Shown here in pieces: positions 1 through 63,937 of a DNA stretch of 63,937 bases. The notes below the pieces were generated by a model. It was given only the letters and a program-made list of their open reading frames with translations. It did not search any database and was not told the origin of the DNA. Origin of the DNA: a virus (Duplodnaviria; Caudoviricetes). The position numbers and the translations under genes were made by a program. Every line of letters begins with the position of its first letter. The first letter of the stretch is position 1. The DNA lies in IMG/VR virus record IMGVR_UViG_3300037483_000247, positions 1 to 63,937 of that record; one strand, given 5' to 3'.

Positions 1-220
1 CGGCCCTCGCGGCACTCGCGGCACTCTCGGCCCTCGCGGCACTCGCGGCACTCGCGGCACTCGCGTCCCACGCGTCCCACGCGGCACTCGCGGCACTCGC
101 GGCACTCTCGGCCCTCGCGGCACTCGCGGCCCTCGCGGCCCTCGCGGCACTCGCGTCCCACGCGGCCCTCGCGGCCCTCGCGGCACTCGCGGCACTCTCG
201 GCACTCTCGGCCCTCGCGGC
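1..220. repeat. Coding 9-bp tandem repeat (CGGCACTCG/CGGCCCTCG/CGTCCCACG variants); bases 6-78 are identical to the last 73 bases of the window
   Basis: Direct inspection of both ends. Confidence 0.9.
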
Positions 221-598
221 ATCGTCGCCGGTCATCAAAAAATCACAAACCACGTCAGGCGCGTCCCATAAATGGATTACCGACAATGCGCTTTGCCGCG
301 CAAAGTACCGCAGGAGTTCGGTTGCGTCCATCCGCGCGATGATCTTGCGCTGTGAGCAAATGCCCTTATTTTCTCCAGTCGGCTCCATAATCGTGCCGCC
401 AATTTCGACCAAGCACAGCGTAGCTCCGGGCGCGTATTCAAGCGCATCAAACGGATTGCGCGAAAAGTGCAGACCCGATTCGCACATTTTAAGCGGGCCA
501 ATATATTTCAGCCATTTGCCATCGGGCGGAATGGGCGAGCCGTCGCGCAGGGTTGCGCCGACGAAATGCCATGCAAGCTGCGGTTTCTTTTTCATCAT
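1..598 (-). CDS. N-terminal part of a phage protein ([12 protein letters not shown]...[20 protein letters not shown]...) with an Ala-rich low-complexity repeat; continues across the contig junction
   Basis: Translated by hand, absent from the ORF track because it runs off the end. ATG at 598/595 after AGAAAGG; open to base 1 and reading ...[29 protein letters not shown]. Confidence 0.8.
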
Positions 599-657
599 GT
601 CCTTTCTGCCGCCAGTTGCCCGGCGGCGGGTTGCGATTAGATTGGCGAATACTGCGC

Positions 658-1962
658 TTATAGATTCGATTCCGATGCCCGGATGTAGTCGATCACCGCC
701 TCGCTCCATCCGTCGATGTGCGTCCACGCGCCATAGCCGACACCGTTCTTGTTGCTGGCGACGTTGAGGACATAGCCTTTACCTTGTGGGTCGCAGATAC
801 CGTCAGCCGCCTGCTCGTCAGTTATGACGATGATGCGATCATATTTCGTGTTAGCGTGAATAGCATTCAAAGCACCACGCAGTTCGGTGCCGCCGTGTTG
901 CTGGCTGCCATTCATTGCATCACGCAAAGCGAATCCACGACGCGGGGCAACCTGCACAACTGCATTGCTGAATGTATAGATATTCACGGACTCACAGATT
1001 TCGCGCAGCAATACGCCAAGGCCGAATCCTGCGTCCATACGAGACGCCTGCGACTTGCCGGATACCTTGTCTACCATTGAACCCGACACGTCCATGAGCA
1101 GCGTGGTATGACCAGAGAGTTTTTCCTGCGACCCGAGACACTTGAACATCAGCGGTTCGAGTATATCCTCCCACTGTGGCACGAATCGTGCGGCAGTGAT
1201 GAAACGAAACGGCAACGCGCGCTCAACGTTCAGCTCGGCGGCATAGGCGGCGACCGTGGCTTTATCAACACCCGCCTCTTGCATGTTTCGCAGATTACGA
1301 ATGAAGGCGAGCGCGAAGAGTTTCTTTTCTGCCATCAGGCGCGTGAATGCTTCTTTCTTGCCGGCGCCACCGGACAGCGCGACTTCCCACGTATCCGGCG
1401 TAACGAGTTGTCCATCAACCAATCGTTTCCAGACGGCGGCTTGAGCGTCGTCCTTGGGCTTGGCATGAGACAGGAATAGCACGTCACGTAACTTGATCGC
1501 GCCGTTGCGGTTGTACTTGGCGAGATTGTATTCGTCGAAGCGAGGAAACGCTGCGGCCAGTCCTTTTTTGACTTGGGCCGAGACTTTGCAGCGGCCATCT
1601 TTCCAGTAGATCGAAAGGAACTCACTCAACTCGTCGGCGCGTTGGATGATCTGCGGCAGCACCGCGGCAACCAATCCTTTGTGCTTCGGCAGTCGCGCCA
1701 TTTCTCTGGCAATCAGCAGCGGCACATGGCGCAGCTTCATTTTCGTACGCGCCTCGATAGCGATGGCCGCGACTTTTTCCGGTTCGACCAGAGCGATGGT
1801 TTCGGCGATGCGTTTTGCTATCGACTCGCCATCTTCATAATGTTCGTCCTCATACAATAAGCACGAAAGAACCGAACGCCGAAGCCGTTGCTCAGGATTT
1901 ATGCGTTGCGCTATTGCGCCCTCATGCGTTTTTATAGAAACACGAGCAACGTTGGTTTTCAT
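658..1962 (-). CDS. rsr: Ro60/Rsr-like TROVE-domain RNA-binding protein with C-terminal vWA domain
   Basis: THEGA N-terminus, LRHVPL, YNLAKY, PDTWEVALS, ALPFRF, vWA MIDAS DVSGSM, GGT and ITDEQ; 434 aa. Confidence 0.92.
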   Translation of the reverse strand: MKTNVARVSIKTHEGAIAQRINPEQRLRRSVLSCLLYEDEHYEDGESIAKRIAETIALVEPEKVAAIAIEARTKMKLRHVPLLIAREMARLPKHKGLVAAVLPQIIQRADELSEFLSIYWKDGRCKVSAQVKKGLAAAFPRFDEYNLAKYNRNGAIKLRDVLFLSHAKPKDDAQAAVWKRLVDGQLVTPDTWEVALSGGAGKKEAFTRLMAEKKLFALAFIRNLRNMQEAGVDKATVAAYAAELNVERALPFRFITAARFVPQWEDILEPLMFKCLGSQEKLSGHTTLLMDVSGSMVDKVSGKSQASRMDAGFGLGVLLREICESVNIYTFSNAVVQVAPRRGFALRDAMNGSQQHGGTELRGALNAIHANTKYDRIIVITDEQAADGICDPQGKGYVLNVASNKNGVGYGAWTHIDGWSEAVIDYIRASESNL

Positions 1963-2090
1963 CTTGATTTCTCCAAATATTTAATTGCGGCCTTCAGGGT
2001 GCTTATGCTGTCCTTGGCATTACCAAGCATCGTATTGCAATTCGTACAAAGCAGTCCACGAACAATCGTTTTTGTATGACAATGAAACCA
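1959..2090 (-). pseudogene. C-terminal remnant of an endonuclease VII-type HNH nuclease
   Basis: HCHTKTIVRGLLCTNCNTMLG..D....L..AIKYL matches the EndoVII C-terminal motif; the N-terminal CxxC half is missing and the upstream frame runs into the RNA hairpin. Confidence 0.65.
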
Positions 2091-2114
2091 CCCCCATCTT
2101 CGGTTAAAGGGTTT

Positions 2115-2177
2115 GCGGGGAACAGACGAATACGAGGATTTATCTCCCGAAGATGAACTCGCATCCTTCGCCACCGC
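2115..2177 (-). ncRNA. Y-RNA-like unit 3 (63 nt)
   Basis: GCGG-U-GGCGAAG...CGUCUGUUCC-CCGC; inner stem GGAUGCGAG/CUCGUAUUC; GNCGAAG motif; next to Ro60. Confidence 0.75.
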
Positions 2178-2192
2178 ATTTCAAATTACTAA

Positions 2193-2269
2193 GCCGGGAA
2201 TAAGCTGCTGCTGAGGTGTCCCTTTCGGGACTTCTTATCAAGAGAAGTATCAGCAACATTCGCCACGGC
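2193..2269 (-). ncRNA. Y-RNA-like unit 2 (77 nt)
   Basis: GCCG-U-GGCGAAUG...GCUUAUUCC-CGGC; stem UGUUGCUGA/UCAGCAGCA; inner hairpins CUUCU/AGAAG and UCCC-GAAA-GGGA. Confidence 0.75.
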
Positions 2270-2282
2270 AATTCAAACTCAG

Positions 2283-2344
2283 GGCGGGAACAAACGATTA
2301 AGGGCTTCTAATTTAGTGGATGAAACCCTCATCTTCGCCACGCC
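2283..2344 (-). ncRNA. Y-RNA-like unit 1 (62 nt)
   Basis: GGCG-U-GGCGAAG...CGUUUGUUCC-CGCC; stem GAGGGUUUC/GAAGCCCUU; starts 8 nt downstream of a -10 box. Confidence 0.75.
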
Positions 2345-2352
2345 ACAAACGC

Positions 2353-2381
2353 ATAGTTTCATATCCGCAAAGGATTGTCAA
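2353..2381 (-). promoter_or_regulatory. Leftward sigma70 promoter for the Y-RNA/Ro60/recombination operon
   Basis: TTGACA (2381-2376), 17 nt spacer ending TGA, AACTAT (2358-2353). Confidence 0.7.
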
Positions 2382-2411
2382 GCCCCTTTACACATGCCCA
2401 GGTTAAGCCGC

Positions 2412-2442
2412 TTGACAGCCTGCCGCCTTTATGCTTTATAAT
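2412..2442 (+). promoter_or_regulatory. Rightward sigma70 promoter, probably giving a leaderless mRNA
   Basis: TTGACA 2412-2417, TATAAT 2437-2442 (19-nt spacer), ATG at 2450 with no SD. Confidence 0.6.
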
Positions 2443-2449
2443 CCGGCCC

Positions 2450-2614
2450 ATGAACTACAAACAGCGATTAGAAGCGTGCCGGAAAAGGGATGAAAAAATA
2501 CGCCTCCTGCGCCGCACCGGCTGGAAAGTCAAACGGCTTGCCAGGCGTTACGGTATCACCAAGCAACGGGTAAGCCAGATCGTGAACGGCAAGGCGGCGA
2601 GGGCCAGCAAATGA
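2450..2614 (+). CDS. Small HTH DNA-binding protein (Cro/Mor-like)
   Basis: GWKVKRLARRYGITKQRVSQIV HTH pattern; first gene after the divergent promoter. Confidence 0.7.
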   Translation: MNYKQRLEACRKRDEKIRLLRRTGWKVKRLARRYGITKQRVSQIVNGKAARASK

Positions 2615-2976
2615 GCGACCTGACCATCAATATCGACATGGACAAGAAATGCGACAGGTGCGGGAAGCCTGGCGCTACGGATGCCGGTATGTGTTTGAAA
2701 TGCGCGACCAAGTTAATCACCGGAGACACCATGAAAAACGATGTAATCGACCTGACATTGATTGGCAGAAGGCTCGAACATCTGGACGGACTTTGCCGCG
2801 TCAAGCGCGCAGCTGCAGATGATTTCCGCGAAGCCTGTAAGGCAATTGGCCAAGAGGCGCGCGTCGACGCAAACGTGTTGAGCAAGTTCATCACAGCTCG
2901 AATTGCCGAGACGAGCGACAAAGCATCGAAGTCCGCCGAGCAATTGTCGCTATTGTTTACCGAGGTCGGGTTGTGA
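2611..2976 (+). CDS. Hypothetical protein: N-terminal CxxC..CxxC, C-terminal GapR/DsbA-like coiled DNA-binding region
   Basis: ATGA coupling; helical pattern resembling DUF2312 (weak). Confidence 0.45.
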   Translation: MSDLTINIDMDKKCDRCGKPGATDAGMCLKCATKLITGDTMKNDVIDLTLIGRRLEHLDGLCRVKRAAADDFREACKAIGQEARVDANVLSKFITARIAETSDKASKSAEQLSLLFTEVGL

Positions 2977-3194
2977 AATCCAAGCACCTCCGGCTCTATG
3001 AGAATCTCAACTACGGGCCGATGCCAACCCAGTTCGAGATCGACGCAATCGAACGAGAAATGCGCGGCATGATCCGCGCCAAGACTAATCGTGAAGCCGT
3101 CAATGCGCTCGGCGGACTCTGGATATGGGATAACGACCAGCAGGCGATTGCCTTCGTGGTCAAAGCGCGCAAAATGTGGGCGAGGATGAAATGA
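2973..3194 (+). CDS. Hypothetical protein
   Basis: GTGA overlap within the operon. Confidence 0.55.
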   Translation: MKSKHLRLYENLNYGPMPTQFEIDAIEREMRGMIRAKTNREAVNALGGLWIWDNDQQAIAFVVKARKMWARMK

Positions 3195-3309
3195 GCAGCG
3201 GACATATAGCGAGAGTCCAGCATGAGGCCAGCCATCACGGAGCCGGGCAACAGTGCAATCAATCGCGCTATTGGCAGGCCGGAATAGACGGCCATGAATT
3301 GGCGCGCAA

Positions 3310-3504
3310 ATGACCTGCCAGTGCCGCATCTGTCGGCTCATACGGAGAATTGAGCCGCTGCTGGAAAAAGCGAACACTGATGAGCGTGCGGCGATCCAGG
3401 AATTGCTGCTGGATTGGGAATATCACGCAACGGAATCCGCTTATTGGCGGATGAAACATTTTGGAACATGGCCTGGCATAATTACGGAGGACGGCAGGAA
3501 GTGA
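3310..3504 (+). CDS. Hypothetical protein
   Basis: Coupled ORF in the operon. Confidence 0.5.
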   Translation: MTCQCRICRLIRRIEPLLEKANTDERAAIQELLLDWEYHATESAYWRMKHFGTWPGIITEDGRK

Positions 3505-3713
3505 TCGACTGGAACGAAATCGAGACGCGCGTCAACGATACGCGCATCTTCTATCATCCTGATTGTGATTGTACGATCAAGGTGTCCACATTGCGGACGC
3601 TGCTCGCGTTGCGGAAAGAGGTTGAGATCATAGCGGCGGAGAGCACATTACCGGATGGCGATGGTGTGAACATGCCTACCCTGTTGTGGGCTGAGAGTTG
3701 GGCGCGCAAATGA
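3501..3713 (+). CDS. Hypothetical protein
   Basis: GTG start overlapping the previous stop, SD AGGA. Confidence 0.45.
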   Translation: MIDWNEIETRVNDTRIFYHPDCDCTIKVSTLRTLLALRKEVEIIAAESTLPDGDGVNMPTLLWAESWARK

Positions 3714-3867
3714 AACTCTTGATTGAAATAACCTACGAGATTGACGGTGTGCCGCCAGACGTAGGCATGCTCTACATGAGCAAAATCCCCGCATGTATCG
3801 TGAGTGAGGATGAAGATGGAACTGAAGGATGGGCGTTGCTCACCTCGAGCGTGCAGGTGATCGAGCA

Positions 3868-4083
3868 ATGACACCCTCCCAGATTCAGGAACTCCGCTAT
3901 TACGCCCGTCGCGTGCTGTCCGAGCGGCACGAACGCGAGGGAAAATGTATGAGCAAGACAGCTTATGCAAGCCGGTCAGATGCAGAACGAGCAATGCGGA
4001 GAGTGACCAGGCGGGCGGGCGTTGAGGCGTTTCGCTGCGCATATTGCAATCAGTGGCACTTGGGCGCGAGGGGTGTGCGGTGA
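3868..4083 (+). CDS. Small Zn-binding protein (C..K..Y...A.....F.C..C..WHL)
   Basis: Common phage motif FRCAYCNQWHLG. Confidence 0.6.
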   Translation: MTPSQIQELRYYARRVLSERHEREGKCMSKTAYASRSDAERAMRRVTRRAGVEAFRCAYCNQWHLGARGVR

Positions 4084-5513
4084 ATTATTCTGATTTTATT
4101 GATCGTAAATCCCAATCCGGCGCGAGGGATGGATTTGAACCGATTTGGATGCCGGATTTTCTATTCGACTTTCAGCGCGCGCTTGTTGATTGGTCGTTGC
4201 GGAAAGGGAAGTCTGCGATCTTCGCAGACTGCGGACTGGGCAAGACTCCAATGCAGCTTGTATGGGCTGAAAATGTTGTGAGAAAAACGAACAAGCCGGT
4301 GCTGATCTTGACGCCGCTTGCTGTCGGTCCACAGACGCTTGGCGAAGCCGCGAAGTTCGATATCGAAGCGCATCGTTCACGCGAAGGCGAAGTTAACCCT
4401 GGCATCAATATCACGAATTACGAACGATTGCATTATTTCAGGCCGGATGATTTCGGCGGCGTAGTCTGTGACGAAAGTTCGATCCTCAAACATTTTACCG
4501 GCGTGACGCAAAAAGAAGTCACTCGATTCATGGCGAAAGTTCCCTACCGATTGCTATGTACGGCAACCGCAGCCCCAAATGATTATTACGAACTTGGAAC
4601 GTCGAGCGAAGCGTTAGGCGCATTGGGATACAGCGATATGCTCGCACGGTTTTTCATGCAGGACGATAAAAAGAAAAGCCGCATGAATGAGGTTAAGCTG
4701 GCGCGCGAATTCCGGTCTGGATCGCATTATCAGAAGCTCGCTTACCGCGTTTCCCAACAGATAGGACAATGGCGATTGAAGGGCCATGCTGAATTGCCAT
4801 TCTGGCAATGGGTTTGCTCATGGGCTATGGCGTGCCGCAAGCCGTCTGATCTCGGTTTCGACGATTCGAATTTTATTCTGCCGCCGCTAAATGTGCGCGA
4901 CCATATCATCACGCCACAACGACCGGCAGACGGAATGTTGTTTACCGTGCCAGCATTTGGGCTTAAGGAAGAACGTGACGAACGCAGGCGCACGCTTGAG
5001 GAACGCGCTGATCTGGCGGCGAGTCTGACCGCGCACGGACGGCAGGCTATAGTTTGGTGCCACCTCAACAGTGAGGGTGACATTCTCGAAGAAACAATTC
5101 CCGGTGCCGTGCAAGTCGCTGGCGCTAATTCCGATGAGGAAAAAGAGGAAGCGTATACGGCATTCAGCGAGGGCAAAATTCGCGTGCTGGTAATCAAGCC
5201 AAAGATAGGTGCATGGGGAATGAACTGGCAGAACTGTTCTCATGTCGTGACTTTTGCCTCGCACAGCTATGAGCAATATTACCAGTCAATTCGTCGCTGC
5301 TGGCGTTTCGGGCAAAAATTTCCGGTGACTGTAGATATTATTTCCACCGAAGGCGAAGTCCATGTCAGAGAAAGCATGATTCGCAAAAGTGAAGCTGCCG
5401 ACCAAATGTTTGAGCATCTTGTAGCCAATATGAATAACGCGACGCACATCACGCGTGCCGAATATCACAAACAACCGGAGATGCCAAAATGGCTATTGCA
5501 GAACAGTGCGTGA
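4080..5513 (+). CDS. SNF2/SF2-family helicase
   Basis: ADCGLGKT Walker A, DESS motif II, TATAAPND, QSIRRCWRFGQ motif VI. Confidence 0.88.
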   Translation: MNYSDFIDRKSQSGARDGFEPIWMPDFLFDFQRALVDWSLRKGKSAIFADCGLGKTPMQLVWAENVVRKTNKPVLILTPLAVGPQTLGEAAKFDIEAHRSREGEVNPGINITNYERLHYFRPDDFGGVVCDESSILKHFTGVTQKEVTRFMAKVPYRLLCTATAAPNDYYELGTSSEALGALGYSDMLARFFMQDDKKKSRMNEVKLAREFRSGSHYQKLAYRVSQQIGQWRLKGHAELPFWQWVCSWAMACRKPSDLGFDDSNFILPPLNVRDHIITPQRPADGMLFTVPAFGLKEERDERRRTLEERADLAASLTAHGRQAIVWCHLNSEGDILEETIPGAVQVAGANSDEEKEEAYTAFSEGKIRVLVIKPKIGAWGMNWQNCSHVVTFASHSYEQYYQSIRRCWRFGQKFPVTVDIISTEGEVHVRESMIRKSEAADQMFEHLVANMNNATHITRAEYHKQPEMPKWLLQNSA

Positions 5514-6487
5514 CTGATCGCTATGCGATTTACTTGGGTGACTGTATGGAGGTCATGCCGACATTCCCGGATGGGGCTATTGATATGTCGATCTACTCCC
5601 CTCCGTTTGCCGGACTATATCAATACAGTTCGAGCGAGCGCGACCTGTCGAATTGCATCGACCGCGATGAGTTTTTCCAACACTACGAGTTCGTAGTGCG
5701 CGAGATTCACCGGCTGACTAAACCTGGCCGCATCAGCGCAGTTCATTGCACCGATATACCTACTGGAAACTCGGGACTAGATCACCTGACCGACCTGCCC
5801 GGAGAAATAATCCGCTTGCATGAGAAATGCGGGTTTCATTTCATCGCGCGTTACCATGTTTGGAAAGAGCCGCTGCTGGTTCGCAACCGCACGATGACGA
5901 AGAGCCTTTCGCACAAAAGCATTACGCTTGATTCGACGCGGCACAGTATTGCCAACGCAGATCAACTCGTGATATTCCGGCGCAGTGGAGCCAATACAAT
6001 CCCGGTCACGCACCTGGAAGGGTTGACGGAATACGCAGGTTCGCGCCCGATGCCAGCGGACGCCCGCGATTACCGAAACTGGAAAGGTAGTCAGCTTGAA
6101 AATAAATTCTCACATTGGATTTGGCGGCAATATGCTTCCGCATTTTGGGATGATGTTCGCATCGACCGCGTATTACCGCATCGTGAAGCGAAAGAATTTG
6201 AGGATGACAAGCATGTCCACCCGCTACAACTGGACGTGATAGATCGTGGCCTTGCGCTCTGGTCGAATCCTGGCGAGAATATCCTGACGCCATTTATGGG
6301 GGTAGGTAGCGAAGTCTACGGAGCGATTTGTGCGGGCCGTCGCGGACTTGGCATTGAACTCAAACCGAGTTACTACCGGCAAGCTGAGAAAAATGTCAAA
6401 CTTGCCGTACAAGGTAAGCGCGACGAGGAAAATGATCTGCTGGATTTTGGCGAAGATGATGCAGACAAAACTGCAAAGTTTGCTTGA
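5489..6487 (+). CDS. DNA N4-C/N6-A methyltransferase (beta class)
   Basis: SPPF catalytic motif, then HPLQ and TPFMGVGS SAM-binding motif. Confidence 0.88.
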   Translation: MAIAEQCVTDRYAIYLGDCMEVMPTFPDGAIDMSIYSPPFAGLYQYSSSERDLSNCIDRDEFFQHYEFVVREIHRLTKPGRISAVHCTDIPTGNSGLDHLTDLPGEIIRLHEKCGFHFIARYHVWKEPLLVRNRTMTKSLSHKSITLDSTRHSIANADQLVIFRRSGANTIPVTHLEGLTEYAGSRPMPADARDYRNWKGSQLENKFSHWIWRQYASAFWDDVRIDRVLPHREAKEFEDDKHVHPLQLDVIDRGLALWSNPGENILTPFMGVGSEVYGAICAGRRGLGIELKPSYYRQAEKNVKLAVQGKRDEENDLLDFGEDDADKTAKFA

Positions 6488-6671
6488 ATCATTCTGCAAC
6501 ATCGTTGTGGGTTACCTCGTTGCGCTGATCGCTCAATTGATCGTATTTCCGTTAATGGATATTTCGGTGCGATTGGATCAGAATTTGGCAATCGGCGCAA
6601 TCTTCACGGCAGTATCATTGGTGCGCAGTTACGCGCTTCGGCGAGTTTTTAATTGGGTGCATCGCGCATGA
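6459..6671 (+). CDS. Small two-TM membrane protein typical of phage MTase neighbourhoods
   Basis: MQTKLQSLLES..N...GY...FT.VSLVRSY.LRR.FN. Confidence 0.7.
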   Translation: MQTKLQSLLESFCNIVVGYLVALIAQLIVFPLMDISVRLDQNLAIGAIFTAVSLVRSYALRRVFNWVHRA

Positions 6672-7018
6672 CTCCCGACCGCGCCTACCCTGCCGTGGCC
6701 CAAGCTTTGAGCGGCCGGAGCCTGCCGTTTGCTCAACTGACGGAAGCGGTCAATAATATCCTGCCCGAGCCGGTCACGATCTGGTCATTGCGGAATACTC
6801 TGATCAAAATGCGCCGCTCCGGGCTGATCTGCGTCGTTGGGCAGTCGACGAAAGGAGTCAAGGCGAGGTGGGCGCTGACCGGGAAACCTCTGCCGGGCGG
6901 CATGGTAGTCGGCCGATACTCGCATATCGCGTTGCAGAAGGCACTCTGTAGCCCCGTGGCGCATCACAGGGCACCTCGGGCTAGGCTAGTGCGCCTGCTG
7001 GACGCCAGGAGGGCATGA
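6668..7018 (+). CDS. Putative winged-helix protein
   Basis: ATGA coupling; wHTH-like pattern. Confidence 0.5.
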   Translation: MTPDRAYPAVAQALSGRSLPFAQLTEAVNNILPEPVTIWSLRNTLIKMRRSGLICVVGQSTKGVKARWALTGKPLPGGMVVGRYSHIALQKALCSPVAHHRAPRARLVRLLDARRA

Positions 7019-7455
7019 TGGCTAAAATCAAGCGTATCGAGCCGAGCGAAGCACAGATACAGTCCGCAGTCGTGCAATGGTGGCAGGTTTATGCGCCCAC
7101 CAAGGGACTCGATTCGCGTTTGTTAATTTCAATCCCAAATGGTGCGGTGCTGGCTGGGGATGCTCGCAGCCGCGCGATGCAAATGGCCAAGCTCAAGCGC
7201 ACTGGACTGCAAGTCGGTGTGCCTGACCTGTTCCTCGCGTTGCCAGCCACCTATAGTTACGAGGGGACTGCTGGTATTTTGGTGTTCGCCGGCGCATTCT
7301 TCGAGCTGAAAGCGCGCACCGGCAAAGTTCAGCCGGCACAACGTGAGTATCATGAGTTGCTGCGGAAGATCGGCTACAACGTCGTCACGGTCTACGGAGA
7401 AATTGAGGCGATCCAAGCGCTCAAATCCTACTGTGAGCGGGCGTTAACCCGCTAG
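7015..7455 (+). CDS. VRR-NUC family nuclease (resolvase-like)
   Basis: E..IQ, IPNG, GVPDL, FELKA..GK...Q. Confidence 0.85.
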   Translation: MMAKIKRIEPSEAQIQSAVVQWWQVYAPTKGLDSRLLISIPNGAVLAGDARSRAMQMAKLKRTGLQVGVPDLFLALPATYSYEGTAGILVFAGAFFELKARTGKVQPAQREYHELLRKIGYNVVTVYGEIEAIQALKSYCERALTR

Positions 7456-7602
7456 CCGCCGCACGATCCGTCGCCGCAGTAGCGGATCATTGCGTGAGCC
7501 AGTCAATCGCCGCGATCACCAGCACGTAGACCGCGCACCAGGCAAGCACGGTCCAGTCGTCGCGGTGTGTGCGGAGCCAGCTTTTGTCGGCCCAGTCGCG
7601 CA

Positions 7603-7983
7603 TCATGGTTTGGCGTCGAGGCGCGCGAGCAAAACGCGGGCAGCAGCTGCGCTATCCAGCAGACCTCCAGCTACCAGCGGACTGTTGTCCCGCCCAATCG
7701 CGTTACCGGCACGCTCGCATTCGTCAGCGCACCGGATAAGCGCGTCCCGAAGATCACGCTCAAGCTCATCACGGCCAGCGCCATCTTCCGCAGCGAGCGC
7801 AAGACTTGCCCGCGCGCTTTCGAGTTCCGCCTGCGCGAGTTGAAGCTCATAATGCGTGCGGGTGGCGTTCGGGAGTTTAGCGGCATCGAGCCGCGCCGCG
7901 AGTTTCTCACGCTTGCGTCGGTGCTCGGCAATTATTTCGTTTGCCTTTTCGATATCAATGCTGCTGCCGTCGCTGGCGCTCAT
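7603..7983 (-). CDS. Hypothetical coiled-coil early protein
   Basis: SD GGAG, coupled operon. Confidence 0.6.
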   Translation of the reverse strand: MSASDGSSIDIEKANEIIAEHRRKREKLAARLDAAKLPNATRTHYELQLAQAELESARASLALAAEDGAGRDELERDLRDALIRCADECERAGNAIGRDNSPLVAGGLLDSAAAARVLLARLDAKP

Positions 7984-8192
7984 GATTGTTCTCCAGTTGC
8001 GCGGGTGAGGGCGGCGCGGGCATCGTGCAAGGCGGACACCAGTTCGCCACCATAATCTGGATGATTGACAAGCAGCCCAAGGGCGTCATCGTCCAAGCGG
8101 ATAAATTCTTGCAAAGCCGCGAGCAGCTCGGCGTTAATCGCGCGCAGGCGCTCAATTTCGTCGGCGTTTTCGGTCCAGCTTTTCGTGTTCAT
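7980..8192 (-). CDS. Hypothetical early protein (NAELLAAL...ARAAL..ATG motif)
   Basis: SD AAAGGA; common phage C-terminal motif. Confidence 0.65.
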   Translation of the reverse strand: MNTKSWTENADEIERLRAINAELLAALQEFIRLDDDALGLLVNHPDYGGELVSALHDARAALTRATGEQS

Positions 8193-8512
8193 GATTTTTC
8201 CTTTCGTTTTGCATTGCGTTCGGCCAGAACTCTTGTCTTGACCGCGATACAGTAGGCTGCTCCAATGTCGAGCAGTTCTTCGCGTCGGCAACGCTCAGGA
8301 CGTAGCCCGAGCGTGCCGGCAGGATACACAGTCACGACGATGCGGCGCGGCTTCGGCCGGGGCGTTGTTGCCTCAGTCCGCTTGGTCACCGGCCGCGCGG
8401 CTTTCGCTGCACGGCGCCGGGCACGCTCTTCCGGGGTGAGCGGATCACGCCAATTGGCGCGCAATACGCCCCGTGCGCGATCAGTTATCGTGTGTTTTTT
8501 GAGGTCGGTCAT
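8189..8512 (-). CDS. Hypothetical basic protein
   Basis: ATGA coupling. Confidence 0.55.
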   Translation of the reverse strand: MTDLKKHTITDRARGVLRANWRDPLTPEERARRRAAKAARPVTKRTEATTPRPKPRRIVVTVYPAGTLGLRPERCRREELLDIGAAYCIAVKTRVLAERNAKRKEKS

Positions 8513-8763
8513 GCTGCCGCCTGTTCGAGTTTGCGCGCTTTGTTGATTTCGTTTTTCGACCAGCGGTGCGCAATTATCGTCCAAACCTCGGCGTCAAATC
8601 GTGCCGCTATTTCGGCCAGTGCGGCCTGGTGCCGCTGATGTTCGAGACTAAAATCTGCGCGCGCAATCCGCGTATCGGCGCGCAGCGAGTTGCCGAGTTC
8701 AGGCAGGGATTCAGCAACCGCCAGTTTTTCCTCCAGGGTCCAAACTGCTACACGTTTCGTCAT
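8509..8763 (-). CDS. Hypothetical protein
   Basis: SD AGGAG. Confidence 0.6.
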   Translation of the reverse strand: MTKRVAVWTLEEKLAVAESLPELGNSLRADTRIARADFSLEHQRHQAALAEIAARFDAEVWTIIAHRWSKNEINKARKLEQAAA

Positions 8764-8811
8764 CGTGATTGCTCCTATCGGTTAGCGCCAGTCACGGCGC
8801 GGGAGGTGGGG

Positions 8812-9081
8812 CTATTCGCAGGCTTCGGCTTTGCGCTGGCGTTCGTTCGCAGCGGCCATCGCAGCGAGATATTCTGCACGGCCCATGTGCGGGACATTGA
8901 GCAGGGCAGCCGCTTGGCGCTTTTCTAAGTCTGAATCATGCCGGTTGCGCATCCCATGCTGAAAGCCGGCCTGATAGCGTTCGAGCGTGCCGCCTCGACG
9001 CGCGCCAGGCTTGTAGCCATTCGTGCCGAAACCAGACGCCCCGTGTTCGTACCCTATTTCGTAAGCATGGTTTTTCATCAT
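8812..9081 (-). CDS. Hypothetical protein (AY..GY..G...Y..GF..G, Rmf-like motif)
   Basis: SD GAGG. Confidence 0.55.
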   Translation of the reverse strand: MMKNHAYEIGYEHGASGFGTNGYKPGARRGGTLERYQAGFQHGMRNRHDSDLEKRQAAALLNVPHMGRAEYLAAMAAANERQRKAEACE

Positions 9082-9143
9082 ATCCTCATTCGGTTATCGG
9101 GCATAGCCGCCCGCACTGCCCCCAAGAGGGGCAGGACGTGGAG

Positions 9144-9362
9144 CTAGGAGCGATGTTCGTGGGCGCCGGCCGCACTGGCGCCGCACGGGCATAGCTCAGT
9201 AGGGTTCGCGCGCTGAACAAACTCGGCGCCGGACGCGTGATAAATATCCGCAGAGCAAGCGATGATATCGCCGGCCGCGCGATCTTGAAACGCTAGATTG
9301 GCATAGCACCCGCAGACATCGGCGCGGATTTTGGCCCCATTGCGATAAAAGCTAATTTGCAT
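9144..9362 (-). CDS. Hypothetical protein
   Basis: SD GAGGAG. Confidence 0.5.
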   Translation of the reverse strand: MQISFYRNGAKIRADVCGCYANLAFQDRAAGDIIACSADIYHASGAEFVQRANPTELCPCGASAAGAHEHRS

Positions 9363-9438
9363 TTTCAACTCCTCAGTTTGCCAACATCCGGCTGGCGCGG
9401 CTTTCTACCTCCCCCGCGCGAGCAGGGGAGGGGGAAAG

Positions 9439-9630
9439 TTAGGCTATGTCGATCCAGCATCCGGTAAACATGCCATGCCGCGCGATCTGTTGCCGATACC
9501 ATGCCGCGCCGAGATGCTTAACGATAGTGGTTTCAGACTCCCAGTTCCGGTATCCGCTGGCATCTTCCAGCCATGCTCCGCCAGGAATCGCGTAGGTAAA
9601 GCAGAATTTTTTGATCGTTTGCCAATTCAT
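9439..9630 (-). CDS. Hypothetical protein
   Basis: SD AAGGAG. Confidence 0.55.
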   Translation of the reverse strand: MNWQTIKKFCFTYAIPGGAWLEDASGYRNWESETTIVKHLGAAWYRQQIARHGMFTGCWIDIA

Positions 9631-9655
9631 CTCATTCTCCTTATGTGTGCCAAGA

Positions 9656-9841
9656 TTAGCGGACTTCGGCGACGGTGCGCGAGTCGCTGACTCTTTCTAC
9701 GGTCACGCCGTAAGCCGGCTGTAGCTCCTGGTTCATTTCGCGGGCGGCTGCTAGGGCGTCGGCGCGCGTGCCGATCACAACGCGCGTGCCCTTGACGGAG
9801 ATCATGCGGTATTCAGTGCTGCGGTTCGGATGGTTTGTCAT
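9656..9841 (-). CDS. Hypothetical protein (MTNHPNRS N-terminus)
   Basis: SD AGGAG. Confidence 0.6.
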   Translation of the reverse strand: MTNHPNRSTEYRMISVKGTRVVIGTRADALAAAREMNQELQPAYGVTVERVSDSRTVAEVR

Positions 9842-9895
9842 TTTCAACTCCTAGTGCCCCTGTCCCCGGGGCTCGGTTGCCGCGAGGGCGGCGGA

Positions 9896-10363
9896 TTAAA
9901 CTGCCGGCACGAATCCCGCATGCCGGAACACATTGACTTTTCGCACCGACCCATCCGGCGCGGTCTGCTCCGTGCTCTCGCGCACGGAGAATGCATAGAC
10001 GGCGCCGATCCCCTGGGTATCGAGTGCCTCTTCTAGCGCGCTCATGAGATAGGGCGCGCCACCTATCATCGCGGACAGATCACCTACTTTCCGGTGCATC
10101 GCAGCGCGATCGTGGTCGGCGGCCGTCGAGCGTCGATAGACAGGTTCCGAGCTATCGGCTTGTAGGCCGAGGCCAGGGCCGATCAGGATCGATGCCGCCA
10201 GGTCGGCGACATCTACCGCGCGTCGGGTAATTTCCTCCCGCGACGGGAGGTCCTCGAAGGTGAGCGCTGCCGTGAGCCGGTCGCGCTCTTCTCCGGTCAG
10301 GTCCACTACGCTGGCAGCGCGCTGCTCAGCGCTGGCCGGGTGTTGGGTCAGATTCAGTATCAT
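9896..10363 (-). CDS. Conserved phage protein resembling Csx15/Csx20 CARF-like ring nucleases
   Basis: N-terminal ILNLTQHP...EQ and C-terminal VYAFS.RES.E...DGSVRK..VFRH.GF. Confidence 0.5.
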   Translation of the reverse strand: MILNLTQHPASAEQRAASVVDLTGEERDRLTAALTFEDLPSREEITRRAVDVADLAASILIGPGLGLQADSSEPVYRRSTAADHDRAAMHRKVGDLSAMIGGAPYLMSALEEALDTQGIGAVYAFSVRESTEQTAPDGSVRKVNVFRHAGFVPAV

Positions 10364-10364
10364 T

Positions 10365-11144
10365 TTAGCTCCTGAGTGCCGCCAAGGCGGCGAATGGGGA
10401 CTGCGGCTCGACCGGAGCCGCGACGGTGCGCGCTATTTTGCGCGCCTGTTTGGCAGCCCGAGCAATTTCTATCTCGGACTGCTCGCGCGCGGCGAGCGTA
10501 TCCGCCCACCACCAGGCGTCGGCGTGATCCGCGCGCTCAGACGGCGACGGGAGCCACTGTTCCGAGCGCATCGATTCGTACGGCGCGATCTCTACGCCGT
10601 TTGCGTCGTGGAGTGCCGCGCCTGCGGGCACAGGCACGATACTACCATCTGCGAGCAGCATCTGCTGCGGGCCACTCCATCCATGCCAGCACAGTGATGC
10701 TGCGCGGGTCTGGATCACTCGCCCATCGGGGGCGACGAGGGCCGAGCCCTCCTGCAGGGTGTGATACTGCCGGAGATTGGCCGCCTCGCGCTGGTGCGCG
10801 ATGGCATCCGCCTCGACTTTCAGGCGGCGCGATTGCTTTTCCGCCTCGGCCGGATTGCTCGCACAGAGCAACCAGAATCGGTATTTCCCGGCGCTGCCAA
10901 CACGCCGGGCTACCAGCGGCATGCCGGCCGCCACAGCGGCAGCGAGCACCGTTGCCGCCCATGCGGGGTTTCCCCGCGCGAGGACATCGTAGCGACTGCT
11001 GGTTACGCAGTCGCATCCATATCCTCCGCCGGAATCGGCGTGGAATCCGCGGCCAGGCCAGACCGTTTCCGGCTGGCCAGAGAAGGGGATAAATTTCGCC
11101 GGGCGCTGCCGCTCGGTGTAATTCCCCATCCACCCGTAGCTCAT
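10365..11144 (-). CDS. Hypothetical protein
   Basis: 259 aa, SD AGGAG. Confidence 0.65.
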   Translation of the reverse strand: MSYGWMGNYTERQRPAKFIPFSGQPETVWPGRGFHADSGGGYGCDCVTSSRYDVLARGNPAWAATVLAAAVAAGMPLVARRVGSAGKYRFWLLCASNPAEAEKQSRRLKVEADAIAHQREAANLRQYHTLQEGSALVAPDGRVIQTRAASLCWHGWSGPQQMLLADGSIVPVPAGAALHDANGVEIAPYESMRSEQWLPSPSERADHADAWWWADTLAAREQSEIEIARAAKQARKIARTVAAPVEPQSPFAALAALRS

Positions 11145-11145
11145 C

Positions 11146-11376
11146 TCATTCTCCTATTTTAGTCAGGCGCGCCGCTTCAGGCGCAAATGTTTTCGTGTCA
11201 GGGTACGGCCACGGGGTCGGGATTTTATCAACCAGGACCGCAGCATAGTCCTCGACAGTGTAGGGTCCATCCTCATTCCGGTCGGAATAACCGGGGTAGA
11301 GTTTCGTCACGCGCCCAGTTCCGGCGCCGATGACAATATTTGCTTTCCACGAAACGTGGTCGCCAATTTTTATCAT
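11146..11376 (-). CDS. Small SH3/KOW-like beta protein
   Basis: IKIGDHV...GTGRV pattern. Confidence 0.55.
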   Translation of the reverse strand: MIKIGDHVSWKANIVIGAGTGRVTKLYPGYSDRNEDGPYTVEDYAAVLVDKIPTPWPYPDTKTFAPEAARLTKIGE

Positions 11377-11377
11377 C

Positions 11378-11815
11378 TCATTCTCCCGCGCCACCATGGC
11401 GCATTACGTTCGCGGCCGATCCGCGCCGCGCGATCAATTGTTTGGCCGCCGCCATGTCGAGCGGCCGCTTGCTCGTCTCGCGCACATGCGCGAGGATCGT
11501 CGCGCTCTCAACACCGTGGTCGATATAATTGGCGACGGCGATCGCAAATTTGCCAATGCTGCGCGCGCCGCGTGAGTCATTACACCGCTTGCAGGCGGTC
11601 ACAAGGTTGCGCTCGGAGTTCGAGCCGCCCCGGCTGTGCGGGACCAGGTGATCGAGGGAGAGGATCGTCGACCCGTCCTCGATGCTGGCGCCACACCATG
11701 CGCACGCACACCCGTCGCGCAGGTAGATCGCCAGACGTTTTTCCTGGCGGATCCAATTCATTCCCTGCCAATTTCCATTGGCGCGGGCGTTGCGGGATTT
11801 GTTTTTCGAGTTCAT
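11378..11815 (-). CDS. HNH endonuclease-family protein, first gene of the leftward early block (leaderless start)
   Basis: RDG..C.WCG, DHLVPHSRGGSN...NLVTACKRCN. Confidence 0.85.
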   Translation of the reverse strand: MNSKNKSRNARANGNWQGMNWIRQEKRLAIYLRDGCACAWCGASIEDGSTILSLDHLVPHSRGGSNSERNLVTACKRCNDSRGARSIGKFAIAVANYIDHGVESATILAHVRETSKRPLDMAAAKQLIARRGSAANVMRHGGAGE

Positions 11816-11821
11816 GGTGCC

Positions 11822-11850
11822 ATTATGGCATAACGCTATAGCGCTGTCAA
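11822..11850 (-). promoter_or_regulatory. Strong leftward sigma70 promoter with operator-like palindromes
   Basis: TTGACA-17-CATAAT preceded by TG; ATG follows after 6 nt; upstream palindrome CTTGATCTAGGTCAAG. Confidence 0.75.
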
Positions 11851-11883
11851 GTTTATTTACTTGATCTAGGTCAAGAAAACGAG

Positions 11884-12057
11884 CTATTTTTGAGGGTCTG
11901 AAAGAGCCGTGTTTTCTAAGGCTTTTTTGGCCTGGCACGCCCGCCAGATCGTGGTGTAGGCTATACCTGCCCTGATCGCGGCCTGGTGCATATTGATTCC
12001 GCGTGCGACCATGCGCAGGGCTTTTTCGGTTGCTGAGGATTGTCTGGCACCCATCAT
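11884..12057 (-). CDS. Small HTH regulator
   Basis: MHQAAIRAGIAYTTIWRA HTH; SD GGAG. Confidence 0.7.
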   Translation of the reverse strand: MMGARQSSATEKALRMVARGINMHQAAIRAGIAYTTIWRACQAKKALENTALSDPQK

Positions 12058-12083
12058 TTTTCTCCGAATTTTATGCAATTGAT

Positions 12084-12112
12084 AATATAGCGTAATGCAT
12101 TTGTGTTGTCAA
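12084..12112 (-). promoter_or_regulatory. Leftward sigma70 promoter of the HTH gene
   Basis: TTGACA-17-TATATT. Confidence 0.75.
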
Positions 12113-12130
12113 CCCCTACCTCGATGCGTC

Positions 12131-12159
12131 TTGACACCCCGCGCGCAAGGGCTCAGGAT
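12131..12159 (+). promoter_or_regulatory. Rightward promoter of the replication operon
   Basis: TTGACA-17-CAGGAT. Confidence 0.5.
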
Positions 12160-12195
12160 GCCGCTATCGCGTGCCGCCCGGTGCGCGTGTTGAAA

Positions 12196-12336
12196 CTGCT
12201 GTAAGAGGCAGAATGACGATATGTTGAATCGTTCCATGCTCGCCCTACCATCAGCGCCTGTAAGCGCGGTCTCCCTGCGCCTATCGTCGGCACTCTTACC
12301 TGATGTGAATTCGGGCGAGCTTGAAAGGATTTAACG
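12196..12336 (+). ncRNA. C4-like antisense riboregulator module A
   Basis: Upstream GTAAGAG and GACGATA are complementary to internal TATCGTC and CTCTTAC; stems GCTCGCCC/GGGCGAGC and CATCAG/CTGATG. Confidence 0.7.
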
Positions 12337-13092
12337 ATGAGCACTATTCTTGTCAAATACGAAGCCGCTCGTTATGCGCTTCAAATCGCATCGAAGATTG
12401 ATGAGGTCAAGGATATCCGCGACAAGGCTTTGGCAATGGCCGCTTACGCTCGACAAGCCAAAGATGATGACTTGATAAATTGGGCGACCGCATTAAAACT
12501 TCGCGCCGAACGTCGGGCCGGGGAGATGTTGGCGGAGTCCGAAATGAATAAAGGGGGACGTCCAAAAGAAACCGCTAACACAGCGATAGCGGTTTCCATT
12601 CCTACGCTTTCAGAACTAGGCTTATCCGATAAACAATCTTCGGATTTTCAAGCGATTGCAGCAATTCCTGAAGCAAAATTCGATAAGGCTGTCGCCAGCG
12701 GAAAAGCGACAACTGCATCATTGGTTAGATCGAGTCCGAACAAAAAAACTAAACCAGCGCCGAAAGAAAAATCCGCGCCAAAATCCAAACCAGAACCCGT
12801 CGAAGATTTAGGCGACACCATGGTGAAGGAATTGGAAGCGAACGACAAGACCATCCGCGATCAGCAGGAGTTGATCGAATCGCTCAACAAGTCCGATCTT
12901 GGTGCGGAAGTTGAAAAATGGAAGCTCAAATTCGACAAGCTCGAAGGCCGTTTGCAGCAATGTGTTACCACCAAAAATGAGGCCGAACGACAAGCCAAGT
13001 ATTCGACCGGACTGTTAGCCAAAATCCGCAAGGCATTGCGTATAGAAAAGAATTCCGAGATTCTCGAAGCGATAAGCGATCTTCGCAAATAA
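12337..13092 (+). CDS. Phage protein with a DEVKDIRDKA.A...YARQA N-terminal domain and a C-terminal coiled coil
   Basis: Recognisable phage N-terminal domain that is often fused to MTases; no MTase motifs here. Confidence 0.7.
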   Translation: MSTILVKYEAARYALQIASKIDEVKDIRDKALAMAAYARQAKDDDLINWATALKLRAERRAGEMLAESEMNKGGRPKETANTAIAVSIPTLSELGLSDKQSSDFQAIAAIPEAKFDKAVASGKATTASLVRSSPNKKTKPAPKEKSAPKSKPEPVEDLGDTMVKELEANDKTIRDQQELIESLNKSDLGAEVEKWKLKFDKLEGRLQQCVTTKNEAERQAKYSTGLLAKIRKALRIEKNSEILEAISDLRK

Positions 13093-13138
13093 TCACAGCA
13101 TCGGCCTGACGCCGAGATGGAAAAATGATATTATCTTT

Positions 13139-13232
13139 GGGCGAAACGGATAGGGTAGCTCCCGAAAAGCTGATTCATCACCAGCCTTCCGCAGTAGCCC
13201 TTTCAGTGATGACTAGCCTTGATGGAGGCGTT
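13139..13232 (+). promoter_or_regulatory. Structured leader RNA upstream of the HNH gene
   Basis: Stems GGGC/GCCC, CGGA/TCCG, GGG/CCC and GCTG/CAGC; loop TCATCAC complementary to GTGATGA and to TGATG next to the SD. Confidence 0.55.
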
Positions 13233-13766
13233 ATGCGTATTTGCTCTATAGATGGTTGCGACAAGAAACTATATGCTGCTGGCTATTGCCACACGCATCA
13301 CAGACGTATCATCGGAATAAAATATCAGTGCAGCGTGCCTGGTTGTAATGGGCGTTTTGATGCTCACGGTTTATGCACAAAGCACTATCAACGATTCCGT
13401 TTATACGGGACGCTTGATCTTCCATATCGGCCCGTAGTTCCTCTGATTGACAGGTTGCGTGCATTACTAGAGGTTACTGCATCCGGCTGTTGGGAATTTC
13501 AAGGCAATCGCAACAAAGGCGGGTATGGTCGTATTGGCGAGGGAAGGGAAAATGTTTTCCTTGCTCATCGAGTTGCATATCATTATCTCGTTACACCAAT
13601 AGATGAGTCTGTCGATGTATTGCATCGATGCGACAATCCGCCGTGTTGCAATCCTGATCATCTTTTCCTTGGATCACAATCTGACAATGCAAAGGATATG
13701 TGGGCCAAGGGTCGTGGAGTAAACCCGCCGATTAAAAAAACGAAGGTGCATCATGGCGACGCTTGA
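13233..13766 (+). CDS. HNH homing endonuclease (HNH_3 type) with N-terminal Zn repeats
   Basis: CS..GC...A.G.C..HY twice; CWEF.G...GYG; AHRVAY; LHRCDNPPCCNPDHL. Confidence 0.9.
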   Translation: MRICSIDGCDKKLYAAGYCHTHHRRIIGIKYQCSVPGCNGRFDAHGLCTKHYQRFRLYGTLDLPYRPVVPLIDRLRALLEVTASGCWEFQGNRNKGGYGRIGEGRENVFLAHRVAYHYLVTPIDESVDVLHRCDNPPCCNPDHLFLGSQSDNAKDMWAKGRGVNPPIKKTKVHHGDA

Positions 13767-15234
13767 GCTTCGCCCGCTTCAATCCGCTGCAATCGCCGCC
13801 GTATCCGAAGCGTTCAAGGCAGGTTACAAGAATGTGATGGTACAGGCTCCTTGCGGGTTCGGAAAAACGGAACTGGCAACCGCAATGTTGCTTGCTGCTG
13901 ACGAAAACATGAAACGGGCTGCCTTCATCTGTGACCGACTTTCGTTGATACATCAAACTGAAGAACGTTTCGACAAATACGGTTTGAAGTTCGGCGTGTC
14001 ACAGGCAAATCATTGGAGGGCGCAGCCGTGGCAGCGCATTCAATTGTGCAGCGTTCAGACCCTGAATAAACGACGTTGGCCGGAAGCCTCGCTCTACATG
14101 ATAGACGAAGCGCATGTTTTGCATGGGTCTGTTAAAAAGCAATTGGAAAAGCGGGAGTGTTATTCGGTTGGACTATCGGGAACTCCTACTACGCGCGGAC
14201 TCGGGAAGTATTTCGATGTCGTGGTAAACGCCGCGACCACGAATCAACTGATCGCTGACGGCCTGCTTTCACCGTATCGCATCTTTGCCGCATCCGAGCC
14301 GATGATGGACGGCGTGAAGATCATCAAGGGGGAATACGAAGAACACGAAACGGAAAAGCGTGTCCTGCCGATTGTTGGCGATGTGGTGACGGAATATCTC
14401 AAGCACGGCAACGATCAGAAGTTTATTTGCTTTGCCGTAAATGTTGCCCATGCCGAAGAAATACAAAAGCAGTTTCTCGCCGCCGGAATTATTGTAGAGC
14501 TTTACACCTATCTACAGAAGGATGCCGAGCGGCAAATATCGGTTACCGAGTTTCGCAAGCCCGATAGTTACATTCGAGGAATGATAAGCATCGAGGCGCT
14601 CACTCGCGGGTTTGATATAGCTGATATTGGCGTATTGATTTTAGCGCGGCCGTTGCGTTCGTCATTGGCTGTTCATCTTCAAATGTTCGGGCGCGTGTTG
14701 CGAACCGCAGAAGGCAAGACGCAGGCGACGGTGCTTTGTCATAGCGGAAATTGCATACGATTCTGGCATGACCAAAATGATTTCTTTGAAAATGGCATTT
14801 CAAAATTGGATGATGGCAAGCGCAAGGAAAAAAAGAAGCCGGAGAAAAAAGAAAAGAAGCCGATCAAGTGCCCCAAATGTTTTGCTGTCCACCCGCCAGC
14901 GCCGTCATGTCCGCAGTGCGGATTCATCTATCCAAAATATTCCAACGTCGAGCATCAAGCTGGTGAGTTGAAGGAACTAGCCGGAGGGCCAGCGGCGACG
15001 CGCGAGGATAAACAAGAGGTCTACTCGATGCTGCTGCATGTGGTGCGTGAGCGTGGCTACAATCCGGGCTGGGTCAATCACAAATTTAGGACTCGATTTG
15101 GCGTGTGGCCGAAGGGACTTGATGAGGTTCCGAAACCGCCAAGCCCGAAACTCATGACATGGCTCCGACACGAACAAATCAAGTGGGTGAAATCCAAACG
15201 ATTCAAAGAGGCTCCAGATGCAAGCGTTCGCTGA
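13753..15234 (+). CDS. SF2 DEAH helicase with C-terminal Zn ribbon
   Basis: APCGFGKT, DEAH, SGTP, QMFGRVLR, CPKC..CPQCG. Confidence 0.9.
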   Translation: MATLELRPLQSAAIAAVSEAFKAGYKNVMVQAPCGFGKTELATAMLLAADENMKRAAFICDRLSLIHQTEERFDKYGLKFGVSQANHWRAQPWQRIQLCSVQTLNKRRWPEASLYMIDEAHVLHGSVKKQLEKRECYSVGLSGTPTTRGLGKYFDVVVNAATTNQLIADGLLSPYRIFAASEPMMDGVKIIKGEYEEHETEKRVLPIVGDVVTEYLKHGNDQKFICFAVNVAHAEEIQKQFLAAGIIVELYTYLQKDAERQISVTEFRKPDSYIRGMISIEALTRGFDIADIGVLILARPLRSSLAVHLQMFGRVLRTAEGKTQATVLCHSGNCIRFWHDQNDFFENGISKLDDGKRKEKKKPEKKEKKPIKCPKCFAVHPPAPSCPQCGFIYPKYSNVEHQAGELKELAGGPAATREDKQEVYSMLLHVVRERGYNPGWVNHKFRTRFGVWPKGLDEVPKPPSPKLMTWLRHEQIKWVKSKRFKEAPDASVR

Positions 15235-16153
15235 GTTCGTACGCAGTGCCGGTCTGCTTGTCGATTACGTCAGCGCCGACGGGAAGTGGCATAGAGTGCC
15301 AACAGAAGATCACCCGAAGCGCAAAAACGGTTCGTACAAGTTGGCGGATGATGGTCTTGTCGGATGGGCGCAGAACTTCGCAATTCACAGCGAGCCGTTG
15401 ACCTGGCGGCCGGAGCGTGAATACCAACCCCCGAAGATTGACGGTGCTGCGGTTGCTCGGAAACGAAATGAGGATCGCCGTGCGCTCGTCAAGGCAACTC
15501 AAGCAGCCCGTGAGTTCTATCTCAGTTGCGAACCGTTGCGAGGCGGGCACCAATATCTTGAGTCTCATTGTCTGACTATGACCGGCTGCTACGGCCTGAA
15601 GCTAGATCCTGATGGCTGGCTCGTGGTTCCGATCAGACTTGACGGAAACCTTTTGAGCGTGCAGCGGATCTCGCCGGAGGGTGAAAAACGATTCTGGCCC
15701 GGCGCGAGCGTCAAGTCAGGTAGTTACCTGATCGAGCGACGTGGAGCACAAATCACGATATTGTGCGAGGGGTTGGCGACAGGGCTTGCGATATTCGCAG
15801 CTGCGCCTGCGACTCGCATCGTGGTCGCATTCAACTCTGGAAATTTGGCCAAGGTGCAGATACCCCGTCGCGGGCTGGTCGTGGTGGCTGCTGACAACGA
15901 TCACCAGACCGCGGAGAGGATAGGGCACAACCCAGGGCTGGACGCTGCCCAAGCCGCTGCTGAAGCCCTTGGTTGTGGTGTTGCCGTGCCGTTCGGCATG
16001 TCGGGATCTGATTGGTGCGATTACCGAAATGACCGTCTGCATTTCATGTGGCAGGGAAAACCGCAGGCACGAGAATCAGAGATCAAACGCGCTGTTGACG
16101 CCGAGATCGCGGCAGCGATTATGAAAAATGCGGTGTTCTTGCGCGGTCATTGA
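15218..16153 (+). CDS. Toprim-domain primase (no fused helicase)
   Basis: CEGLATG, AFNSGNL, AADND, DWCD. Confidence 0.85.
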   Translation: MQAFAEFVRSAGLLVDYVSADGKWHRVPTEDHPKRKNGSYKLADDGLVGWAQNFAIHSEPLTWRPEREYQPPKIDGAAVARKRNEDRRALVKATQAAREFYLSCEPLRGGHQYLESHCLTMTGCYGLKLDPDGWLVVPIRLDGNLLSVQRISPEGEKRFWPGASVKSGSYLIERRGAQITILCEGLATGLAIFAAAPATRIVVAFNSGNLAKVQIPRRGLVVVAADNDHQTAERIGHNPGLDAAQAAAEALGCGVAVPFGMSGSDWCDYRNDRLHFMWQGKPQARESEIKRAVDAEIAAAIMKNAVFLRGH

Positions 16154-16167
16154 AACAGGTATAGAGT
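16139..16167 (+). promoter_or_regulatory. Promoter for module B and the YdaU-like gene
   Basis: TTGCGC-17-TAGAGT. Confidence 0.5.
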
Positions 16168-16175
16168 GTTTACGT

Positions 16176-16313
16176 GGCTGTGACAAGCCTAACGAGGATT
16201 CATGTTGAACCCTGACCGCATCGTCCTTTTCAAAGTCCTTGTAAGCGTGGGCCTCCTGCGCCTTCCTCGGGAATTGTCACCTTTGGAACAGGACGATGCC
16301 GTGAAGGTTTAGC
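16176..16313 (+). ncRNA. C4-like antisense riboregulator module B
   Basis: Upstream GTGACAA and CGAGGA are complementary to internal TCCTCG and TTGTCAC; 10-bp stem GCATCGTCCT/AGGACGATGC. Confidence 0.7.
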
Positions 16314-16837
16314 ATGAGCGCGAAACCATGGATTGCGTGGTATATGGCGGACTATAGAGCCAAGACGATGCACCTATCATTTTGTGAGTCTGAAGCGTAT
16401 CGTCGATTGCTCGAAGCCTATTATTCGAGCGGTGGCCCACTCCCATCGGAACACAATGGATTGTGCAGGCTAGCATCCGCGCAAGACGAGTCTGAACGTG
16501 CTGCTGTCCGGCGAGTTGTTGGTGAATTTTTCACAGAGAACGGAGGACGATTACATCATTCTCGATGCGACGAGGAAATAGAAAAAGCGCAAGCCGCGCA
16601 CGAGCGTTGGGTCGAGGGTGGCCGCAAGGGTGGCTTGAGGTCAGCTAAAGGCAGGCTTAAGCTAGGCTTGAAGGGTGGCTTGAAAAAGGCTTGAAGCCTG
16701 GCTCAAGTAATCCACAACCACAATCACAATCACAAGCACTTTCACAAAAAGGCTCGCCGCAAACCAAAATCTTCAACCCACGTCTCCTAGTAGGTACAGG
16801 AGGAGATGAGACGGAAAACAAGAGACCTCAACGATGA
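16314..16837 (+). CDS. YdaU/DUF1376-family replication protein; stops at 16694 unless read through a -1 shift at G_AAA_AAG (~16682-16688)
   Basis: W...Y.ADY...T.HLS..E..AY..LL..YY motif; the -1 frame continues SNPQPQSQSQ... to TGA 16837. Confidence 0.7.
16632..16735 (+). repeat. Iteron-like GGCT(T/C)RA repeats followed by CACAA repeats; possible origin
   Basis: Copies at 16632, 16654, 16665, 16677, 16688 and 16700. Confidence 0.45.
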
Positions 16838-17019
16838 CCCCGAAAAAATCCTCGCGCACACCACAGAAAGGCTCGGGCCAGATCGCAGGACCGACGTATC
16901 TGCATCAGCTTGCCCGGGATGTTCTTGCAGGGTATGACTACGACAAAGACCGCTACGCCGCCAAGCAACTGCATCGCCGGCGAAAGAATGCGCTGCGGAA
17001 GAATGTATAGAGGAAAATC

Positions 17020-17325
17020 ATGAGACTGAGAAAACTTTCCGAACTTCCTGATTTCGCGGGGAAGAAATTGTTGCTCGAATCCGAGAATCGCGGGGCCAAA
17101 ATCTGTGCGGGTATGGGGATGAATGCAGAGCCGTTGATATTGATTGGGCTGGCTGATATTTTGGTTGGGAACATAATCCGCGTGCGCGATTGTTTGAAGA
17201 AACTTCATCACTACGCAGAATCGGCTCATGATACGTCGGGAGAATTTTTCGATTACGAAACGATGAGAGAGACGAGTAAACTTATTGCCGAGATTGATGC
17301 GATTGTGGAAAAAGGAAAATCATGA
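17020..17325 (+). CDS. Hypothetical protein
   Basis: SD GAGG. Confidence 0.6.
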   Translation: MRLRKLSELPDFAGKKLLLESENRGAKICAGMGMNAEPLILIGLADILVGNIIRVRDCLKKLHHYAESAHDTSGEFFDYETMRETSKLIAEIDAIVEKGKS

Positions 17326-17507
17326 AAATTTGCATGAAAGCAAGCGATTCGAAAAAAGATGAGACGCACATCCAGCACGATTCCAGTCTTGGATTTCAAA
17401 TCTGGATTGGTCAGGGAGTGCTGCACATCCGCGCAAAGGATCGGTATGAACCAGATGCCAGCCGCACGACCATCGTCGCGGACGCTGGGATCGAGGTTGT
17501 GAAGTAA
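17322..17507 (+). CDS. Hypothetical protein
   Basis: ATGA coupling. Confidence 0.55.
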   Translation: MKICMKASDSKKDETHIQHDSSLGFQIWIGQGVLHIRAKDRYEPDASRTTIVADAGIEVVK

Positions 17508-17756
17508 ATGATAAAACGGAAGGGCGCAATGATTGAGACCGAACCACCGAACGTCTTGAAGCTTTTATCTGGAAACGCAAAGCCGGACCCGAGTGCGGAA
17601 GCTATGCGCGTGGTGATGACTGAGATTCAATCTGGAGTGGCGGCGAAAAGGCTTGATATTTTTTCACAAATCGCGTGGATAAAGTACCGGGCGCTTGTGA
17701 AAGCAGGATTCACCGAGGGGCAGGCAATCTATCTGGTAGGCATAGCATCATTGTGA
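17508..17756 (+). CDS. Hypothetical protein (Y.AL..AGFTE.QA motif)
   Basis: Common phage motif. Confidence 0.6.
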   Translation: MIKRKGAMIETEPPNVLKLLSGNAKPDPSAEAMRVVMTEIQSGVAAKRLDIFSQIAWIKYRALVKAGFTEGQAIYLVGIASL

Positions 17757-17760
17757 GGAT

Positions 17761-18324
17761 TTGACATTTCCCGAAATTTGCGGGAAACTCGCGCGCATGG
17801 CCAACTTGAGAATCGCTTATGCCGCAAGTCAGTTCGCAAATCTGGACTGGAATGAGTCTATCGAACGCCCCATTGATCGGGTTGCTGCAGCCGGCAAAAC
17901 CTCGCGGCTCGAGGTCTGGAAAGCCGCTTACTCCCGCGAGCCGAGCGCTATCAGGCACCTGCACCGGACTATCCTCGCGGTATTCCGAGAACGATACCCC
18001 AGAGACCAACATGCTGAGCCGATATGCGAGCAGGCGATCCATGAGTGGCTTTGTCCCCAGTGCCATACCTGCCATGGAGCTCGTCAGGTTACCGATCCAG
18101 GAAACGAGAATACGACGGTGCCGTGCGGAGACTGTCACGGCAGCGGCAAGCAGCGGCACAGCGATGAGGCGCGTAGCCGCAGGATGCAGATTAGCTACGC
18201 GCAGACCAAGCACAGCGCACACAAGATCGTCTGGCTGCTCAATTGGCTGGCGAACAACGATGCCGAAATCAACAGAGTCATGAACGTGGAGCTAGGACGC
18301 GGCCAAACCGCGACAGAACACTGA
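17761..18324 (+). CDS. Late antitermination protein Q-like (Zn finger)
   Basis: EWL.PQCHTCHG...CGDCHGSG; lies just upstream of a terminator and the late genes. Confidence 0.65.
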   Translation: MTFPEICGKLARMANLRIAYAASQFANLDWNESIERPIDRVAAAGKTSRLEVWKAAYSREPSAIRHLHRTILAVFRERYPRDQHAEPICEQAIHEWLCPQCHTCHGARQVTDPGNENTTVPCGDCHGSGKQRHSDEARSRRMQISYAQTKHSAHKIVWLLNWLANNDAEINRVMNVELGRGQTATEH

Positions 18325-18421
18325 ACGGATCGGAGTAGTGATCGTCGGAGCAGCCATCCGACGCTGGCCATGATCTATTCGTTCGCCCATCATTTCGCTG
18401 CGATCCTCCTCCGCAGCTTTC

Positions 18422-18447
18422 GCCCAGCCTAGATGCTGGGCTTTTTT
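18422..18447 (+). terminator. Intrinsic terminator (tR'-like)
   Basis: GCCCAGC-6-GCTGGGC-TTTTTT. Confidence 0.8.
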
Positions 18448-18459
18448 ATTGATTCCAAA

Positions 18460-19365
18460 ATGGCAAGACTGGCAACGCTTAAGCCTCGCGTGCAGGCATT
18501 ACGGCCGAGATTGGCGGCGCAATGCAAGCCGTCGCAACAAGCAGGCTACCGAATACGTGGTCGAGCGCTTATGACTTTACGGGCGCGGCACTTCCGAGCA
18601 AACCCTCTGTGCATAATGTGTCTCACGTCAGACCCACCGCGCATTACCGTCGCGATCGAACTTGACCATATCATCGCGCTGACCAACGGTGGCACGAACG
18701 CCGACGAAAATTATCAAGGTTTGTGCGAGGATTGTCATCGCATAAAGACGCTCGCTGATCTAGGCATCAAGTCCGATGCGTTCACGTTCAAAGGCCCACG
18801 CTGGAGGCTGGCTGAACGCGCACCGGAGATACAGCAACAGCAGCATGATTTCGCTGAGCTACGGTTCCCGAGCGATCTGAGTCCGTCACGCATACCCTGC
18901 ATCATGGTCTGCGGCCCGCCGAACGGCGGTAAAGGCCCATACATCAAGGCACATGCCGGCTCCAACGACGTGACGATCGAACAGGATCAGATCATGCGCG
19001 AGCTGTCAGGTGGGCCCGTGTGGGCAGCAGGGATCGAATGGCTACCCAAGGCTCTAGCCGAGCGCAACAGGCGCCTGCGAGCGCTGGCGCATGACTACAC
19101 GCACGATCGGGCATGGTTTCGGATCAATGCCCCCGATCCAGATGAGCGCGCGCTATGGGCTGAGCGACTATGTGCCACCGTGGTGCTGCTCGCGCCTCCA
19201 TTGGAGGAATGCATCCGGCGCATCAAGGCCGAGCCGTATCATGAGGGATATACCGAGCGCATGATCAAGGCTGCTGAGGATTGGTGGGCGATGAATCCGG
19301 ACATCAAGACGAGCCAAGGCGAGGGTGGATTCTGGGTAGAATTAGCGAAGCCGATCAGCGCGTGA
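18460..19365 (+). CDS. Packaging-associated HNH (HK97 gp74-like) fused to a P-loop/AAA_33-like domain
   Basis: NPLC..C, ELDHII.L..GG.N...NYQGLC..CH..KT, then VCGPPNGGKG. Confidence 0.8.
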   Translation: MARLATLKPRVQALRPRLAAQCKPSQQAGYRIRGRALMTLRARHFRANPLCIMCLTSDPPRITVAIELDHIIALTNGGTNADENYQGLCEDCHRIKTLADLGIKSDAFTFKGPRWRLAERAPEIQQQQHDFAELRFPSDLSPSRIPCIMVCGPPNGGKGPYIKAHAGSNDVTIEQDQIMRELSGGPVWAAGIEWLPKALAERNRRLRALAHDYTHDRAWFRINAPDPDERALWAERLCATVVLLAPPLEECIRRIKAEPYHEGYTERMIKAAEDWWAMNPDIKTSQGEGGFWVELAKPISA

Positions 19366-19409
19366 ACGCTGGCCGGCTTCTGACCACGCAACGATCTAGG
19401 AGATCGAAG

Positions 19410-19874
19410 ATGGCTGAAACGGATTGTATCCCAACTTGCAAGTGCGGTAAGCCGCTCAAGCGATTCGTGTCATCAGGACGCTATGCTGCCGCGTGCGGAC
19501 CATCTTGCTACCCGAGTATCGGACTTCGCGTCCCGCAGGTACAGCGTCCGAACCATCCATGCGCTGATTGTGGAAAGCCCGTATGGAGCGGGTCGGTGCG
19601 TTGCAAAAAGTGCAACGGATTGCGTGTCCGTAAGATTGCAGATAGCCTGTGCAAAGGCTGCGGCAAGACGTTCAAACCGAAGAGGCGCAGGGAATCTAGT
19701 TACTGCTCTCGTGAGTGCGCGTTTGAGCATAAGACAACGCCTGAGCGCAAGGCGCAGATTGTCGCGGCAGACGAGGCACGTAAGACGCGGTGGTCAACGC
19801 GCATCGGCCAGCACATGCAGCGCAATAACTCGCATCATATTGCACAGCAACAAGACCACCGGGGGGGCTTCTGA
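19410..19874 (+). CDS. Multi-Zn-ribbon protein, possibly a truncated HNH
   Basis: Repeated CxxC and C..CGK.F.....YCS.EC; no nuclease domain before the stop. Confidence 0.55.
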   Translation: MAETDCIPTCKCGKPLKRFVSSGRYAAACGPSCYPSIGLRVPQVQRPNHPCADCGKPVWSGSVRCKKCNGLRVRKIADSLCKGCGKTFKPKRRRESSYCSRECAFEHKTTPERKAQIVAADEARKTRWSTRIGQHMQRNNSHHIAQQQDHRGGF

Positions 19875-20012
19875 CCATAGAATCCGTCGTCAGCGAACAC
19901 CCCATTTCCCCAAATTGGCATGTTTTTTAAACCCAAGCCCGATAATTTCATAGGGTGGCAAATGATGCATGGTATTGCAGCGCAACAATGCAGTAGTTTT
20001 ATTGCATCGCAA
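19816..20012. other. Candidate cos/packaging initiation region
   Basis: G7 run at 19861, then CCCC and T-tract, between HNH and terminase as in HK97-like phages; flanked by four TGCANNGCAA boxes. Confidence 0.45.
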
Positions 20013-20034
20013 TAACTCTTTTTCATAGGCGAAC

Positions 20035-21104
20035 TTGGAAACTACCGCAGTGCAACAATGGCCACTTGATCGCCTGAAGGAATACGCCGGTAATCCCAGG
20101 AAAAATGATCATGCGATTGATCAGGCGGCGAAGGCGATCAAAACATTCGGTTTCCGCGTGCCAATCCTGGCGAAGTCGGACGGCCTGATTGTTGACGGCC
20201 ATCTTCGGCTGAAGGCTGCGCGCCAGCTTGGGCTTGCTACCGTGCCCGTGTTGCTTGCGGATGACATGACCGAGACGCAGGTGCGCGCGTTCCGGTTGTC
20301 GGTAAACAAGATCGCCGATCTTGCGGAATGGGATGCTGATCTGCTCGCCTTCGAACTGGACGGCCTGCGCGACCTTGAGTTCGACATGTCAACGATCGGC
20401 TTCGCGCCGGGCGAGTTGAACGACCTGATCGGGACGCCGAATACCGGGTTTGATCCTGACGAGGTTCCGCCTGCGCCGGTGGTGCCGGTGTCGCGGGCTG
20501 GCGATCTGTGGCTGCTCGGGCCGAAGCATAGGCTGCTCTGCGGTGACTCCACGCGCGCCGCCGACGTAGCGCGGCTGATGGGCGGGGCGAAGGCCGATCT
20601 GTGCTTTACCTCGCCGCCCTACGCGAACCAGCGCGACTACGGCGGCAATGTTGGCGACTGGGACACGCTCATGCAGGGCGTGTTCGCCGCGCTTCCGATG
20701 GCCCCGGCGATGGGATTCACCAGATTGATAATCGCGAAGCGAGCCTACAGCCAACCAAGGTTCCAGACTCTGTGATTAGGGTCCTAAGACAACAAGGACG
20801 AGTGAGTGATGACGGGGATCATCCCGCGATATTTCCGGTCGCATTACCTGAGTTTGTTATGCGCTCGTGGCCGGGCATCTGCTACGAGCCGTTTGCTGGT
20901 AGCGGCACCACGATCATCGCAGCAGAAATTACCAGCAGCGCTTGCTACGCCTGCGAAATTCATCCGCAGTATGCGGACATTGCGGCATTGAGATTCGAGA
21001 AATTTTCCGGCAAGCAAGCCACACTCGACACCGACGGCAGAACCTTTGAGGAAGTGAAACTTGAGCGCACGAGGAATCAAGCCGAAGCCGCTGCTGAACA
21101 ATGA
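20035..21104 (+). pseudogene. ParB-N/DNA methyltransferase fusion, internally deleted and frameshifted near 20700
   Basis: Frame A: NPRKN, DGHLR, HRLLCGDS, FTSPPY. Frame B: HPAIFPV, YEPFAGSGTT. The usual central segment is absent. Confidence 0.75.
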
Positions 21105-21606
21105 CCCGGTGGACTTACGCCCTCCGGGTTGGATGTCGCGCCGGCAGAAAATGATGTGGCGCACCGCTGCGGGTAATGCTCCCGGTGGCTTGCTGTCATT
21201 GATGGACGCCGGAATTCTCACGACATGGGTAATCGCTGCGGACACTTATCGCCGGGCAATCGAGGACATGCGGGGTTCGGGCTTGATCGTCAAAACTCGG
21301 ATTGTCGAAATCATCAAGACGAAAAAAGACGGCACGGTCACGAAGGAAATCAAAGGAGGGCAACCGATTCAGAATCCCTATCTTCCGATCATCAACAAGC
21401 AGGCGCAGATTATGATTAAAGCAGCGGGTGAATTGGGATTTACGCCGATAGGCAGGAGCCGCTTGGATAAAATGATCAAGGAGGCTGCACCCAAGGAACC
21501 TGCTGCCGAGAAGATCGGCAAGAAAGCGCAGCAAAATGCGGATGCGGTAATCGCGCAGCAGGGCACGGACTGGGCCGATATTCTGCCGAGCGCGCCTCTG
21601 CAATAG
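21061..21606 (+). CDS. terS: Terminase small subunit (P27-like)
   Basis: RG.KPKP, PP.W, NPY, ELGFTP..RSRL. Confidence 0.85.
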   Translation: MSARGIKPKPLLNNDPVDLRPPGWMSRRQKMMWRTAAGNAPGGLLSLMDAGILTTWVIAADTYRRAIEDMRGSGLIVKTRIVEIIKTKKDGTVTKEIKGGQPIQNPYLPIINKQAQIMIKAAGELGFTPIGRSRLDKMIKEAAPKEPAAEKIGKKAQQNADAVIAQQGTDWADILPSAPLQ

Positions 21607-21612
21607 GCGCGT

Positions 21613-23274
21613 ATGACGTGGGACTTGAGCAATAAGGGATGGGAGGCAAAGCTAAAGGCTGGTAAATCGCTGATCCCTGATCTTCCGCTTTATCGTGTCG
21701 GAGACAGAGCTGTCGCCGTATTTAACAAGCTGCGGCTGGCGGACGTGCCGGGAACGCCTTATCTTGCTGAGGCTGCCGGGGATTGGTTCCGCGAGATAGT
21801 GCGTGTTGTATTCGGATCGTGTGATCCGGTAACGCAAGTCCGCGCTATCAGAGAATTTTTCCTGCTAGTGCCTAAAAAAAATTGGAAAACGGGCGGCGGC
21901 GCTTTGATCATGCTGACTGCATTGTTGCTGAATAGACGCCCGAACGCGCCGTTGTTTTTTGTCGCACCTGTTCACGAAACTGCGGAGATGGCATTTTCTG
22001 CTGCCGCTGGTGCGATTGCGCTTGATGAAGTGCTATCGAAAAAGCTTCATGTCCGCGATCATCTTAAAAAGATTGTGCATCGTGAGAGCGGCGCAGAGCT
22101 TTCAATCGTGACGTTTGATCCCGCGACGTTGACCGGGAAAAAATGCGCGGCTGTGCTTGTTGATGAGTTGCACGTCGTATCGAAGATGAGCAAGGCGCCG
22201 AGTGCGATACGCCAGCTTCGCGGCGGCATGATTCCGTTTGGCGAAGCATTCATGATGTTCATCACGACCCAAAGTGAGGAAGCACCGAGCGGAGTATTCA
22301 AGTCTGAACTTTTGAAAGCGCGCGGTATTCGCGACGGCAAGATGAAGGGAGCGACGCTCCCTATTCTCTACGAGTGGCCGCGCGACATGCAGAAAGATCA
22401 AGACGTGTGGCGTGATCACAAAAATTGGAAAATGATCACGCCCAACGATGGGCGCTCGGTTACCGTAGCGCGCTTGATCGAGGAATTCGATGTAGCTCAA
22501 TCCACTGGCGACGACGAACTGAGGGCTTGGGCTTCGCAGCATCTCAATGTTGAAATTGGCGTAGCACTGCACTCAGACCGCTGGGCCGGTGCTGATTTTT
22601 GGGAAGCACGCGGAGATCAAACGCTAACGCTTGACGAGTTGATAAGACGTTGCGAGGTGATAACGGCAGGCGTTGACTTCGGTGGCATGGACGATTGGCT
22701 TGCTCTGTCGTTTACCGGTCGGGAAAAGATAACAGGACGTTGGCTGCATTGGGCGCACGCCTGGGCGCACCCGATAGCGTTCGTTCGCAGAAAATCCGAG
22801 GCAGAGCGCTGGAAAGATTTTGTAGGCGATGGTGATCTTACGGTCGTCGAGCAAGTCGGCGACGAGGTTTCCGCAGTCATTGCAATCATCATGAAGTGCG
22901 AAAAGTCGGGATTGCTTGAACGAATTGGTGTTGACCGCTATAAGATTCAGGAAATTTTCGACGGGTTGATCAAGGAAGGTCTTGCAGAGGATAGGATTGT
23001 AGCGATTGATCAGGGTTGGAAGCTGGTCGGCGCGATATCAACTACCGAACGCAGGTTAGCCTCTGGTAAGTTCGTGCATGGTGGCAGTGCGATGATGGCG
23101 TATTGTGTGGGTAATGCCAAAGTGGAAACCAAAGGAAATAATATCGTAATCTCGAAGCAGATAGCGGGTGCCTCGAAGATTGATCCGCTGATGGCCACGT
23201 TTAACGCAGTCAGTCTGCTTGCCCTTAACCCGGAGGCCGCTAAGAAAAAGTTCCAGTTTTTCGCCATCGGATGA
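21613..23274 (+). CDS. terL: Terminase large subunit
   Basis: VPKKNWKT Walker A, VDELH, ITTQ, GVDFGG.DD, KIDPLMA. Confidence 0.93.
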   Translation: MTWDLSNKGWEAKLKAGKSLIPDLPLYRVGDRAVAVFNKLRLADVPGTPYLAEAAGDWFREIVRVVFGSCDPVTQVRAIREFFLLVPKKNWKTGGGALIMLTALLLNRRPNAPLFFVAPVHETAEMAFSAAAGAIALDEVLSKKLHVRDHLKKIVHRESGAELSIVTFDPATLTGKKCAAVLVDELHVVSKMSKAPSAIRQLRGGMIPFGEAFMMFITTQSEEAPSGVFKSELLKARGIRDGKMKGATLPILYEWPRDMQKDQDVWRDHKNWKMITPNDGRSVTVARLIEEFDVAQSTGDDELRAWASQHLNVEIGVALHSDRWAGADFWEARGDQTLTLDELIRRCEVITAGVDFGGMDDWLALSFTGREKITGRWLHWAHAWAHPIAFVRRKSEAERWKDFVGDGDLTVVEQVGDEVSAVIAIIMKCEKSGLLERIGVDRYKIQEIFDGLIKEGLAEDRIVAIDQGWKLVGAISTTERRLASGKFVHGGSAMMAYCVGNAKVETKGNNIVISKQIAGASKIDPLMATFNAVSLLALNPEAAKKKFQFFAIG

Positions 23275-23822
23275 ACTGGCTCGACGAGTTGGACGCGTAT
23301 TGCGAGCCGTTACGCGCGAAGGCGAATTACAACACCGGCAGCATAAGCCGAACATCGTGCATGATCCTTCGGGACCTGACGGAATTCTACAAGCCTAAAG
23401 TCATCGTTGAGATCGGGACTTTCATCGGCAAGTCCACGCTGTCGATGAAGGCAGATCATATCTACACGTGCGATAAGGACAACGACTGCCTGCCGTCGAG
23501 CGAAAGAATAACGTGCTTTCCGAAAACGAAGTCAACAACGATGCTTGCCGAACTGGTCAAGCGAAGTGTCGTTGCAGATTTCTTTTTCTTCGATGGGCGG
23601 ATTCAGAGAGAAGATATTCCGATGATCCTGTCAATGTCGCATCCGAACACGGTGTATGCGTTCGATGATTTCTATGCCGAGAATGGCCGTGGACAAAAAG
23701 GCATCGTCAACGTCAATCGGTTGCATCCACTGCTGCCGAAGCACCGGCTGACGGAACCCGTATTACAGGATACAACGATTGCAGTGCTTTACCCGGAGAG
23801 TTCAAAGTATCCGGAGTTGTAA
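23271..23822 (+). CDS. Class I SAM-dependent methyltransferase (Methyltransf_24-like)
   Basis: IVEIGTFIGKST, FFFDG, FDD. Confidence 0.75.
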   Translation: MNWLDELDAYCEPLRAKANYNTGSISRTSCMILRDLTEFYKPKVIVEIGTFIGKSTLSMKADHIYTCDKDNDCLPSSERITCFPKTKSTTMLAELVKRSVVADFFFFDGRIQREDIPMILSMSHPNTVYAFDDFYAENGRGQKGIVNVNRLHPLLPKHRLTEPVLQDTTIAVLYPESSKYPEL

Positions 23823-23839
23823 AAGTTTCACTGTCACAC

Positions 23840-23865
23840 AAGCCGCTCTCGAGGCGGCTTTTTTT
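23840..23865 (+). terminator. Intrinsic terminator
   Basis: AAGCCGC..GCGGCTT followed by a T-run. Confidence 0.75.
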
Positions 23866-23878
23866 ATTGGAGTCAATC

Positions 23879-24475
23879 ATGCTCAAACGCGCTTACGGCC
23901 AGATCATCATCAAGGCCATCGATGAGGACCAACGCATCATCGAGGGTATGGCAACGAGCATTACCGCCGACAGATACGGCGATGTTGTTGAACCATCCGG
24001 TGCAGAGTACTCCTTGCCGATGCCATTCCTGATGCAGCATGACTCGCATGAGCCGATTGGCCACGTGATTGATGCGAAGGTATCGAAGAATGGAATCACT
24101 ATCAAAGCAAAGCTCGTGAAGATTGCCGAGCCGGGCAAGCTCAAGGATCGTCTCGATGAAGCATGGCAGTCCATCAAATCGGGCCTCGTGCGCGGGTTGT
24201 CAATCGGTTTTACTCCTATCGAGTCCGCGAGAATCAAGGATACTTACAGCGAACACTATCTGAAATGGTCGTGGCTCGAAACTTCTTGCTGCGTAATCGC
24301 AGCAAACGCAGATGCCAGCATCACCGCTATCAAATCGGCCGATCAAGCTGCTCGCTGCGCCACGCATGGCGCACCAAGCGCGCGGATGAATCGACCGAAC
24401 GCCGGCAAGTCCGGCTCTCCCGACGCATCGGGACCCAAGCAACCCGCTCAACGGCGGGTATTTTTTCCCGAATAA
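23879..24475 (+). CDS. HK97-type prohead protease
   Basis: DRYGDVV, QHD..PIG, GLSIGF, E.S....AN..A. Confidence 0.9.
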   Translation: MLKRAYGQIIIKAIDEDQRIIEGMATSITADRYGDVVEPSGAEYSLPMPFLMQHDSHEPIGHVIDAKVSKNGITIKAKLVKIAEPGKLKDRLDEAWQSIKSGLVRGLSIGFTPIESARIKDTYSEHYLKWSWLETSCCVIAANADASITAIKSADQAARCATHGAPSARMNRPNAGKSGSPDASGPKQPAQRRVFFPE

Positions 24476-24485
24476 GGAGCATCGC

Positions 24486-25859
24486 ATGAAAACGCTACAA
24501 GAACTGATTGAAGCTCGGACCCAAAAATCCGCGCGCATGACGGAGCTGATTGATCTGCGCTCCGCTGAAAAACGCAAGTTCACCGATGACGAGGCGACGG
24601 AGTTCGACACGCTCGATTCCGAAGTCGGCGATCTGGACGACGAAATCCGCGTCAAGCGCTACGAAGAACGCCAGGCCGCATCGGCGACTCGCGTCAAAGG
24701 CGAGAATCGCGAAGAAGCGCACGCCTCCCGCGGCGGTATCTCGTTCGTGAAAAAGACGGACCCTGACGACACCTTCAAGGGCCAGTCCTACACTCGCTGC
24801 CTGATCGCGCGCGCCATTGCCTATATCGGCATGCGTGAGGGCAACTTCGTCAACCCCGCCGATATCGCGCAGAAACGTTGGGGCAGGACTCACCCTAATC
24901 TGGTGAACGTGATCAAAGCCGGTGTTGCCGGCGGCGGCACGGGGTCCGGAGAGTGGGGTGCGGAGCTGGCATCGAGCGATGCTCGCTTTACCGGCGACTT
25001 CATCGAGTTCCTCTACGCCGCAACGGTCTTCGATCGCTTGCCGCTGCGCTCCGTGCCGGCGCGCGTGCATATCAAAGGCCAAGATGGTGCTGCGACGGGG
25101 TACTGGGTCGGTGAGTCCAAGGGTATCCCGGTGTCCAAGCCGGACTTCAGCGACGTTGAACTGACGCCCCTGAAGGTCGGCGCGATCGCGGTTTGCAGCA
25201 AGGAACTGGTGGCGGATTCCTCGCCGTCGGCTGAGTTGTGGATTCGCGACAGCATCGTGCAGGCTTCCGCGCAGCGCGTCGATACGACTTTCTTGTCGGC
25301 TACTGCGGCAAGCTCGGGCGTGTCTCCCGCCGGCATCCTCAACGGCCTATCGGGTGCCGCACCTTCGGGTACTGATTCGGCGGCCGTAATCGCAGATTTG
25401 CAAACGCTCTATACCGGCTTCCTCACCGCGAAGAACGCCTCCGGATTGGTGATGATTATGACGCCGGGAATGGCAAAAGCCATTTCGTTGATGTTCACGA
25501 GCCTCGGAGTGCGGCAGTTTCCGGACATCAATTCGACGGGCGGCAATCTGCTCGGCGACCCGGTGTTCACCGGCGAGAACGTGACCGACGGCGATTGGAT
25601 CCTGATGAAGCCTTCCGACATTTGGAAAATCGGCGACGGCGGGGTCGAGGTCAGCATGTCGGACTCGGCGACGATCGAGCAGGACAGTGTTCCGGTTGGC
25701 GCGACTGATACGCCTGTTGCAGCTTCGGCCACGTTGGTCAGTTTGTGGCAGGAAGAGTCGGTCGGGTTCAAAGTTGTGCGTCGGATTAATTATCAAAAAA
25801 GACGCTCTACGGCGGTCGCGTTTTTGGCCGATGGCGAATACGGCGGCGTGATCAGCTAA
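24486..25859 (+). CDS. Major capsid protein (HK97 fold with N-terminal delta domain)
   Basis: Coiled N-terminus, WVGE....P, SKEL..DS.P, P.GILNG. Confidence 0.92.
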   Translation: MKTLQELIEARTQKSARMTELIDLRSAEKRKFTDDEATEFDTLDSEVGDLDDEIRVKRYEERQAASATRVKGENREEAHASRGGISFVKKTDPDDTFKGQSYTRCLIARAIAYIGMREGNFVNPADIAQKRWGRTHPNLVNVIKAGVAGGGTGSGEWGAELASSDARFTGDFIEFLYAATVFDRLPLRSVPARVHIKGQDGAATGYWVGESKGIPVSKPDFSDVELTPLKVGAIAVCSKELVADSSPSAELWIRDSIVQASAQRVDTTFLSATAASSGVSPAGILNGLSGAAPSGTDSAAVIADLQTLYTGFLTAKNASGLVMIMTPGMAKAISLMFTSLGVRQFPDINSTGGNLLGDPVFTGENVTDGDWILMKPSDIWKIGDGGVEVSMSDSATIEQDSVPVGATDTPVAASATLVSLWQEESVGFKVVRRINYQKRRSTAVAFLADGEYGGVIS

Positions 25860-25881
25860 CCCGTGGTAATTGCGTGACATT

Positions 25882-25907
25882 CGGGCCTCTTCGGAGGCCC
25901 GTTTTTT
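25882..25907 (+). terminator. Intrinsic terminator
   Basis: CGGGCCTC-TTCG-GAGGCCCG-TTTTTT. Confidence 0.85.
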
Positions 25908-25950
25908 GAGTGGCTGAATAACGGACGCTCAGAAAACGGAGAAAAGTAAA

Positions 25951-26328
25951 ATGTCCATTCCTCTCAAAGCCCGCCGTTCGTTCGTCTACGCCGGCCATCG
26001 TCTTAAGGCTGGCCAAGATTTTGACGCGAGCGGCAATAGCGATGCCAATCTGTTGAAGGCAATCGGTCACGCCGAAGATCGTCGGGCCGCGCCTACGCCC
26101 GATTGGAAGCCGCCCGCGCAATACAAGACGCGCATCATGACTTCCGAGCAGCCGGCGAAAGTTTCGCAGAATCCGCCGCTGATAACGAAGGTCAACGCTG
26201 ATCTCGGCAGCATGGACATAGACGAGCTTCGCGCGCTCGCCGACAGTCTCGGCATCTACGTCCATCATCGCGCCGGAGCATGGCGGGTGCGTCAGGCGAT
26301 CATCGATTACAGGCAATCCAAAGAATGA
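25951..26328 (+). CDS. Small head-associated protein with C-terminal Rho-N/HeH-like motif
   Basis: MDIDELRALA..LGI. Confidence 0.6.
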   Translation: MSIPLKARRSFVYAGHRLKAGQDFDASGNSDANLLKAIGHAEDRRAAPTPDWKPPAQYKTRIMTSEQPAKVSQNPPLITKVNADLGSMDIDELRALADSLGIYVHHRAGAWRVRQAIIDYRQSKE

Positions 26329-28067
26329 AACTCGTCAGCCGCATCCGTCGCGCCGTAGTCCGATTCGTCGCGAAGCAGTTGACGCTATCCGGTGTTGGTG
26401 ACAATCGCGGCTGGATCACGTTGCTTCGCAGTGGTTCAGATACCACGACCGGAAGCTGGCAGCAGGATAGCGGACTAACGCAGGAGGCGATTCTCGGATT
26501 CGCGCCGGTCTATGCCTGCACGACACTGATTGCGAGCGATATCGGAAAAATATGTCTCAGATTGATGACGCTCACGAAAGAGGTGTGGATCGAGACGGAA
26601 AGCCCGGCATTCTCTCCGGTGTTGAGAAAGCCGAATCATTTTCAGACTCGTCAACAATTCATCGAGTGCTGGATACTCTCGAAGCTGCGGCGTGGTAATA
26701 CGTATGTTCTCAAGATGCGCGACAATCGCAAGGTCATCAACGCGCTTTACGTGCTGGACCCGGACCGCGTAACTCCTCTGGTCGCACCGGATGGATCGGT
26801 ATTCTACGAGCTTCAGCGCGACGACCTTTCCAAGTTGCCGCAGAATCATTACCCGGCAATTCCTGCGAGCGAGATCATTCACGACCGCATGGAGTGTTTG
26901 TTCCATCCGCTGGTCGGGATACCGCCGCTATTCGCTGCGGCGCTTGCGTCATCGCAGGGATTGCGCATTCAGAAAAACTCGGAAGTCTTTTTCAAGAACA
27001 TGTCACGCCCGGGTGGGATGCTCACGGCGCCCGGGAACCTTGACGACGAGACAGTGGCTCGCCTGAAAACGGAATTCGAGGCGAACTTTTCAAACGAGAA
27101 GATCGGCCGTCTTTTCGTCGGCGGCGATGGATTGAAATACGATCCGATGGCGCATACGGCTGATGAGTCGCAACTTGTCGATCAGTTGAATCTATCGGCG
27201 TTGCAGGTATGCTCCGCGTTTCACGTGCCGGCCTACATGATCGGAGCTGGCCCGGTGCCATCGTATACCAACGTCGAAGCATTGAATCAGCAGTATTATA
27301 CCCAGTGTTTACAAAAGTTTTTCAACGCCATTGAGGATTTGTGGGACGACGGATTCGCGATGCGCCCGCTAGGCTACCGCACAGAATTCGATCTTGACGA
27401 TCTGCTCCGCATGGACACGGCGACGCGGGTCAAATCAACGAATGAAGCGATTACTGGCGGATGGCTGGCGCCAAATGAAGGACGTGGGAAGTTCGGATAT
27501 TTGCCAGTCAAGGGTGGCGAATCACCAATGATGCAGCAGCAGAACTGGAACTTGGAACAACTTGCCGAGCGCGAGGCGCCGAAGGATTCCGGAACTACCG
27601 CTGCACCGCCAGCCACACCGCCAAACGCTGCCAACGATACGCAGGCTGCTCAAGAGCAAGCGGCGGCAATGGCGGGGGCTTTCATCAAGGGGCTCAACGA
27701 TTTTGGCGAGACAATGCGCGCGCTCGTGAAGCCGCAACCGCCAGAATCCAACGATGATGATGCCGATGAAGCTGCCGAAATGGCCAGAGCGTTCATCGCC
27801 GGATTGACGGAAAGTGAAAGCGTTGATAACCCGGTTCACGCGAGCCTCGCTTTACAGGCCGCAGCGCAGATTCAGCAAGAAGCCGAAAATCTTGCAACTG
27901 CCGAAAGTATCCGGCTTGATAGAATCGAGCAGACGCAGGAGTCAATGGCCGGGCTGCTTCATGAAGTCGTCAAGGGACAAAGCAGCGTCATTGAAGCCTT
28001 GAACACGCCGGTGGTCCCGGAGTATGACGGCAAAGGGAAACTGATTTCTGCACGTAGGAAAAAATGA
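26325..28067 (+). CDS. HK97-family portal protein with a ~140-aa C-terminal extension
   Basis: VYAC...IA.DI, KPN.FQT, GN.Y, G.PP, F.N...PGG, NE.R. Confidence 0.92.
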   Translation: MKLVSRIRRAVVRFVAKQLTLSGVGDNRGWITLLRSGSDTTTGSWQQDSGLTQEAILGFAPVYACTTLIASDIGKICLRLMTLTKEVWIETESPAFSPVLRKPNHFQTRQQFIECWILSKLRRGNTYVLKMRDNRKVINALYVLDPDRVTPLVAPDGSVFYELQRDDLSKLPQNHYPAIPASEIIHDRMECLFHPLVGIPPLFAAALASSQGLRIQKNSEVFFKNMSRPGGMLTAPGNLDDETVARLKTEFEANFSNEKIGRLFVGGDGLKYDPMAHTADESQLVDQLNLSALQVCSAFHVPAYMIGAGPVPSYTNVEALNQQYYTQCLQKFFNAIEDLWDDGFAMRPLGYRTEFDLDDLLRMDTATRVKSTNEAITGGWLAPNEGRGKFGYLPVKGGESPMMQQQNWNLEQLAEREAPKDSGTTAAPPATPPNAANDTQAAQEQAAAMAGAFIKGLNDFGETMRALVKPQPPESNDDDADEAAEMARAFIAGLTESESVDNPVHASLALQAAAQIQQEAENLATAESIRLDRIEQTQESMAGLLHEVVKGQSSVIEALNTPVVPEYDGKGKLISARRKK

Positions 28068-28500
28068 GCGTCATTCACGCGCAGTCGCTGCGAACGACGC
28101 GAGCGATACCGCTTCGCTGCTGACTACAGTTACGACAGGATCGGTAATCGCGACAAGCGACACGAGCGACGTCGCCGCAATTACCGGCGACGTTAGCGTT
28201 GGCGCAACCGAGACAAGCATCGCCGCGACGGAATCGAGCGATGTAACCTCAATTACGACCAGCGTTACGACAAGCGCGGCGGTATCTGCGGCTGAATCGA
28301 GCGACGTAGCATCGTTGTCTGCAACAGTTGGCGCCGTTGTTCCCGCGCTGGATATATTCGTTGATCGTATCGAATCGCCGGATGAACTTGAAATAGTAGG
28401 CGAGGGCCGTTTGCGCATCGGTCGCGCAAAGATTCGCGGTGTCGGCGAGGTAAGTTGGGAAGATCGAAACGAAGAGACGCTTTTGCTGCTGGCCGCTTAA
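28064..28500 (+). CDS. Ser/Thr/Ala-rich repeat protein, frameshifted about 6 codons after the ATG
   Basis: The ATG 28064 frame stops early; the adjacent frame is open 28045-28500 with four A.(D/E).SD.A repeats. Confidence 0.6.
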
Positions 28501-28512
28501 AGGACTTTCGGA

Positions 28513-30066
28513 ATGGCAAAATTTGACGGACAGATGATTGCGCAGCAAATGCTTGATGCTGTGAGAACGTATGTCGCGCGGTCAATCTCCGGCCTACTGC
28601 CACGGATTTACGCGCTTGAGAACGCTGTTAAAACGGTCCCCACGAAAGGCGAACAAGGACCGCCCGGGGAGTCGATCAAGGGCGAACCTGGGGTTGCTGG
28701 TGCGCCGGGTAGGGATGCCGAGCCGGTAAACATCGGAGAGATCGTGGCCAAAGTGGTGGCTGCACTGCCTGAGCCGGTCGCTGGCAAGGATGCTCATATC
28801 GTTGATGTGGCAGCTATAGTTGCGGAAGTAACCGCGAAGATTCCGACCCCGGTGCCTGGGAAGGACGGCGCCAGCATTGATCCGGTTATGGTGCGCGCAA
28901 TGGTCGGCGAGGAAGTCGTGCGCGCGGTTGCCGCGATTCCAGCAGCAAAGCCGGGCCGCGACGGCAGGGACGTAGACCCTGCGCTGCTTAACGACGCCAT
29001 CGACCGGAAAGTAGCGGATGCCGTCTCGAAGCTGCCGATGCCGAAGGATGGGGCGCCGGGCGAGGCAGGGATTGCTGGCAAAGATGCCGATCCTGCTTTG
29101 ATTGCGACAATGATCGCAGAGGGGGTCGCCAAAGCACTTCCGGGGGCCGCACAGCGTGCCGTTGAGGCGTTGATGCCGGATATCATCGCCAAGGCTGCTG
29201 AAGCTGTACCGCGCCCGCTGGACGGCAAGGACGCGCCTGCCGTGGACACTGCTGCAATCGTTCGTGAGGTACTCGCCATGATTCCGGTCCCGCGCGACGG
29301 GACCAATGGGCGGGATGGCCGGGATGCTGCTGGCGTGCTGGACATTGATGCGGCTGTAGCCCGTGCCGTGGCGTTGCTTCCGGCACCGAAGGACGGGCGC
29401 GATGCTGATCCGGTTGATATGGGCGCAATCGTGATGAAGGCTGTCGCGCTTATTCCCGTGCCGCGTGATGGCGTTAACGGAAATGATGCGCCTGTTGTTG
29501 ACGAGAGCGCTTTAGCCGAGCGCGTGCGCTCAATGATCCCGATACCACGCGACGGAAAAGATGCGCCAGCCGTGGACGTTGATGCCATTGTCGAGACTGT
29601 CACCAAGCGCCTGCCGGTGGTCAAGGATGGGGCAGACGGTCACAGCGTAACGCTCGACGATGTGCGGCCAATCTTGGAAGCCGAGACTGCTCGCTGGCAA
29701 TTGGAATTTGAGCGGCGGGCAACGGATGTCATGCACGCTGCAATCGAAAAGGTAATCGAAAAGATACCTGTTCCGCAGAATGGTGTTGACGGGAAAGACG
29801 CTGCGCAGTTGGATACATTCGATGCTTCGCTTGATGGTAGGATTCTGAAATTATCGCTTGCTGCCGGAGATCGAGTAATTAGCAAGGATATCCGGTTGCC
29901 GATACCTTTTGACAAGGGCGTATTTCGGTCTGGCGAAAAGTATGAGCAGTCAGACGTTGTGACATTTGGCGGCTCGCAGTGGATTGCTTTGTGTGACACT
30001 GTAACAAAGCCTCCATCGAATGACTGGCGTCTGTGCGTGAAAAAAGGCGCGGACGGTAAATCATGA
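28513..30066 (+). CDS. Head-associated fibre-like protein with about 11 P.P.DG.D(A/G) repeats and a C-terminal CBM5/12-like domain
   Basis: Repeats visible; KGVF..G..Y...DVVT.GGS.W.A. Confidence 0.75.
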   Translation: MAKFDGQMIAQQMLDAVRTYVARSISGLLPRIYALENAVKTVPTKGEQGPPGESIKGEPGVAGAPGRDAEPVNIGEIVAKVVAALPEPVAGKDAHIVDVAAIVAEVTAKIPTPVPGKDGASIDPVMVRAMVGEEVVRAVAAIPAAKPGRDGRDVDPALLNDAIDRKVADAVSKLPMPKDGAPGEAGIAGKDADPALIATMIAEGVAKALPGAAQRAVEALMPDIIAKAAEAVPRPLDGKDAPAVDTAAIVREVLAMIPVPRDGTNGRDGRDAAGVLDIDAAVARAVALLPAPKDGRDADPVDMGAIVMKAVALIPVPRDGVNGNDAPVVDESALAERVRSMIPIPRDGKDAPAVDVDAIVETVTKRLPVVKDGADGHSVTLDDVRPILEAETARWQLEFERRATDVMHAAIEKVIEKIPVPQNGVDGKDAAQLDTFDASLDGRILKLSLAAGDRVISKDIRLPIPFDKGVFRSGEKYEQSDVVTFGGSQWIALCDTVTKPPSNDWRLCVKKGADGKS

Positions 30067-30695
30067 GATGGATTCTTGAACTTGTGAGCGAGCCTGAAAT
30101 TGAGGCGCTAGAGCTTGCGCAAATGAAACGCGAACTGAGGGAGTTTGATAGCGTTACCTCGCGCGACGACGATATCACGGCGAAGATCAAATCCGCGCGG
30201 GAGTGGGTAGAGGATTTCACCGGCAGAGTTTTGGTTGATGAGACATGGCGGCTGTCGATTGAGCGCACCGGCTCATTGTTCACGACTGATCCGGATGTCG
30301 GCAGGGTATTCTCGGGTGCGGTCGGGCCGACACGAGATATTTACCTGCGGCGTTCTCCGATCTTGGCCATAACGTCGGTCGTAACAGTGGACGCAGAGGG
30401 TGTCGAGACGACGGTTGATGCTGCCGATTACCAACTACGAGATGCGGACTCGAGGTGGCCGATGCTGGTGCCGATCAACAGTTCGACGTGGGGCTCGGCA
30501 AATATTCGTATTACGTTCCGGGCTGGGTTTGCCGACATGACCGGCAGTCCGCAGGATGATGCATCCGTTGTCCCTGAGCGGTTCAAACAGGCGATGATTC
30601 TGTGGGTCAAGTCAAACTACGATGACGATCCGGCATCGTTTGAGGCGGCGAAGAACCTCGCCATGCCGCTGCGAGCGCATGTCGGGTTTGCGTGA
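30063..30695 (+). CDS. Head-tail connector (gp6/phiE125 gp8-like)
   Basis: AREWVE.FTGR.L, I.F.AGF, VP...KQA. Confidence 0.85.
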   Translation: MRWILELVSEPEIEALELAQMKRELREFDSVTSRDDDITAKIKSAREWVEDFTGRVLVDETWRLSIERTGSLFTTDPDVGRVFSGAVGPTRDIYLRRSPILAITSVVTVDAEGVETTVDAADYQLRDADSRWPMLVPINSSTWGSANIRITFRAGFADMTGSPQDDASVVPERFKQAMILWVKSNYDDDPASFEAAKNLAMPLRAHVGFA

Positions 30696-30698
30696 GAA

Positions 30699-30823
30699 TG
30701 GAGATACGGCAGGATTCTAACCGTGCATTACGCCGGTCCTCCGCTAGCACCATCGCGTCCGGCTTTGCCCTTTCGGACTTTCAGCGTCTTACTGGTGGGT
30801 GCATTTTCCGCCACGCATCTCCA
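30699..30823 (-). ncRNA. tRNA-like ncRNA, antisense to the late operon
   Basis: Terminal stem UGGAGAUGCG/CGUAUCUCCA, D-arm-like UGGCGGAA...GUAAGACGC, T-arm-like GCA(C)GG-UUAGAAU-CCUGC. Confidence 0.6.
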
Positions 30824-30830
30824 AGCACAA

Positions 30831-30839
30831 ATTATAGCA
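30831..30839 (-). promoter_or_regulatory. Extended -10 promoter TGCTATAAT
   Basis: Perfect TGnTATAAT 7 nt upstream of the tRNA-like element. Confidence 0.65.
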
Positions 30840-30843
30840 CGAC

Positions 30844-31557
30844 GTGATTCTACGGAGGATTGAAGGCTCGCGTTTCAGCGAGATTTTGCCGGGATGGACG
30901 GGTGAGACGGTCATAATCATCGGTGGTGGTCCGAGCCTGACCGAGGAACAGGTCGAAATAGCCCGCCAGGCAAGCGTAGAAGGCCGCTGTAAGGCCGTGG
31001 CGGTGAATGACAGCTACCTATGGGCCACTTGGGCTGCGTTGCTGTACGCCGCAGATAGCCACTATTGGCGAGATCATTCGGCAGGGGTGGCAAAGCCGGC
31101 AATCGGCCTGACCGCGGAACAGGTCCGGGAACGGTTTCACGCCTTTGCCGGCGAACGGTGCTCGATCCAGAATTCCGGGGCGAATATCACGGATGAACGG
31201 GTGCATATCGTGCAGAATCTGACGCACCCGAAACACGGCAATCTGCTGTCCGACAACCCGCGCTTTCTGGCGACGGGTAGGAATTCGGCGTATCAGGTGA
31301 CCAATCTGGTGATTCTGGCCGGCGCGAAACGGATAGTCTTGCTGGGGATTGACGGCAGGCCGGCAGCAGATGGCCGAACGCATTGGAGCGGCGGTCACCG
31401 GAGGCCGACCCCGGAATTGGCATACCCGGAATACGTAAAGGCGTTTGCTGAGGGAGCAGCGGCGGTAAAGAATGCGGGCGTGGCGATAATTAATGCCAGT
31501 CCAGGTTCGGCAATCGATTCTTTCCCGATGATGGCAATCGAGGATGCGTTGCGATGA
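30844..31557 (+). CDS. Maf/DUF115 (MptE-like) Rossmann protein, putative glycosyltransferase
   Basis: IIGGGPSL, AVN, NS.Y, GAKRIVLLGID, INAS..S. Confidence 0.7.
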   Translation: MILRRIEGSRFSEILPGWTGETVIIIGGGPSLTEEQVEIARQASVEGRCKAVAVNDSYLWATWAALLYAADSHYWRDHSAGVAKPAIGLTAEQVRERFHAFAGERCSIQNSGANITDERVHIVQNLTHPKHGNLLSDNPRFLATGRNSAYQVTNLVILAGAKRIVLLGIDGRPAADGRTHWSGGHRRPTPELAYPEYVKAFAEGAAAVKNAGVAIINASPGSAIDSFPMMAIEDALR

Positions 31558-32132
31558 CTGGTCCGCCGAATTGGGCCGGCAGGACTGTTGTTGCAATCGC
31601 CAGCGGACCGAGCCTGCTTGTCGAGGACTGCGAACTGGTGAGGGCATCCGGGCATCCGGTGATTGTGACGAACACGACATTTCGGCGTTGTCCTTGGGCG
31701 GACGTGCTGTTCGGATTCGATAACAGATGGTGGAAGATTTACGAACACGAGGTTGCGGAAACTTTCAAGGGCCGCAAGATTTGCGCGGCTCCGAAAGCGA
31801 AGTATGGCGCAGAGAGCGCTTACGTGAACGGGCTTCCGTGGTTTGGCATTTATCGAAACTCGGGAGCTTGTGCGGTGTCGATTGCAATGGCGAGCGGAGC
31901 CGCAAAGATCGTGCTGCTTGGATTTGACTGCAAATGGTCTCGCAAGGGGCGCCGACACTGGCACGCCGATCATCCGCGGCAACTGGAAAACGCTGACAGC
32001 ATTGTGCTGTGGGAGCGGCTGTTTGCGATCCTCGCGAAGAGGGCGCGGCGCAAGGGCGTGATCGTTTTGAATGCAAGCCGTGAGACTGCGTTGACCTGTT
32101 TTCCTCGGATCGAATTGGAGTCGGCACTTTGA
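31554..32132 (+). CDS. Second Maf/DUF115-like putative glycosyltransferase (paralog)
   Basis: IASGPSL, NSG, GA.KIVLLGFD, HWH.DH, NASR.TAL.CF. Confidence 0.7.
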   Translation: MTGPPNWAGRTVVAIASGPSLLVEDCELVRASGHPVIVTNTTFRRCPWADVLFGFDNRWWKIYEHEVAETFKGRKICAAPKAKYGAESAYVNGLPWFGIYRNSGACAVSIAMASGAAKIVLLGFDCKWSRKGRRHWHADHPRQLENADSIVLWERLFAILAKRARRKGVIVLNASRETALTCFPRIELESAL

Positions 32133-32932
32133 AAATGCGTGGCGGGAGTGGGTTGGGGGATTCGGTTTACCTTCGAGTCGTCGCAGAGCATTTCGTGCGC
32201 TCCGGCGAAAGCGTCACGGTGCGCTCGAATTACCCGGAGGTGTTCATAGATTCCGGGGCGACGGTCGAACCGTTTTGCAAATTTCCGGCGGTTGATGTCA
32301 TCGCTCATTATCACGGGGGCAGGCGCAATCAGAAGTCAACGCAATATGCCGACATGCTGAAATGCGCTGGCATCACAGAAGAGGTGCCGCTACGTTTCAC
32401 GTGGAACGCGCGCAATCGTGCGCTGGTAGACGACCTGATGAGCAGGGCAGCAGGCAAGCCGCTTGTGATCGTTCACGGCGGGCGCGCACCGTTCGGGCGC
32501 GTCGATGGAGTCGGCGCCGAGTTGCTGCCGAAGCGGGAAAGTTTCGAAGCCGTGCTCGCAATGTTTGCCGATTGCTTCACGGTGCGCGTCGGGAAGGGCA
32601 AGCAGATATACGCGCTGCCGGCCGATTACGACTTGAGCGACCAGACATCGGTATCCGATCTGCTGGACACCGTTTCGACGTGCGATGCCGTGGTGACGAT
32701 GTGCGGGTATCCGGTGCCAATGGCTGAGTGCTTCGGGAAGCCGGTGCTGGCGGTGTGGGCTGCGCGTGGACTGCGTTCGGTGCGGCCGATCATTCCGAGC
32801 ATCACGCCAGCAAAAATCTTGAGTGCGCCGACATCGCATTACGTGGTTGACGATTGGGACGCGCCGAGGATGACGAATGCGGTGCGCGCGTTTCGGCGCG
32901 AGACGATGGAAGCGGAGGCAGTGGCTGCATGA
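32129..32932 (+). CDS. GT9 (heptosyltransferase)-like glycosyltransferase
   Basis: GLGD, VIVH.G, DLS.QTS..DL, AE.FGKP. Confidence 0.65.
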   Translation: MKMRGGSGLGDSVYLRVVAEHFVRSGESVTVRSNYPEVFIDSGATVEPFCKFPAVDVIAHYHGGRRNQKSTQYADMLKCAGITEEVPLRFTWNARNRALVDDLMSRAAGKPLVIVHGGRAPFGRVDGVGAELLPKRESFEAVLAMFADCFTVRVGKGKQIYALPADYDLSDQTSVSDLLDTVSTCDAVVTMCGYPVPMAECFGKPVLAVWAARGLRSVRPIIPSITPAKILSAPTSHYVVDDWDAPRMTNAVRAFRRETMEAEAVAA

Positions 32933-33609
32933 AGTTTGTTACGTTCGATGAAGTCGCGTCGCGCATTCGCGGCAAGACCGTTGCCGTTGTCGGTTCCGCT
33001 CCAAGCGTGCTGAATAACGCGCCCGGCTTTGTCGATGACCATGACTTGGTAATTCGCATCAACAATTTTAAGACCGGCGAACGACAAGGCTTTCGCTGTG
33101 ACTTGTTCTATAGTTTTTTCGGCACGTCGATAAAAAAGACGCGGAAAGAATTGGAACGCGCTGGCGTTTCAATGATGATGTGCAAGCTGCCGAATTCAAA
33201 GCCGATTGAAAGCGCCTGGCACGGCAAGAGCAACAAACCGCACGGGATTGATTACCGATATATCTACATCATGCGCGCGGCCTGGTGGTGGTGCGACACG
33301 TTCATCCCGGACGATGCGCGCTTTCTGCGCAAGTTCGAACTTCTGGAAAAGCATCAACCGACGACGGGATTCGCGGCGATCCTGGACGTGTTGGATTGCA
33401 AGCCGAAGAGCGTTTATCTGACCGGCTTCGATGGCTTTTCGAGCGGTATGCACAACGTTGACGAGCCGTGGCGCGAAAAGAACATGGACGATCCGATCAG
33501 GCATCGCTCGGACTTGGAAATGAAATGGCTCAAGGACAATGCGGGCAGGTATCCGATGGAGTTCGACGCGAAGCTGACGGCGATGCTCGAAAAGCGGATG
33601 GCCGCCTGA
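32929..33609 (+). CDS. GT29 sialyltransferase-like protein
   Basis: Sialylmotif-L-like VAVVGS.......VD.HD.V.RIN; S-motif-like PTTG...V.L.GFD; VS-like H....E. Confidence 0.75.
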   Translation: MKFVTFDEVASRIRGKTVAVVGSAPSVLNNAPGFVDDHDLVIRINNFKTGERQGFRCDLFYSFFGTSIKKTRKELERAGVSMMMCKLPNSKPIESAWHGKSNKPHGIDYRYIYIMRAAWWWCDTFIPDDARFLRKFELLEKHQPTTGFAAILDVLDCKPKSVYLTGFDGFSSGMHNVDEPWREKNMDDPIRHRSDLEMKWLKDNAGRYPMEFDAKLTAMLEKRMAA

Positions 33610-34805
33610 TGGACCGCTGCGTGAAGCGCTGGGAGGCGGAAAAGGACGGCGACCTGATGATTTGCGAGCCGCATGGGTGCGCCTACCAGCGCGACATGTC
33701 GAAAGGCCGGATCGCCTACGACGCCAAGTATCTGGCGAATTACGACGCTTACGCGGTCGGGCCGATTGCAGAAGCGCTCAACACAGGCCGCTGCGCGATG
33801 CTGGCGCGGCACGCTGGAGCCGGCGCGGCGGTCCTGGACGTAGGGGCAGCTTCGGGCCTGTTCGTGCGCTGCGCGCGCTCCCAGGGCTTCGCGGCGGCGG
33901 GTTTCGACGTGATCCCGGAAGCGGTCGCAAGGCTGCGCGAGGCCGGGCTGTATGGCGACGACCCGGAAAAATTCGACGTGCTGACCATGTGGGACAGCAT
34001 CGAGCACATGGACGAGCCGGAATTGTGGCTGCGTAACGTGCACAAGGGCGCGCTCCTGCTGGCTGCGATCCCGGTATTCGAGGATCTGCGGCGCGTGCGC
34101 GAGAGCCGCCATTTTAAGCCGGGGGAGCACTATTATTATTTCACGCCGCAAGGCTTCATTGATTGGATGGCGCTCTACGGCTACCGGCTGCTGGAACAGA
34201 GCACGCACGAGGTTGACGCCGGTCGCGACAGCATCGGCGCATTCGCCTTTTGCCGCGACCTTCCCGACTACCGCGACCATATCGAGGCGTATGCGCAATT
34301 GCACGAGATGCGGCATTACGGAGACTCGGCAACTGAGCTGCACCTCGAGACGGTGCGGAAGATTGTAAGCGCGCGCAACCCGCGCTCGATTCTGGATTAT
34401 GGTTGCGGGCGCAGCGATCTTGCCGTCCACTTCTGGCGCGATGGATATCGCAGGATTTCGCGCTACGACCCGGCGCTGCGGAAGTTTCGCGAGATGCCGG
34501 AAGGGCAATTTGATCTCGTGCTGTGCATGGACGTGCTCGAACATATCCCGATGGCGTCCGTGGACAAGGTGCTGACCGAAGTGCGCGAGAAGAGCGCGGC
34601 GGCGGTATTCACGATCTCTACCAAGCTCGCGCGCGCCAAGCTGCCCGATGGCCGGAACGCGCACTGCACCTTGCTGACGCGCCCGGAATGGACGCGCTGG
34701 GTTGCCGAATATTTCGGGCAGGTTGTAGAGCTGCCGTCGCACTCGGATCAGGAACTGGTGCTGATGGCGGGTTCGGCACGCAAAGGGTTGCGGCAGGCCG
34801 CATGA
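33609..34805 (+). CDS. Tandem double class I SAM methyltransferase
   Basis: VLDVGAASG..WDSIEH and ILDYGCG..DVLEH. Confidence 0.85.
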   Translation: MDRCVKRWEAEKDGDLMICEPHGCAYQRDMSKGRIAYDAKYLANYDAYAVGPIAEALNTGRCAMLARHAGAGAAVLDVGAASGLFVRCARSQGFAAAGFDVIPEAVARLREAGLYGDDPEKFDVLTMWDSIEHMDEPELWLRNVHKGALLLAAIPVFEDLRRVRESRHFKPGEHYYYFTPQGFIDWMALYGYRLLEQSTHEVDAGRDSIGAFAFCRDLPDYRDHIEAYAQLHEMRHYGDSATELHLETVRKIVSARNPRSILDYGCGRSDLAVHFWRDGYRRISRYDPALRKFREMPEGQFDLVLCMDVLEHIPMASVDKVLTEVREKSAAAVFTISTKLARAKLPDGRNAHCTLLTRPEWTRWVAEYFGQVVELPSHSDQELVLMAGSARKGLRQAA

Positions 34806-34806
34806 A

Positions 34807-35601
34807 ATGTCGAAGCGCAGGGCGATAAACAAGCTGCGTGGCGCACCGCACTATCAGCGCGAGGCGTTCAACGCCGGCCTGATTGCTGCCGGCTATCAGA
34901 TCATGAGTAGTGTCGATAATGTTGGGCCGGGCGATGCGCTTTTGCTGTGGAACCGGAAGCCGATATGGGGCGAGCTTGCGGACGAGTTCGATGCGCGCGG
35001 CGGCATTGTGTTCGTTGCCGAGAGTGCTTACCTGCCGGCGAGCATGATCGGTAGTGGCTGGTTTGCGCTTGCCGAAGGCTGGCATTGCGGACTCGGACGA
35101 TGGCCGAAGGGATCGAATGAGCGATGGGACGCGCTAGGCGTAGAACTCAAGCCGTGGCGCACCGGAGGAACCGAGACGCTGATACTCGATCAGAACGCGG
35201 GCGGGCTTCCTGGTGTTGCCTCTCCAAAACATTGGGCGGAAACGATACAGGCGCAGATCGGCGGGCGCATCCGGTGGCATCCGTGGAAAGTCTCGGTAGG
35301 CAGGGCGGTCGCGGATCAGCCGGCGCTGATAGAGGATGACCTGCAAAACGTCGCGCAGGTCGTGACGTGGAGCAGTTCCGCGGCGCTGATGGCCCTGGTG
35401 ATGGGTATCCCGGTGTTCTATGCGCTGAAGCACTGGATCGGCGCGCAGGCGGCGCGTCCCATCGCCGAGTTCGGGCAGGAACCGAAACGGGATGACGAAG
35501 CGAGGCTTGCCATGTTTCGCAGACTCGCTTACGCCATGTGGCGCGTTCAGGAAATTCGGAACGGGACGGCTTTCAAGGCGCTTATGGGAATGAAAAAATG
35601 A
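34807..35601 (+). CDS. KpsS/KpsC-like (capsule-synthesis GT-B) protein
   Basis: R.HP, VVT.SS.AA..AL..GIPVF, LAY..W...EI..G. Confidence 0.6.
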   Translation: MSKRRAINKLRGAPHYQREAFNAGLIAAGYQIMSSVDNVGPGDALLLWNRKPIWGELADEFDARGGIVFVAESAYLPASMIGSGWFALAEGWHCGLGRWPKGSNERWDALGVELKPWRTGGTETLILDQNAGGLPGVASPKHWAETIQAQIGGRIRWHPWKVSVGRAVADQPALIEDDLQNVAQVVTWSSSAALMALVMGIPVFYALKHWIGAQAARPIAEFGQEPKRDDEARLAMFRRLAYAMWRVQEIRNGTAFKALMGMKK

Positions 35602-36197
35602 GCAACGCCTTTGCGATAGTCGAAGCATTCGAAACGGCGCTCGCTGAATTCTCGGGCGCTCGTTATGCAGTCGCCGTCAACACCGGGACTAGTGCAATCT
35701 TTTTGAGCCTCGCCTACGAATACCAGCGGGCCGGTGCGCTTGAGATTATATGTCCTGCTCATACGTTCGTTTCCGTGCCGATGGCTGTCAAGCATGCAGG
35801 CCATAAACTCGTGCTGCATGACATTGCGTGGAACGGAGCCTACAGGCTAGAGCCGTCATCCGTGATAGACGGTGCATTACGGTTCAAACGAGGCATGTAT
35901 CAACGCGGGCTGCATTGCCTGTCGTTCCATGCGCGCAAGCTGCTCAACATCGGTGAAGGTGGAGCCGTCTTGACCGATGATGCTGAGGCCGCTGCATGGC
36001 TACGCCGTGCTCGTTACAGCGGGAGGGACGCGGCGAATGGCTACAAAATTGAGAATGTCAACATGTTGGGCTGGCAACTTTATATGGTTCCGGAAAAGGC
36101 TGCTCGCGGTTTGCACTTGATGGAATACATCGCCGACGATTTGCCGGATCAGGTCATCGCGTATAACGATTTGCGCGAGTGCCCGGTATTCCAATGA
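35598..36197 (+). CDS. Compact DegT/DnrJ/EryC1/StrS sugar aminotransferase-like protein
   Basis: FE..LA...GA.YAVAVN.GT.A, SFH..K....GEGG.VLT. Confidence 0.85.
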   Translation: MSNAFAIVEAFETALAEFSGARYAVAVNTGTSAIFLSLAYEYQRAGALEIICPAHTFVSVPMAVKHAGHKLVLHDIAWNGAYRLEPSSVIDGALRFKRGMYQRGLHCLSFHARKLLNIGEGGAVLTDDAEAAAWLRRARYSGRDAANGYKIENVNMLGWQLYMVPEKAARGLHLMEYIADDLPDQVIAYNDLRECPVFQ

Positions 36198-36805
36198 GAG
36201 GCATGAAAGTTGCCATTTTTGGCAGCGGCGGGACTGCGTTGGAAACTATCGGATATCTGCACGACGACCCGCGCTACGAGGTCGTGGCAGTGGTGTCCAC
36301 GGAGCAATTTACTAATTCAGATTACGCGGAAAAGTTTAAAGTTTTTTCGCGTGTTCCGACCGAAATTGATGCCTACATAATGGCAGTTACAGATCCATCG
36401 TTGAAACGAAAGTTTGTAACAGAGAACGAGGATAAATGGATTACCTATGCACACCCGAGCGTTATTCTATCGCCGTATGCGAAAGTTGGCCGGGGATGCT
36501 GGTTTGCGCCGGGCAGTTTGATCTGCGGGGATGCCGTAATCGGTCGTTTTGCGACGTATAACATCTATGCGCAGTCTGGGCACGGATGCAAAATTGGGGC
36601 CTATTCGACCTTCAGTCCCTATGCGGAAACGTGCGGCGACTGCGAAGTGGGGGAGAGCGTGTTTTTCGGCGTGCGCGCCGTTGCAATTCCGCGCGTCAGA
36701 ATAGCGAGCGGTGCGAAAGTTTCTGCCGGCGCCGTGGTGCGGCATTCCATCATGGATGCCGTGACGGTTTACGGCGATCCTGCAAAGGCCAGGATTGCAT
36801 GTTGA
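36194..36805 (+). CDS. PglD/NeuD-like sugar acetyltransferase
   Basis: IFGSGG, hexapeptide repeats, AGAVV, G.PA. Confidence 0.85.
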   Translation: MRGMKVAIFGSGGTALETIGYLHDDPRYEVVAVVSTEQFTNSDYAEKFKVFSRVPTEIDAYIMAVTDPSLKRKFVTENEDKWITYAHPSVILSPYAKVGRGCWFAPGSLICGDAVIGRFATYNIYAQSGHGCKIGAYSTFSPYAETCGDCEVGESVFFGVRAVAIPRVRIASGAKVSAGAVVRHSIMDAVTVYGDPAKARIAC

Positions 36806-37437
36806 TCGCGTTCCATCATTATGAGTCGATCGCGTGGTCAGCGGATGAAATTGCGTTGCAGCGGACGTGCGCCGGGCTCATGGTAGCAAGCGTAGTTCGG
36901 TCAACGCCGGGGGCGGAGTTCGTCCAGTTGACAGACCTTGATACGCCCGCGCTGGTGCCCGGCGTGCTGCGATTCGCTGGCACCGGCAACCGCTGCGCTG
37001 ATGCGTGCGAGCAGTTCGCTGCGCTGCCGCCGGATACCGTGATACTGGATACGGATGTCATCGTGCTGGCTGATCTTGCCGAGCTACTGATTTCCGGTGC
37101 CGATCTCGTCATCACGCAGCGTCGTAACACGGAGCGCAAGATCGCGGGGCGCCGGATGCCGTATCTGTTCGGAGTTTGCGCCTCGAGAGAGCCGGGGGTG
37201 TGGCTCGATATGCTCGAGCGCGTGTTGAAGATGACCGGCGAGGACGCCCGTTGGTGGGGGCTACAGATCACGTTTCCTGTCCTGATCGCCGATGGCCGGT
37301 GGAATATCCAGTCCGTGCCATGCGACGTGTGGAACTACACGCCGCGGGCTGGTGAATCTACCGAAGGCCGCAAGGCGCTGCATTACAAAGGCGGCCGGAA
37401 AAAACTGATGGTGCAGGAATGGGGGAATCACGCATGA
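36799..37437 (+). CDS. GT-A fold glycosyltransferase (GT8-like)
   Basis: LDTDV DxD motif, WNY.P, HYKG.RK. Confidence 0.7.
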   Translation: MLIAFHHYESIAWSADEIALQRTCAGLMVASVVRSTPGAEFVQLTDLDTPALVPGVLRFAGTGNRCADACEQFAALPPDTVILDTDVIVLADLAELLISGADLVITQRRNTERKIAGRRMPYLFGVCASREPGVWLDMLERVLKMTGEDARWWGLQITFPVLIADGRWNIQSVPCDVWNYTPRAGESTEGRKALHYKGGRKKLMVQEWGNHA

Positions 37438-37613
37438 CCGTGGAACTCAAGATTGACCGCAATTTGCGATGCGGCTGCGGCGCGCTCGCCTGCGATGACA
37501 AATTCGCCGGGGAGTATGACAAGGATGGATATCTCTGCGTCGCATGCGTGCGCGCCTTGAATGTCATGGCAATGAAACAGGCGAGACGCGACCACGAGAA
37601 GGCGGCGGCATGA
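37434..37613 (+). CDS. Small Zn-finger protein
   Basis: CGCG...CVAC. Confidence 0.5.
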   Translation: MTVELKIDRNLRCGCGALACDDKFAGEYDKDGYLCVACVRALNVMAMKQARRDHEKAAA

Positions 37614-38008
37614 AGTTGCGCGCCGGTGAAGTTCGCTGCGAGGTCACAGTCGAGAAAATTGCGGTTGCTGGTGACGAGGGGTATCTGGAACCAGACTCGT
37701 CATACGGGACTGCGCGCGTAGTGTGGGTGCCCCTCGTAGCGCTGGCGGGAAGCCCGCCTGTAGGTGAGAGGTTCCCTGCGACGATTCAGGATGCGCTGCC
37801 GAGCCGCGCGGAGTCTACCGTGCAGGGATTGGTTGTGGCGCGGAACCAATCAGTCTGCCGCATGCGCTACAGGAACGACATAAATAGTTCCATGAGAATC
37901 ACGGTACACAGGGATGATGACGTTGTGTATGCCATAGTCGCCGGCCCCGCGCAAATTGATGGAATAAAGCAGAGAATAGAGATGGTCTTGGAGCGTGTTT
38001 CGTCATGA
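37610..38008 (+). CDS. Head closure / head-tail adaptor (SPP1 gp16-like)
   Basis: RMRYR.DI...MRI; position in the operon. Confidence 0.8.
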   Translation: MKLRAGEVRCEVTVEKIAVAGDEGYLEPDSSYGTARVVWVPLVALAGSPPVGERFPATIQDALPSRAESTVQGLVVARNQSVCRMRYRNDINSSMRITVHRDDDVVYAIVAGPAQIDGIKQRIEMVLERVSS

Positions 38009-38916
38009 ATGACTCACGCTTTTACGTGTACGTGCATAGTCGCCTACATACTGGGGAACCATTCTATGTAGGGAAAGGGTGTGCTTATCGATGGGCAAGT
38101 AAACACACCAGGACAGCTCATTGGAGAAATATCGTAGCCAAGGACGGCGGTTTTCACAATTCATTCATCGCGAGAGATATGGATGAGGAATTGGCGTTTT
38201 TGGTTGAAGTCGAGATGATCGATAAATTGCGTAGACTTGGCGTGCGATTAACAAATGCTTCAGATGGAGGAGAAGGCCCATCCGGCATGAGGCTTTCGGA
38301 GGAGACAAAGAAAAAGCTATCAATCACACATACAGGGAAGAAGCATTCGCTTGAAACGCGAGCGAAGATGTCAGCATCGCGCATCGGTAAAAATTGGTGG
38401 TCGAAAGGCAAGTCTCTGACCGCCGAAACAAGGGCAAAGATTGCAGCCGCTGGAATTGGGAGGGTGCCTACCGCAGAAACGCGAGCAAAACTATCATTTG
38501 CGAATAAGGGTAGGAAGCCGTCACCGTTAACTCTTGCGCGCGCCGCGGAAGTAAATTCTTCTAGGCCATCTCCGAAAAAGGGTAAGTCTGGACCAAAGCA
38601 TTCTGCCGAGACAAAGGAAAAGATGTCGCTTGCTCATCGTGGGCTGTTGTTTAGCGAATCTCATAAGCGCAACCTATCTATTGCGAAACTTGGGCATGCG
38701 GTTTCCGCAGAAACGCGCGCGAAGATTTCTGCGGCAAACTCTGGGAAAAGCCGAAACGTTGGGCGGAAGGCATCTGAGGAAACGAGACAGAAACTTTCCT
38801 TAGCTCATATGGGATATTGCCCCTCTGATGAGTCACGCGAAAAAATGCGAATTGCACAACTAGCGCGACGAAAAAAGGAGCGCCTGGAAATGCAAATCGA
38901 AAAGGTATCGTCATGA
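38005..38916 (+). CDS. Free-standing GIY-YIG-like homing endonuclease with NUMOD3 repeats
   Basis: FYVY.H.....PFYVGKG...R, LTN..DGGEG, many HS.ET..K(M/I)S repeats. Confidence 0.88.
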   Translation: MNDSRFYVYVHSRLHTGEPFYVGKGCAYRWASKHTRTAHWRNIVAKDGGFHNSFIARDMDEELAFLVEVEMIDKLRRLGVRLTNASDGGEGPSGMRLSEETKKKLSITHTGKKHSLETRAKMSASRIGKNWWSKGKSLTAETRAKIAAAGIGRVPTAETRAKLSFANKGRKPSPLTLARAAEVNSSRPSPKKGKSGPKHSAETKEKMSLAHRGLLFSESHKRNLSIAKLGHAVSAETRAKISAANSGKSRNVGRKASEETRQKLSLAHMGYCPSDESREKMRIAQLARRKKERLEMQIEKVSS

Positions 38917-39037
38917 AAGATTTGCTGCAAATACTACGCGCGTTATTTGCGCCGCCGTGGTTGCGCGCTCCAGGATATCGCGGCCATGTTCCTCCCAGGC
39001 CATTGCCACCGAGGCCATTGCCATCGAGGAAATAGTC

Positions 39038-39289
39038 ATGGACGTTGCACAAGTTCTTTCCGCATTTGATTCCGTAAACGTGATCAGTCTTCGTCCCGGC
39101 GACGTGTTGCTATTCCGGTGCCACGCGAAGTTGACAGACAAGCAACGCGCCACCGCCAGCAAGGTATTGAATGAAACATTCCCGGATCATGACTTCATGA
39201 TCCTCGACGGCGGGCAGGATATTGCCGTGCTGCGACCGGAGCCGGGATGGTTCGGGCGGATGGTCGCATGGGCGAAAGATGGCGCGTAA
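39038..39289 (+). CDS. Hypothetical protein
   Basis: SD GAGG; L.PGD.L motif. Confidence 0.55.
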   Translation: MDVAQVLSAFDSVNVISLRPGDVLLFRCHAKLTDKQRATASKVLNETFPDHDFMILDGGQDIAVLRPEPGWFGRMVAWAKDGA

Positions 39290-39786
39290 TGGCTGAGATT
39301 CACGTCCGAGGACTTTCTGAATTGAATAAGTTCATGTCGGAACTTGCGCCGAAAATTGAGAAAAATATTCTCAGAGGCGCGCTACGCAGTGGCATGAAAG
39401 TTGTGCAGCCGGTTGCTAAAGCTAACGTGCATAGCGTATCCGGGTTGCTCGCGAAGGGATTGAAAATCAGCACGCGAGCGAAGGGCGGGAAAGTGATAGC
39501 CTCATTGAAAGCAACAGGGCCGCATGAATACATCGCAAAATTCCTGGAGTTCGGCACGAAGGCTCACTTCATTACCGCAAAAAAGGGATGGCTGTCATTT
39601 GGTGGAATTTTCGTGAAGTCAGTATGGCATCCCGGTATTAAGAAAGGTCCGTATGCTTTCATGCGTCCTGCGTTAGATGGACAAGCGCAATCCGCGGTGA
39701 TTGCCGCAGCCGAGTATATGAAAAAGCGGCTGGCAACGAAGCACGGCATTGATACTTCTGACGTTATAATCGAGGCCGAATCGTGA
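39289..39786 (+). CDS. HK97 gp10-like tail completion protein
   Basis: V.GL.EL, G.L...L, FLEFGT, FMRPA. Confidence 0.88.
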   Translation: MAEIHVRGLSELNKFMSELAPKIEKNILRGALRSGMKVVQPVAKANVHSVSGLLAKGLKISTRAKGGKVIASLKATGPHEYIAKFLEFGTKAHFITAKKGWLSFGGIFVKSVWHPGIKKGPYAFMRPALDGQAQSAVIAAAEYMKKRLATKHGIDTSDVIIEAES

Positions 39787-40208
39787 GCGGAACGGCGGTA
39801 ATTCGTTATCTGCTCGCGAATGCCGCCGCCGTGGTCGCAGTCGTGCCAGCCGCGCGCATCGTCGCGGGCGATCTGCCGCTGAATACCGCCATGCCCGCAA
39901 TCGCCGTGACGCAGATTGATAGCATCCCGCGCTTGACCGTTGCGATGACCGAAACAAAGCGCATGCATACTGACCGCGTGCAGGTCACAGTTTTTCGAGG
40001 CGCATCGCCAGCCGATGACGGATACCCCGGTCTGAAATCGCTGCTCGATCTTGTGCTCGCCGCGTGTCCGAATCAACGCGGCAGCGTTAATAACATCGCA
40101 GTAGATTCGATTTTGCCTGATACCGAAGGGCCTGATCTGCCGATATTGGAAGAAGCTATTCTTACTCGATCACGGGACTTCATCGTCAGATGGACTGCGG
40201 CGACGTAA
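39783..40208 (+). CDS. Tail terminator (DUF3168-like)
   Basis: Position; P....PAI, RVQV.V. Confidence 0.75.
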   Translation: MSGTAVIRYLLANAAAVVAVVPAARIVAGDLPLNTAMPAIAVTQIDSIPRLTVAMTETKRMHTDRVQVTVFRGASPADDGYPGLKSLLDLVLAACPNQRGSVNNIAVDSILPDTEGPDLPILEEAILTRSRDFIVRWTAAT

Positions 40209-40233
40209 CACCGTTTCACAGGAGTTGTAGCCG

Positions 40234-40255
40234 GCCCGCCTTATGCGGGCTTTTT
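40234..40255 (+). terminator. Intrinsic terminator
   Basis: GCCCGC..GCGGGC-TTTTT. Confidence 0.7.
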
Positions 40256-40291
40256 ATTGCCCGCGTGCGGGTCACTTGAAAGGAAATTACC

Positions 40292-40756
40292 ATGAGCGAA
40301 AGAACTGTAATTGAGGGTCTGGCCGGCGCGACGCTTTCCATCTGCGCCACTCTTCCCGATACGTATGACGAAGCGGGCTACCAGTCAACCGATCTTGTTT
40401 TTACTGCGGTTGGCGAGGTAGAGAACTACGGCAATCACGGAGTGACGGCGAATGTCGCTGAATTTACGCCGATCGACACCGCCGTAGTCACCAAGGTCAA
40501 AGGGTCGAAAAACTACGGAACCATGAACTTGACGATCGGCTGTCTGCCTAGCGATGCCGGGCAGGACATCATCGAGGCCGCAGCGGAATCGAACAATCAC
40601 TATTCCGCGAAGATCGTCTATCCGGACACGAGCATTCACTGGCTCGACGTGCTGGTGTCGAAATTCGAGTGGCAGGACGGGGAGGTCAACTCAATTCGCC
40701 GTATCACGGTGGACTTCGCGATCTGCCGCAAGCCGATCATCACGGCGCAAGTGTAA
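40292..40756 (+). CDS. Major tail tube protein
   Basis: VGEV...G..G, K.KGS.NYG, DAGQ. Confidence 0.85.
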   Translation: MSERTVIEGLAGATLSICATLPDTYDEAGYQSTDLVFTAVGEVENYGNHGVTANVAEFTPIDTAVVTKVKGSKNYGTMNLTIGCLPSDAGQDIIEAAAESNNHYSAKIVYPDTSIHWLDVLVSKFEWQDGEVNSIRRITVDFAICRKPIITAQV

Positions 40757-40851
40757 TCGGGCGATAAGCCCACAACCCGTACCTACCGGCGCGTTGCGTC
40801 CTCTCCTGAGGACCGGCGCGTCGGCAAGGGCAATCTCAGGAGAGAATAATC

Positions 40852-41268
40852 ATGTATTCGCTTGACGATCTGAACGTAACAAAATCGTGCGACACGCCGT
40901 TTGAGTTTGAGGTTACCGACGATCAGACAGGGAAGGGCACCGGAATTTTCTTGTCCGTCATCGGCGGGCACGCGCAACGCATTCTGGATTTTATCCAGAC
41001 CACGATGAACGAACGGCGCACGGCTGATGCGATGGCTGAGAAGCGCGACCCGCGCGGTAAGCAAATCCATATTGTTCCGATCGAGGACGATATCGCTTAC
41101 AGCACCGCGCTGGTTGCGATGCGCGTAGTCGGGTGGCGCGGCATCAAAGACCCGTATACGCCAGAGGGCGCGGTCAAACTCTGCACAATCAACCCTCCGA
41201 TCAAGGAACAGATTCTCGCCAAGAGTGAGAACCTCGCAAATTTTCCGATCGCTGTGCCGACGCCCTGA
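40852..41268 (+). CDS. Tail assembly chaperone (gpG-like)
   Basis: Position; VVGW.GI; ends ..ANF at a slippery site. Confidence 0.8.
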   Translation: MYSLDDLNVTKSCDTPFEFEVTDDQTGKGTGIFLSVIGGHAQRILDFIQTTMNERRTADAMAEKRDPRGKQIHIVPIEDDIAYSTALVAMRVVGWRGIKDPYTPEGAVKLCTINPPIKEQILAKSENLANFPIAVPTP

Positions 41269-41708
41269 TCCTGTACGTTCGGCACAGCGCCTATCTCAAC
41301 GCGCTGGTAGAGAAGCCGGACAACGACAAGTCTAAGTCGCCGCAGTTGTCCCGGTTGGGGAGGTTGCGGAAAGACAAAGAGGACGAGCACTACCAGCCGG
41401 ATATGCCGCCGCTGATCGGGCACGAATATCTGCTCGGTCTGTTTTGGGATATCGGACCGGCAATGAGCGGGGCAATGGGTTCCGGCCCACTGACGCATGC
41501 CGAGATAGAGTCGGCGCAGCGCAACCTGCGGACCGTGCTGTCACCGTGGGAATGCAAAATGCTGCGGCGTTTGAGCATCGAGTACCTGAATGAATCTCAG
41601 CGCGCCGAGAAGTTCGACGCGAAAGCGCCGTGGCAAGAGATCAAACCCGACCTTTCCGGTGTTGCGAAATCAATGCAGCAGTCCATGATGGAGTTGGCAA
41701 ATCTATGA
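41238..41708 (+). CDS. Tail chaperone -1 frameshift extension (gpGT-like)
   Basis: A_AAT_TTT at 41238-41244; -1 frame open to 41708; PLT..EI...L.PWE. Confidence 0.8.
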   Translation, partial: KFSDRCADALILYVRHSAYLNALVEKPDNDKSKSPQLSRLGRLRKDKEDEHYQPDMPPLIGHEYLLGLFWDIGPAMSGAMGSGPLTHAEIESAQRNLRTVLSPWECKMLRRLSIEYLNESQRAEKFDAKAPWQEIKPDLSGVAKSMQQSMMELANL

Positions 41709-44700
41709 TAGCTGGCACCCTCGAAGTGCAAATGCTCGCCAACCTGGCGCGCTTGCAAGGCGATATGACTTCCGCGAAGCGCATGGTCGGCGGCGCGATG
41801 AAGGGGATCGAGTCGTCGGTGGCGATGGCAAAGCGGGCACTCGGCGCCCTTGGCATCGGCATCGGTCTCATCGGGTTCGGGCGCATGATCAAGGGCGCGA
41901 TCGATGCTCAAGATGAACTGTCGAAGCTGTCGCAGAAAATAAATGTGTCAGTCGAAACGCTGGCGGGGTTGAGACACGCCGCTGATTTGGCTGGAGTCAG
42001 CGGGGAGGCGCTTACCAAGGGATTCAAGACACTGTCGAGCCAGATGTTCGATGCATCAATGGGGCTGGCTGAGTCAAAGCGGAACTTCGCGGCTCTTGGC
42101 GTACAGGTGAAAAATACCGACGGCACGCTGAAGGACACGCAAGCTGTGATGCTAGCGGTGGCGGATAAGTTCGCAAAGATGAACGATGGTGCCGCGAAGT
42201 CCGCGCTGGCTGTGAAACTGTTTGGCAAGGCCGGCCTGGACATGATCCCGATGCTCAACAGCGGCAGCGCGGCCATTGCTGAGATGATCGCCGAAGGGCA
42301 GAGATTAAACCCTGTAACTACTGAATCCGCGCGACAGGCTGAGATTTTCAACGATAACATGAAGCGGCTGTCTGGTTCCATTTCCGCAGTTGGCATCAGC
42401 ATCCTGAATGATTTACTTCCGCAATTGTCCGAGATGACGGAGCAAATGGAACTCGCGAGAAAATCAGGAGAGGGATTCTGGAGCACCATGTTCGAGGGTG
42501 CGAAAGCGGCCATGCAAGGGGTGATGGGGTGGACTGCAGCAGGACAACTGCAAAAGATAACTGATGATATCGAGGACGCCTACGAGAACTTGCGCGCGAT
42601 ACAGGCCCGGAACGCCGCCAATCAATCTGCTGTAAACGAAGCCGTCATAAACGCGATCAAGGATCAGATATCGAATATGGTTGTTGAGCGCACAAAGATG
42701 CTGGACATGATAGCCGTAGTGAATGCTTTAGGTGGAGGGAAACCGAGGTCAACCCTTAGCCCGACCATTGTTGACGACGCCGCGCTCAAGAAACAACAAT
42801 CCGCAGCAGATGCAGCGCTCAAAAGTTATGAGAGCATGATCAAAGCGCTCGAACAAAAGCTGCTGCTGGAAAAAGATTCGACCGAAGTTGAGAAGCTGAT
42901 GTTTAATCTAGAGCGGATGCGCACCGATCAATACAAACATCTCACCGTCGCGCAGCTTGAGAATCTTAAAGCAACAGCGCAAGCTGTGGACTTGAAGAAC
43001 GCAGACGAGGCAGCGCTAAAAGCTTATGTGAAAGCAGAAGAAGAGTGGATGGTGGTAATGAACGAGGTCAATGACCTGATGGCAGCACGTAGTAAAGCTC
43101 AAGGCGATGCAGAGTTGGCGATGGAGAAGCAGATCGAGCAGATGCAGTTCGAGACGAAGTTGATCGGCATGACAAATAAGGAACGTGAGATAGCAATTTT
43201 TCTACGTCAAGCCGAAACCGCAAAGATCAGCGAAGGCGCAATCGCGCGCGGGAAAGAAGCCATCGCTGCGAAGAACGCTGCGGAGGAAATAAATCGTTCG
43301 CAGGTTTCGTTCTGGCAGTCTGTCGAGTCCGCGGGACATCAAGCCTTCCTCTCAATTTTCGATACCAGTAAGTCAGTGCTCGAACGAATTCGAGACATGC
43401 TGAAAACGCATCTCATAGATATCCTGTATCAACTCACTGCAAAAAAATGGATATTCAACATCATCGCGAGTATCAGCGGTGCGGGTGTTGCGCAGCAGGC
43501 GATCGGTAGCGTTGGCGACGTGCTATCGACTGCCGGCGGTATTGGTAATCTGTTTAGTGGTGGATCAAATTTGCTGACCATGTTAGGCGGTGGTTCAGGA
43601 TATATGGCAGGCGTGAGCGGGGCCGCGATTGCAGAAAGCACGTTCAGCGGAGTTGGGCTGACGCTTGGTGAGACTGCTGGTGTAGCTATGGCTGAAACTT
43701 TCGGCGCAGGCATTGCTACCGCTATACCGTATGTCGGCTGGGCGCTGGCCGCGTATGGAATTTTGAAATCAATGGGTGTATTCGGCAGTGGAACCTATGC
43801 TCAGGGGACCGGCTATCGGCTGACTGGAAATATCGGGCGCAGCGGATTTAGTGGAGCAACTGCATTTGCGTTAGCAGAAAACGATGGCACGCAGTATCAA
43901 GATTTGATTCCCGAAAGCAACCCGATTTATGCGAAGCAGGCGAGGGACATACAAGCGGCGATGGTCCCTGTATTTATGGACTTTAAGCGAGCCGCTGATT
44001 TGTTGGGTGCTGATTCGTCTATGCTGACCAATATGACTCACGCCGTTGATGTTTTCGTCGGGATGGGGGACACGGCAACCGTGAACGCAGGTTTAACTGC
44101 TGCCGCGATATCTCAGCTTGTTGATCAAGTTGCGACGGAGCTAATTCCGAATATCAACGATTTCAAAACTGAGAGTGAAACGCTTGGACAGACTTTTCTG
44201 AGATTGATCGGCGAAGTAAAAGTTGTCCGGGACATGTTCGAGGTTCTCGGCATCGGCTTGGCGGCGACCGTAGAAATATCCGGCCGGATCACTACTGCCT
44301 TCGGTGGTGCCGGAAATCTGCAATCTCAATTCAAATCCTACTATGATAATTTCTACACGCAGGCCGAGAAAAACGCGATCATTACAAAACAGGTGGCAGC
44401 AGAATTCGCGGCGATGAATCGATCAGTGCCGGAAACACGCGAAGAATTCAAGTTGCTGGTCGCAGGACTTGATCTGACAACCACTGCTGGCATTGAGATG
44501 TTCAAGTCTTTGATGAACGTGCAGGGTGCCTTCGCGACTATCTTCCCTGAAATCATTGACAGCATGGCCTCGCTTGACGAAGCCCGGGCGAACGTCTGGC
44601 GGGCATACGATACCGAAGCCGACAAGCTCAGAAACCTCGCCGAACAGATGGGCGGGTTTGGCAAGAGCCTGCACGACCTCCAGGCTTCGCTGCTGATCGG

Positions 44701-45355
44701 TACCCTGTCGCCTCTAGGGCCGATGGAGCAGTTGGCTGAAGCTCAAAGGCAATTCCGGGATATAGCTTCCAAAGCACGCCTGGGCGATGCGGAGGCGCTC
44801 GCTGCGCTATCCGGGGCTAGCCAAGCATACCTTACCACCGGGCGCGGCGCCTACGCGTCAGGAACGGGCTATAACGTGGTATTTGCCGAGGTTCAGGCGG
44901 CACTCACAGCAGCCGGGGATACTGCAACCCGGGCTGCTGCTAATGCGACCAGCCAGATCAGCCTGCTACAGCAGCAGGTCGAAGAGCTGGTCGGTATCCG
45001 CGCCGGGGTGCAGACCCTTGCCGAAGCTATGGCTATCTTCACCAATATTCCCGGCCATGCCGGCGGGGGTATTGCGAGCGGCTGGTCGATGGTCGGGGAA
45101 AGAGGGCCGGAACTGGTTAACTTCACTTCGCCGGGTCGGGTCTATTCGTCAGCAGATACCGGTTCGATGTTGAGCAACAAAGAGCTGATCGATGAGATCA
45201 AGGCATTGCGAGTTGAGGTCGAGGCGCTGCGGGCAGATACGCGAATTGGGGACACTGCGAACGTCCGGGCAACAAATGCTTCGGGTGACAAGATAGCTAA
45301 AGCAACTCTTGAAGTCGATTACCGGCAAAATATTCGACCGGCGAAGGCCGCATAA
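41705..45355 (+). CDS. Tape measure protein
   Basis: ~1216 aa, helical and Ala-rich; C-terminal HAGGG..VGERGPELV. Confidence 0.92.
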   Translation: MIAGTLEVQMLANLARLQGDMTSAKRMVGGAMKGIESSVAMAKRALGALGIGIGLIGFGRMIKGAIDAQDELSKLSQKINVSVETLAGLRHAADLAGVSGEALTKGFKTLSSQMFDASMGLAESKRNFAALGVQVKNTDGTLKDTQAVMLAVADKFAKMNDGAAKSALAVKLFGKAGLDMIPMLNSGSAAIAEMIAEGQRLNPVTTESARQAEIFNDNMKRLSGSISAVGISILNDLLPQLSEMTEQMELARKSGEGFWSTMFEGAKAAMQGVMGWTAAGQLQKITDDIEDAYENLRAIQARNAANQSAVNEAVINAIKDQISNMVVERTKMLDMIAVVNALGGGKPRSTLSPTIVDDAALKKQQSAADAALKSYESMIKALEQKLLLEKDSTEVEKLMFNLERMRTDQYKHLTVAQLENLKATAQAVDLKNADEAALKAYVKAEEEWMVVMNEVNDLMAARSKAQGDAELAMEKQIEQMQFETKLIGMTNKEREIAIFLRQAETAKISEGAIARGKEAIAAKNAAEEINRSQVSFWQSVESAGHQAFLSIFDTSKSVLERIRDMLKTHLIDILYQLTAKKWIFNIIASISGAGVAQQAIGSVGDVLSTAGGIGNLFSGGSNLLTMLGGGSGYMAGVSGAAIAESTFSGVGLTLGETAGVAMAETFGAGIATAIPYVGWALAAYGILKSMGVFGSGTYAQGTGYRLTGNIGRSGFSGATAFALAENDGTQYQDLIPESNPIYAKQARDIQAAMVPVFMDFKRAADLLGADSSMLTNMTHAVDVFVGMGDTATVNAGLTAAAISQLVDQVATELIPNINDFKTESETLGQTFLRLIGEVKVVRDMFEVLGIGLAATVEISGRITTAFGGAGNLQSQFKSYYDNFYTQAEKNAIITKQVAAEFAAMNRSVPETREEFKLLVAGLDLTTTAGIEMFKSLMNVQGAFATIFPEIIDSMASLDEARANVWRAYDTEADKLRNLAEQMGGFGKSLHDLQASLLIGTLSPLGPMEQLAEAQRQFRDIASKARLGDAEALAALSGASQAYLTTGRGAYASGTGYNVVFAEVQAALTAAGDTATRAAANATSQISLLQQQVEELVGIRAGVQTLAEAMAIFTNIPGHAGGGIASGWSMVGERGPELVNFTSPGRVYSSADTGSMLSNKELIDEIKALRVEVEALRADTRIGDTANVRATNASGDKIAKATLEVDYRQNIRPAKAA

Positions 45356-45364
45356 AGGATCGTC

Positions 45365-45958
45365 ATGCCATATTCAATTCTCGGAAAAAATGCAATGCTC
45401 GATGCGTTGACTGCACTGGCTACGTATTGCGGGTTGTTGACTGCTACAGCTTTGACGGGAGTTACCGGAACGGCATCGACCAATTTGCTGACCAAAGCTT
45501 CACATGGTTTGTCGAATGGCGATCTGGTTATTGCTACCTTGCTGGTCTCGGAAGGTGCTGGTCTGTTCAACGATGTTCCCTACTACGTGATTGGTGTAGC
45601 AGGAAATGATTTCTCACTCACGGAAATTCCTGCCGGTGCTGCCATTGATTTCACCACAGATATTACCGATTGCACGATCACTAAATATGTCGAGTTGACC
45701 GGGGGTTCCCCTGCGTATGCTCGGAAAGCCATCGCTTACAATGCCGCTGCAATTGGTGTTGCTGATGATTCAACCAATGGAGCGGCGTTCGATGTTCCTG
45801 CTGCTGGTGTGGTTGATGCTGTCGGATATTACAGTGCGGTCAGTGCCGGGACTCTATACGCGATTGATCTGGTAACTCAAGAGTCGTTCGGCGCTCAAGG
45901 TGTATTCACGCTTTCCGATGCTGATTTGGATTTGAATGGTGACCGAGTGGCGGCATGA
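45365..45958 (+). CDS. Virion structural protein (tail-associated)
   Basis: GKNAMLD, EL.GG..YAR motif with an inserted HGL.NGD beta domain. Confidence 0.65.
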   Translation: MPYSILGKNAMLDALTALATYCGLLTATALTGVTGTASTNLLTKASHGLSNGDLVIATLLVSEGAGLFNDVPYYVIGVAGNDFSLTEIPAGAAIDFTTDITDCTITKYVELTGGSPAYARKAIAYNAAAIGVADDSTNGAAFDVPAAGVVDAVGYYSAVSAGTLYAIDLVTQESFGAQGVFTLSDADLDLNGDRVAA

Positions 45959-48684
45959 GCGATTTTCTGGTAACCGAAGCTGATGACTTTCTGATTACGG
46001 AGTCCGGTGACTTCCTGATTACCGAAAGCGGAAGCTCGTCTGTTGTCAGCGGATTTGGTTCGATAGTATCGACGACGGCAAAAACAAGTGTGACAGTATC
46101 ATCTTCTGTTTCCGGGTTCGGACAATCACGGGCTGCCGGAACAAAAGATTATTCGACTGCATTTCTTGATTGGTTCGTCGCGCCCGCAAATGATATCGGC
46201 AGGCGATGCATACTTGCTGAACCTGATGTTATGATCGATGGCGTAGAGACTACTCGCTATCTATCAAATACTGGTTACACCAGCACGGCAGCAGATACTC
46301 CCGCGAATCAACTCTATACAGGCCGCATATCTGGTGGAATGCAGTTTACCCGCAGGCTCGATCTTGATGGGTCTGGTAGTAGTATTTCGTTCGGTGATTT
46401 AGAGCTCGACAACGAAGATGGTTCGCTTGACGATTGGCTAAATGATGTATGGGCAGGACGCGCGATAACTATCCCAATGGGCGAGGCGGGTGACGTAGTA
46501 AAGGGTGTCGCAAAATGGCCGCGATCCGCTTTCGAGATTGTATTTTCAGGAACGACCAAGGACATTTTCCCCAAAGCTCGGAACCGTTTGAGCCTGGTAT
46601 TGAGAGATATTTTTGGCCCGCTCAACGATAGATTCTCAACTGCTACAGTAGGAGGAACTGGAGACAACAAGGACGTGTTGCTTCCGGTCTGTCTCGGTGA
46701 GTGCTTCAATGTGACCCCGGTTCTGGTCGATTCGGCAACTCAACAATATGCTGTGCATATAGGAGAAATTGAAAGCATTATCGAGGTCAGAGATAACGGG
46801 ATAGTGGTTGCGGCGACAGCGGATACTACCACTGGCACGTTTACCCTGACTAATGCGCGCTACGGACAGATCACCTGTGACGTTCAGGGTGCCAAGATCA
46901 ATAACGAGTGGCGCAACGATGCGGGTGGATTGATCGAATGGGTAGCGACGGTATTGGGAGACGGCAATGTTATCACTGCCTCTCAAATAGACATTACTGC
47001 GTTGCGGGATTTTCGGGATGCATGCCCGCAGCCGCTCGGGCTTTACATCACAGACGGCGGTAACAGACTGGCAATAATGCAGCAGCTCGCTGCTTCTGTG
47101 GGTGCTACGGTAACAACTCGCTCCGATGGAAAAATGATCCTGGTGCGGATTGGGTTTGGAGAATCTGTCGGATCAATCGGCACGCGGGAAATGATCGACG
47201 GAACATTCGCACCTATTGGACGCCCGCAGGTAACGGGTGCTGTTCGGTTGAATGCGGAAAAAAACTGGACGCCGGATTCAATGTTATCCGGTGCGGTCAC
47301 TGCCGAGCAAGTTCCGATACTGACCGACGAATACGTGGTGATTGCTGATTCGGATGCAACAGTAGTTGCAAACTGGAATCAGAGTGGCCTGCCAGTCCCA
47401 ATTGAAAACCTGATGGTGCGTGAATCGGATATCGAGGTCGAGACCGCAAGACGGCTCGCTTTGTCAAAAATTGCGCGGACGATATTTAGCTTCGAGGGCT
47501 TTCCCGAGCTGCTGGATTATGACATCGGCGACACGACCACACTCACGCATCCGCGCTTCGGATTGTCGGCTGGTGTTCCAGCGCAAATTGTAGGCGTTAC
47601 GAATGATTGGTTAGCCGCTCGGGTGAGATTAGAAGTATTGGCAAACGCATCGTTCGGTCTGGCATCGTGGAATGACAATGATAGGACGCGCGGGGTAACT
47701 CTGTCTGCTAGCGACAAGACAGCGACACTTGCTTACAACGGTTCAATGGTTCGCACGACCGCAAAGGGAATGACAGCAGGAAAGTTTTTCCAAGCATTCA
47801 CGGTTACCACAGTCGGTAACCTCGTGTTTGGATTTGTCAAAGACATTGCACCTTTGACCGTAGGAACCGGAAACGGATATTTAGGCTCTGGTGCGTTGAT
47901 GATTGTCAGTTCAGGCAACGTAACCAGCAACTTGACCGCAGACATCACGGCAGACAACACGGGAATGTCCGGTTATAGCGCAGGTGATACCGGAGCGATT
48001 GCGATTGATTTAATAAACGGAAAAGCTTGGTTGAAAAAGAATGACACGTGGTTCAATTCTGGCGATCCAGAAGCCGGGACAAATCCGCAATGGACGTGGA
48101 CTCCGAACTCCTTACACTATGGTCTGATCGTCAGACAGGACGGCGCGACTGGTGGAGTATTAACGCTAACAGAAGATACGCCGCCGACAGGCTACATTCC
48201 GCTTTACAATTCAGCGCCCGCTAGTTTTGTTCGATATTTGCGAATGAAAAACTTTGTTCGGGAAGAACAGGACAACAGTGCTTGCGGCTCCGAATATATG
48301 TTGTTGAGTGGAGCAACTGACGTGACGTCAACCGCAGGTGTGCAATATTCATACGAAACCAATGGATCATACCCGCAGGGAGGTGCAATTGATTTAACCT
48401 TGTTATTGGTGAATAAAGATTTAACTTCCGAAGGCAATTGGGTCGGAACGGTAACGGACAACACCGACTTCTATATCAAGTTTGCGTTGGCGCACGACGC
48501 CGATGTGACGCCTGACGGAATAAAGTTTGCGCGTGCGAAATATGATGCACGTCGAATCGCGACCGATGTTGATATTGAAGGATCGTATGATGACATCACC
48601 TATTTCAACATGGCCGAATTGCGAGACCTCGCGAATGTCACATCGCAGACTTACAGCGAAGTCTATCCATTGGTAACCCCATAA
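45955..48684 (+). CDS. Tail tip/hub protein with C-terminal SPRY-like and beta-sandwich domains
   Basis: P.C.G...NV.P, IGD...L..PRFGL..G; FL.TE.GD N-terminal repeats. Confidence 0.7.
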   Translation: MSDFLVTEADDFLITESGDFLITESGSSSVVSGFGSIVSTTAKTSVTVSSSVSGFGQSRAAGTKDYSTAFLDWFVAPANDIGRRCILAEPDVMIDGVETTRYLSNTGYTSTAADTPANQLYTGRISGGMQFTRRLDLDGSGSSISFGDLELDNEDGSLDDWLNDVWAGRAITIPMGEAGDVVKGVAKWPRSAFEIVFSGTTKDIFPKARNRLSLVLRDIFGPLNDRFSTATVGGTGDNKDVLLPVCLGECFNVTPVLVDSATQQYAVHIGEIESIIEVRDNGIVVAATADTTTGTFTLTNARYGQITCDVQGAKINNEWRNDAGGLIEWVATVLGDGNVITASQIDITALRDFRDACPQPLGLYITDGGNRLAIMQQLAASVGATVTTRSDGKMILVRIGFGESVGSIGTREMIDGTFAPIGRPQVTGAVRLNAEKNWTPDSMLSGAVTAEQVPILTDEYVVIADSDATVVANWNQSGLPVPIENLMVRESDIEVETARRLALSKIARTIFSFEGFPELLDYDIGDTTTLTHPRFGLSAGVPAQIVGVTNDWLAARVRLEVLANASFGLASWNDNDRTRGVTLSASDKTATLAYNGSMVRTTAKGMTAGKFFQAFTVTTVGNLVFGFVKDIAPLTVGTGNGYLGSGALMIVSSGNVTSNLTADITADNTGMSGYSAGDTGAIAIDLINGKAWLKKNDTWFNSGDPEAGTNPQWTWTPNSLHYGLIVRQDGATGGVLTLTEDTPPTGYIPLYNSAPASFVRYLRMKNFVREEQDNSACGSEYMLLSGATDVTSTAGVQYSYETNGSYPQGGAIDLTLLLVNKDLTSEGNWVGTVTDNTDFYIKFALAHDADVTPDGIKFARAKYDARRIATDVDIEGSYDDITYFNMAELRDLANVTSQTYSEVYPLVTP

Positions 48685-49163
48685 TGGCTACGATAGTCTC
48701 CACTCGCATCCTACGCCTGCAAGCGATCACACCGAGAACGCAGGATGTTTCATTGCCAGCGGACGTTGTAATCCCACCGGAGACCGAGATTGCCGGAACC
48801 CCGGCAAGCGATATCGTCGATGATGTAGCGCAAGCACTCGCGGATGCAGCAGCAGCAACAGCTTCTCAAATTGGAGTAGGTCAGACGTGGCAGGACGTAA
48901 AAGATTCTCGCGCTGCCGGAACACCCTACACGAACTCAACCGGCAAACCAATCTTTGTGTCGGTGACAATGGTGAATCTAACGACTAGTTTGGGAGGTTT
49001 TGCCATCGTCGTTGACGGCGTAGTGTTCGGCTATACCGACATGCCGGGCTATCAAGGCGGGATTTGGTCATACGGAAATATGTCTTTGATTATACCGAAT
49101 GGCAGCACGTATCAAATTAATTCGACTAATGGCACATTTTATAGTTGGGCTGAATTGAGATGA
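48684..49163 (+). CDS. Short tail fibre-like protein
   Basis: IGVGQTWQDV..SR..G..YTN.TGKPI...W.ELR. Confidence 0.75.
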   Translation: MATIVSTRILRLQAITPRTQDVSLPADVVIPPETEIAGTPASDIVDDVAQALADAAAATASQIGVGQTWQDVKDSRAAGTPYTNSTGKPIFVSVTMVNLTTSLGGFAIVVDGVVFGYTDMPGYQGGIWSYGNMSLIIPNGSTYQINSTNGTFYSWAELR

Positions 49164-49954
49164 CAACCAACGTTAGATTCATTTGGGATAACCTCGCGGA
49201 TACTGCGACAGCTACGGCAGATGAGGAAGCTGGAACGCTGCTGATCGGCAATACTCAGGAGGATGAGAAAGCCGCGGTATGGCGCTCGACCACAGATGGA
49301 TCGCAGGATATCGATTACCGGTGGAGCGCTGCTCAGGACATAGATAGTATTTGTTTCGCGTGGACAAATTTTACTTCGGCAGCGACTATTATCGTGTACG
49401 GATATTCGACCGAAGCAGGGGATACCGATCTGGTGTTTACATCCGCGACGACATCGCCGGACACAGGACTGACGATAGGAAACGTGACCGCACAAGTCTG
49501 GCTTACCACGAATTACAGTACTATCAAACACATTCGCATCACGATAGCTGATGCGGCTAACCCGGATGGATACCTTGAGGTAAGCCGGGTGTGCATAGGA
49601 AAACGAATTGAACCAGTGGTGAATGCAAATCAGAACGGATTTACTATCGGCTGGAAAGAGCAGACGAGACCAGTCCGCGCTGAATCTCTTGATCTTCGAG
49701 TTGAACCTCTAGGACGCTATCGTTGGATGCGTTTGAATCTGACGCAGCTCGAAGCCGCTTCACGCGATTTGATTGTCGATATGGTCGCCGCTGGTCTCGG
49801 ACGTGGCGTGTGGGTATCAGCTTTCCCGGAACATTCAGGCGCATCAACGAGACAGCTTCATTCATTTTGGGGCGCGCTCGTGCAAGACGTTGATATGGGA
49901 TATCCGAATCTCGATACCTGGTCGGCTCCGCTGGTGTTTGAAGAAATGGCGTAG
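49160..49954 (+). CDS. Distal tail / tail-associated protein
   Basis: VWRS, I.I.D..N.DGY.E.SR. Confidence 0.65.
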   Translation: MTTNVRFIWDNLADTATATADEEAGTLLIGNTQEDEKAAVWRSTTDGSQDIDYRWSAAQDIDSICFAWTNFTSAATIIVYGYSTEAGDTDLVFTSATTSPDTGLTIGNVTAQVWLTTNYSTIKHIRITIADAANPDGYLEVSRVCIGKRIEPVVNANQNGFTIGWKEQTRPVRAESLDLRVEPLGRYRWMRLNLTQLEAASRDLIVDMVAAGLGRGVWVSAFPEHSGASTRQLHSFWGALVQDVDMGYPNLDTWSAPLVFEEMA

Positions 49955-49965
49955 AGGAAAACGAA

Positions 49966-51999
49966 ATGGCAGAAATCAGATTTAGCGGAGTAACACCAGT
50001 TCCAGGTGGGCTTGCAAAAGTCACCGATACGCTTGTCATTGTTCAGAGCGGTGTCAGTTACAGCGCGACACTCGCACAGCTATTAGCCGCGGCTGGATCA
50101 ACGACTGTTAGTATCGCTACCGGAGCCAGCGTTGCTCTCAATGTCGGCCATGCGAGCGGAGCCAATGCCATTGCTGGCGTTACCACGTTTAGCGAGGGCG
50201 TGACGCTATCGAGTGCCCTGACCTATGGTGGAGTCACTCTCACCAATGCAGTCACCGGCACCGGCAAGATGGTGCTCGACACAAGCAACACGCAGACATC
50301 TCCGATAATAAACACGAGCATCATCGCCGGGTCTGCCACGATGGGGCTGCTCGACTCGGTTGCGACGACGATCAACTTTGGATCGGCGGCCAGTGTCGGG
50401 ATCAACATCGGCCACGCGAGCGGCACGAACACGATACTGGGCGCGACGAGCTTCAGCCAAGCATCGACCTTCTCCGCAGGCGCAGTAATCGCCGCCTCTC
50501 AAGCCCTGACCGGCACAGTAGCTAACAGCACGATCTCAGGCTTCCTGAGTTACAACAAGATCACTCTTACCACCCCTGCAACTGGGGCAACGCTGACTCT
50601 CGCGGACGGCAAGACCGCGACGATAAACGAGACGATCACGATCAGCGGCACGGACGGCAGCACGCTCGCAACCGGGACCGCCGGCACCAAGACGTTCCCG
50701 GACGGAACCGACACCTTGGTCGGCTACACGTTGTTGTCGCAGGTGCTGGGTATCTCGACCGCCATTAATGACATCGGCACCGCGGGCGCCGTTGGGTTTG
50801 GGGTTGGCATTTGCCCCAGCGTGCCGGCGGGGTTCACGCCGATGTCCGGGCACACTCAGCCCGGCTCGGACAGCTACGGCAATTATCAGTATTCGGACGG
50901 CTCGGTGATGGTCTGGATCCCGGCTATCTACTATAAGTGGGGCACCGGGGCGAACGGCCTCGCGATCAACGCCGTGGACATCAAACCCAACTCCGCTTAC
51001 GCCAATGAGGCCGCCGCCAACGCGGACGGGTATGCGCTGCACCGCGCGGACTATGACAACGGGGTGCCGCAACTCGGGGAATTCGTGGACAAGTACCTCT
51101 GTTCCAACAACGCGGGCACCGCGAGCAGCCTGAAAAACGGCAATCCGCTCTCCAGCAGCGCCGCGCATAACTCATTCTCCGGCCTGACCGGCGCTCCCGC
51201 CAATTTCTACTACGGCGCGATTGCGGCCGCACAGACGCGCGGTGCGAATTTCTTCTGTAATTCCCGCTTCATCTTCGCCAAATTGGCGATGCTTTCCTAC
51301 GCGCACGCGGCCGCCAGCACTGCCACGACGTTCTGCGGCTTCTATAACGCCACCTATAACACGCCCAAGGGCTGCAACAACAATGCGCTCGGCGACGACC
51401 GCGATGCCACGCTCACGTTCGTGTCGGATGGCTACAGCAACGCCGCCAAGACCGGAAGCGCGAACTATTTCAGCCGCACCACGCACAACGGCCAGAATTC
51501 CGGCGTCTGCGATCTGAACGGCTGCATGTGGGAAGTCACGCCCGGACTCGTAACCGAGACCGCCGGCACGACCTACTACGTGCTCAAGACCGCCGCCCAG
51601 ATGAAGAGCATGACGGCCGGCGTCGGGGGCGCGCTCGACTTGTGGGGAACCGCTGCGCAGCTCGCGGCAAACTACGACAGCCTCGGCGCGACCTATGGCG
51701 CGGCCGTGGCGTCGAGCAGCGCCAAGCTATACGGCAATGCCGCGCAGGTATTCTCCGAGGCCACGAGTGGCGATGCCTGGAAATGGACGGGACTCGGCGG
51801 CCCACTTGTCGGCGGGGTTGGCGGCACAAACGCCTTCGGGTCGGATGGGTTCTGGGACTATCGCCCTGCCGACATGTGCCCGAGCTCCGGCGGTAGCTGG
51901 AGCAACTCGTCGAGCGCGGGGGTGTGGGCGTTGAATCTCAGCCCTGTGCGGGGCAGCTCCGCCGCTAACGTGGGGTTTCGCGCGGCCTTGTATCTCTGA
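49966..51999 (+). CDS. Tail fibre / receptor-binding protein with C-terminal CLec (Mtd/FGE-like) DGR-type variable region
   Basis: DLNG.MWE; C-terminus GG.W.....AGVW...L...R..S..NVGFR.A. Confidence 0.85.
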   Translation: MAEIRFSGVTPVPGGLAKVTDTLVIVQSGVSYSATLAQLLAAAGSTTVSIATGASVALNVGHASGANAIAGVTTFSEGVTLSSALTYGGVTLTNAVTGTGKMVLDTSNTQTSPIINTSIIAGSATMGLLDSVATTINFGSAASVGINIGHASGTNTILGATSFSQASTFSAGAVIAASQALTGTVANSTISGFLSYNKITLTTPATGATLTLADGKTATINETITISGTDGSTLATGTAGTKTFPDGTDTLVGYTLLSQVLGISTAINDIGTAGAVGFGVGICPSVPAGFTPMSGHTQPGSDSYGNYQYSDGSVMVWIPAIYYKWGTGANGLAINAVDIKPNSAYANEAAANADGYALHRADYDNGVPQLGEFVDKYLCSNNAGTASSLKNGNPLSSSAAHNSFSGLTGAPANFYYGAIAAAQTRGANFFCNSRFIFAKLAMLSYAHAAASTATTFCGFYNATYNTPKGCNNNALGDDRDATLTFVSDGYSNAAKTGSANYFSRTTHNGQNSGVCDLNGCMWEVTPGLVTETAGTTYYVLKTAAQMKSMTAGVGGALDLWGTAAQLAANYDSLGATYGAAVASSSAKLYGNAAQVFSEATSGDAWKWTGLGGPLVGGVGGTNAFGSDGFWDYRPADMCPSSGGSWSNSSSAGVWALNLSPVRGSSAANVGFRAALYL

Positions 52000-52000
52000 G

Positions 52001-52023
52001 GCCCCGAGCGATAGCGATGGGGC
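52001..52023 (+). promoter_or_regulatory. Hairpin just downstream of the VR (DGR target-recognition hairpin position)
   Basis: GCCCC-GAGCGATAGCGAT-GGGGC. Confidence 0.5.
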
Positions 52024-52161
52024 TACACGATGAAGCCAAACTCGACCAGAAATTCATTGCAACACCTGCTGCGTTATCTCAAGGAGCAAAACCATGCCCT
52101 CCATCGTCAGCTACCGAAAGTATATCGACGCCCAAGTCACGCGCGAGCTGCGGCTGCCTGA
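52017..52161 (+). pseudogene. Fused remnant of the DGR avd 5' end and reverse transcriptase 3' end
   Basis: MGLHDEAKLDQKFI, then in another frame SLQHLLRYLKEQNHALHRQLPKVY; frames meet at TCATTG 52054-52059. Confidence 0.65.
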
Positions 52162-52513
52162 AGATACGGAGACGCGCCAGCGCCTGGGCACCGAGCTGGC
52201 CACGATCGAGGGTGTGACCTACGTGAGCCTGCCCGATGGCGTCACGTTGCCGGCCGAGCAGCCGCAGGAGATCGCTGCGAATGTGAGCACGGTAAAGCTC
52301 ACCGATGCCCTGCGCGATGCGATCAAAGCCGCGAGCCCGCATGTGAGGTTGATCAACGAGCGCGTGCAAACGGCAATCTCCGAGCGCTACTCGATGGCCG
52401 ATGAGCTGAAACTGCTGAGGACTGCGCCGAGCGCGGAATTCACCGCCTACAACGCCTACGCGGAGGAATGCCGGGCGTGGGGCCGGGCGGAGAAGGCGAA
52501 GCTGGGGCTTTGA
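52094..52513 (+). CDS. Tail fibre-associated protein (chaperone-like)
   Basis: SD AAGGAG; I..RYS..DE...Y..Y.E.CR.W. Confidence 0.75.
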   Translation: MPSIVSYRKYIDAQVTRELRLPEDTETRQRLGTELATIEGVTYVSLPDGVTLPAEQPQEIAANVSTVKLTDALRDAIKAASPHVRLINERVQTAISERYSMADELKLLRTAPSAEFTAYNAYAEECRAWGRAEKAKLGL

Positions 52514-52571
52514 GATTCAATCAACGCCTACACCATCGCGCAGTTGAGCGCACGTTAACTAAGGAGGCAAG

Positions 52572-52985
52572 ATGAAACTCACGGCAGGACAGGTTTACGG
52601 AGCAATCGAAACGATCAAGAAACTCGAAGCGGTCAAACTGCCGCTGAAGGGCAAGTATTGGATCGGCAGGGTAAGCGATGCGCTCTCGACGGAATACACC
52701 CGGATCATGACAGAGCGAAACGAGCTAATCAAGGAATATGGCGAGGAAGTGAACGGGCAAGCTACTATCTCGCACACGCTTGAGACCGAGAAGGATGGGG
52801 TGAAAACAATCGTGATAAACCCGAAGCTGATTGAATTCTCCAAGGATTTTAATACTGTTCTCGAACAGGAGATCGAGGTAAATTGTCCAAAAGTTAAACT
52901 GTCCGACCTCGGCAGCGGCGATACGGAAGTTGATCTCACTGCGTTGCTGCCATTCATTGACGACGAACAGGAGAAACCGAAGTGA
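52572..52985 (+). CDS. Hypothetical protein (DUF1617-like)
   Basis: LP.K..Y.I.R, R.ELI.EYG. Confidence 0.6.
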   Translation: MKLTAGQVYGAIETIKKLEAVKLPLKGKYWIGRVSDALSTEYTRIMTERNELIKEYGEEVNGQATISHTLETEKDGVKTIVINPKLIEFSKDFNTVLEQEIEVNCPKVKLSDLGSGDTEVDLTALLPFIDDEQEKPK

Positions 52986-53428
52986 TCAACTGGTGGCCGC
53001 CCTGCATCATCGTCTACACCGACAAGCTGCCGGCCGGTGTCGGCGGCGATATTCGAGGGCTGGTCGTGCGTCTACGCCCGAAGTATGAAGGCGATCTCGG
53101 GCTGCTGCATCACGAGCTGACCCATGTGTGGCAGTTCGAGATTCCGATCGTTATCGGTGCTGTCATCGCCGCGCTGCTGTTCCATTTTGGCTACCAGCAG
53201 GCAGCACCCTTCGCACTTGCAATCGGCATAGCTGCTCATCCTGTGCTCTACAAATTTGTGCGAGCATACCGGCAATGGGCCGAGGTAACAGCGTCTGTCG
53301 TGCAGAGATATTGGCCCAGGATGGACGGCACGTATCTATCGCTCGACGATGCGGCTTACAGGCTGACCGATGAACGATATAAGCTGGGACTTACGTTGAG
53401 TGAAGCACGGGAACTGTTGAAAGGATAA
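52982..53428 (+). CDS. HExxH membrane metallopeptidase-like protein
   Basis: HHELTHVWQ followed by two TM segments and a distal E. Confidence 0.6.
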   Translation: MINWWPPCIIVYTDKLPAGVGGDIRGLVVRLRPKYEGDLGLLHHELTHVWQFEIPIVIGAVIAALLFHFGYQQAAPFALAIGIAAHPVLYKFVRAYRQWAEVTASVVQRYWPRMDGTYLSLDDAAYRLTDERYKLGLTLSEARELLKG

Positions 53429-53431
53429 ATC

Positions 53432-53677
53432 ATGGTTGACGACACAGATCAAACGATAGGCCGGATTGAAGGCAAGCTGGATGCATTGACGGTCTCGGTG
53501 CAGTCCTACCAGATTTCCCATAATATGCGCCATCAAATTATTGACCAACACATTGACAGCATCAAGGCCGACATTAACATGGCAAAAGGTGCGAAGGGAG
53601 CGATTATTGCGATGGTTGCAACCGTGTCGGCAGTTACGAGTGCCGGAATTATAGCGGCGCTGAGATGGTTCAGATGA
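53432..53677 (+). CDS. Holin/antiholin-like (coiled coil plus C-terminal TM)
   Basis: IGRIEGKLD; C-terminal hydrophobic helix. Confidence 0.5.
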   Translation: MVDDTDQTIGRIEGKLDALTVSVQSYQISHNMRHQIIDQHIDSIKADINMAKGAKGAIIAMVATVSAVTSAGIIAALRWFR

Positions 53678-53979
53678 ACGACGCGGAACATGGATGGACG
53701 CTTGAGACGCTCAAGACATTGATGGACGAGCGGGACAGGCGTTACGGCGAGGTTTCCACAGCCAAGGAAAAAGCTGTCGAGGTTGCTCTTGCCAACGCGG
53801 AAAAGGCCGTCATGGTGAGCGAGCGCAACGCTGAAAAGTGGCGCGACAATGCAAACGAGTGGCGCGAGGCGATGACCGATCGTGAGAGAAATTTTCTACC
53901 ACGAAGTATCGGATATATCATTGCCGCGCTGACGTGCATTAGTTTGTTTATCTCATTTGTAGAGAGATTCCCAAAATGA
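53674..53979 (+). CDS. Coiled-coil protein with C-terminal TM
   Basis: ERD.RY...EKAV..A...AEKA...NEWR. Confidence 0.55.
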   Translation: MNDAEHGWTLETLKTLMDERDRRYGEVSTAKEKAVEVALANAEKAVMVSERNAEKWRDNANEWREAMTDRERNFLPRSIGYIIAALTCISLFISFVERFPK

Positions 53980-54098
53980 AACCCGCTCTCCTTGCTATCC
54001 TCCTGCTCTCCGGTTGCTCATTCATGGAGTCTGCGTATATGTGCGCGAACACCGAGCCGGGGACGCAGGTTCATTCTCCGTTTTGTCCCAATCAATGA
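53976..54098 (+). CDS. 40-aa lipoprotein (MKPALLAILLLSGC...)
   Basis: Translated by hand; lipobox LSGC; ATGA overlaps at both ends. Confidence 0.6.
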   Translation: MKPALLAILLLSGCSFMESAYMCANTEPGTQVHSPFCPNQ

Positions 54099-54283
54099 AT
54101 ACCTGCAAATACGGTGATCCAGAATGTTCATGTCTCAAGCAGGAGGACTACCGGCATGGTCCACCTCCTGCCGCATGGCTGGCGGGAATGCGTAGGGCTG
54201 CGGATGTCTGTGCGCAGATGCGTCACAGTTGGGGCGAGGAAATCGTGCCGGTGCTGCTCAAGGAAATTGAGGCTCTGAAATGA
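54095..54283 (+). CDS. Hypothetical protein
   Basis: Coupled ORF. Confidence 0.5.
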   Translation: MNTCKYGDPECSCLKQEDYRHGPPPAAWLAGMRRAADVCAQMRHSWGEEIVPVLLKEIEALK

Positions 54284-54522
54284 GATACGGTATCCTCGTG
54301 TTGCTGTTCGTCGCCATATCGGCCGGCGCCGCAGAAGCCCCGACAGCTCAGATCGAGGTGCAGCCCGACGGCAGCAGCATCATCCGGCTGACCGCGGAGC
54401 AGACGGTGCATTGCGTAGAAAATGATGGATGCCTGTTATTGACTCCTCTGGAGATAGCGATGGTAGTCCAGTATATGTTCGAGAAATTTTGCCGCGGCGA
54501 AAAGACGAGCGTGCGAAGATGA
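54280..54522 (+). CDS. Small secreted protein
   Basis: Signal peptide ending AGA-A. Confidence 0.55.
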   Translation: MRYGILVLLFVAISAGAAEAPTAQIEVQPDGSSIIRLTAEQTVHCVENDGCLLLTPLEIAMVVQYMFEKFCRGEKTSVRR

Positions 54523-54842
54523 GCGAACGCCGCGCCAGTAGCACTCTTCGCCGGCAGATTAACGAGTTCGGTATGCACGGCGGGGAGGTGCAGGAGTCCA
54601 AGATTTGGGCGCAAATCGGCAAGGGTCTGTGCGTATGGCTAATCTGGAAATATGCTGACGCGCTGATCACGCATGAAAATGTGTTGTTCGTTTTGATGCT
54701 CTTCTTGATCTTCCCAGAGCTAATCAAAAAATTCATCACAATGCGCTATGGAGGAAACAGGCATAGCGAATACAGGGAGCACACCGAAAGCAGCAGGACG
54801 ATTACTCCCGTCAAAGACGGTGAATTGAAGGAGGGCGCATGA
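54519..54842 (+). CDS. Holin-like two-TM protein
   Basis: SK.W..IG, two hydrophobic segments, directly before the endolysin. Confidence 0.6.
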   Translation: MSERRASSTLRRQINEFGMHGGEVQESKIWAQIGKGLCVWLIWKYADALITHENVLFVLMLFLIFPELIKKFITMRYGGNRHSEYREHTESSRTITPVKDGELKEGA

Positions 54843-55288
54843 ACATGAAGAGGTTGAGCAATCATTTCTTTCTCGATGAATTCACGCACTCCCAAATTGC
54901 GGTGCGGGAAGAAATCGATAATACTCCCAACGCCGAACATTTGGCGAACCTTTCAGATCTTGCCATGGCGCTTGAGGATGTGAGGAGTTTACTAGACTGC
55001 CCGATCTACATCAGCTCCGGCTATCGGTCTCCGAAGTTGAACGTGGCGGCAAAGGGTTCCAAATCGTCGGCGCACTGTCGCGGGATGGCAGCTGATTTTA
55101 CGGCTAGACAATTCGGGACACCGGAGGATGTGTGTCGCAAGATCGAAGCATCGGGACTGGAATTCGATCAGCTCATTCTAGAGTTTTTCCAGTGGACGCA
55201 TTTCTCTATTGATCCCCGCATGCGCCGACAGGTGCTGACAGCACACCGGGCAAACGGGCAAGTAAGCTACACGCAGGGGATAGGATGA
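54839..55288 (+). CDS. Endolysin, peptidase M15A family
   Basis: SSGYRS..LN, S.H..G.AAD, FDQLI.E, W.H.S. Confidence 0.9.
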   Translation: MNMKRLSNHFFLDEFTHSQIAVREEIDNTPNAEHLANLSDLAMALEDVRSLLDCPIYISSGYRSPKLNVAAKGSKSSAHCRGMAADFTARQFGTPEDVCRKIEASGLEFDQLILEFFQWTHFSIDPRMRRQVLTAHRANGQVSYTQGIG

Positions 55289-55650
55289 TAATTTCCCCGA
55301 CCATGTATGTTGCTGCCGGCGCCGGGCTGGTGATCCTCGTGCTTAGTGCTGCGGTCACGGTCCAGTCATCCCGGCTCGACGCGTGCAAATCCAAAGCCAA
55401 TGCCCAGAAGCTCATGATCCAGACCCTCGGGGCACAGATCGAGCAGCAGAATCAGGCAGTTACAGCCGCCGAACTGGCGACCAAGCAAGCCCAAGCCAAG
55501 GGGGCTGCCGCACGCCGGCAGGCTGAGAAAGCCACCGAGCCGTTGCTCGATCAGATCAGCAGGCTGGCGGAACTAGTCAAACATCGCGGGGAAGGGGCTA
55601 AATCGTGCGAATCCGGGGTTCAGGACGCCCGTGCGGCGCTTACCCCATGA
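55285..55650 (+). CDS. i-spanin (Rz-like)
   Basis: N-terminal TM plus coiled coil after the endolysin. Confidence 0.75.
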   Translation: MIISPTMYVAAGAGLVILVLSAAVTVQSSRLDACKSKANAQKLMIQTLGAQIEQQNQAVTAAELATKQAQAKGAAARRQAEKATEPLLDQISRLAELVKHRGEGAKSCESGVQDARAALTP

Positions 55651-55910
55651 CCAGGGTTCTAGTCCTCGCCACGGCCTTCCTGACAGCCTTCCTCGCGGGG
55701 TGTGCTGTTGAGCCGGTCCTACCGACGGTCGTCAAAGTGCCCGTGATTACGCCGTGCATCACCGAGCCGGTCAAACAGCCTATTTTTATCACCGATGCTG
55801 ATTTGCTCCAGCTCGATGAGTACGGATTCATTGTCGGCCTGGCTCGCGATCGGCTTGAGCGGAAAAAATACGAGCTGGCGCTAGAAGCGGCTCTGGCTGG
55901 GTGCATCTGA
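55647..55910 (+). CDS. o-spanin lipoprotein (Rz1-like)
   Basis: Lipobox LAGC, V.VPV..PC, C-terminal L.GC. Confidence 0.8.
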   Translation: MTRVLVLATAFLTAFLAGCAVEPVLPTVVKVPVITPCITEPVKQPIFITDADLLQLDEYGFIVGLARDRLERKKYELALEAALAGCI

Positions 55911-56087
55911 TCGCATGGGTCGGCTGCTAACCGGTGGCCGGCCTTTCCCTTTGCGCTGCTTCTCTTTCCATTTACGCCAGCACGCTGCCCGGTGCGATGC
56001 GAGTCCGAGAGACTGGAACCACTGATAGCAATACGGGCACTGCTTCATTCTTCACTCTCCTATCTACCGGCTATCCGCGCCGTGCGG

Positions 56088-56294
56088 TCAATCAGCATTA
56101 ACTCTCTTGTGCTCAATTCTAGGGTATCTAGCGGTAAGCGTTTGGGCGTGTCCGCAGTGATTGCAGACATAGGTCCATTTTGGAGGGTTGCTCATCAACA
56201 TAATCCCGTCAAGATTTTCCATGACCCCTGAGTTACACTCGTCACAAATGTAGTCGATCCCGACTATTCGAACTTCAAACTCCCGTTCGCTCAT
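56088..56294 (-). CDS. Small Zn-ribbon protein
   Basis: CDEC..G.M...PP...Y.C..CG......YP. Confidence 0.6.
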   Translation of the reverse strand: MSEREFEVRIVGIDYICDECNSGVMENLDGIMLMSNPPKWTYVCNHCGHAQTLTARYPRIEHKRVNAD

Positions 56295-56376
56295 ATGTGC
56301 ATCCTTACAAATGCCGCGAACGAAACACAGACCAGTACAACGAGAACGAAGATCAGGCAGCCGAGCCCTTCGAGGT

Positions 56377-56817
56377 TCATGGCTTTAGCGCGGCGTCGAT
56401 TGCGGCGTCGAGATCATCGCTCTGAGCGTCATACCATGTATCCGTTGGCCCATCCTCGTTCCAAGCCAGTAACTCGACTGCTACTAAAACATGGCCATCC
56501 CGCATTGGGGATGAACGTAGCCACCGATACCGATCCGCATCCCTCCGGGCCGCCGCGAGTTCGTTCCGTAAGTTTTGCACTAAATCACATTCAACACCGG
56601 CCCCGCCACTACAGGCCCATTCACAACGTCCTCGTGTCATGTCCGCTCCAATAGTTGTGTCGCGATTCTCCTTCCGGGCCGCCGCAAGTTCGCGTTCGAG
56701 TTGGCGAAGATCGATTTCAATCCGTTCTGCAACGACGGCAGAGACAACCAACTCGTCTGGATAACAGTTTGGGAAAGGTGCATATTTCGCGGCATCCGTT
56801 CTCGGCGTATCGCTCAT
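56377..56817 (-). CDS. Hypothetical protein (MSDTPRTDA; DA.RYRWLR; LD.AIDAA, Ead/Ea22-like mosaic)
   Basis: Common phage motifs. Confidence 0.65.
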   Translation of the reverse strand: MSDTPRTDAAKYAPFPNCYPDELVVSAVVAERIEIDLRQLERELAAARKENRDTTIGADMTRGRCEWACSGGAGVECDLVQNLRNELAAARRDADRYRWLRSSPMRDGHVLVAVELLAWNEDGPTDTWYDAQSDDLDAAIDAALKP

Positions 56818-57341
56818 ATCCGATCCAATAGTTGTGTAGCTATTCTCCTACCAGGCCCGCCGCCGGGCGCGTTCTGGATCTCCTTGAGTCCGCGCCTGAG
56901 CCGATCGATTTCCTCTTGTGCTTCGATTGCGCGCAGGGCTTGGTTGCCGAGATGTTTTAACTTCTCTCGGTCCTCATTCCACGTGCTCGGACACAGGCGG
57001 TCAAAGACATATACCGCATCGGTTACCTGCTCGCGTGTCAGCGGCAGCTTGCTCGGTGCCGCAGCGGGCGCAGGGGGTTGGCTTGATGTCAGCGTAGCAG
57101 TGCGCCGGTCGGAGGGGTGAATGGTTCTGCAATCTACAATTCCCTCTATTGGTAGCCCATTGCATAAGTAAGTAGTGGTTACTTTGCGTCGCTGGTCTTT
57201 GCGTAAATCACCTAGACGCATGGTCTCCTGTCCGTTCGTTTTGAAAATCAAATCAGTAGATTGCAGCGGTTTTAACGCGCACTGCATCCCAGTGCAGGAC
57301 GTTATCTCACACTCGCGGCCGGTTACCGGACATGTTTTCAT
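56814..57341 (-). CDS. Hypothetical protein
   Basis: Coupled ORF, SD GGAG. Confidence 0.55.
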   Translation of the reverse strand: MKTCPVTGRECEITSCTGMQCALKPLQSTDLIFKTNGQETMRLGDLRKDQRRKVTTTYLCNGLPIEGIVDCRTIHPSDRRTATLTSSQPPAPAAAPSKLPLTREQVTDAVYVFDRLCPSTWNEDREKLKHLGNQALRAIEAQEEIDRLRRGLKEIQNAPGGGPGRRIATQLLDRI

Positions 57342-58081
57342 AATTTTCTCCTGTCAACTGCGCCAAGACGTCGCACTGGATCGCTCGTCACGGAATACTT
57401 GATACGCCGCCGTACTCTGCTTCGGCGCTCGGGAATAGGTGCGGCGGGGACAGATAGGTCTGGCGGAGCAGACTCCTTTTGACCAACATGGTCCACCTGC
57501 CCCGCCGCGTGATCGTTAAGGGCGCGCTCGGCATCCTTACGAAGCTGAAGCTGTGTCTGATTTTCCTTGTTGAGAATCTGATTGATATAGTCTTGTTTTG
57601 CAAGCGCGGCCTCGGCTTTCTCGGCACGCTCAATAACCTGCTCGCGATCCTTCTCCCACAATTCGAGTAGATCAACACGTGCCTGCAACGCCACGGCGGC
57701 GGCGCGGAGTGTGTCGTAGTCATCCTTCCATATCGCGTGTTTATACGCGCCTAATTGCGGTTGCCAATCTTGCCAATCATCTGGCTCCTCCGGCAACTCC
57801 CGTTCAGCCTGTTCATAGCGGACAAGCTTAGCCGACAATGACGCTATCTGTGGATCAGTCAGAGCGATATATTTATCGCTTGCTGCGGTAACAGCAGCAA
57901 GCTTGGCTTCAAGCTGCGCGCATTGATCGTCAGCGTCGGTCAGCAAGTTCTGCAAGTCGTTTACACGTGCCTTCATTTCCACAAGCTCCGCCGCGGCTTG
58001 CTTTTCGCTCATCCTCTCGCGGCTGTCTGGCGCGTCCAGATGGTCGGTTGGTTCTAGTTCATTTTGCTGCACAGTAGTCAT
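57338..58081 (-). CDS. Hypothetical coiled-coil protein
   Basis: Coupled ORF. Confidence 0.6.
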   Translation of the reverse strand: MTTVQQNELEPTDHLDAPDSRERMSEKQAAAELVEMKARVNDLQNLLTDADDQCAQLEAKLAAVTAASDKYIALTDPQIASLSAKLVRYEQAERELPEEPDDWQDWQPQLGAYKHAIWKDDYDTLRAAAVALQARVDLLELWEKDREQVIERAEKAEAALAKQDYINQILNKENQTQLQLRKDAERALNDHAAGQVDHVGQKESAPPDLSVPAAPIPERRSRVRRRIKYSVTSDPVRRLGAVDRRKL

Positions 58082-58275
58082 TTCTTTTCTCCTCTTCTCA
58101 TGACGTAACACCTCAGGTCCAAATACTTGCTGAATCTTTTGACATCGAGTGATGGTTCAACTTTGACCGGCTCTTTTTTCGGCGGCTTTTTTATCCGTGG
58201 TTGCTCGACGGCCAAGGTAAAACCGATCCATAACAGAACGATGAATAACATTCCCTTGATGTGATCGCGATTCAT
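58078..58275 (-). CDS. Small membrane protein
   Basis: N-terminal TM. Confidence 0.45.
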   Translation of the reverse strand: MNRDHIKGMLFIVLLWIGFTLAVEQPRIKKPPKKEPVKVEPSLDVKRFSKYLDLRCYVMRRGEKK

Positions 58276-58353
58276 GTTACCCGGGCCTGAGTCGAGCAAC
58301 ATCCTGACGGCACTCTTGCAATCGCTTTTGTAGCGAAATAATATAAAGCCCGG

Positions 58354-58551
58354 TCATCGTTTTCCCCTCGTCACGTAGAACAGGCGCACGACGCGGAATG
58401 GTCTATCATCCGGGCCTGTGCTGAAATCGTCATCATTCAGGCAAGCCACGGTTTCGCCCATCGGGGCTTTATCCTCGCACACGCAGGATTCATCCCAATA
58501 TGGCTTACCGGACTTGCCGATAATTCCGTAGCCGTAGAATTTATGTTTCAT
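58354..58551 (-). CDS. Hypothetical protein
   Basis: SD GGAGG, ATGA coupling. Confidence 0.55.
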   Translation of the reverse strand: MKHKFYGYGIIGKSGKPYWDESCVCEDKAPMGETVACLNDDDFSTGPDDRPFRVVRLFYVTRGKR

Positions 58552-58820
58552 GCTTCCTCCAATCGTTGCAGCGTAATATTGAGTGCATCGAGCTCGTCCA
58601 TTTTTTTGATTTTCCACATCAGTTTCCCACCATGGATTCCTAGCTTCGTATTACGATGACATGAGGGACACAATGCGATCGAAAGGAACCATGATCCCTG
58701 CTTGATTTCGTGCGCTTCGCATTGCCGCGGGTCGTCACAAACTGAGCAGCACAGCGTCTTGACTCTCTCGACATGACGGCGTTCTTGCGTTGTCATTGGT
58801 TTTTTATTGCGAGATTTCAT
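58548..58820 (-). CDS. Ref/DUF968-like HNH-fold protein
   Basis: C.VC......HEI......I.LC..CH....GIHG. Confidence 0.7.
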   Translation of the reverse strand: MKSRNKKPMTTQERRHVERVKTLCCSVCDDPRQCEAHEIKQGSWFLSIALCPSCHRNTKLGIHGGKLMWKIKKMDELDALNITLQRLEEA

Positions 58821-59188
58821 GGCAACCATACCGCAAGTTGTTCACCGTAAAAGTTCTCGACGAACTCCATAAAAATAGCGAACTCTTTCTTGTCGCGAGT
58901 GCTGGATCGTTTCATGGGTATGCGTTCCAGATCACCACTTGGTAAACGTTTCTCCGAATATCCGTAGTGTTCGCAAAGCATGTCCTCGTGCATCCGGGCC
59001 GGCGAACAGCCGGTAACTTCGGACGCCGCTGTATGCAGTAACCATAATCGAGCATTTTGCGGTAACGATCTTTGCTCGTGCAATTCTCCGATGACAGCCT
59101 GGAACGGGAGTGGCTGGTGCTCGGCAAACTTGGCGAACATAGTCCGTTGCTGCTCGGTGACGATGGAAAAATGTCTATCTTTAGACAT
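58817..59188 (-). CDS. NinB/Orf-like recombination protein
   Basis: RS..QNA.LW; SS...K.EF..FME. Confidence 0.75.
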   Translation of the reverse strand: MSKDRHFSIVTEQQRTMFAKFAEHQPLPFQAVIGELHEQRSLPQNARLWLLHTAASEVTGCSPARMHEDMLCEHYGYSEKRLPSGDLERIPMKRSSTRDKKEFAIFMEFVENFYGEQLAVWLP

Positions 59189-59195
59189 AGCAATT

Positions 59196-59384
59196 TCATC
59201 CAGCTTTCGTTGCCTGCTCCCAAATCTCGTCCAGTTTTTCCGACTGTCGTAATGACAGGGGACGATCACGCCTGAGTTGTTCCCGAATTGAATCGAGAAA
59301 GCCGCGCTGCCAATTGGTGAGACGCGACTCGCGCGCTTCGCAGTCATCAATCAAAGTCAGATACTCGTCTGCCCAACCGCTCAC
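59196..59384 (-). CDS. Hypothetical protein (LT.W...F..S......LS..Q...L..I)
   Basis: Common phage motif. Confidence 0.6.
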   Translation of the reverse strand: MSGWADEYLTLIDDCEARESRLTNWQRGFLDSIREQLRRDRPLSLRQSEKLDEIWEQATKAG

Positions 59385-60775
59385 GCCGCCTGCCTCTGCG
59401 CTTTCTCGATGTAGGCCGCGCACGCCTTGGCGATTGCCGCGTATTTCTTTTCATTCTTGATCCGCTCGTAAAGTGCGGCGATCAAATGATCGGTGTCGAG
59501 CAATTCCTGCTGGCGAGCTTCTTCAGCGCGTTTCAGGCCGTCCAACCTAGCCTGTTGGGCCGCTACGCGCGCGCGCTCGGCTTCCTGAGCCTTGGCTACC
59601 TCGGCACGCTGTTGCGCGAGATTGGCCTCTTCCTGACGCAGTTCCTCGGCCCGTCTGGCATCTTCTGCCCGGCGTGCGGCATCCTCCTGGTCGCGCGCTT
59701 TGGCCTGGGCGAGAATATCCCTGATCGCCGCAACCGCGTCATCCTTGGTTTTTTGCGCAGCACCCGTAAGCGCCAAGAAGTGATCTGGATCAATCCGCCA
59801 TCCCTCAGTTTCGGCCAGGGTTTCCTCTATACAGGAAATTGTTCCGCCAATCCTGACGCCCTGACGCCCGATTTGCGCGATGATCACCTGCTGCCGGATG
59901 CCCTGCAATTCCTGCATGAGCATGTCAAACTGTTGTCGATCCTCGCTCGCCTTTCGATCCTGCTCCTCTCTGGCGAGCCGGGCCGAGCGCTCCTGTTGCT
60001 CGATCAACTCCCGGCTCGCCCGTTGTTCGGCCTCGATCTTGGCCCTTGCCACAGCATCCGCTTCCGCCTGCCGCCGCACCTGATCGGCAATGCGAGCCTG
60101 TTCCTGCCGGTCGCGTTCTTGCTGTTCAGCACGGAGCTTGGCCAGTTCGGCGCGTTCGTCAGCAATCCGCGTTGCTTCTGCGGCCGCAGCTTGTTCCTGC
60201 GCCACGGCGCCGGCATGGAGTTGTTCCAGGGTGGCTACGGCCTTCGCCTGAGCGTCCAGCGCGATGGGAAGGAACTCGGCAGCCCACGGCGTGACATCCA
60301 TCGCCCGCAAGTCGTGGAGGGTCACAGCGATGGCCGCCGACGGTTTCCCAGTCATGGCCATCGGTTTGCCGTTGATCTCGGCGATGCAGGCTTGCGCCAA
60401 GGCTATGCGTTTCGCCTCGGCTTCGGCGGCTTCGCGCTTCCGGGCTTCTTCAATAGCGTCATGGGCGTCCTGAATTTCCTGCAACCGCTTTTCCTCGGCG
60501 CCAATAATGGCGAGCAGTTGATCGACCCCCACGATGACGCCCTTGGCAAACGCTTGGGCGTCCTCCCTCACATCCTTGCCGCGCTTGACCGTGGTCGTTC
60601 GAGCTTTTACCAACCGCATCCGGGCGGCATGGCACTGCTGGTATGAGTCGTCATTTGTAATGGCTGTGATCGAAGCGGATTCTTCTGCCAGTTCGGTGAA
60701 TTCCTTGATCAGAGCTTCACTATTCAGCGCAACAGCGACACGTTGCGGTACGGTCAGTTCGGTGCCAGGTTCCAT
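59381..60775 (-). CDS. Long coiled-coil protein of the recombination module (DUF1351/Gam-like region)
   Basis: E/A/R-rich coiled coil; position next to exonuclease and SSAP. Confidence 0.65.
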   Translation of the reverse strand: MEPGTELTVPQRVAVALNSEALIKEFTELAEESASITAITNDDSYQQCHAARMRLVKARTTTVKRGKDVREDAQAFAKGVIVGVDQLLAIIGAEEKRLQEIQDAHDAIEEARKREAAEAEAKRIALAQACIAEINGKPMAMTGKPSAAIAVTLHDLRAMDVTPWAAEFLPIALDAQAKAVATLEQLHAGAVAQEQAAAAEATRIADERAELAKLRAEQQERDRQEQARIADQVRRQAEADAVARAKIEAEQRASRELIEQQERSARLAREEQDRKASEDRQQFDMLMQELQGIRQQVIIAQIGRQGVRIGGTISCIEETLAETEGWRIDPDHFLALTGAAQKTKDDAVAAIRDILAQAKARDQEDAARRAEDARRAEELRQEEANLAQQRAEVAKAQEAERARVAAQQARLDGLKRAEEARQQELLDTDHLIAALYERIKNEKKYAAIAKACAAYIEKAQRQAA

Positions 60776-60967
60776 TTACCTCCCTCTCTTCAGTTGAATG
60801 TTGCATGCCATGAACTTGCCATTTTTTCCTTGCTTGATCCAAGCAGCTACTTGGATAGGTTTCCCGTCCAGATCAAGCCCGTCGCCGCGATAATCAGGAC
60901 GGCTTTCATTGCCGTCTTTGTCGTTTTTGAACAGCGCAAACTGTCCGGGTTTTTGTTCGTAGGCCAT
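60776..60967 (-). CDS. Small OB-fold ssDNA-binding-like protein (DUF736-like)
   Basis: LFKN.K.....PDY.G......AAW.K....GKF. Confidence 0.7.
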   Translation of the reverse strand: MAYEQKPGQFALFKNDKDGNESRPDYRGDGLDLDGKPIQVAAWIKQGKNGKFMACNIQLKRGR

Positions 60968-60969
60968 TG

Positions 60970-61590
60970 CTATTTCACTCCCATCAGTTTCGCCACCATC
61001 AAATCAACTTCCGCCAGAAACATCTTGACCTCGATGGCAAGGTTTGCGATATACGGCTCGTCTCTGACAACCCGGAAAATATAGCTCCGCAGGTGTTCAG
61101 GCATGTCCGGTGAAAAACTGGAAAAATCCCACCACGTCCTACCGAGAAGCCAAAGCGTTCCCTGGATCTGCGCCTTGTGCTCTGTCGGATAACCGCCCTC
61201 AAGAATCGTGGTCAATTGCACGGTCGGGATCACACTTTTAATTTCGCAGCCGCCGTCGATACCAATCACACCATCAGGACTGCACCCGGCCATCAGCGTT
61301 GCGTGCCTGATAAACCCGGCTTTTTCGACCACGTTGCCGGTGAGCGCTTCGTACGACATCAGAGCATACGGTTCCTGCTCTTTCCCGCGTTCTAGATTTT
61401 TGAGCCAGTAACCTGACGCATAGGTGGCCGAAGGTTTCCCGGTCAGCCGTTCCGTGACAACGCGCCGCAGGTATGCGGTCCGCATTTTCTTTTCCGGGCC
61501 TTTGGCCAAGACGGCGGAAAACTCGCTGGACGTGACATGACCGCACCGTTCTTGCAGCCACGCCTCAGACCCTTGGGGGGCTGCAATCAC
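60970..61590 (-). CDS. YqaJ/lambda-exonuclease family
   Basis: QGS.AW...R.G..T.S, G...EP.A, SPDG, EIK, QIQG. Confidence 0.92.
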   Translation of the reverse strand: MIAAPQGSEAWLQERCGHVTSSEFSAVLAKGPEKKMRTAYLRRVVTERLTGKPSATYASGYWLKNLERGKEQEPYALMSYEALTGNVVEKAGFIRHATLMAGCSPDGVIGIDGGCEIKSVIPTVQLTTILEGGYPTEHKAQIQGTLWLLGRTWWDFSSFSPDMPEHLRSYIFRVVRDEPYIANLAIEVKMFLAEVDLMVAKLMGVK

Positions 61591-62438
61591 TTCGCGCTCG
61601 CCTTGTTAGCGTTATCGATGAACTCGCCATGCTGAACAAGGATAGCTTTGAGCAGCTCAGCGGCGCCGACGTCCTGAAACGTAACGCAGACTTTGATGGC
61701 TTCGGTGTAGACCGCTTTCGCTTTTTCCTTGGTGGTTTGCTCTTCGATGCGCTTGGCGAACTCGTTGTATTGCTCGATGGGCATACCCTTGCGCTTAGTG
61801 TCGTTGCCGTCCGCATCATCCTCCGTGGTCACGTTAAAAATCATGCAGACGAGATACCGGCGAGCGTAGGAGTTTGTTGACCCTGCCGCCTGCACCTGTG
61901 TTTTATTTACTTTGCCCTGAGCCCCAGCATCATCCGGAGGAAGATCGATGTAATGCAGCCGCGAATGCCCCGCAGCGTGCGATACAATAGCCACCGTCCG
62001 GCGCAATCCTTCAGTCGGGGGCGGGACTGGCGTACCGTCCGGGCCGATAATCTGGCGCGCGGAATCGAACGAAACAGACAGACCTTCCTCCGTGTAAAGT
62101 GGCGTGATCACCTTGTTGATTGCCGCCAGATCAGCATACGTGCTGCTGATGTGGGTGTTCTTTCGGTTGCGGACAACGGTTTCAATTTTCGCCTGAGCTT
62201 TTGCCATCGCCGCGTTGAAAGCGGTTTCTGCTTGTTGTGCCATGATCTTTTGATGCATGACGAACAGGCGCTCCATCTTGTCCATATCCGTGCGGGGATC
62301 TGCGGCTGCGCGTGATATTGCCTGGATTAGCGACCCCGCGTTTCCTGATTCGACAACTGCCGGCAAGTCCCGATCCTCCCGCTTGCTGAAATGAGTTTCC
62401 GGGAGTTCGATTATTCTTTCGTCGAGCTTGGCTTCCAT
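61587..62438 (-). CDS. erf: ERF-family single-strand annealing protein
   Basis: YADL..I, GS..SYARRY, EDDADG. Confidence 0.9.
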   Translation of the reverse strand: MEAKLDERIIELPETHFSKREDRDLPAVVESGNAGSLIQAISRAAADPRTDMDKMERLFVMHQKIMAQQAETAFNAAMAKAQAKIETVVRNRKNTHISSTYADLAAINKVITPLYTEEGLSVSFDSARQIIGPDGTPVPPPTEGLRRTVAIVSHAAGHSRLHYIDLPPDDAGAQGKVNKTQVQAAGSTNSYARRYLVCMIFNVTTEDDADGNDTKRKGMPIEQYNEFAKRIEEQTTKEKAKAVYTEAIKVCVTFQDVGAAELLKAILVQHGEFIDNANKASAK

Positions 62439-62815
62439 ATTCTCTCCTGTTGTTGGGTAGGTTGGTTCATATCAACATCTGAAAAAGAAAGCGAAGGAAA
62501 AGGGCAACTCCCCCCGACCCCCCTCTTTGAAAAGGTAGGCCGCGCCCCATGTTGCCGCTAGGCTCAAGGCAGAAAGTCCATAAAGGAAGGGAAAGAAAAA
62601 GGCGGAACGATCCGATGCGCTCGGTCTTTTTCTCTCTCGACCGCGCAAAGAAAAACCCGGATGGGTTGCTACACCTTGATATGAAAGAGTCCGCCCGCCG
62701 CCGCCTAGCATTGGTAAGACTATCAAGATGCAGCCCGATCCGGGCTTCGGCGGCGTTACAGGCTTGGCTTTCAACCAAGGCGCTATTTCAATGCGCGACA
62801 ACATGCTAAACCCGC

Positions 62816-63040
62816 TCATGGCTGCTTGTCAAGCGCCGGTTTCGCGGTGGTCAGATCAGCGTCCGTCGGCCGCGTCTCGGCGATCTGCCGATATTTGGCG
62901 AGATACTCGGGCCATGCGGCTTCAATTTTCGCCGAGTTCTCATCGTCGGCGCACTGCCAAGCTGCGGCCAGGCGCCTGACGAAGCTGCAGCCGCATTCCT
63001 TCATTGCTTGGATAGTTTTGATGCGGTCGTTCCAGTTCAT
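62816..63040 (-). CDS. Hypothetical protein (G.SF...LA.A...AD..N...I..AWP)
   Basis: Common phage motif. Confidence 0.65.
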   Translation of the reverse strand: MNWNDRIKTIQAMKECGCSFVRRLAAAWQCADDENSAKIEAAWPEYLAKYRQIAETRPTDADLTTAKPALDKQP

Positions 63041-63309
63041 TTTAGCAACTCCACCAGTGCCTTCAATTCACGCGACGCGACGGTCGCAGCTTCAATCGCT
63101 GCCTCCAGCGTGTCGCCGGGATGCAGCACAGCTTCGATCAATTGCAATTCATCAGGGGCGCCGTCGCCGCTATCGTTCCACTCGATAGCGTGCAATGCGG
63201 CCGCGACTTTCTTCAGATGTTTCGCGAACGCCCTTCGTTGAGGGCTGTTACAAAGGAACGACGCGTCTTGAACTTTGTAGCTCAGGTAATCCATGCTGCC
63301 GCCACTCAT
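63037..63309 (-). CDS. Hypothetical protein (MSGGS.DY...EW..SGD)
   Basis: Common phage motif. Confidence 0.65.
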   Translation of the reverse strand: MSGGSMDYLSYKVQDASFLCNSPQRRAFAKHLKKVAAALHAIEWNDSGDGAPDELQLIEAVLHPGDTLEAAIEAATVASRELKALVELLK

Positions 63310-63495
63310 TATCATTCCCTCTCATTTCATTTCGTCGTTCCCACGACCGCCAATCGGTGATCGGGTAAACTTTCTCCATGGCATTACCCCGGTCTCGAAA
63401 GTCGTGCGTGTCCGGGGCCGCAGCGGGCACGTCAGCACCTTTCGGACTATCTGACGTTGCCACGCTTGGCGATGCCGCCGCGGCTTTCAGATCGA

Positions 63496-63621
63496 TCATT
63501 CTTTCTCCTGTCGTTTACGTTGCTCGTCGCCGATTATTGCAGCGTGATACAACATCCACCCGCCGCCGACGATCAGGGCGACGAGGGCGATAGTTGCTGC
63601 GAGGTATTGCAGGGATGTCAT
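63496..63621 (-). CDS. 41-aa single-TM peptide
   Basis: Translated by hand: [24 protein letters not shown]...; ATGA coupling. Confidence 0.5.
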   Translation of the reverse strand: MTSLQYLAATIALVALIVGGGWMLYHAAIIGDEQRKRQEKE

Positions 63622-63937
63622 GTCAGAAAATCCTCGAAACACTCATACACCAGTTGCGTGAATTCGTTTTTCTGACTCTCGGCACTCGCGGCCCTCGCGG
63701 CCCTCGCGGCACTCGCGTCCCACGCGGCACTCGCGGCACTCTCGGCACTCGCGTCCCACGCGGCACTCGCGGCACTCGCGGCACTCGCGGCACTCTCGGC
63801 CCTCGCGGCACTCGCGGCACTCGCGGCACTCGCGTCCCACGCGTCCCACGCGGCACTCGCGGCACTCGCGGCACTCGCGGCACTCTCGGCCCTCGCGGCA
63901 CTCGCGGCACTCGCGGCACTCGCGTCCCACGCGTCCC
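63618..63937 (-). CDS. C-terminal part of the Ala-repeat gene that starts at 598 (...[21 protein letters not shown])
   Basis: Same reading frame across the 73-78 nt terminal overlap. Confidence 0.8.
63677..63937. repeat. Coding 9-bp tandem repeat, same family as 1-220
   Basis: Direct inspection. Confidence 0.9.

Follow-up and report, generated by a model that had tools for sequence, protein, structure and literature searches.

The CI RNA of phage P4, the agent of seqA/seqB/seqC immunity, is processed from the leader of the replication operon and pairs with sites in the same transcript; its targets lie on both sides of it, and it acts via transcription termination. In phages P1 and P7, the C4 antisense RNA and its target lie on one strand of the immI operon, within one transcript, and in the annotated P1 record b2 and a2 are the C4 targets through which translation of icd-ant is repressed, while a1/b1 are listed as targets lying upstream. 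Plasmid replication initiators are also controlled in their leaders, by tap/repA and CopA in plasmid R1 and by repB/repA (IncB) and repY/repZ (IncI-alpha), where an activator pseudoknot takes part. Here we describe a locus that shares features with each of these systems. In an uncultured phage from sediment, two diverged copies of a folded leader RNA each hide the start of a replication gene. Such an RNA, which belongs to an uncatalogued family, probably silences its gene by self-pairing, in the manner of C4 of phage P1.

The two modules lie on the + strand at 12192-12341 and 16172-16318 of the 63937-base window, i.e., the whole stretch of DNA that was analysed, and have one common fold. Module 1 precedes a gene for a 251-aa protein (12337-13092, + strand; no Pfam family, phrog_33995), which heads an operon of 251-aa protein, HNH, helicase and primase genes. 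Module 2 sits between the primase gene (stop at 16153) and a 126-aa DUF1376 gene (16314-16694, + strand; PF07120, E 2.7e-25), which PHROGs labels 'primosomal protein'. These two are the genes predicted to be gated. No terminator-like site is listed inside either module, and on the minus strand one weak promoter-like site (9 of 12) occurs near module 2 and none near module 1. The phage also encodes a Ro60/TROVE RNA-binding protein. Covariance model R1 matches both modules (176.1 and 134.1 bits, respectively) and one copy in a sister phage, with no other matches. Homology to the sister phage begins at 12154, near module 1, and the segment 16147-16311, containing module 2, is missing there, the primase and DUF1376 genes abutting instead. 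Both modules are found at mosaic boundaries relative to the sister phage, in which, judging from its sequence, module 2 is dispensable.

Module 1 opens with a small hairpin of four pairs (P0, 12197-12210), whose loop holds box b (GTAAGAG, 12201-12207; mean unpaired probability 0.86) and which includes an SD-like AAGAGG (12203-12208). Box a, TGACGATA, follows at 12214-12221 (0.40 over 12215-12221). The 5' arm of the long stem (12222-12254) contributes to helices P1 (12222-12230), P2 (12238-12245) and P3 (12249-12254), and the 3' arm (12300-12337) returns through P3 (12300-12305), P2 (12313-12320) and P1 (12328-12337), and so contains the SD of the gene, AAGGA (12325-12329), as well as the A of its ATG. 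Between the arms lie helix P4 (12256-12258 with 12289-12291, coordinates taken by hand from the fold), the conserved core (12259-12282) with hairpin P5 (12264-12269 with 12275-12280, 5-base loop), box a' (12282-12289; 0.57 over 12282-12288), which is complementary to a, and, after a spacer, box b' (12293-12299; 0.95). Unpaired probabilities are 0.12 for the main AUG and 0.26 for the AUG of a leader frame described below. The MFE is -52.0 kcal/mol (z -3.58) and that of the minus strand -53.4, so that energy shows no strand preference. Module 2 repeats this order: P0 at 16176-16189 carrying box b (GTGACAA, 16180-16186; 0.85), box a (CGAGGA, 16193-16198; 0.70), the 5' arm (16203-16235; P1 16203-16211, P2 16219-16226, P3 16230-16235), P4 (16236-16238 with 16270-16272, again by hand from the fold), the core (16240-16263) with P5 (16245-16250 with 16256-16261), a' (16264-16269; 0.62), b' after the spacer GGAA (16274-16280; 1.00), and the 3' arm (16281-16314; P3 16281-16286, P2 16291-16298, P1 16306-16314). 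Its 3' arm likewise contains GAAGG, the SD of the gene, together with the A of the ATG; the full fold pairs the entire ATG, and the main and leader AUGs both have an unpaired probability of 0.00. The MFE is -63.1 kcal/mol (z -5.99), and that of the minus strand -49.1.

These results confirm the shared architecture of paralogous structured modules that the first-pass annotation had proposed, with all four of its features in place, including a small hairpin displaying b followed by box a, and an outer helix over the SD region. That helix, GTTGAAYC/GRTTTARC, covers the SD and ATG of both genes. The conserved core, TGTAAGCGYGGNCYYCCTGCGCCT, is indeed present in both modules, with 20 of 24 bases identical, and a scan of the window that allowed 3 mismatches gave just these two matches vs 0 expected (100 shuffles), although its variable loop has 4 bases and not 3 as had been stated. 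In a hand-made structural alignment of module 1 with module 2, 31 of the 50 homologous pairs were the same in both, 5 differed at one base and 13 at both bases, and 1 was broken; the double changes include 3/7 pairs of b:b' and 1/7 of a:a', as expected from the claim that the address pairing covaries between copies. Since only three copies are known, in two closely related phages, this covariation amounts to a single comparison. It also extends beyond the address boxes to all helices; a paired RNA that diverges in the ordinary way would therefore be expected to show such different codes, which are by themselves insufficient to argue for designed orthogonality. Nor do the addresses 'differ completely', as had been claimed, since in structural register b is identical at 4/7 positions and a at 5/6.

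In both modules, b/a and a'/b' complement each other exactly and occupy homologous positions, and this part of the earlier description holds. Two collinear complementary blocks, each of 6 or more bases, appeared in only 98/20000 shuffles of module 1 and 82/20000 of module 2. Each module's b..a combination occurs once in the window and once as its complement, with 0.02 and 0.01 expected. A test based on duplex energy alone was weak, the observed energy being reached by 155/2000 and 108/2000 shuffles. Cognate duplexes (-20.0 and -19.7 kcal/mol) are much stronger than crossed ones (-7.7 and -9.6), which agrees with the suggestion that the two switches do not cross-talk. By duplex energy alone, however, many other genome sites pair with a'/b' as well as b/a does, so that specificity of a'/b' in trans is no more than putative. 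In neither module is the ribosome site of the gene itself covered by a second target. Within one molecule, nested pairing of the boxes had a mean probability of 0.003 or less at 7/7 transcript lengths for module 1 and at 6/7 for module 2, the exception being b:b' (0.59) in a transcript ending at 16281. Forcing the nested pairing placed the structure 11 (module 1) and 21 (module 2) kcal/mol above the MFE; the folding programs used score neither pseudoknots nor kinetics. Since nested cis pairing is negligible and carries this penalty, these results favour pairing that occurs between molecules or once a ribosome has remodelled the RNA.

A reading frame, which the first-pass annotation did not mention, is open through each hairpin. 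In module 1, it runs on the + strand from an ATG at 12221 to 12334 (37 codons), and only two bases separate its TAA (12332-12334) from the ATG of the gene at 12337; in module 2, it spans 16202-16312 on the same strand (ATG, 36 codons), with its TAG (16310-16312) one base before the ATG at 16314. The other two frames have 3 and 2 stops in module 1 and 3 and 1 in module 2. The leader frame's SD-like element, also absent from the earlier description, falls inside the b/a boxes in each copy. In module 2, this is GAGG (16194-16197) inside box a, 4 bases 5' of the leader ATG; in module 1, AAGAGG is 12 bases from the leader ATG, and its position better suits a 4-codon mini-frame (12213-12227, + strand) that overlaps the start of the leader frame. 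The frame is open in 3/3 known copies, although the sister copy lacks the ATG and would need GTG or TTG (AAGAGG is 5 bases before the GTG). An open frame is expected by chance with a probability of 0.29 (module 1) or 0.28 (module 2), and by our arithmetic the joint chance, with both stops in frame, is ~0.01 (0.29 x 0.28 x 1/9). The leader ATG and stop are partly explained by the pairing in helix P1, of CAUG with CAUG and UUGAA with UUUAR.

To place the modules among described RNAs, we compared them with Rfam families RF01695 (C4) and RF03163 (c4-a1b1), clan CL00128, and the P1/P7 immI operon. Membership of the C4 family had been suggested but finds no support in the Rfam comparison, in which neither RF01695 nor RF03163 matched here at E <= 10, while the phage P1 control scored 68.8 and 51 bits with the same tool. 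Model R1 in turn found no match in P1, and there is no detectable homology between C4 and the modules. The two-box design nevertheless resembles C4 of phage P1, as first proposed: an upstream two-box site is complementary to boxes near a hairpin tip. As in P1/P7, antisense element and target share one strand and one transcript; two boxes, each 7-8 bases long, mediate recognition and are separated by 6-7 bases in P1 and by 6-7 and 4 here; one target box lies in a hairpin loop (a1 in P1, b here); and the RNA that bears the antisense boxes has a long closing stem and a conserved hairpin at its apex. In both, an upstream frame has a ribosome site that the target overlaps: icd, as annotated, in P1 and the leader frame here, where coupling to the gene is our inference. 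In contrast to C4, which has a three-way junction and b' in a hairpin loop, a' here adjoins the one conserved hairpin and b' occupies an internal loop. Unlike P1, which has a second, functional downstream target, each module has one target, upstream; its long stem masks the gene start, and the leader frame traverses the antisense element. On the reading proposed below, the modules would match C4 in logic, though they are not of its family. The genes concerned also differ, P1 controlling an antirepressor and the modules replication genes. Lysogeny genes were not found in the phage record, which is rated 100% complete. Since that record also yielded no integrase or resolvase, and since the sister phage is without module 2, the suggestion of 'RNA-based immunity in place of CI' is left without support.

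Like P4 CI, the modules belong to a replication-operon leader with complementary sites in the same transcript. Unlike P4, there is one target, no terminator-like site, and a stem that ends in an SD and ATG. The plasmid leaders are similar in that a short frame stops where a replication gene starts, the ribosome site of this gene being sequestered in a stem, that the loop of a hairpin upstream is complementary to a distal part of that stem-loop, and that the antisense RNA targets the leader and not the gene itself, as is proposed here. However, the plasmids use a countertranscript of the opposite strand, whereas our complementary boxes are on the same strand, and their distal pseudoknot partner lies beside the ribosome site, whereas here it is at the hairpin tip, ~25-30 bases upstream of the gene SD (from the end of b' at 12299 to 12325 in module 1, and from 16280 to 16302 in module 2).

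Considering these features together, we tentatively propose, as a reading that falls a little short of an even call, that each module is a self-contained + strand translational gate. The sequence shows that the long stem of ~30 pairs (P1-P3) joins the 5' part of the module to the SD and ATG of the gene and so masks the start at equilibrium, and that the outer helix masks the leader ATG as well, the 36-37 codons crossing the hairpin and stopping 2 or 1 bases before the gene. The hairpin tip presents the 24-base core with a' and b', for the most part unpaired, just 3' of it, and their exact complements upstream, b in the small hairpin loop and a, contain the leader's SD-like element. In the proposed mechanism, ribosomes could load on the leader only during transcription, before the 3' arm is made; their passage would unzip the stem, and termination beside the gene's ATG would permit its translation by translational coupling. 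The a'/b' boxes of finished transcripts, or of a cut piece, may pair with b/a of new transcripts, the contact beginning loop-to-loop at b:b'. Such pairing, probably between molecules, would block the leader ribosome site, upon which the stem would close and the gene fall silent. The logic is that of phage P1, where C4 blocks icd and ant is coupled to icd, although here the RNA is different and unrelated and the target lies upstream of the antisense element.

An unlikely but credible alternative is that no trans RNA exists and that the module is a switch acting purely in cis, its RNA moving between the long stem (off) and a conformer with a/b:a'/b' pairing that forms transiently as the RNA is transcribed or in the wake of a ribosome on the leader frame, reportedly as in leader-peptide and pseudoknot control of repA/repZ (IncB, IncI-alpha plasmids) and in the folding kinetics of the phage MS2 maturation gene. 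Boxes and stem do share one transcript, the leader frame ends beside the gene's ATG, and b:b' rises to 0.59 when the module 2 transcript stops at 16281. Since only 0-1 bases separate box a from the 5' strand of helix P1, a:a' and the stem could not coexist, a geometric exclusion that a two-state switch would need. Against this, the nested conformer stays at or below 0.003 at 13/14 transcript lengths, as computed by programs blind to pseudoknots and kinetics, and lies 11-21 kcal/mol above the MFE; moreover, a'/b' is outside the strand that masks the ribosome site, and its pairing would therefore not free that site directly. It is less probable still that the modules are operators or processing sites, their core and long stem bound by a protein of the phage or its host, such as RNase III, a repressor of translation, or RNase P as happens with C4, with a/b:a'/b' a tertiary or dimer contact of the protein complex. 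The near identity of the core despite diverged helices is more than a plain hairpin needs, the 35-base, 80% complementary arms of the module 2 inverted repeat are of a size typical of RNase III substrates, and the Ro60/TROVE protein is an RNA-binding protein of this phage. Yet no candidate binding protein is linked to the modules, they match neither Y RNA nor any other Rfam family of protein-binding RNAs, and exact, covarying, unpaired b/a and a'/b' boxes are left unexplained. A protein site would also be compatible with the gate, e.g., as a processing step for the antisense piece.

That the 36-37-residue peptides themselves are functional and the RNA structure incidental is very improbable. 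Although a frame stays open through each of the three copies, and its start and stop keep their positions, only ~11/37 residues match between modules 1 and 2 (counted from the translations), nearly all within the RNA core, where third codon positions are identical too. Compensating changes in the helices alter residues, as do all three sense-codon differences between module 1 and the sister copy, in which the ATG is lost; judged on these translations, the leader peptide is not conserved. We give scarcely any credence to a DNA-level inverted repeat, serving as a protein-binding or recombination site, or to chance resemblance. The strands of module 1 fold about equally and both modules stand at mosaic boundaries, but the nine G-U pairs of the two modules would be A-C mismatches on the opposite strand, the + strand of module 2 folds better by 14 kcal/mol, and the helices extend over the SD and ATG of genes on the + strand. 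The core-match, b..a-occurrence and two-block shuffle counts exclude chance.

Returning to the translational gate, since the modules carry different box sequences, each would mainly sense its own RNA. If the gate works as proposed, the outcome would be negative feedback on two genes of the replication operon.

The two modules, 12192-12341 (+) ahead of a gene for a 251-aa protein and 16172-16318 (+) ahead of a DUF1376 gene, are diverged copies of a real structured leader that lies outside the RNA family catalogues. The sequence features named in the first-pass annotation were present as described at both: a small hairpin (P0) with box b in its loop, box a, a long stem (P1-P3), a helix of three pairs (P4) and the conserved-core hairpin (P5), with a' and b', the complements of a and b, near the hairpin tip. 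The length given there for the variable loop of the core was off, and we counted four bases. The 24-base core occurred exactly twice in the window, with 0 occurrences expected, and each b..a combination was found once, with one further occurrence as the complement a'..b'. The outer helix of each long hairpin takes in the Shine-Dalgarno (SD) sequence and ATG of the following gene. Folding energies were -52 kcal/mol for module 1 (z -3.1 to -3.6) and -63 kcal/mol for module 2 (z -5.1 to -6.0). Module 2 folded 14 kcal/mol better on the + strand and module 1 equally well on either; the module helices overlap the start sites of + strand genes.

When the modules were aligned helix by helix, 31 of the 50 homologous pairs were unchanged, 13 had changed on both sides, five on one side and one was broken. 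The two-sided changes were distributed over P0 (1), b:b' (3), a:a' (1), P1 (1), P2 (3), P3 (3) and P4 (1), and nine G-U pairs were present in the helices of both modules together. Shuffling produced a collinear two-block complement (6+6 bases or more) linking the 5' segment to the remainder of the module in 98 of 20000 trials for module 1 and 82 of 20000 for module 2, and in the real modules it occupies homologous positions in both. A test on duplex energy only was not convincing, as the observed energy was matched in 155 and 108 of 2000 shuffles, respectively. The addresses had been said to differ completely; in fact, b has four of seven and a five of six positions in common between the modules (structural register), but crossed duplexes were indeed far weaker (-7.7 and -9.6 kcal/mol) than the cognate, same-module ones (-20.0 and -19.7 kcal/mol). 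A genome-wide duplex scan for targets in trans returned many sites equal to b/a by energy, none of which, at gene starts, was distinguishable from chance. A boxA-like reading of b' in module 1 was rejected because module 2 is without it.

Module 1 forms the leader of a rightward replication operon whose genes, all on the + strand, encode the 251-aa protein of unknown family (12337-13092), an HNH endonuclease (13125-13766), a ResIII/DEAD helicase (13753-15234), a Toprim primase-like protein (15218-16153) and a DUF1376 "primosomal" protein (16314-16694), with module 2 occupying the gap between the last two. The 251-aa protein has a widespread N-terminal half, with 2214 proteins matched at E <= 0.001; some relatives have it joined to a Dam-type DNA methylase domain (PF05869). 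Since the closest genome relatives of the 251-aa protein are from metagenome-assembled genomes of Betaproteobacteria (Sulfuritalea, Rhodocyclaceae, Propionivibrio, Undibacterium), there is a hint that the host is betaproteobacterial. Upstream, 12084-12159 is a divergent promoter region, with a strong leftward promoter-like site at 12112-12084 (TTGACA-17-TATATT, 11/12) facing a 64-aa HTH_psq gene, and a rightward TTGACA at 12131-12136 that has a weak -10 only (CAGGAT, read by hand and under the scan threshold), from which the module 1 leader would start at ~12167. A weak promoter-like site (9/12) at 16095-16122 (+), in the end of the primase gene, could drive a separate module 2 transcript, and a weak minus-strand one (9/12) at 16380-16351, inside DUF1376, would yield a countertranscript over module 2; no such minus-strand site was seen near module 1. 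Two tandem 23-base repeats (16648-16693, +; 74% alike, GGCTTG/GGCTTA-rich), with which the DUF1376 gene closes at its 3' side, could be iterons of a replication origin.

Elsewhere, the gene content is that of a tailed phage (terminase, portal, capsid, protease), with recombination genes of the ERF and YqaJ types and several HNH, NUMOD3 and endonuclease VII genes in the window. Five homing-endonuclease-like genes (HNH, HNH_3, NUMOD3, endonuclease VII) lie at 13125-13766 (+), 11378-11938 (-), 18433-19365 (+), 38005-38916 (+) and 1959-2174 (-). No tyrosine integrase or resolvase was found in the IMG/VR record (63937 bases), which is rated 100% complete. The 767 bases at 35819-36586 hold no ORF of at least 70 aa in the gene list and gave only chance-level Rfam matches (E 0.55-6.7). 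A 434-aa protein encoded at 658-1962 (-) combines a TROVE domain (E 2.7e-11) with a Ro60 vWA domain and, judged by its sequence, is a Ro60/Rsr orthologue. It prompted us to consider the modules as Y RNAs, which was rejected because neither they nor the flanks of the TROVE gene matched any Y RNA or tRNA-like family: Rfam gave no Y RNA or tRNA-like RNA in 1-4100, and ARAGORN no tRNA in the whole window.

Each hairpin is traversed by one open reading frame, which the first-pass annotation did not include. In module 1 this leader frame runs from 12221 to 12334 (+; ATG and 36 more codons), its TAA ending two bases ahead of the gene ATG at 12337; in module 2 it runs from 16202 to 16312 (+; ATG and 35 more codons), its TAG ending one base ahead of the gene ATG at 16314. 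The copy in the sister phage, a relative with a single module, is open in the same frame and starts at GTG. The remaining two frames contain one to three stops each. Shuffled sequences kept the frame open at rates of 0.29 and 0.28, and by our own arithmetic the joint chance, with both stops in frame, is ~0.01. The SD-like element preceding the leader frame sits within the b/a boxes: in module 1, b contains AAGAGG, 4 bases ahead of a 4-codon mini-frame and 12 ahead of the leader ATG; box a of module 2 contains GAGG, with the leader ATG 4 bases on; and the sister copy has AAGAGG 5 bases ahead of its GTG. The mini-frame (12213-12227, +; ATG ACG ATA TGT TGA) shares bases with the beginning of the leader frame in module 1, and in the sister phage a one-base insertion joins it in frame to the long leader frame with its GTG start.

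The modules lie outside the C4 family, to which they had at first been likened. RF01695 had no match at its gathering score (45 bits) in the window and none at E <= 10 in 600-base stretches around each module or over the whole record, and RF03163 (c4-a1b1) likewise had none at E <= 10, the likeness of the modules to a1/b1 being one of layout only; with the same tool, phage P1 scored 68.8 bits for c4 and 51 bits for c4-a1b1. Conversely, a covariance model of the module (model R1) found no match in the first 50 kb of P1, c4 region included. Across all Rfam families nothing reached the gathering score in the window, and matches near the modules at E <= 10 were at chance level only (MIR949, a CRISPR repeat). 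A riboswitch or ribozyme was rejected on the lack of an Rfam match and on a fold that is two-state rather than compact.

P1-type C4 is released by RNase P as a mature RNA of ~77 nt. By the P1 sequence and the Rfam consensus, it folds into a three-way junction in which two hairpins meet a long terminal stem; a' is at the junction, and the second hairpin carries b' in its loop. The modules, by contrast, have P5 as their sole conserved hairpin, a' being next to it within the 3-pair P4 and b' in an internal loop. The order in P1, from its record and sequence, is a1-b1, then c4, then a2-b2 over the ribosome site of icd; the modules lack a counterpart of a2-b2 downstream, over the next frame's ribosome site, their sole b..a lying upstream of the antisense boxes and overlapping the SD-like element of the leader frame. 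As in the upstream P1 target (a1/b1), one box lies in a hairpin loop, b being in the P0 loop and a just 3' of P0, but in P1 the loop box is a1. The likeness to P1 C4 lies in design: antisense boxes on the target's own strand, two in number, each 7-8 bases long and separated by a short spacer, and a target that covers the ribosome site of a frame, with the next gene coupled to that frame in P1 and putatively so in the modules. The modules differ in their fold, their single upstream target, a stem that itself masks the gene start, a leader frame through the antisense element and the absence of a lysogeny context. No lysogeny genes were seen, and the suggestion of an RNA-based immunity in place of CI was thus unsupported. 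In P4 CI-type immunity, targets lie on either side of the antisense RNA and control is by premature transcription termination; the modules have one target, and no terminator-like site was present within 12192-12341 or 16172-16318. Plasmids R1, IncB and IncI-alpha have a leader frame ending at the start of the initiator gene, the initiator ribosome site buried in a stem, and an antisense RNA that is an opposite-strand countertranscript. The modules resemble them in that their leader frames end at the gene ATGs (12337, 16314), with SD and AUG paired in the predicted fold, and differ in carrying the antisense boxes on the same strand as the target.

The structured leader most likely works as a self-targeting translational gate, a proposed mechanism that would combine C4/CI logic with the coupling of plasmid replication control. 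That the targeting takes place between molecules is our preferred form of this proposal, put forward tentatively and given a little less than an even chance. The leader frame would be enterable on nascent RNA only; its translation would open the stem, and termination beside the gene ATG would permit translation of the gene. Finished transcripts, or a piece cut from them, would display a'/b', which would pair with the leader ribosome site of new transcripts and cause those to fold shut. Two replication-operon genes would thereby come under negative feedback, through loops that hardly interfere with each other.

In the equilibrium ensemble, b and b' were almost fully unpaired (probability 0.85-1.00), a and a' partly so (0.40-0.70), and both the gene AUG and the leader AUG were paired. 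A purely cis switch between two states of one molecule, which is unlikely but deserves consideration, would have the boxes pair within their own transcript. Such nested pairing stayed at a mean probability of 0.003 or less for 13 of 14 transcript lengths, the exception being one truncated form of module 2 in which b:b' reached 0.59, and forcing it cost 11 and 21 kcal/mol. Moreover, a adjoins the 5' strand of P1 and a' lies ~30 pairs off at the tip; therefore, by geometry, a:a' and the full stem should be incompatible in one molecule. Although under selection to pair, the boxes are unpaired and unable to pair in the resting fold, which fits partners that meet between molecules or once a ribosome opens the stem. 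We consider it improbable that the modules are instead a protein operator or a processing site, a reading that the conserved core favours but that leaves the compensated b:b' and a:a' pairs unexplained. Very improbable are small protein genes: the frames are open through both hairpins, but the leader peptides are poorly conserved and their agreement is accounted for by the RNA core. If the leader frame matters to the proposed gate, it would do so as an act of translation rather than through its product.

The sister phage (contig IMGVR_UViG_3300009285_000779) is 72-86% identical in DNA across the region. Its homology to the window begins at 12154, a short way ahead of module 1. As 16147-16311 has no counterpart in the sister phage, where the primase gene directly adjoins the DUF1376 gene, module 2 represents an insertion or a deletion. 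Also absent is the HNH gene (13125-13766), as is usual for mobile nuclease genes. Since module 2 and the HNH gene are missing there and homology starts at 12154, the modules lie at mosaic joints.

The recognisable family comprises three copies in two related phages. A core-pattern scan found nine stretches in viral contigs, of which one, in the sister phage, was a true copy; 11 in metagenome contigs, in eight of which model R1 matched the core only; and at least 120 in genome contigs, where model R1, run on 80 listed loci, gave 16 matches at E <= 1, all core-centred fragments and none full-length. A complementary-box script scored 130 distinct sites in genome loci; nine were examined visually, none of them convincing. 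Around relatives of the gated genes, model R1 was run on 13 loci (11 further DUF1376 relatives, one 251-aa relative and sister-phage locus L001, without module 2) and matched nothing but modules 1 and 2 and the sister-phage copy (L021). In 30 viral loci plus L155 it gave no additional copy, nor did it in 25 of 26 genome loci; the 26th (L193) overlaps L155, with which it shares a contig. The contigs of the 50-61% identical 251-aa relatives P0003-P0007 lay outside this search. By reading, the upstream 200 bases at 14 + 6 + 2 of the searched loci looked coding-like or unrelated, and the sister phage was the sole match to a helicase query. Since model R1 was built on three sequences (effective number 1.22), distant members could be missed. 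Contigs from a second sediment run (records 7 and 12, each module partially covered) were identical to the window or one letter off and therefore added no variants.

The gap left by module 2 in the sister phage runs exactly from the stop codon of one gene to the start codon of the next. This precise absence, together with two address sequences that barely cross-pair, may, in a reading that is probably too bold, mean that gates move between phages and that their addresses diversify, in which case several independent feedback loops would be possible in one genome. In the same speculative reading, the module might be a portable, addressable RNA gate of an undescribed kind, a cassette of ~150 bases that could be placed before any gene. 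Its content, which we propose with similar reserve, might be its own ribosome site, a coupling leader frame and, at the hairpin tip, a same-strand antisense "key" for closing the module's own "lock" on sister transcripts.

Even if only the plain structure is real, the modules represent an uncatalogued structured leader family fit for RNA family databases. As one scaffold with two addresses (cognate about -20 kcal/mol, crossed no stronger than -10 kcal/mol), the pair is a test case for the evolution of RNA-RNA specificity and could serve as a scaffold in building orthogonal synthetic riboregulators. If the proposed mechanism is true, two genes of the replication operon would be throttled by two independent RNA feedback loops, each contained in one small, self-sufficient cassette. 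The C4/CI principle of a same-strand antisense RNA directed at its own leader would then reach past immunity in temperate enterobacterial phages to replication control in an unrelated environmental phage with no lysogeny genes seen, and would be tied to the leader-peptide coupling of plasmid replication control.
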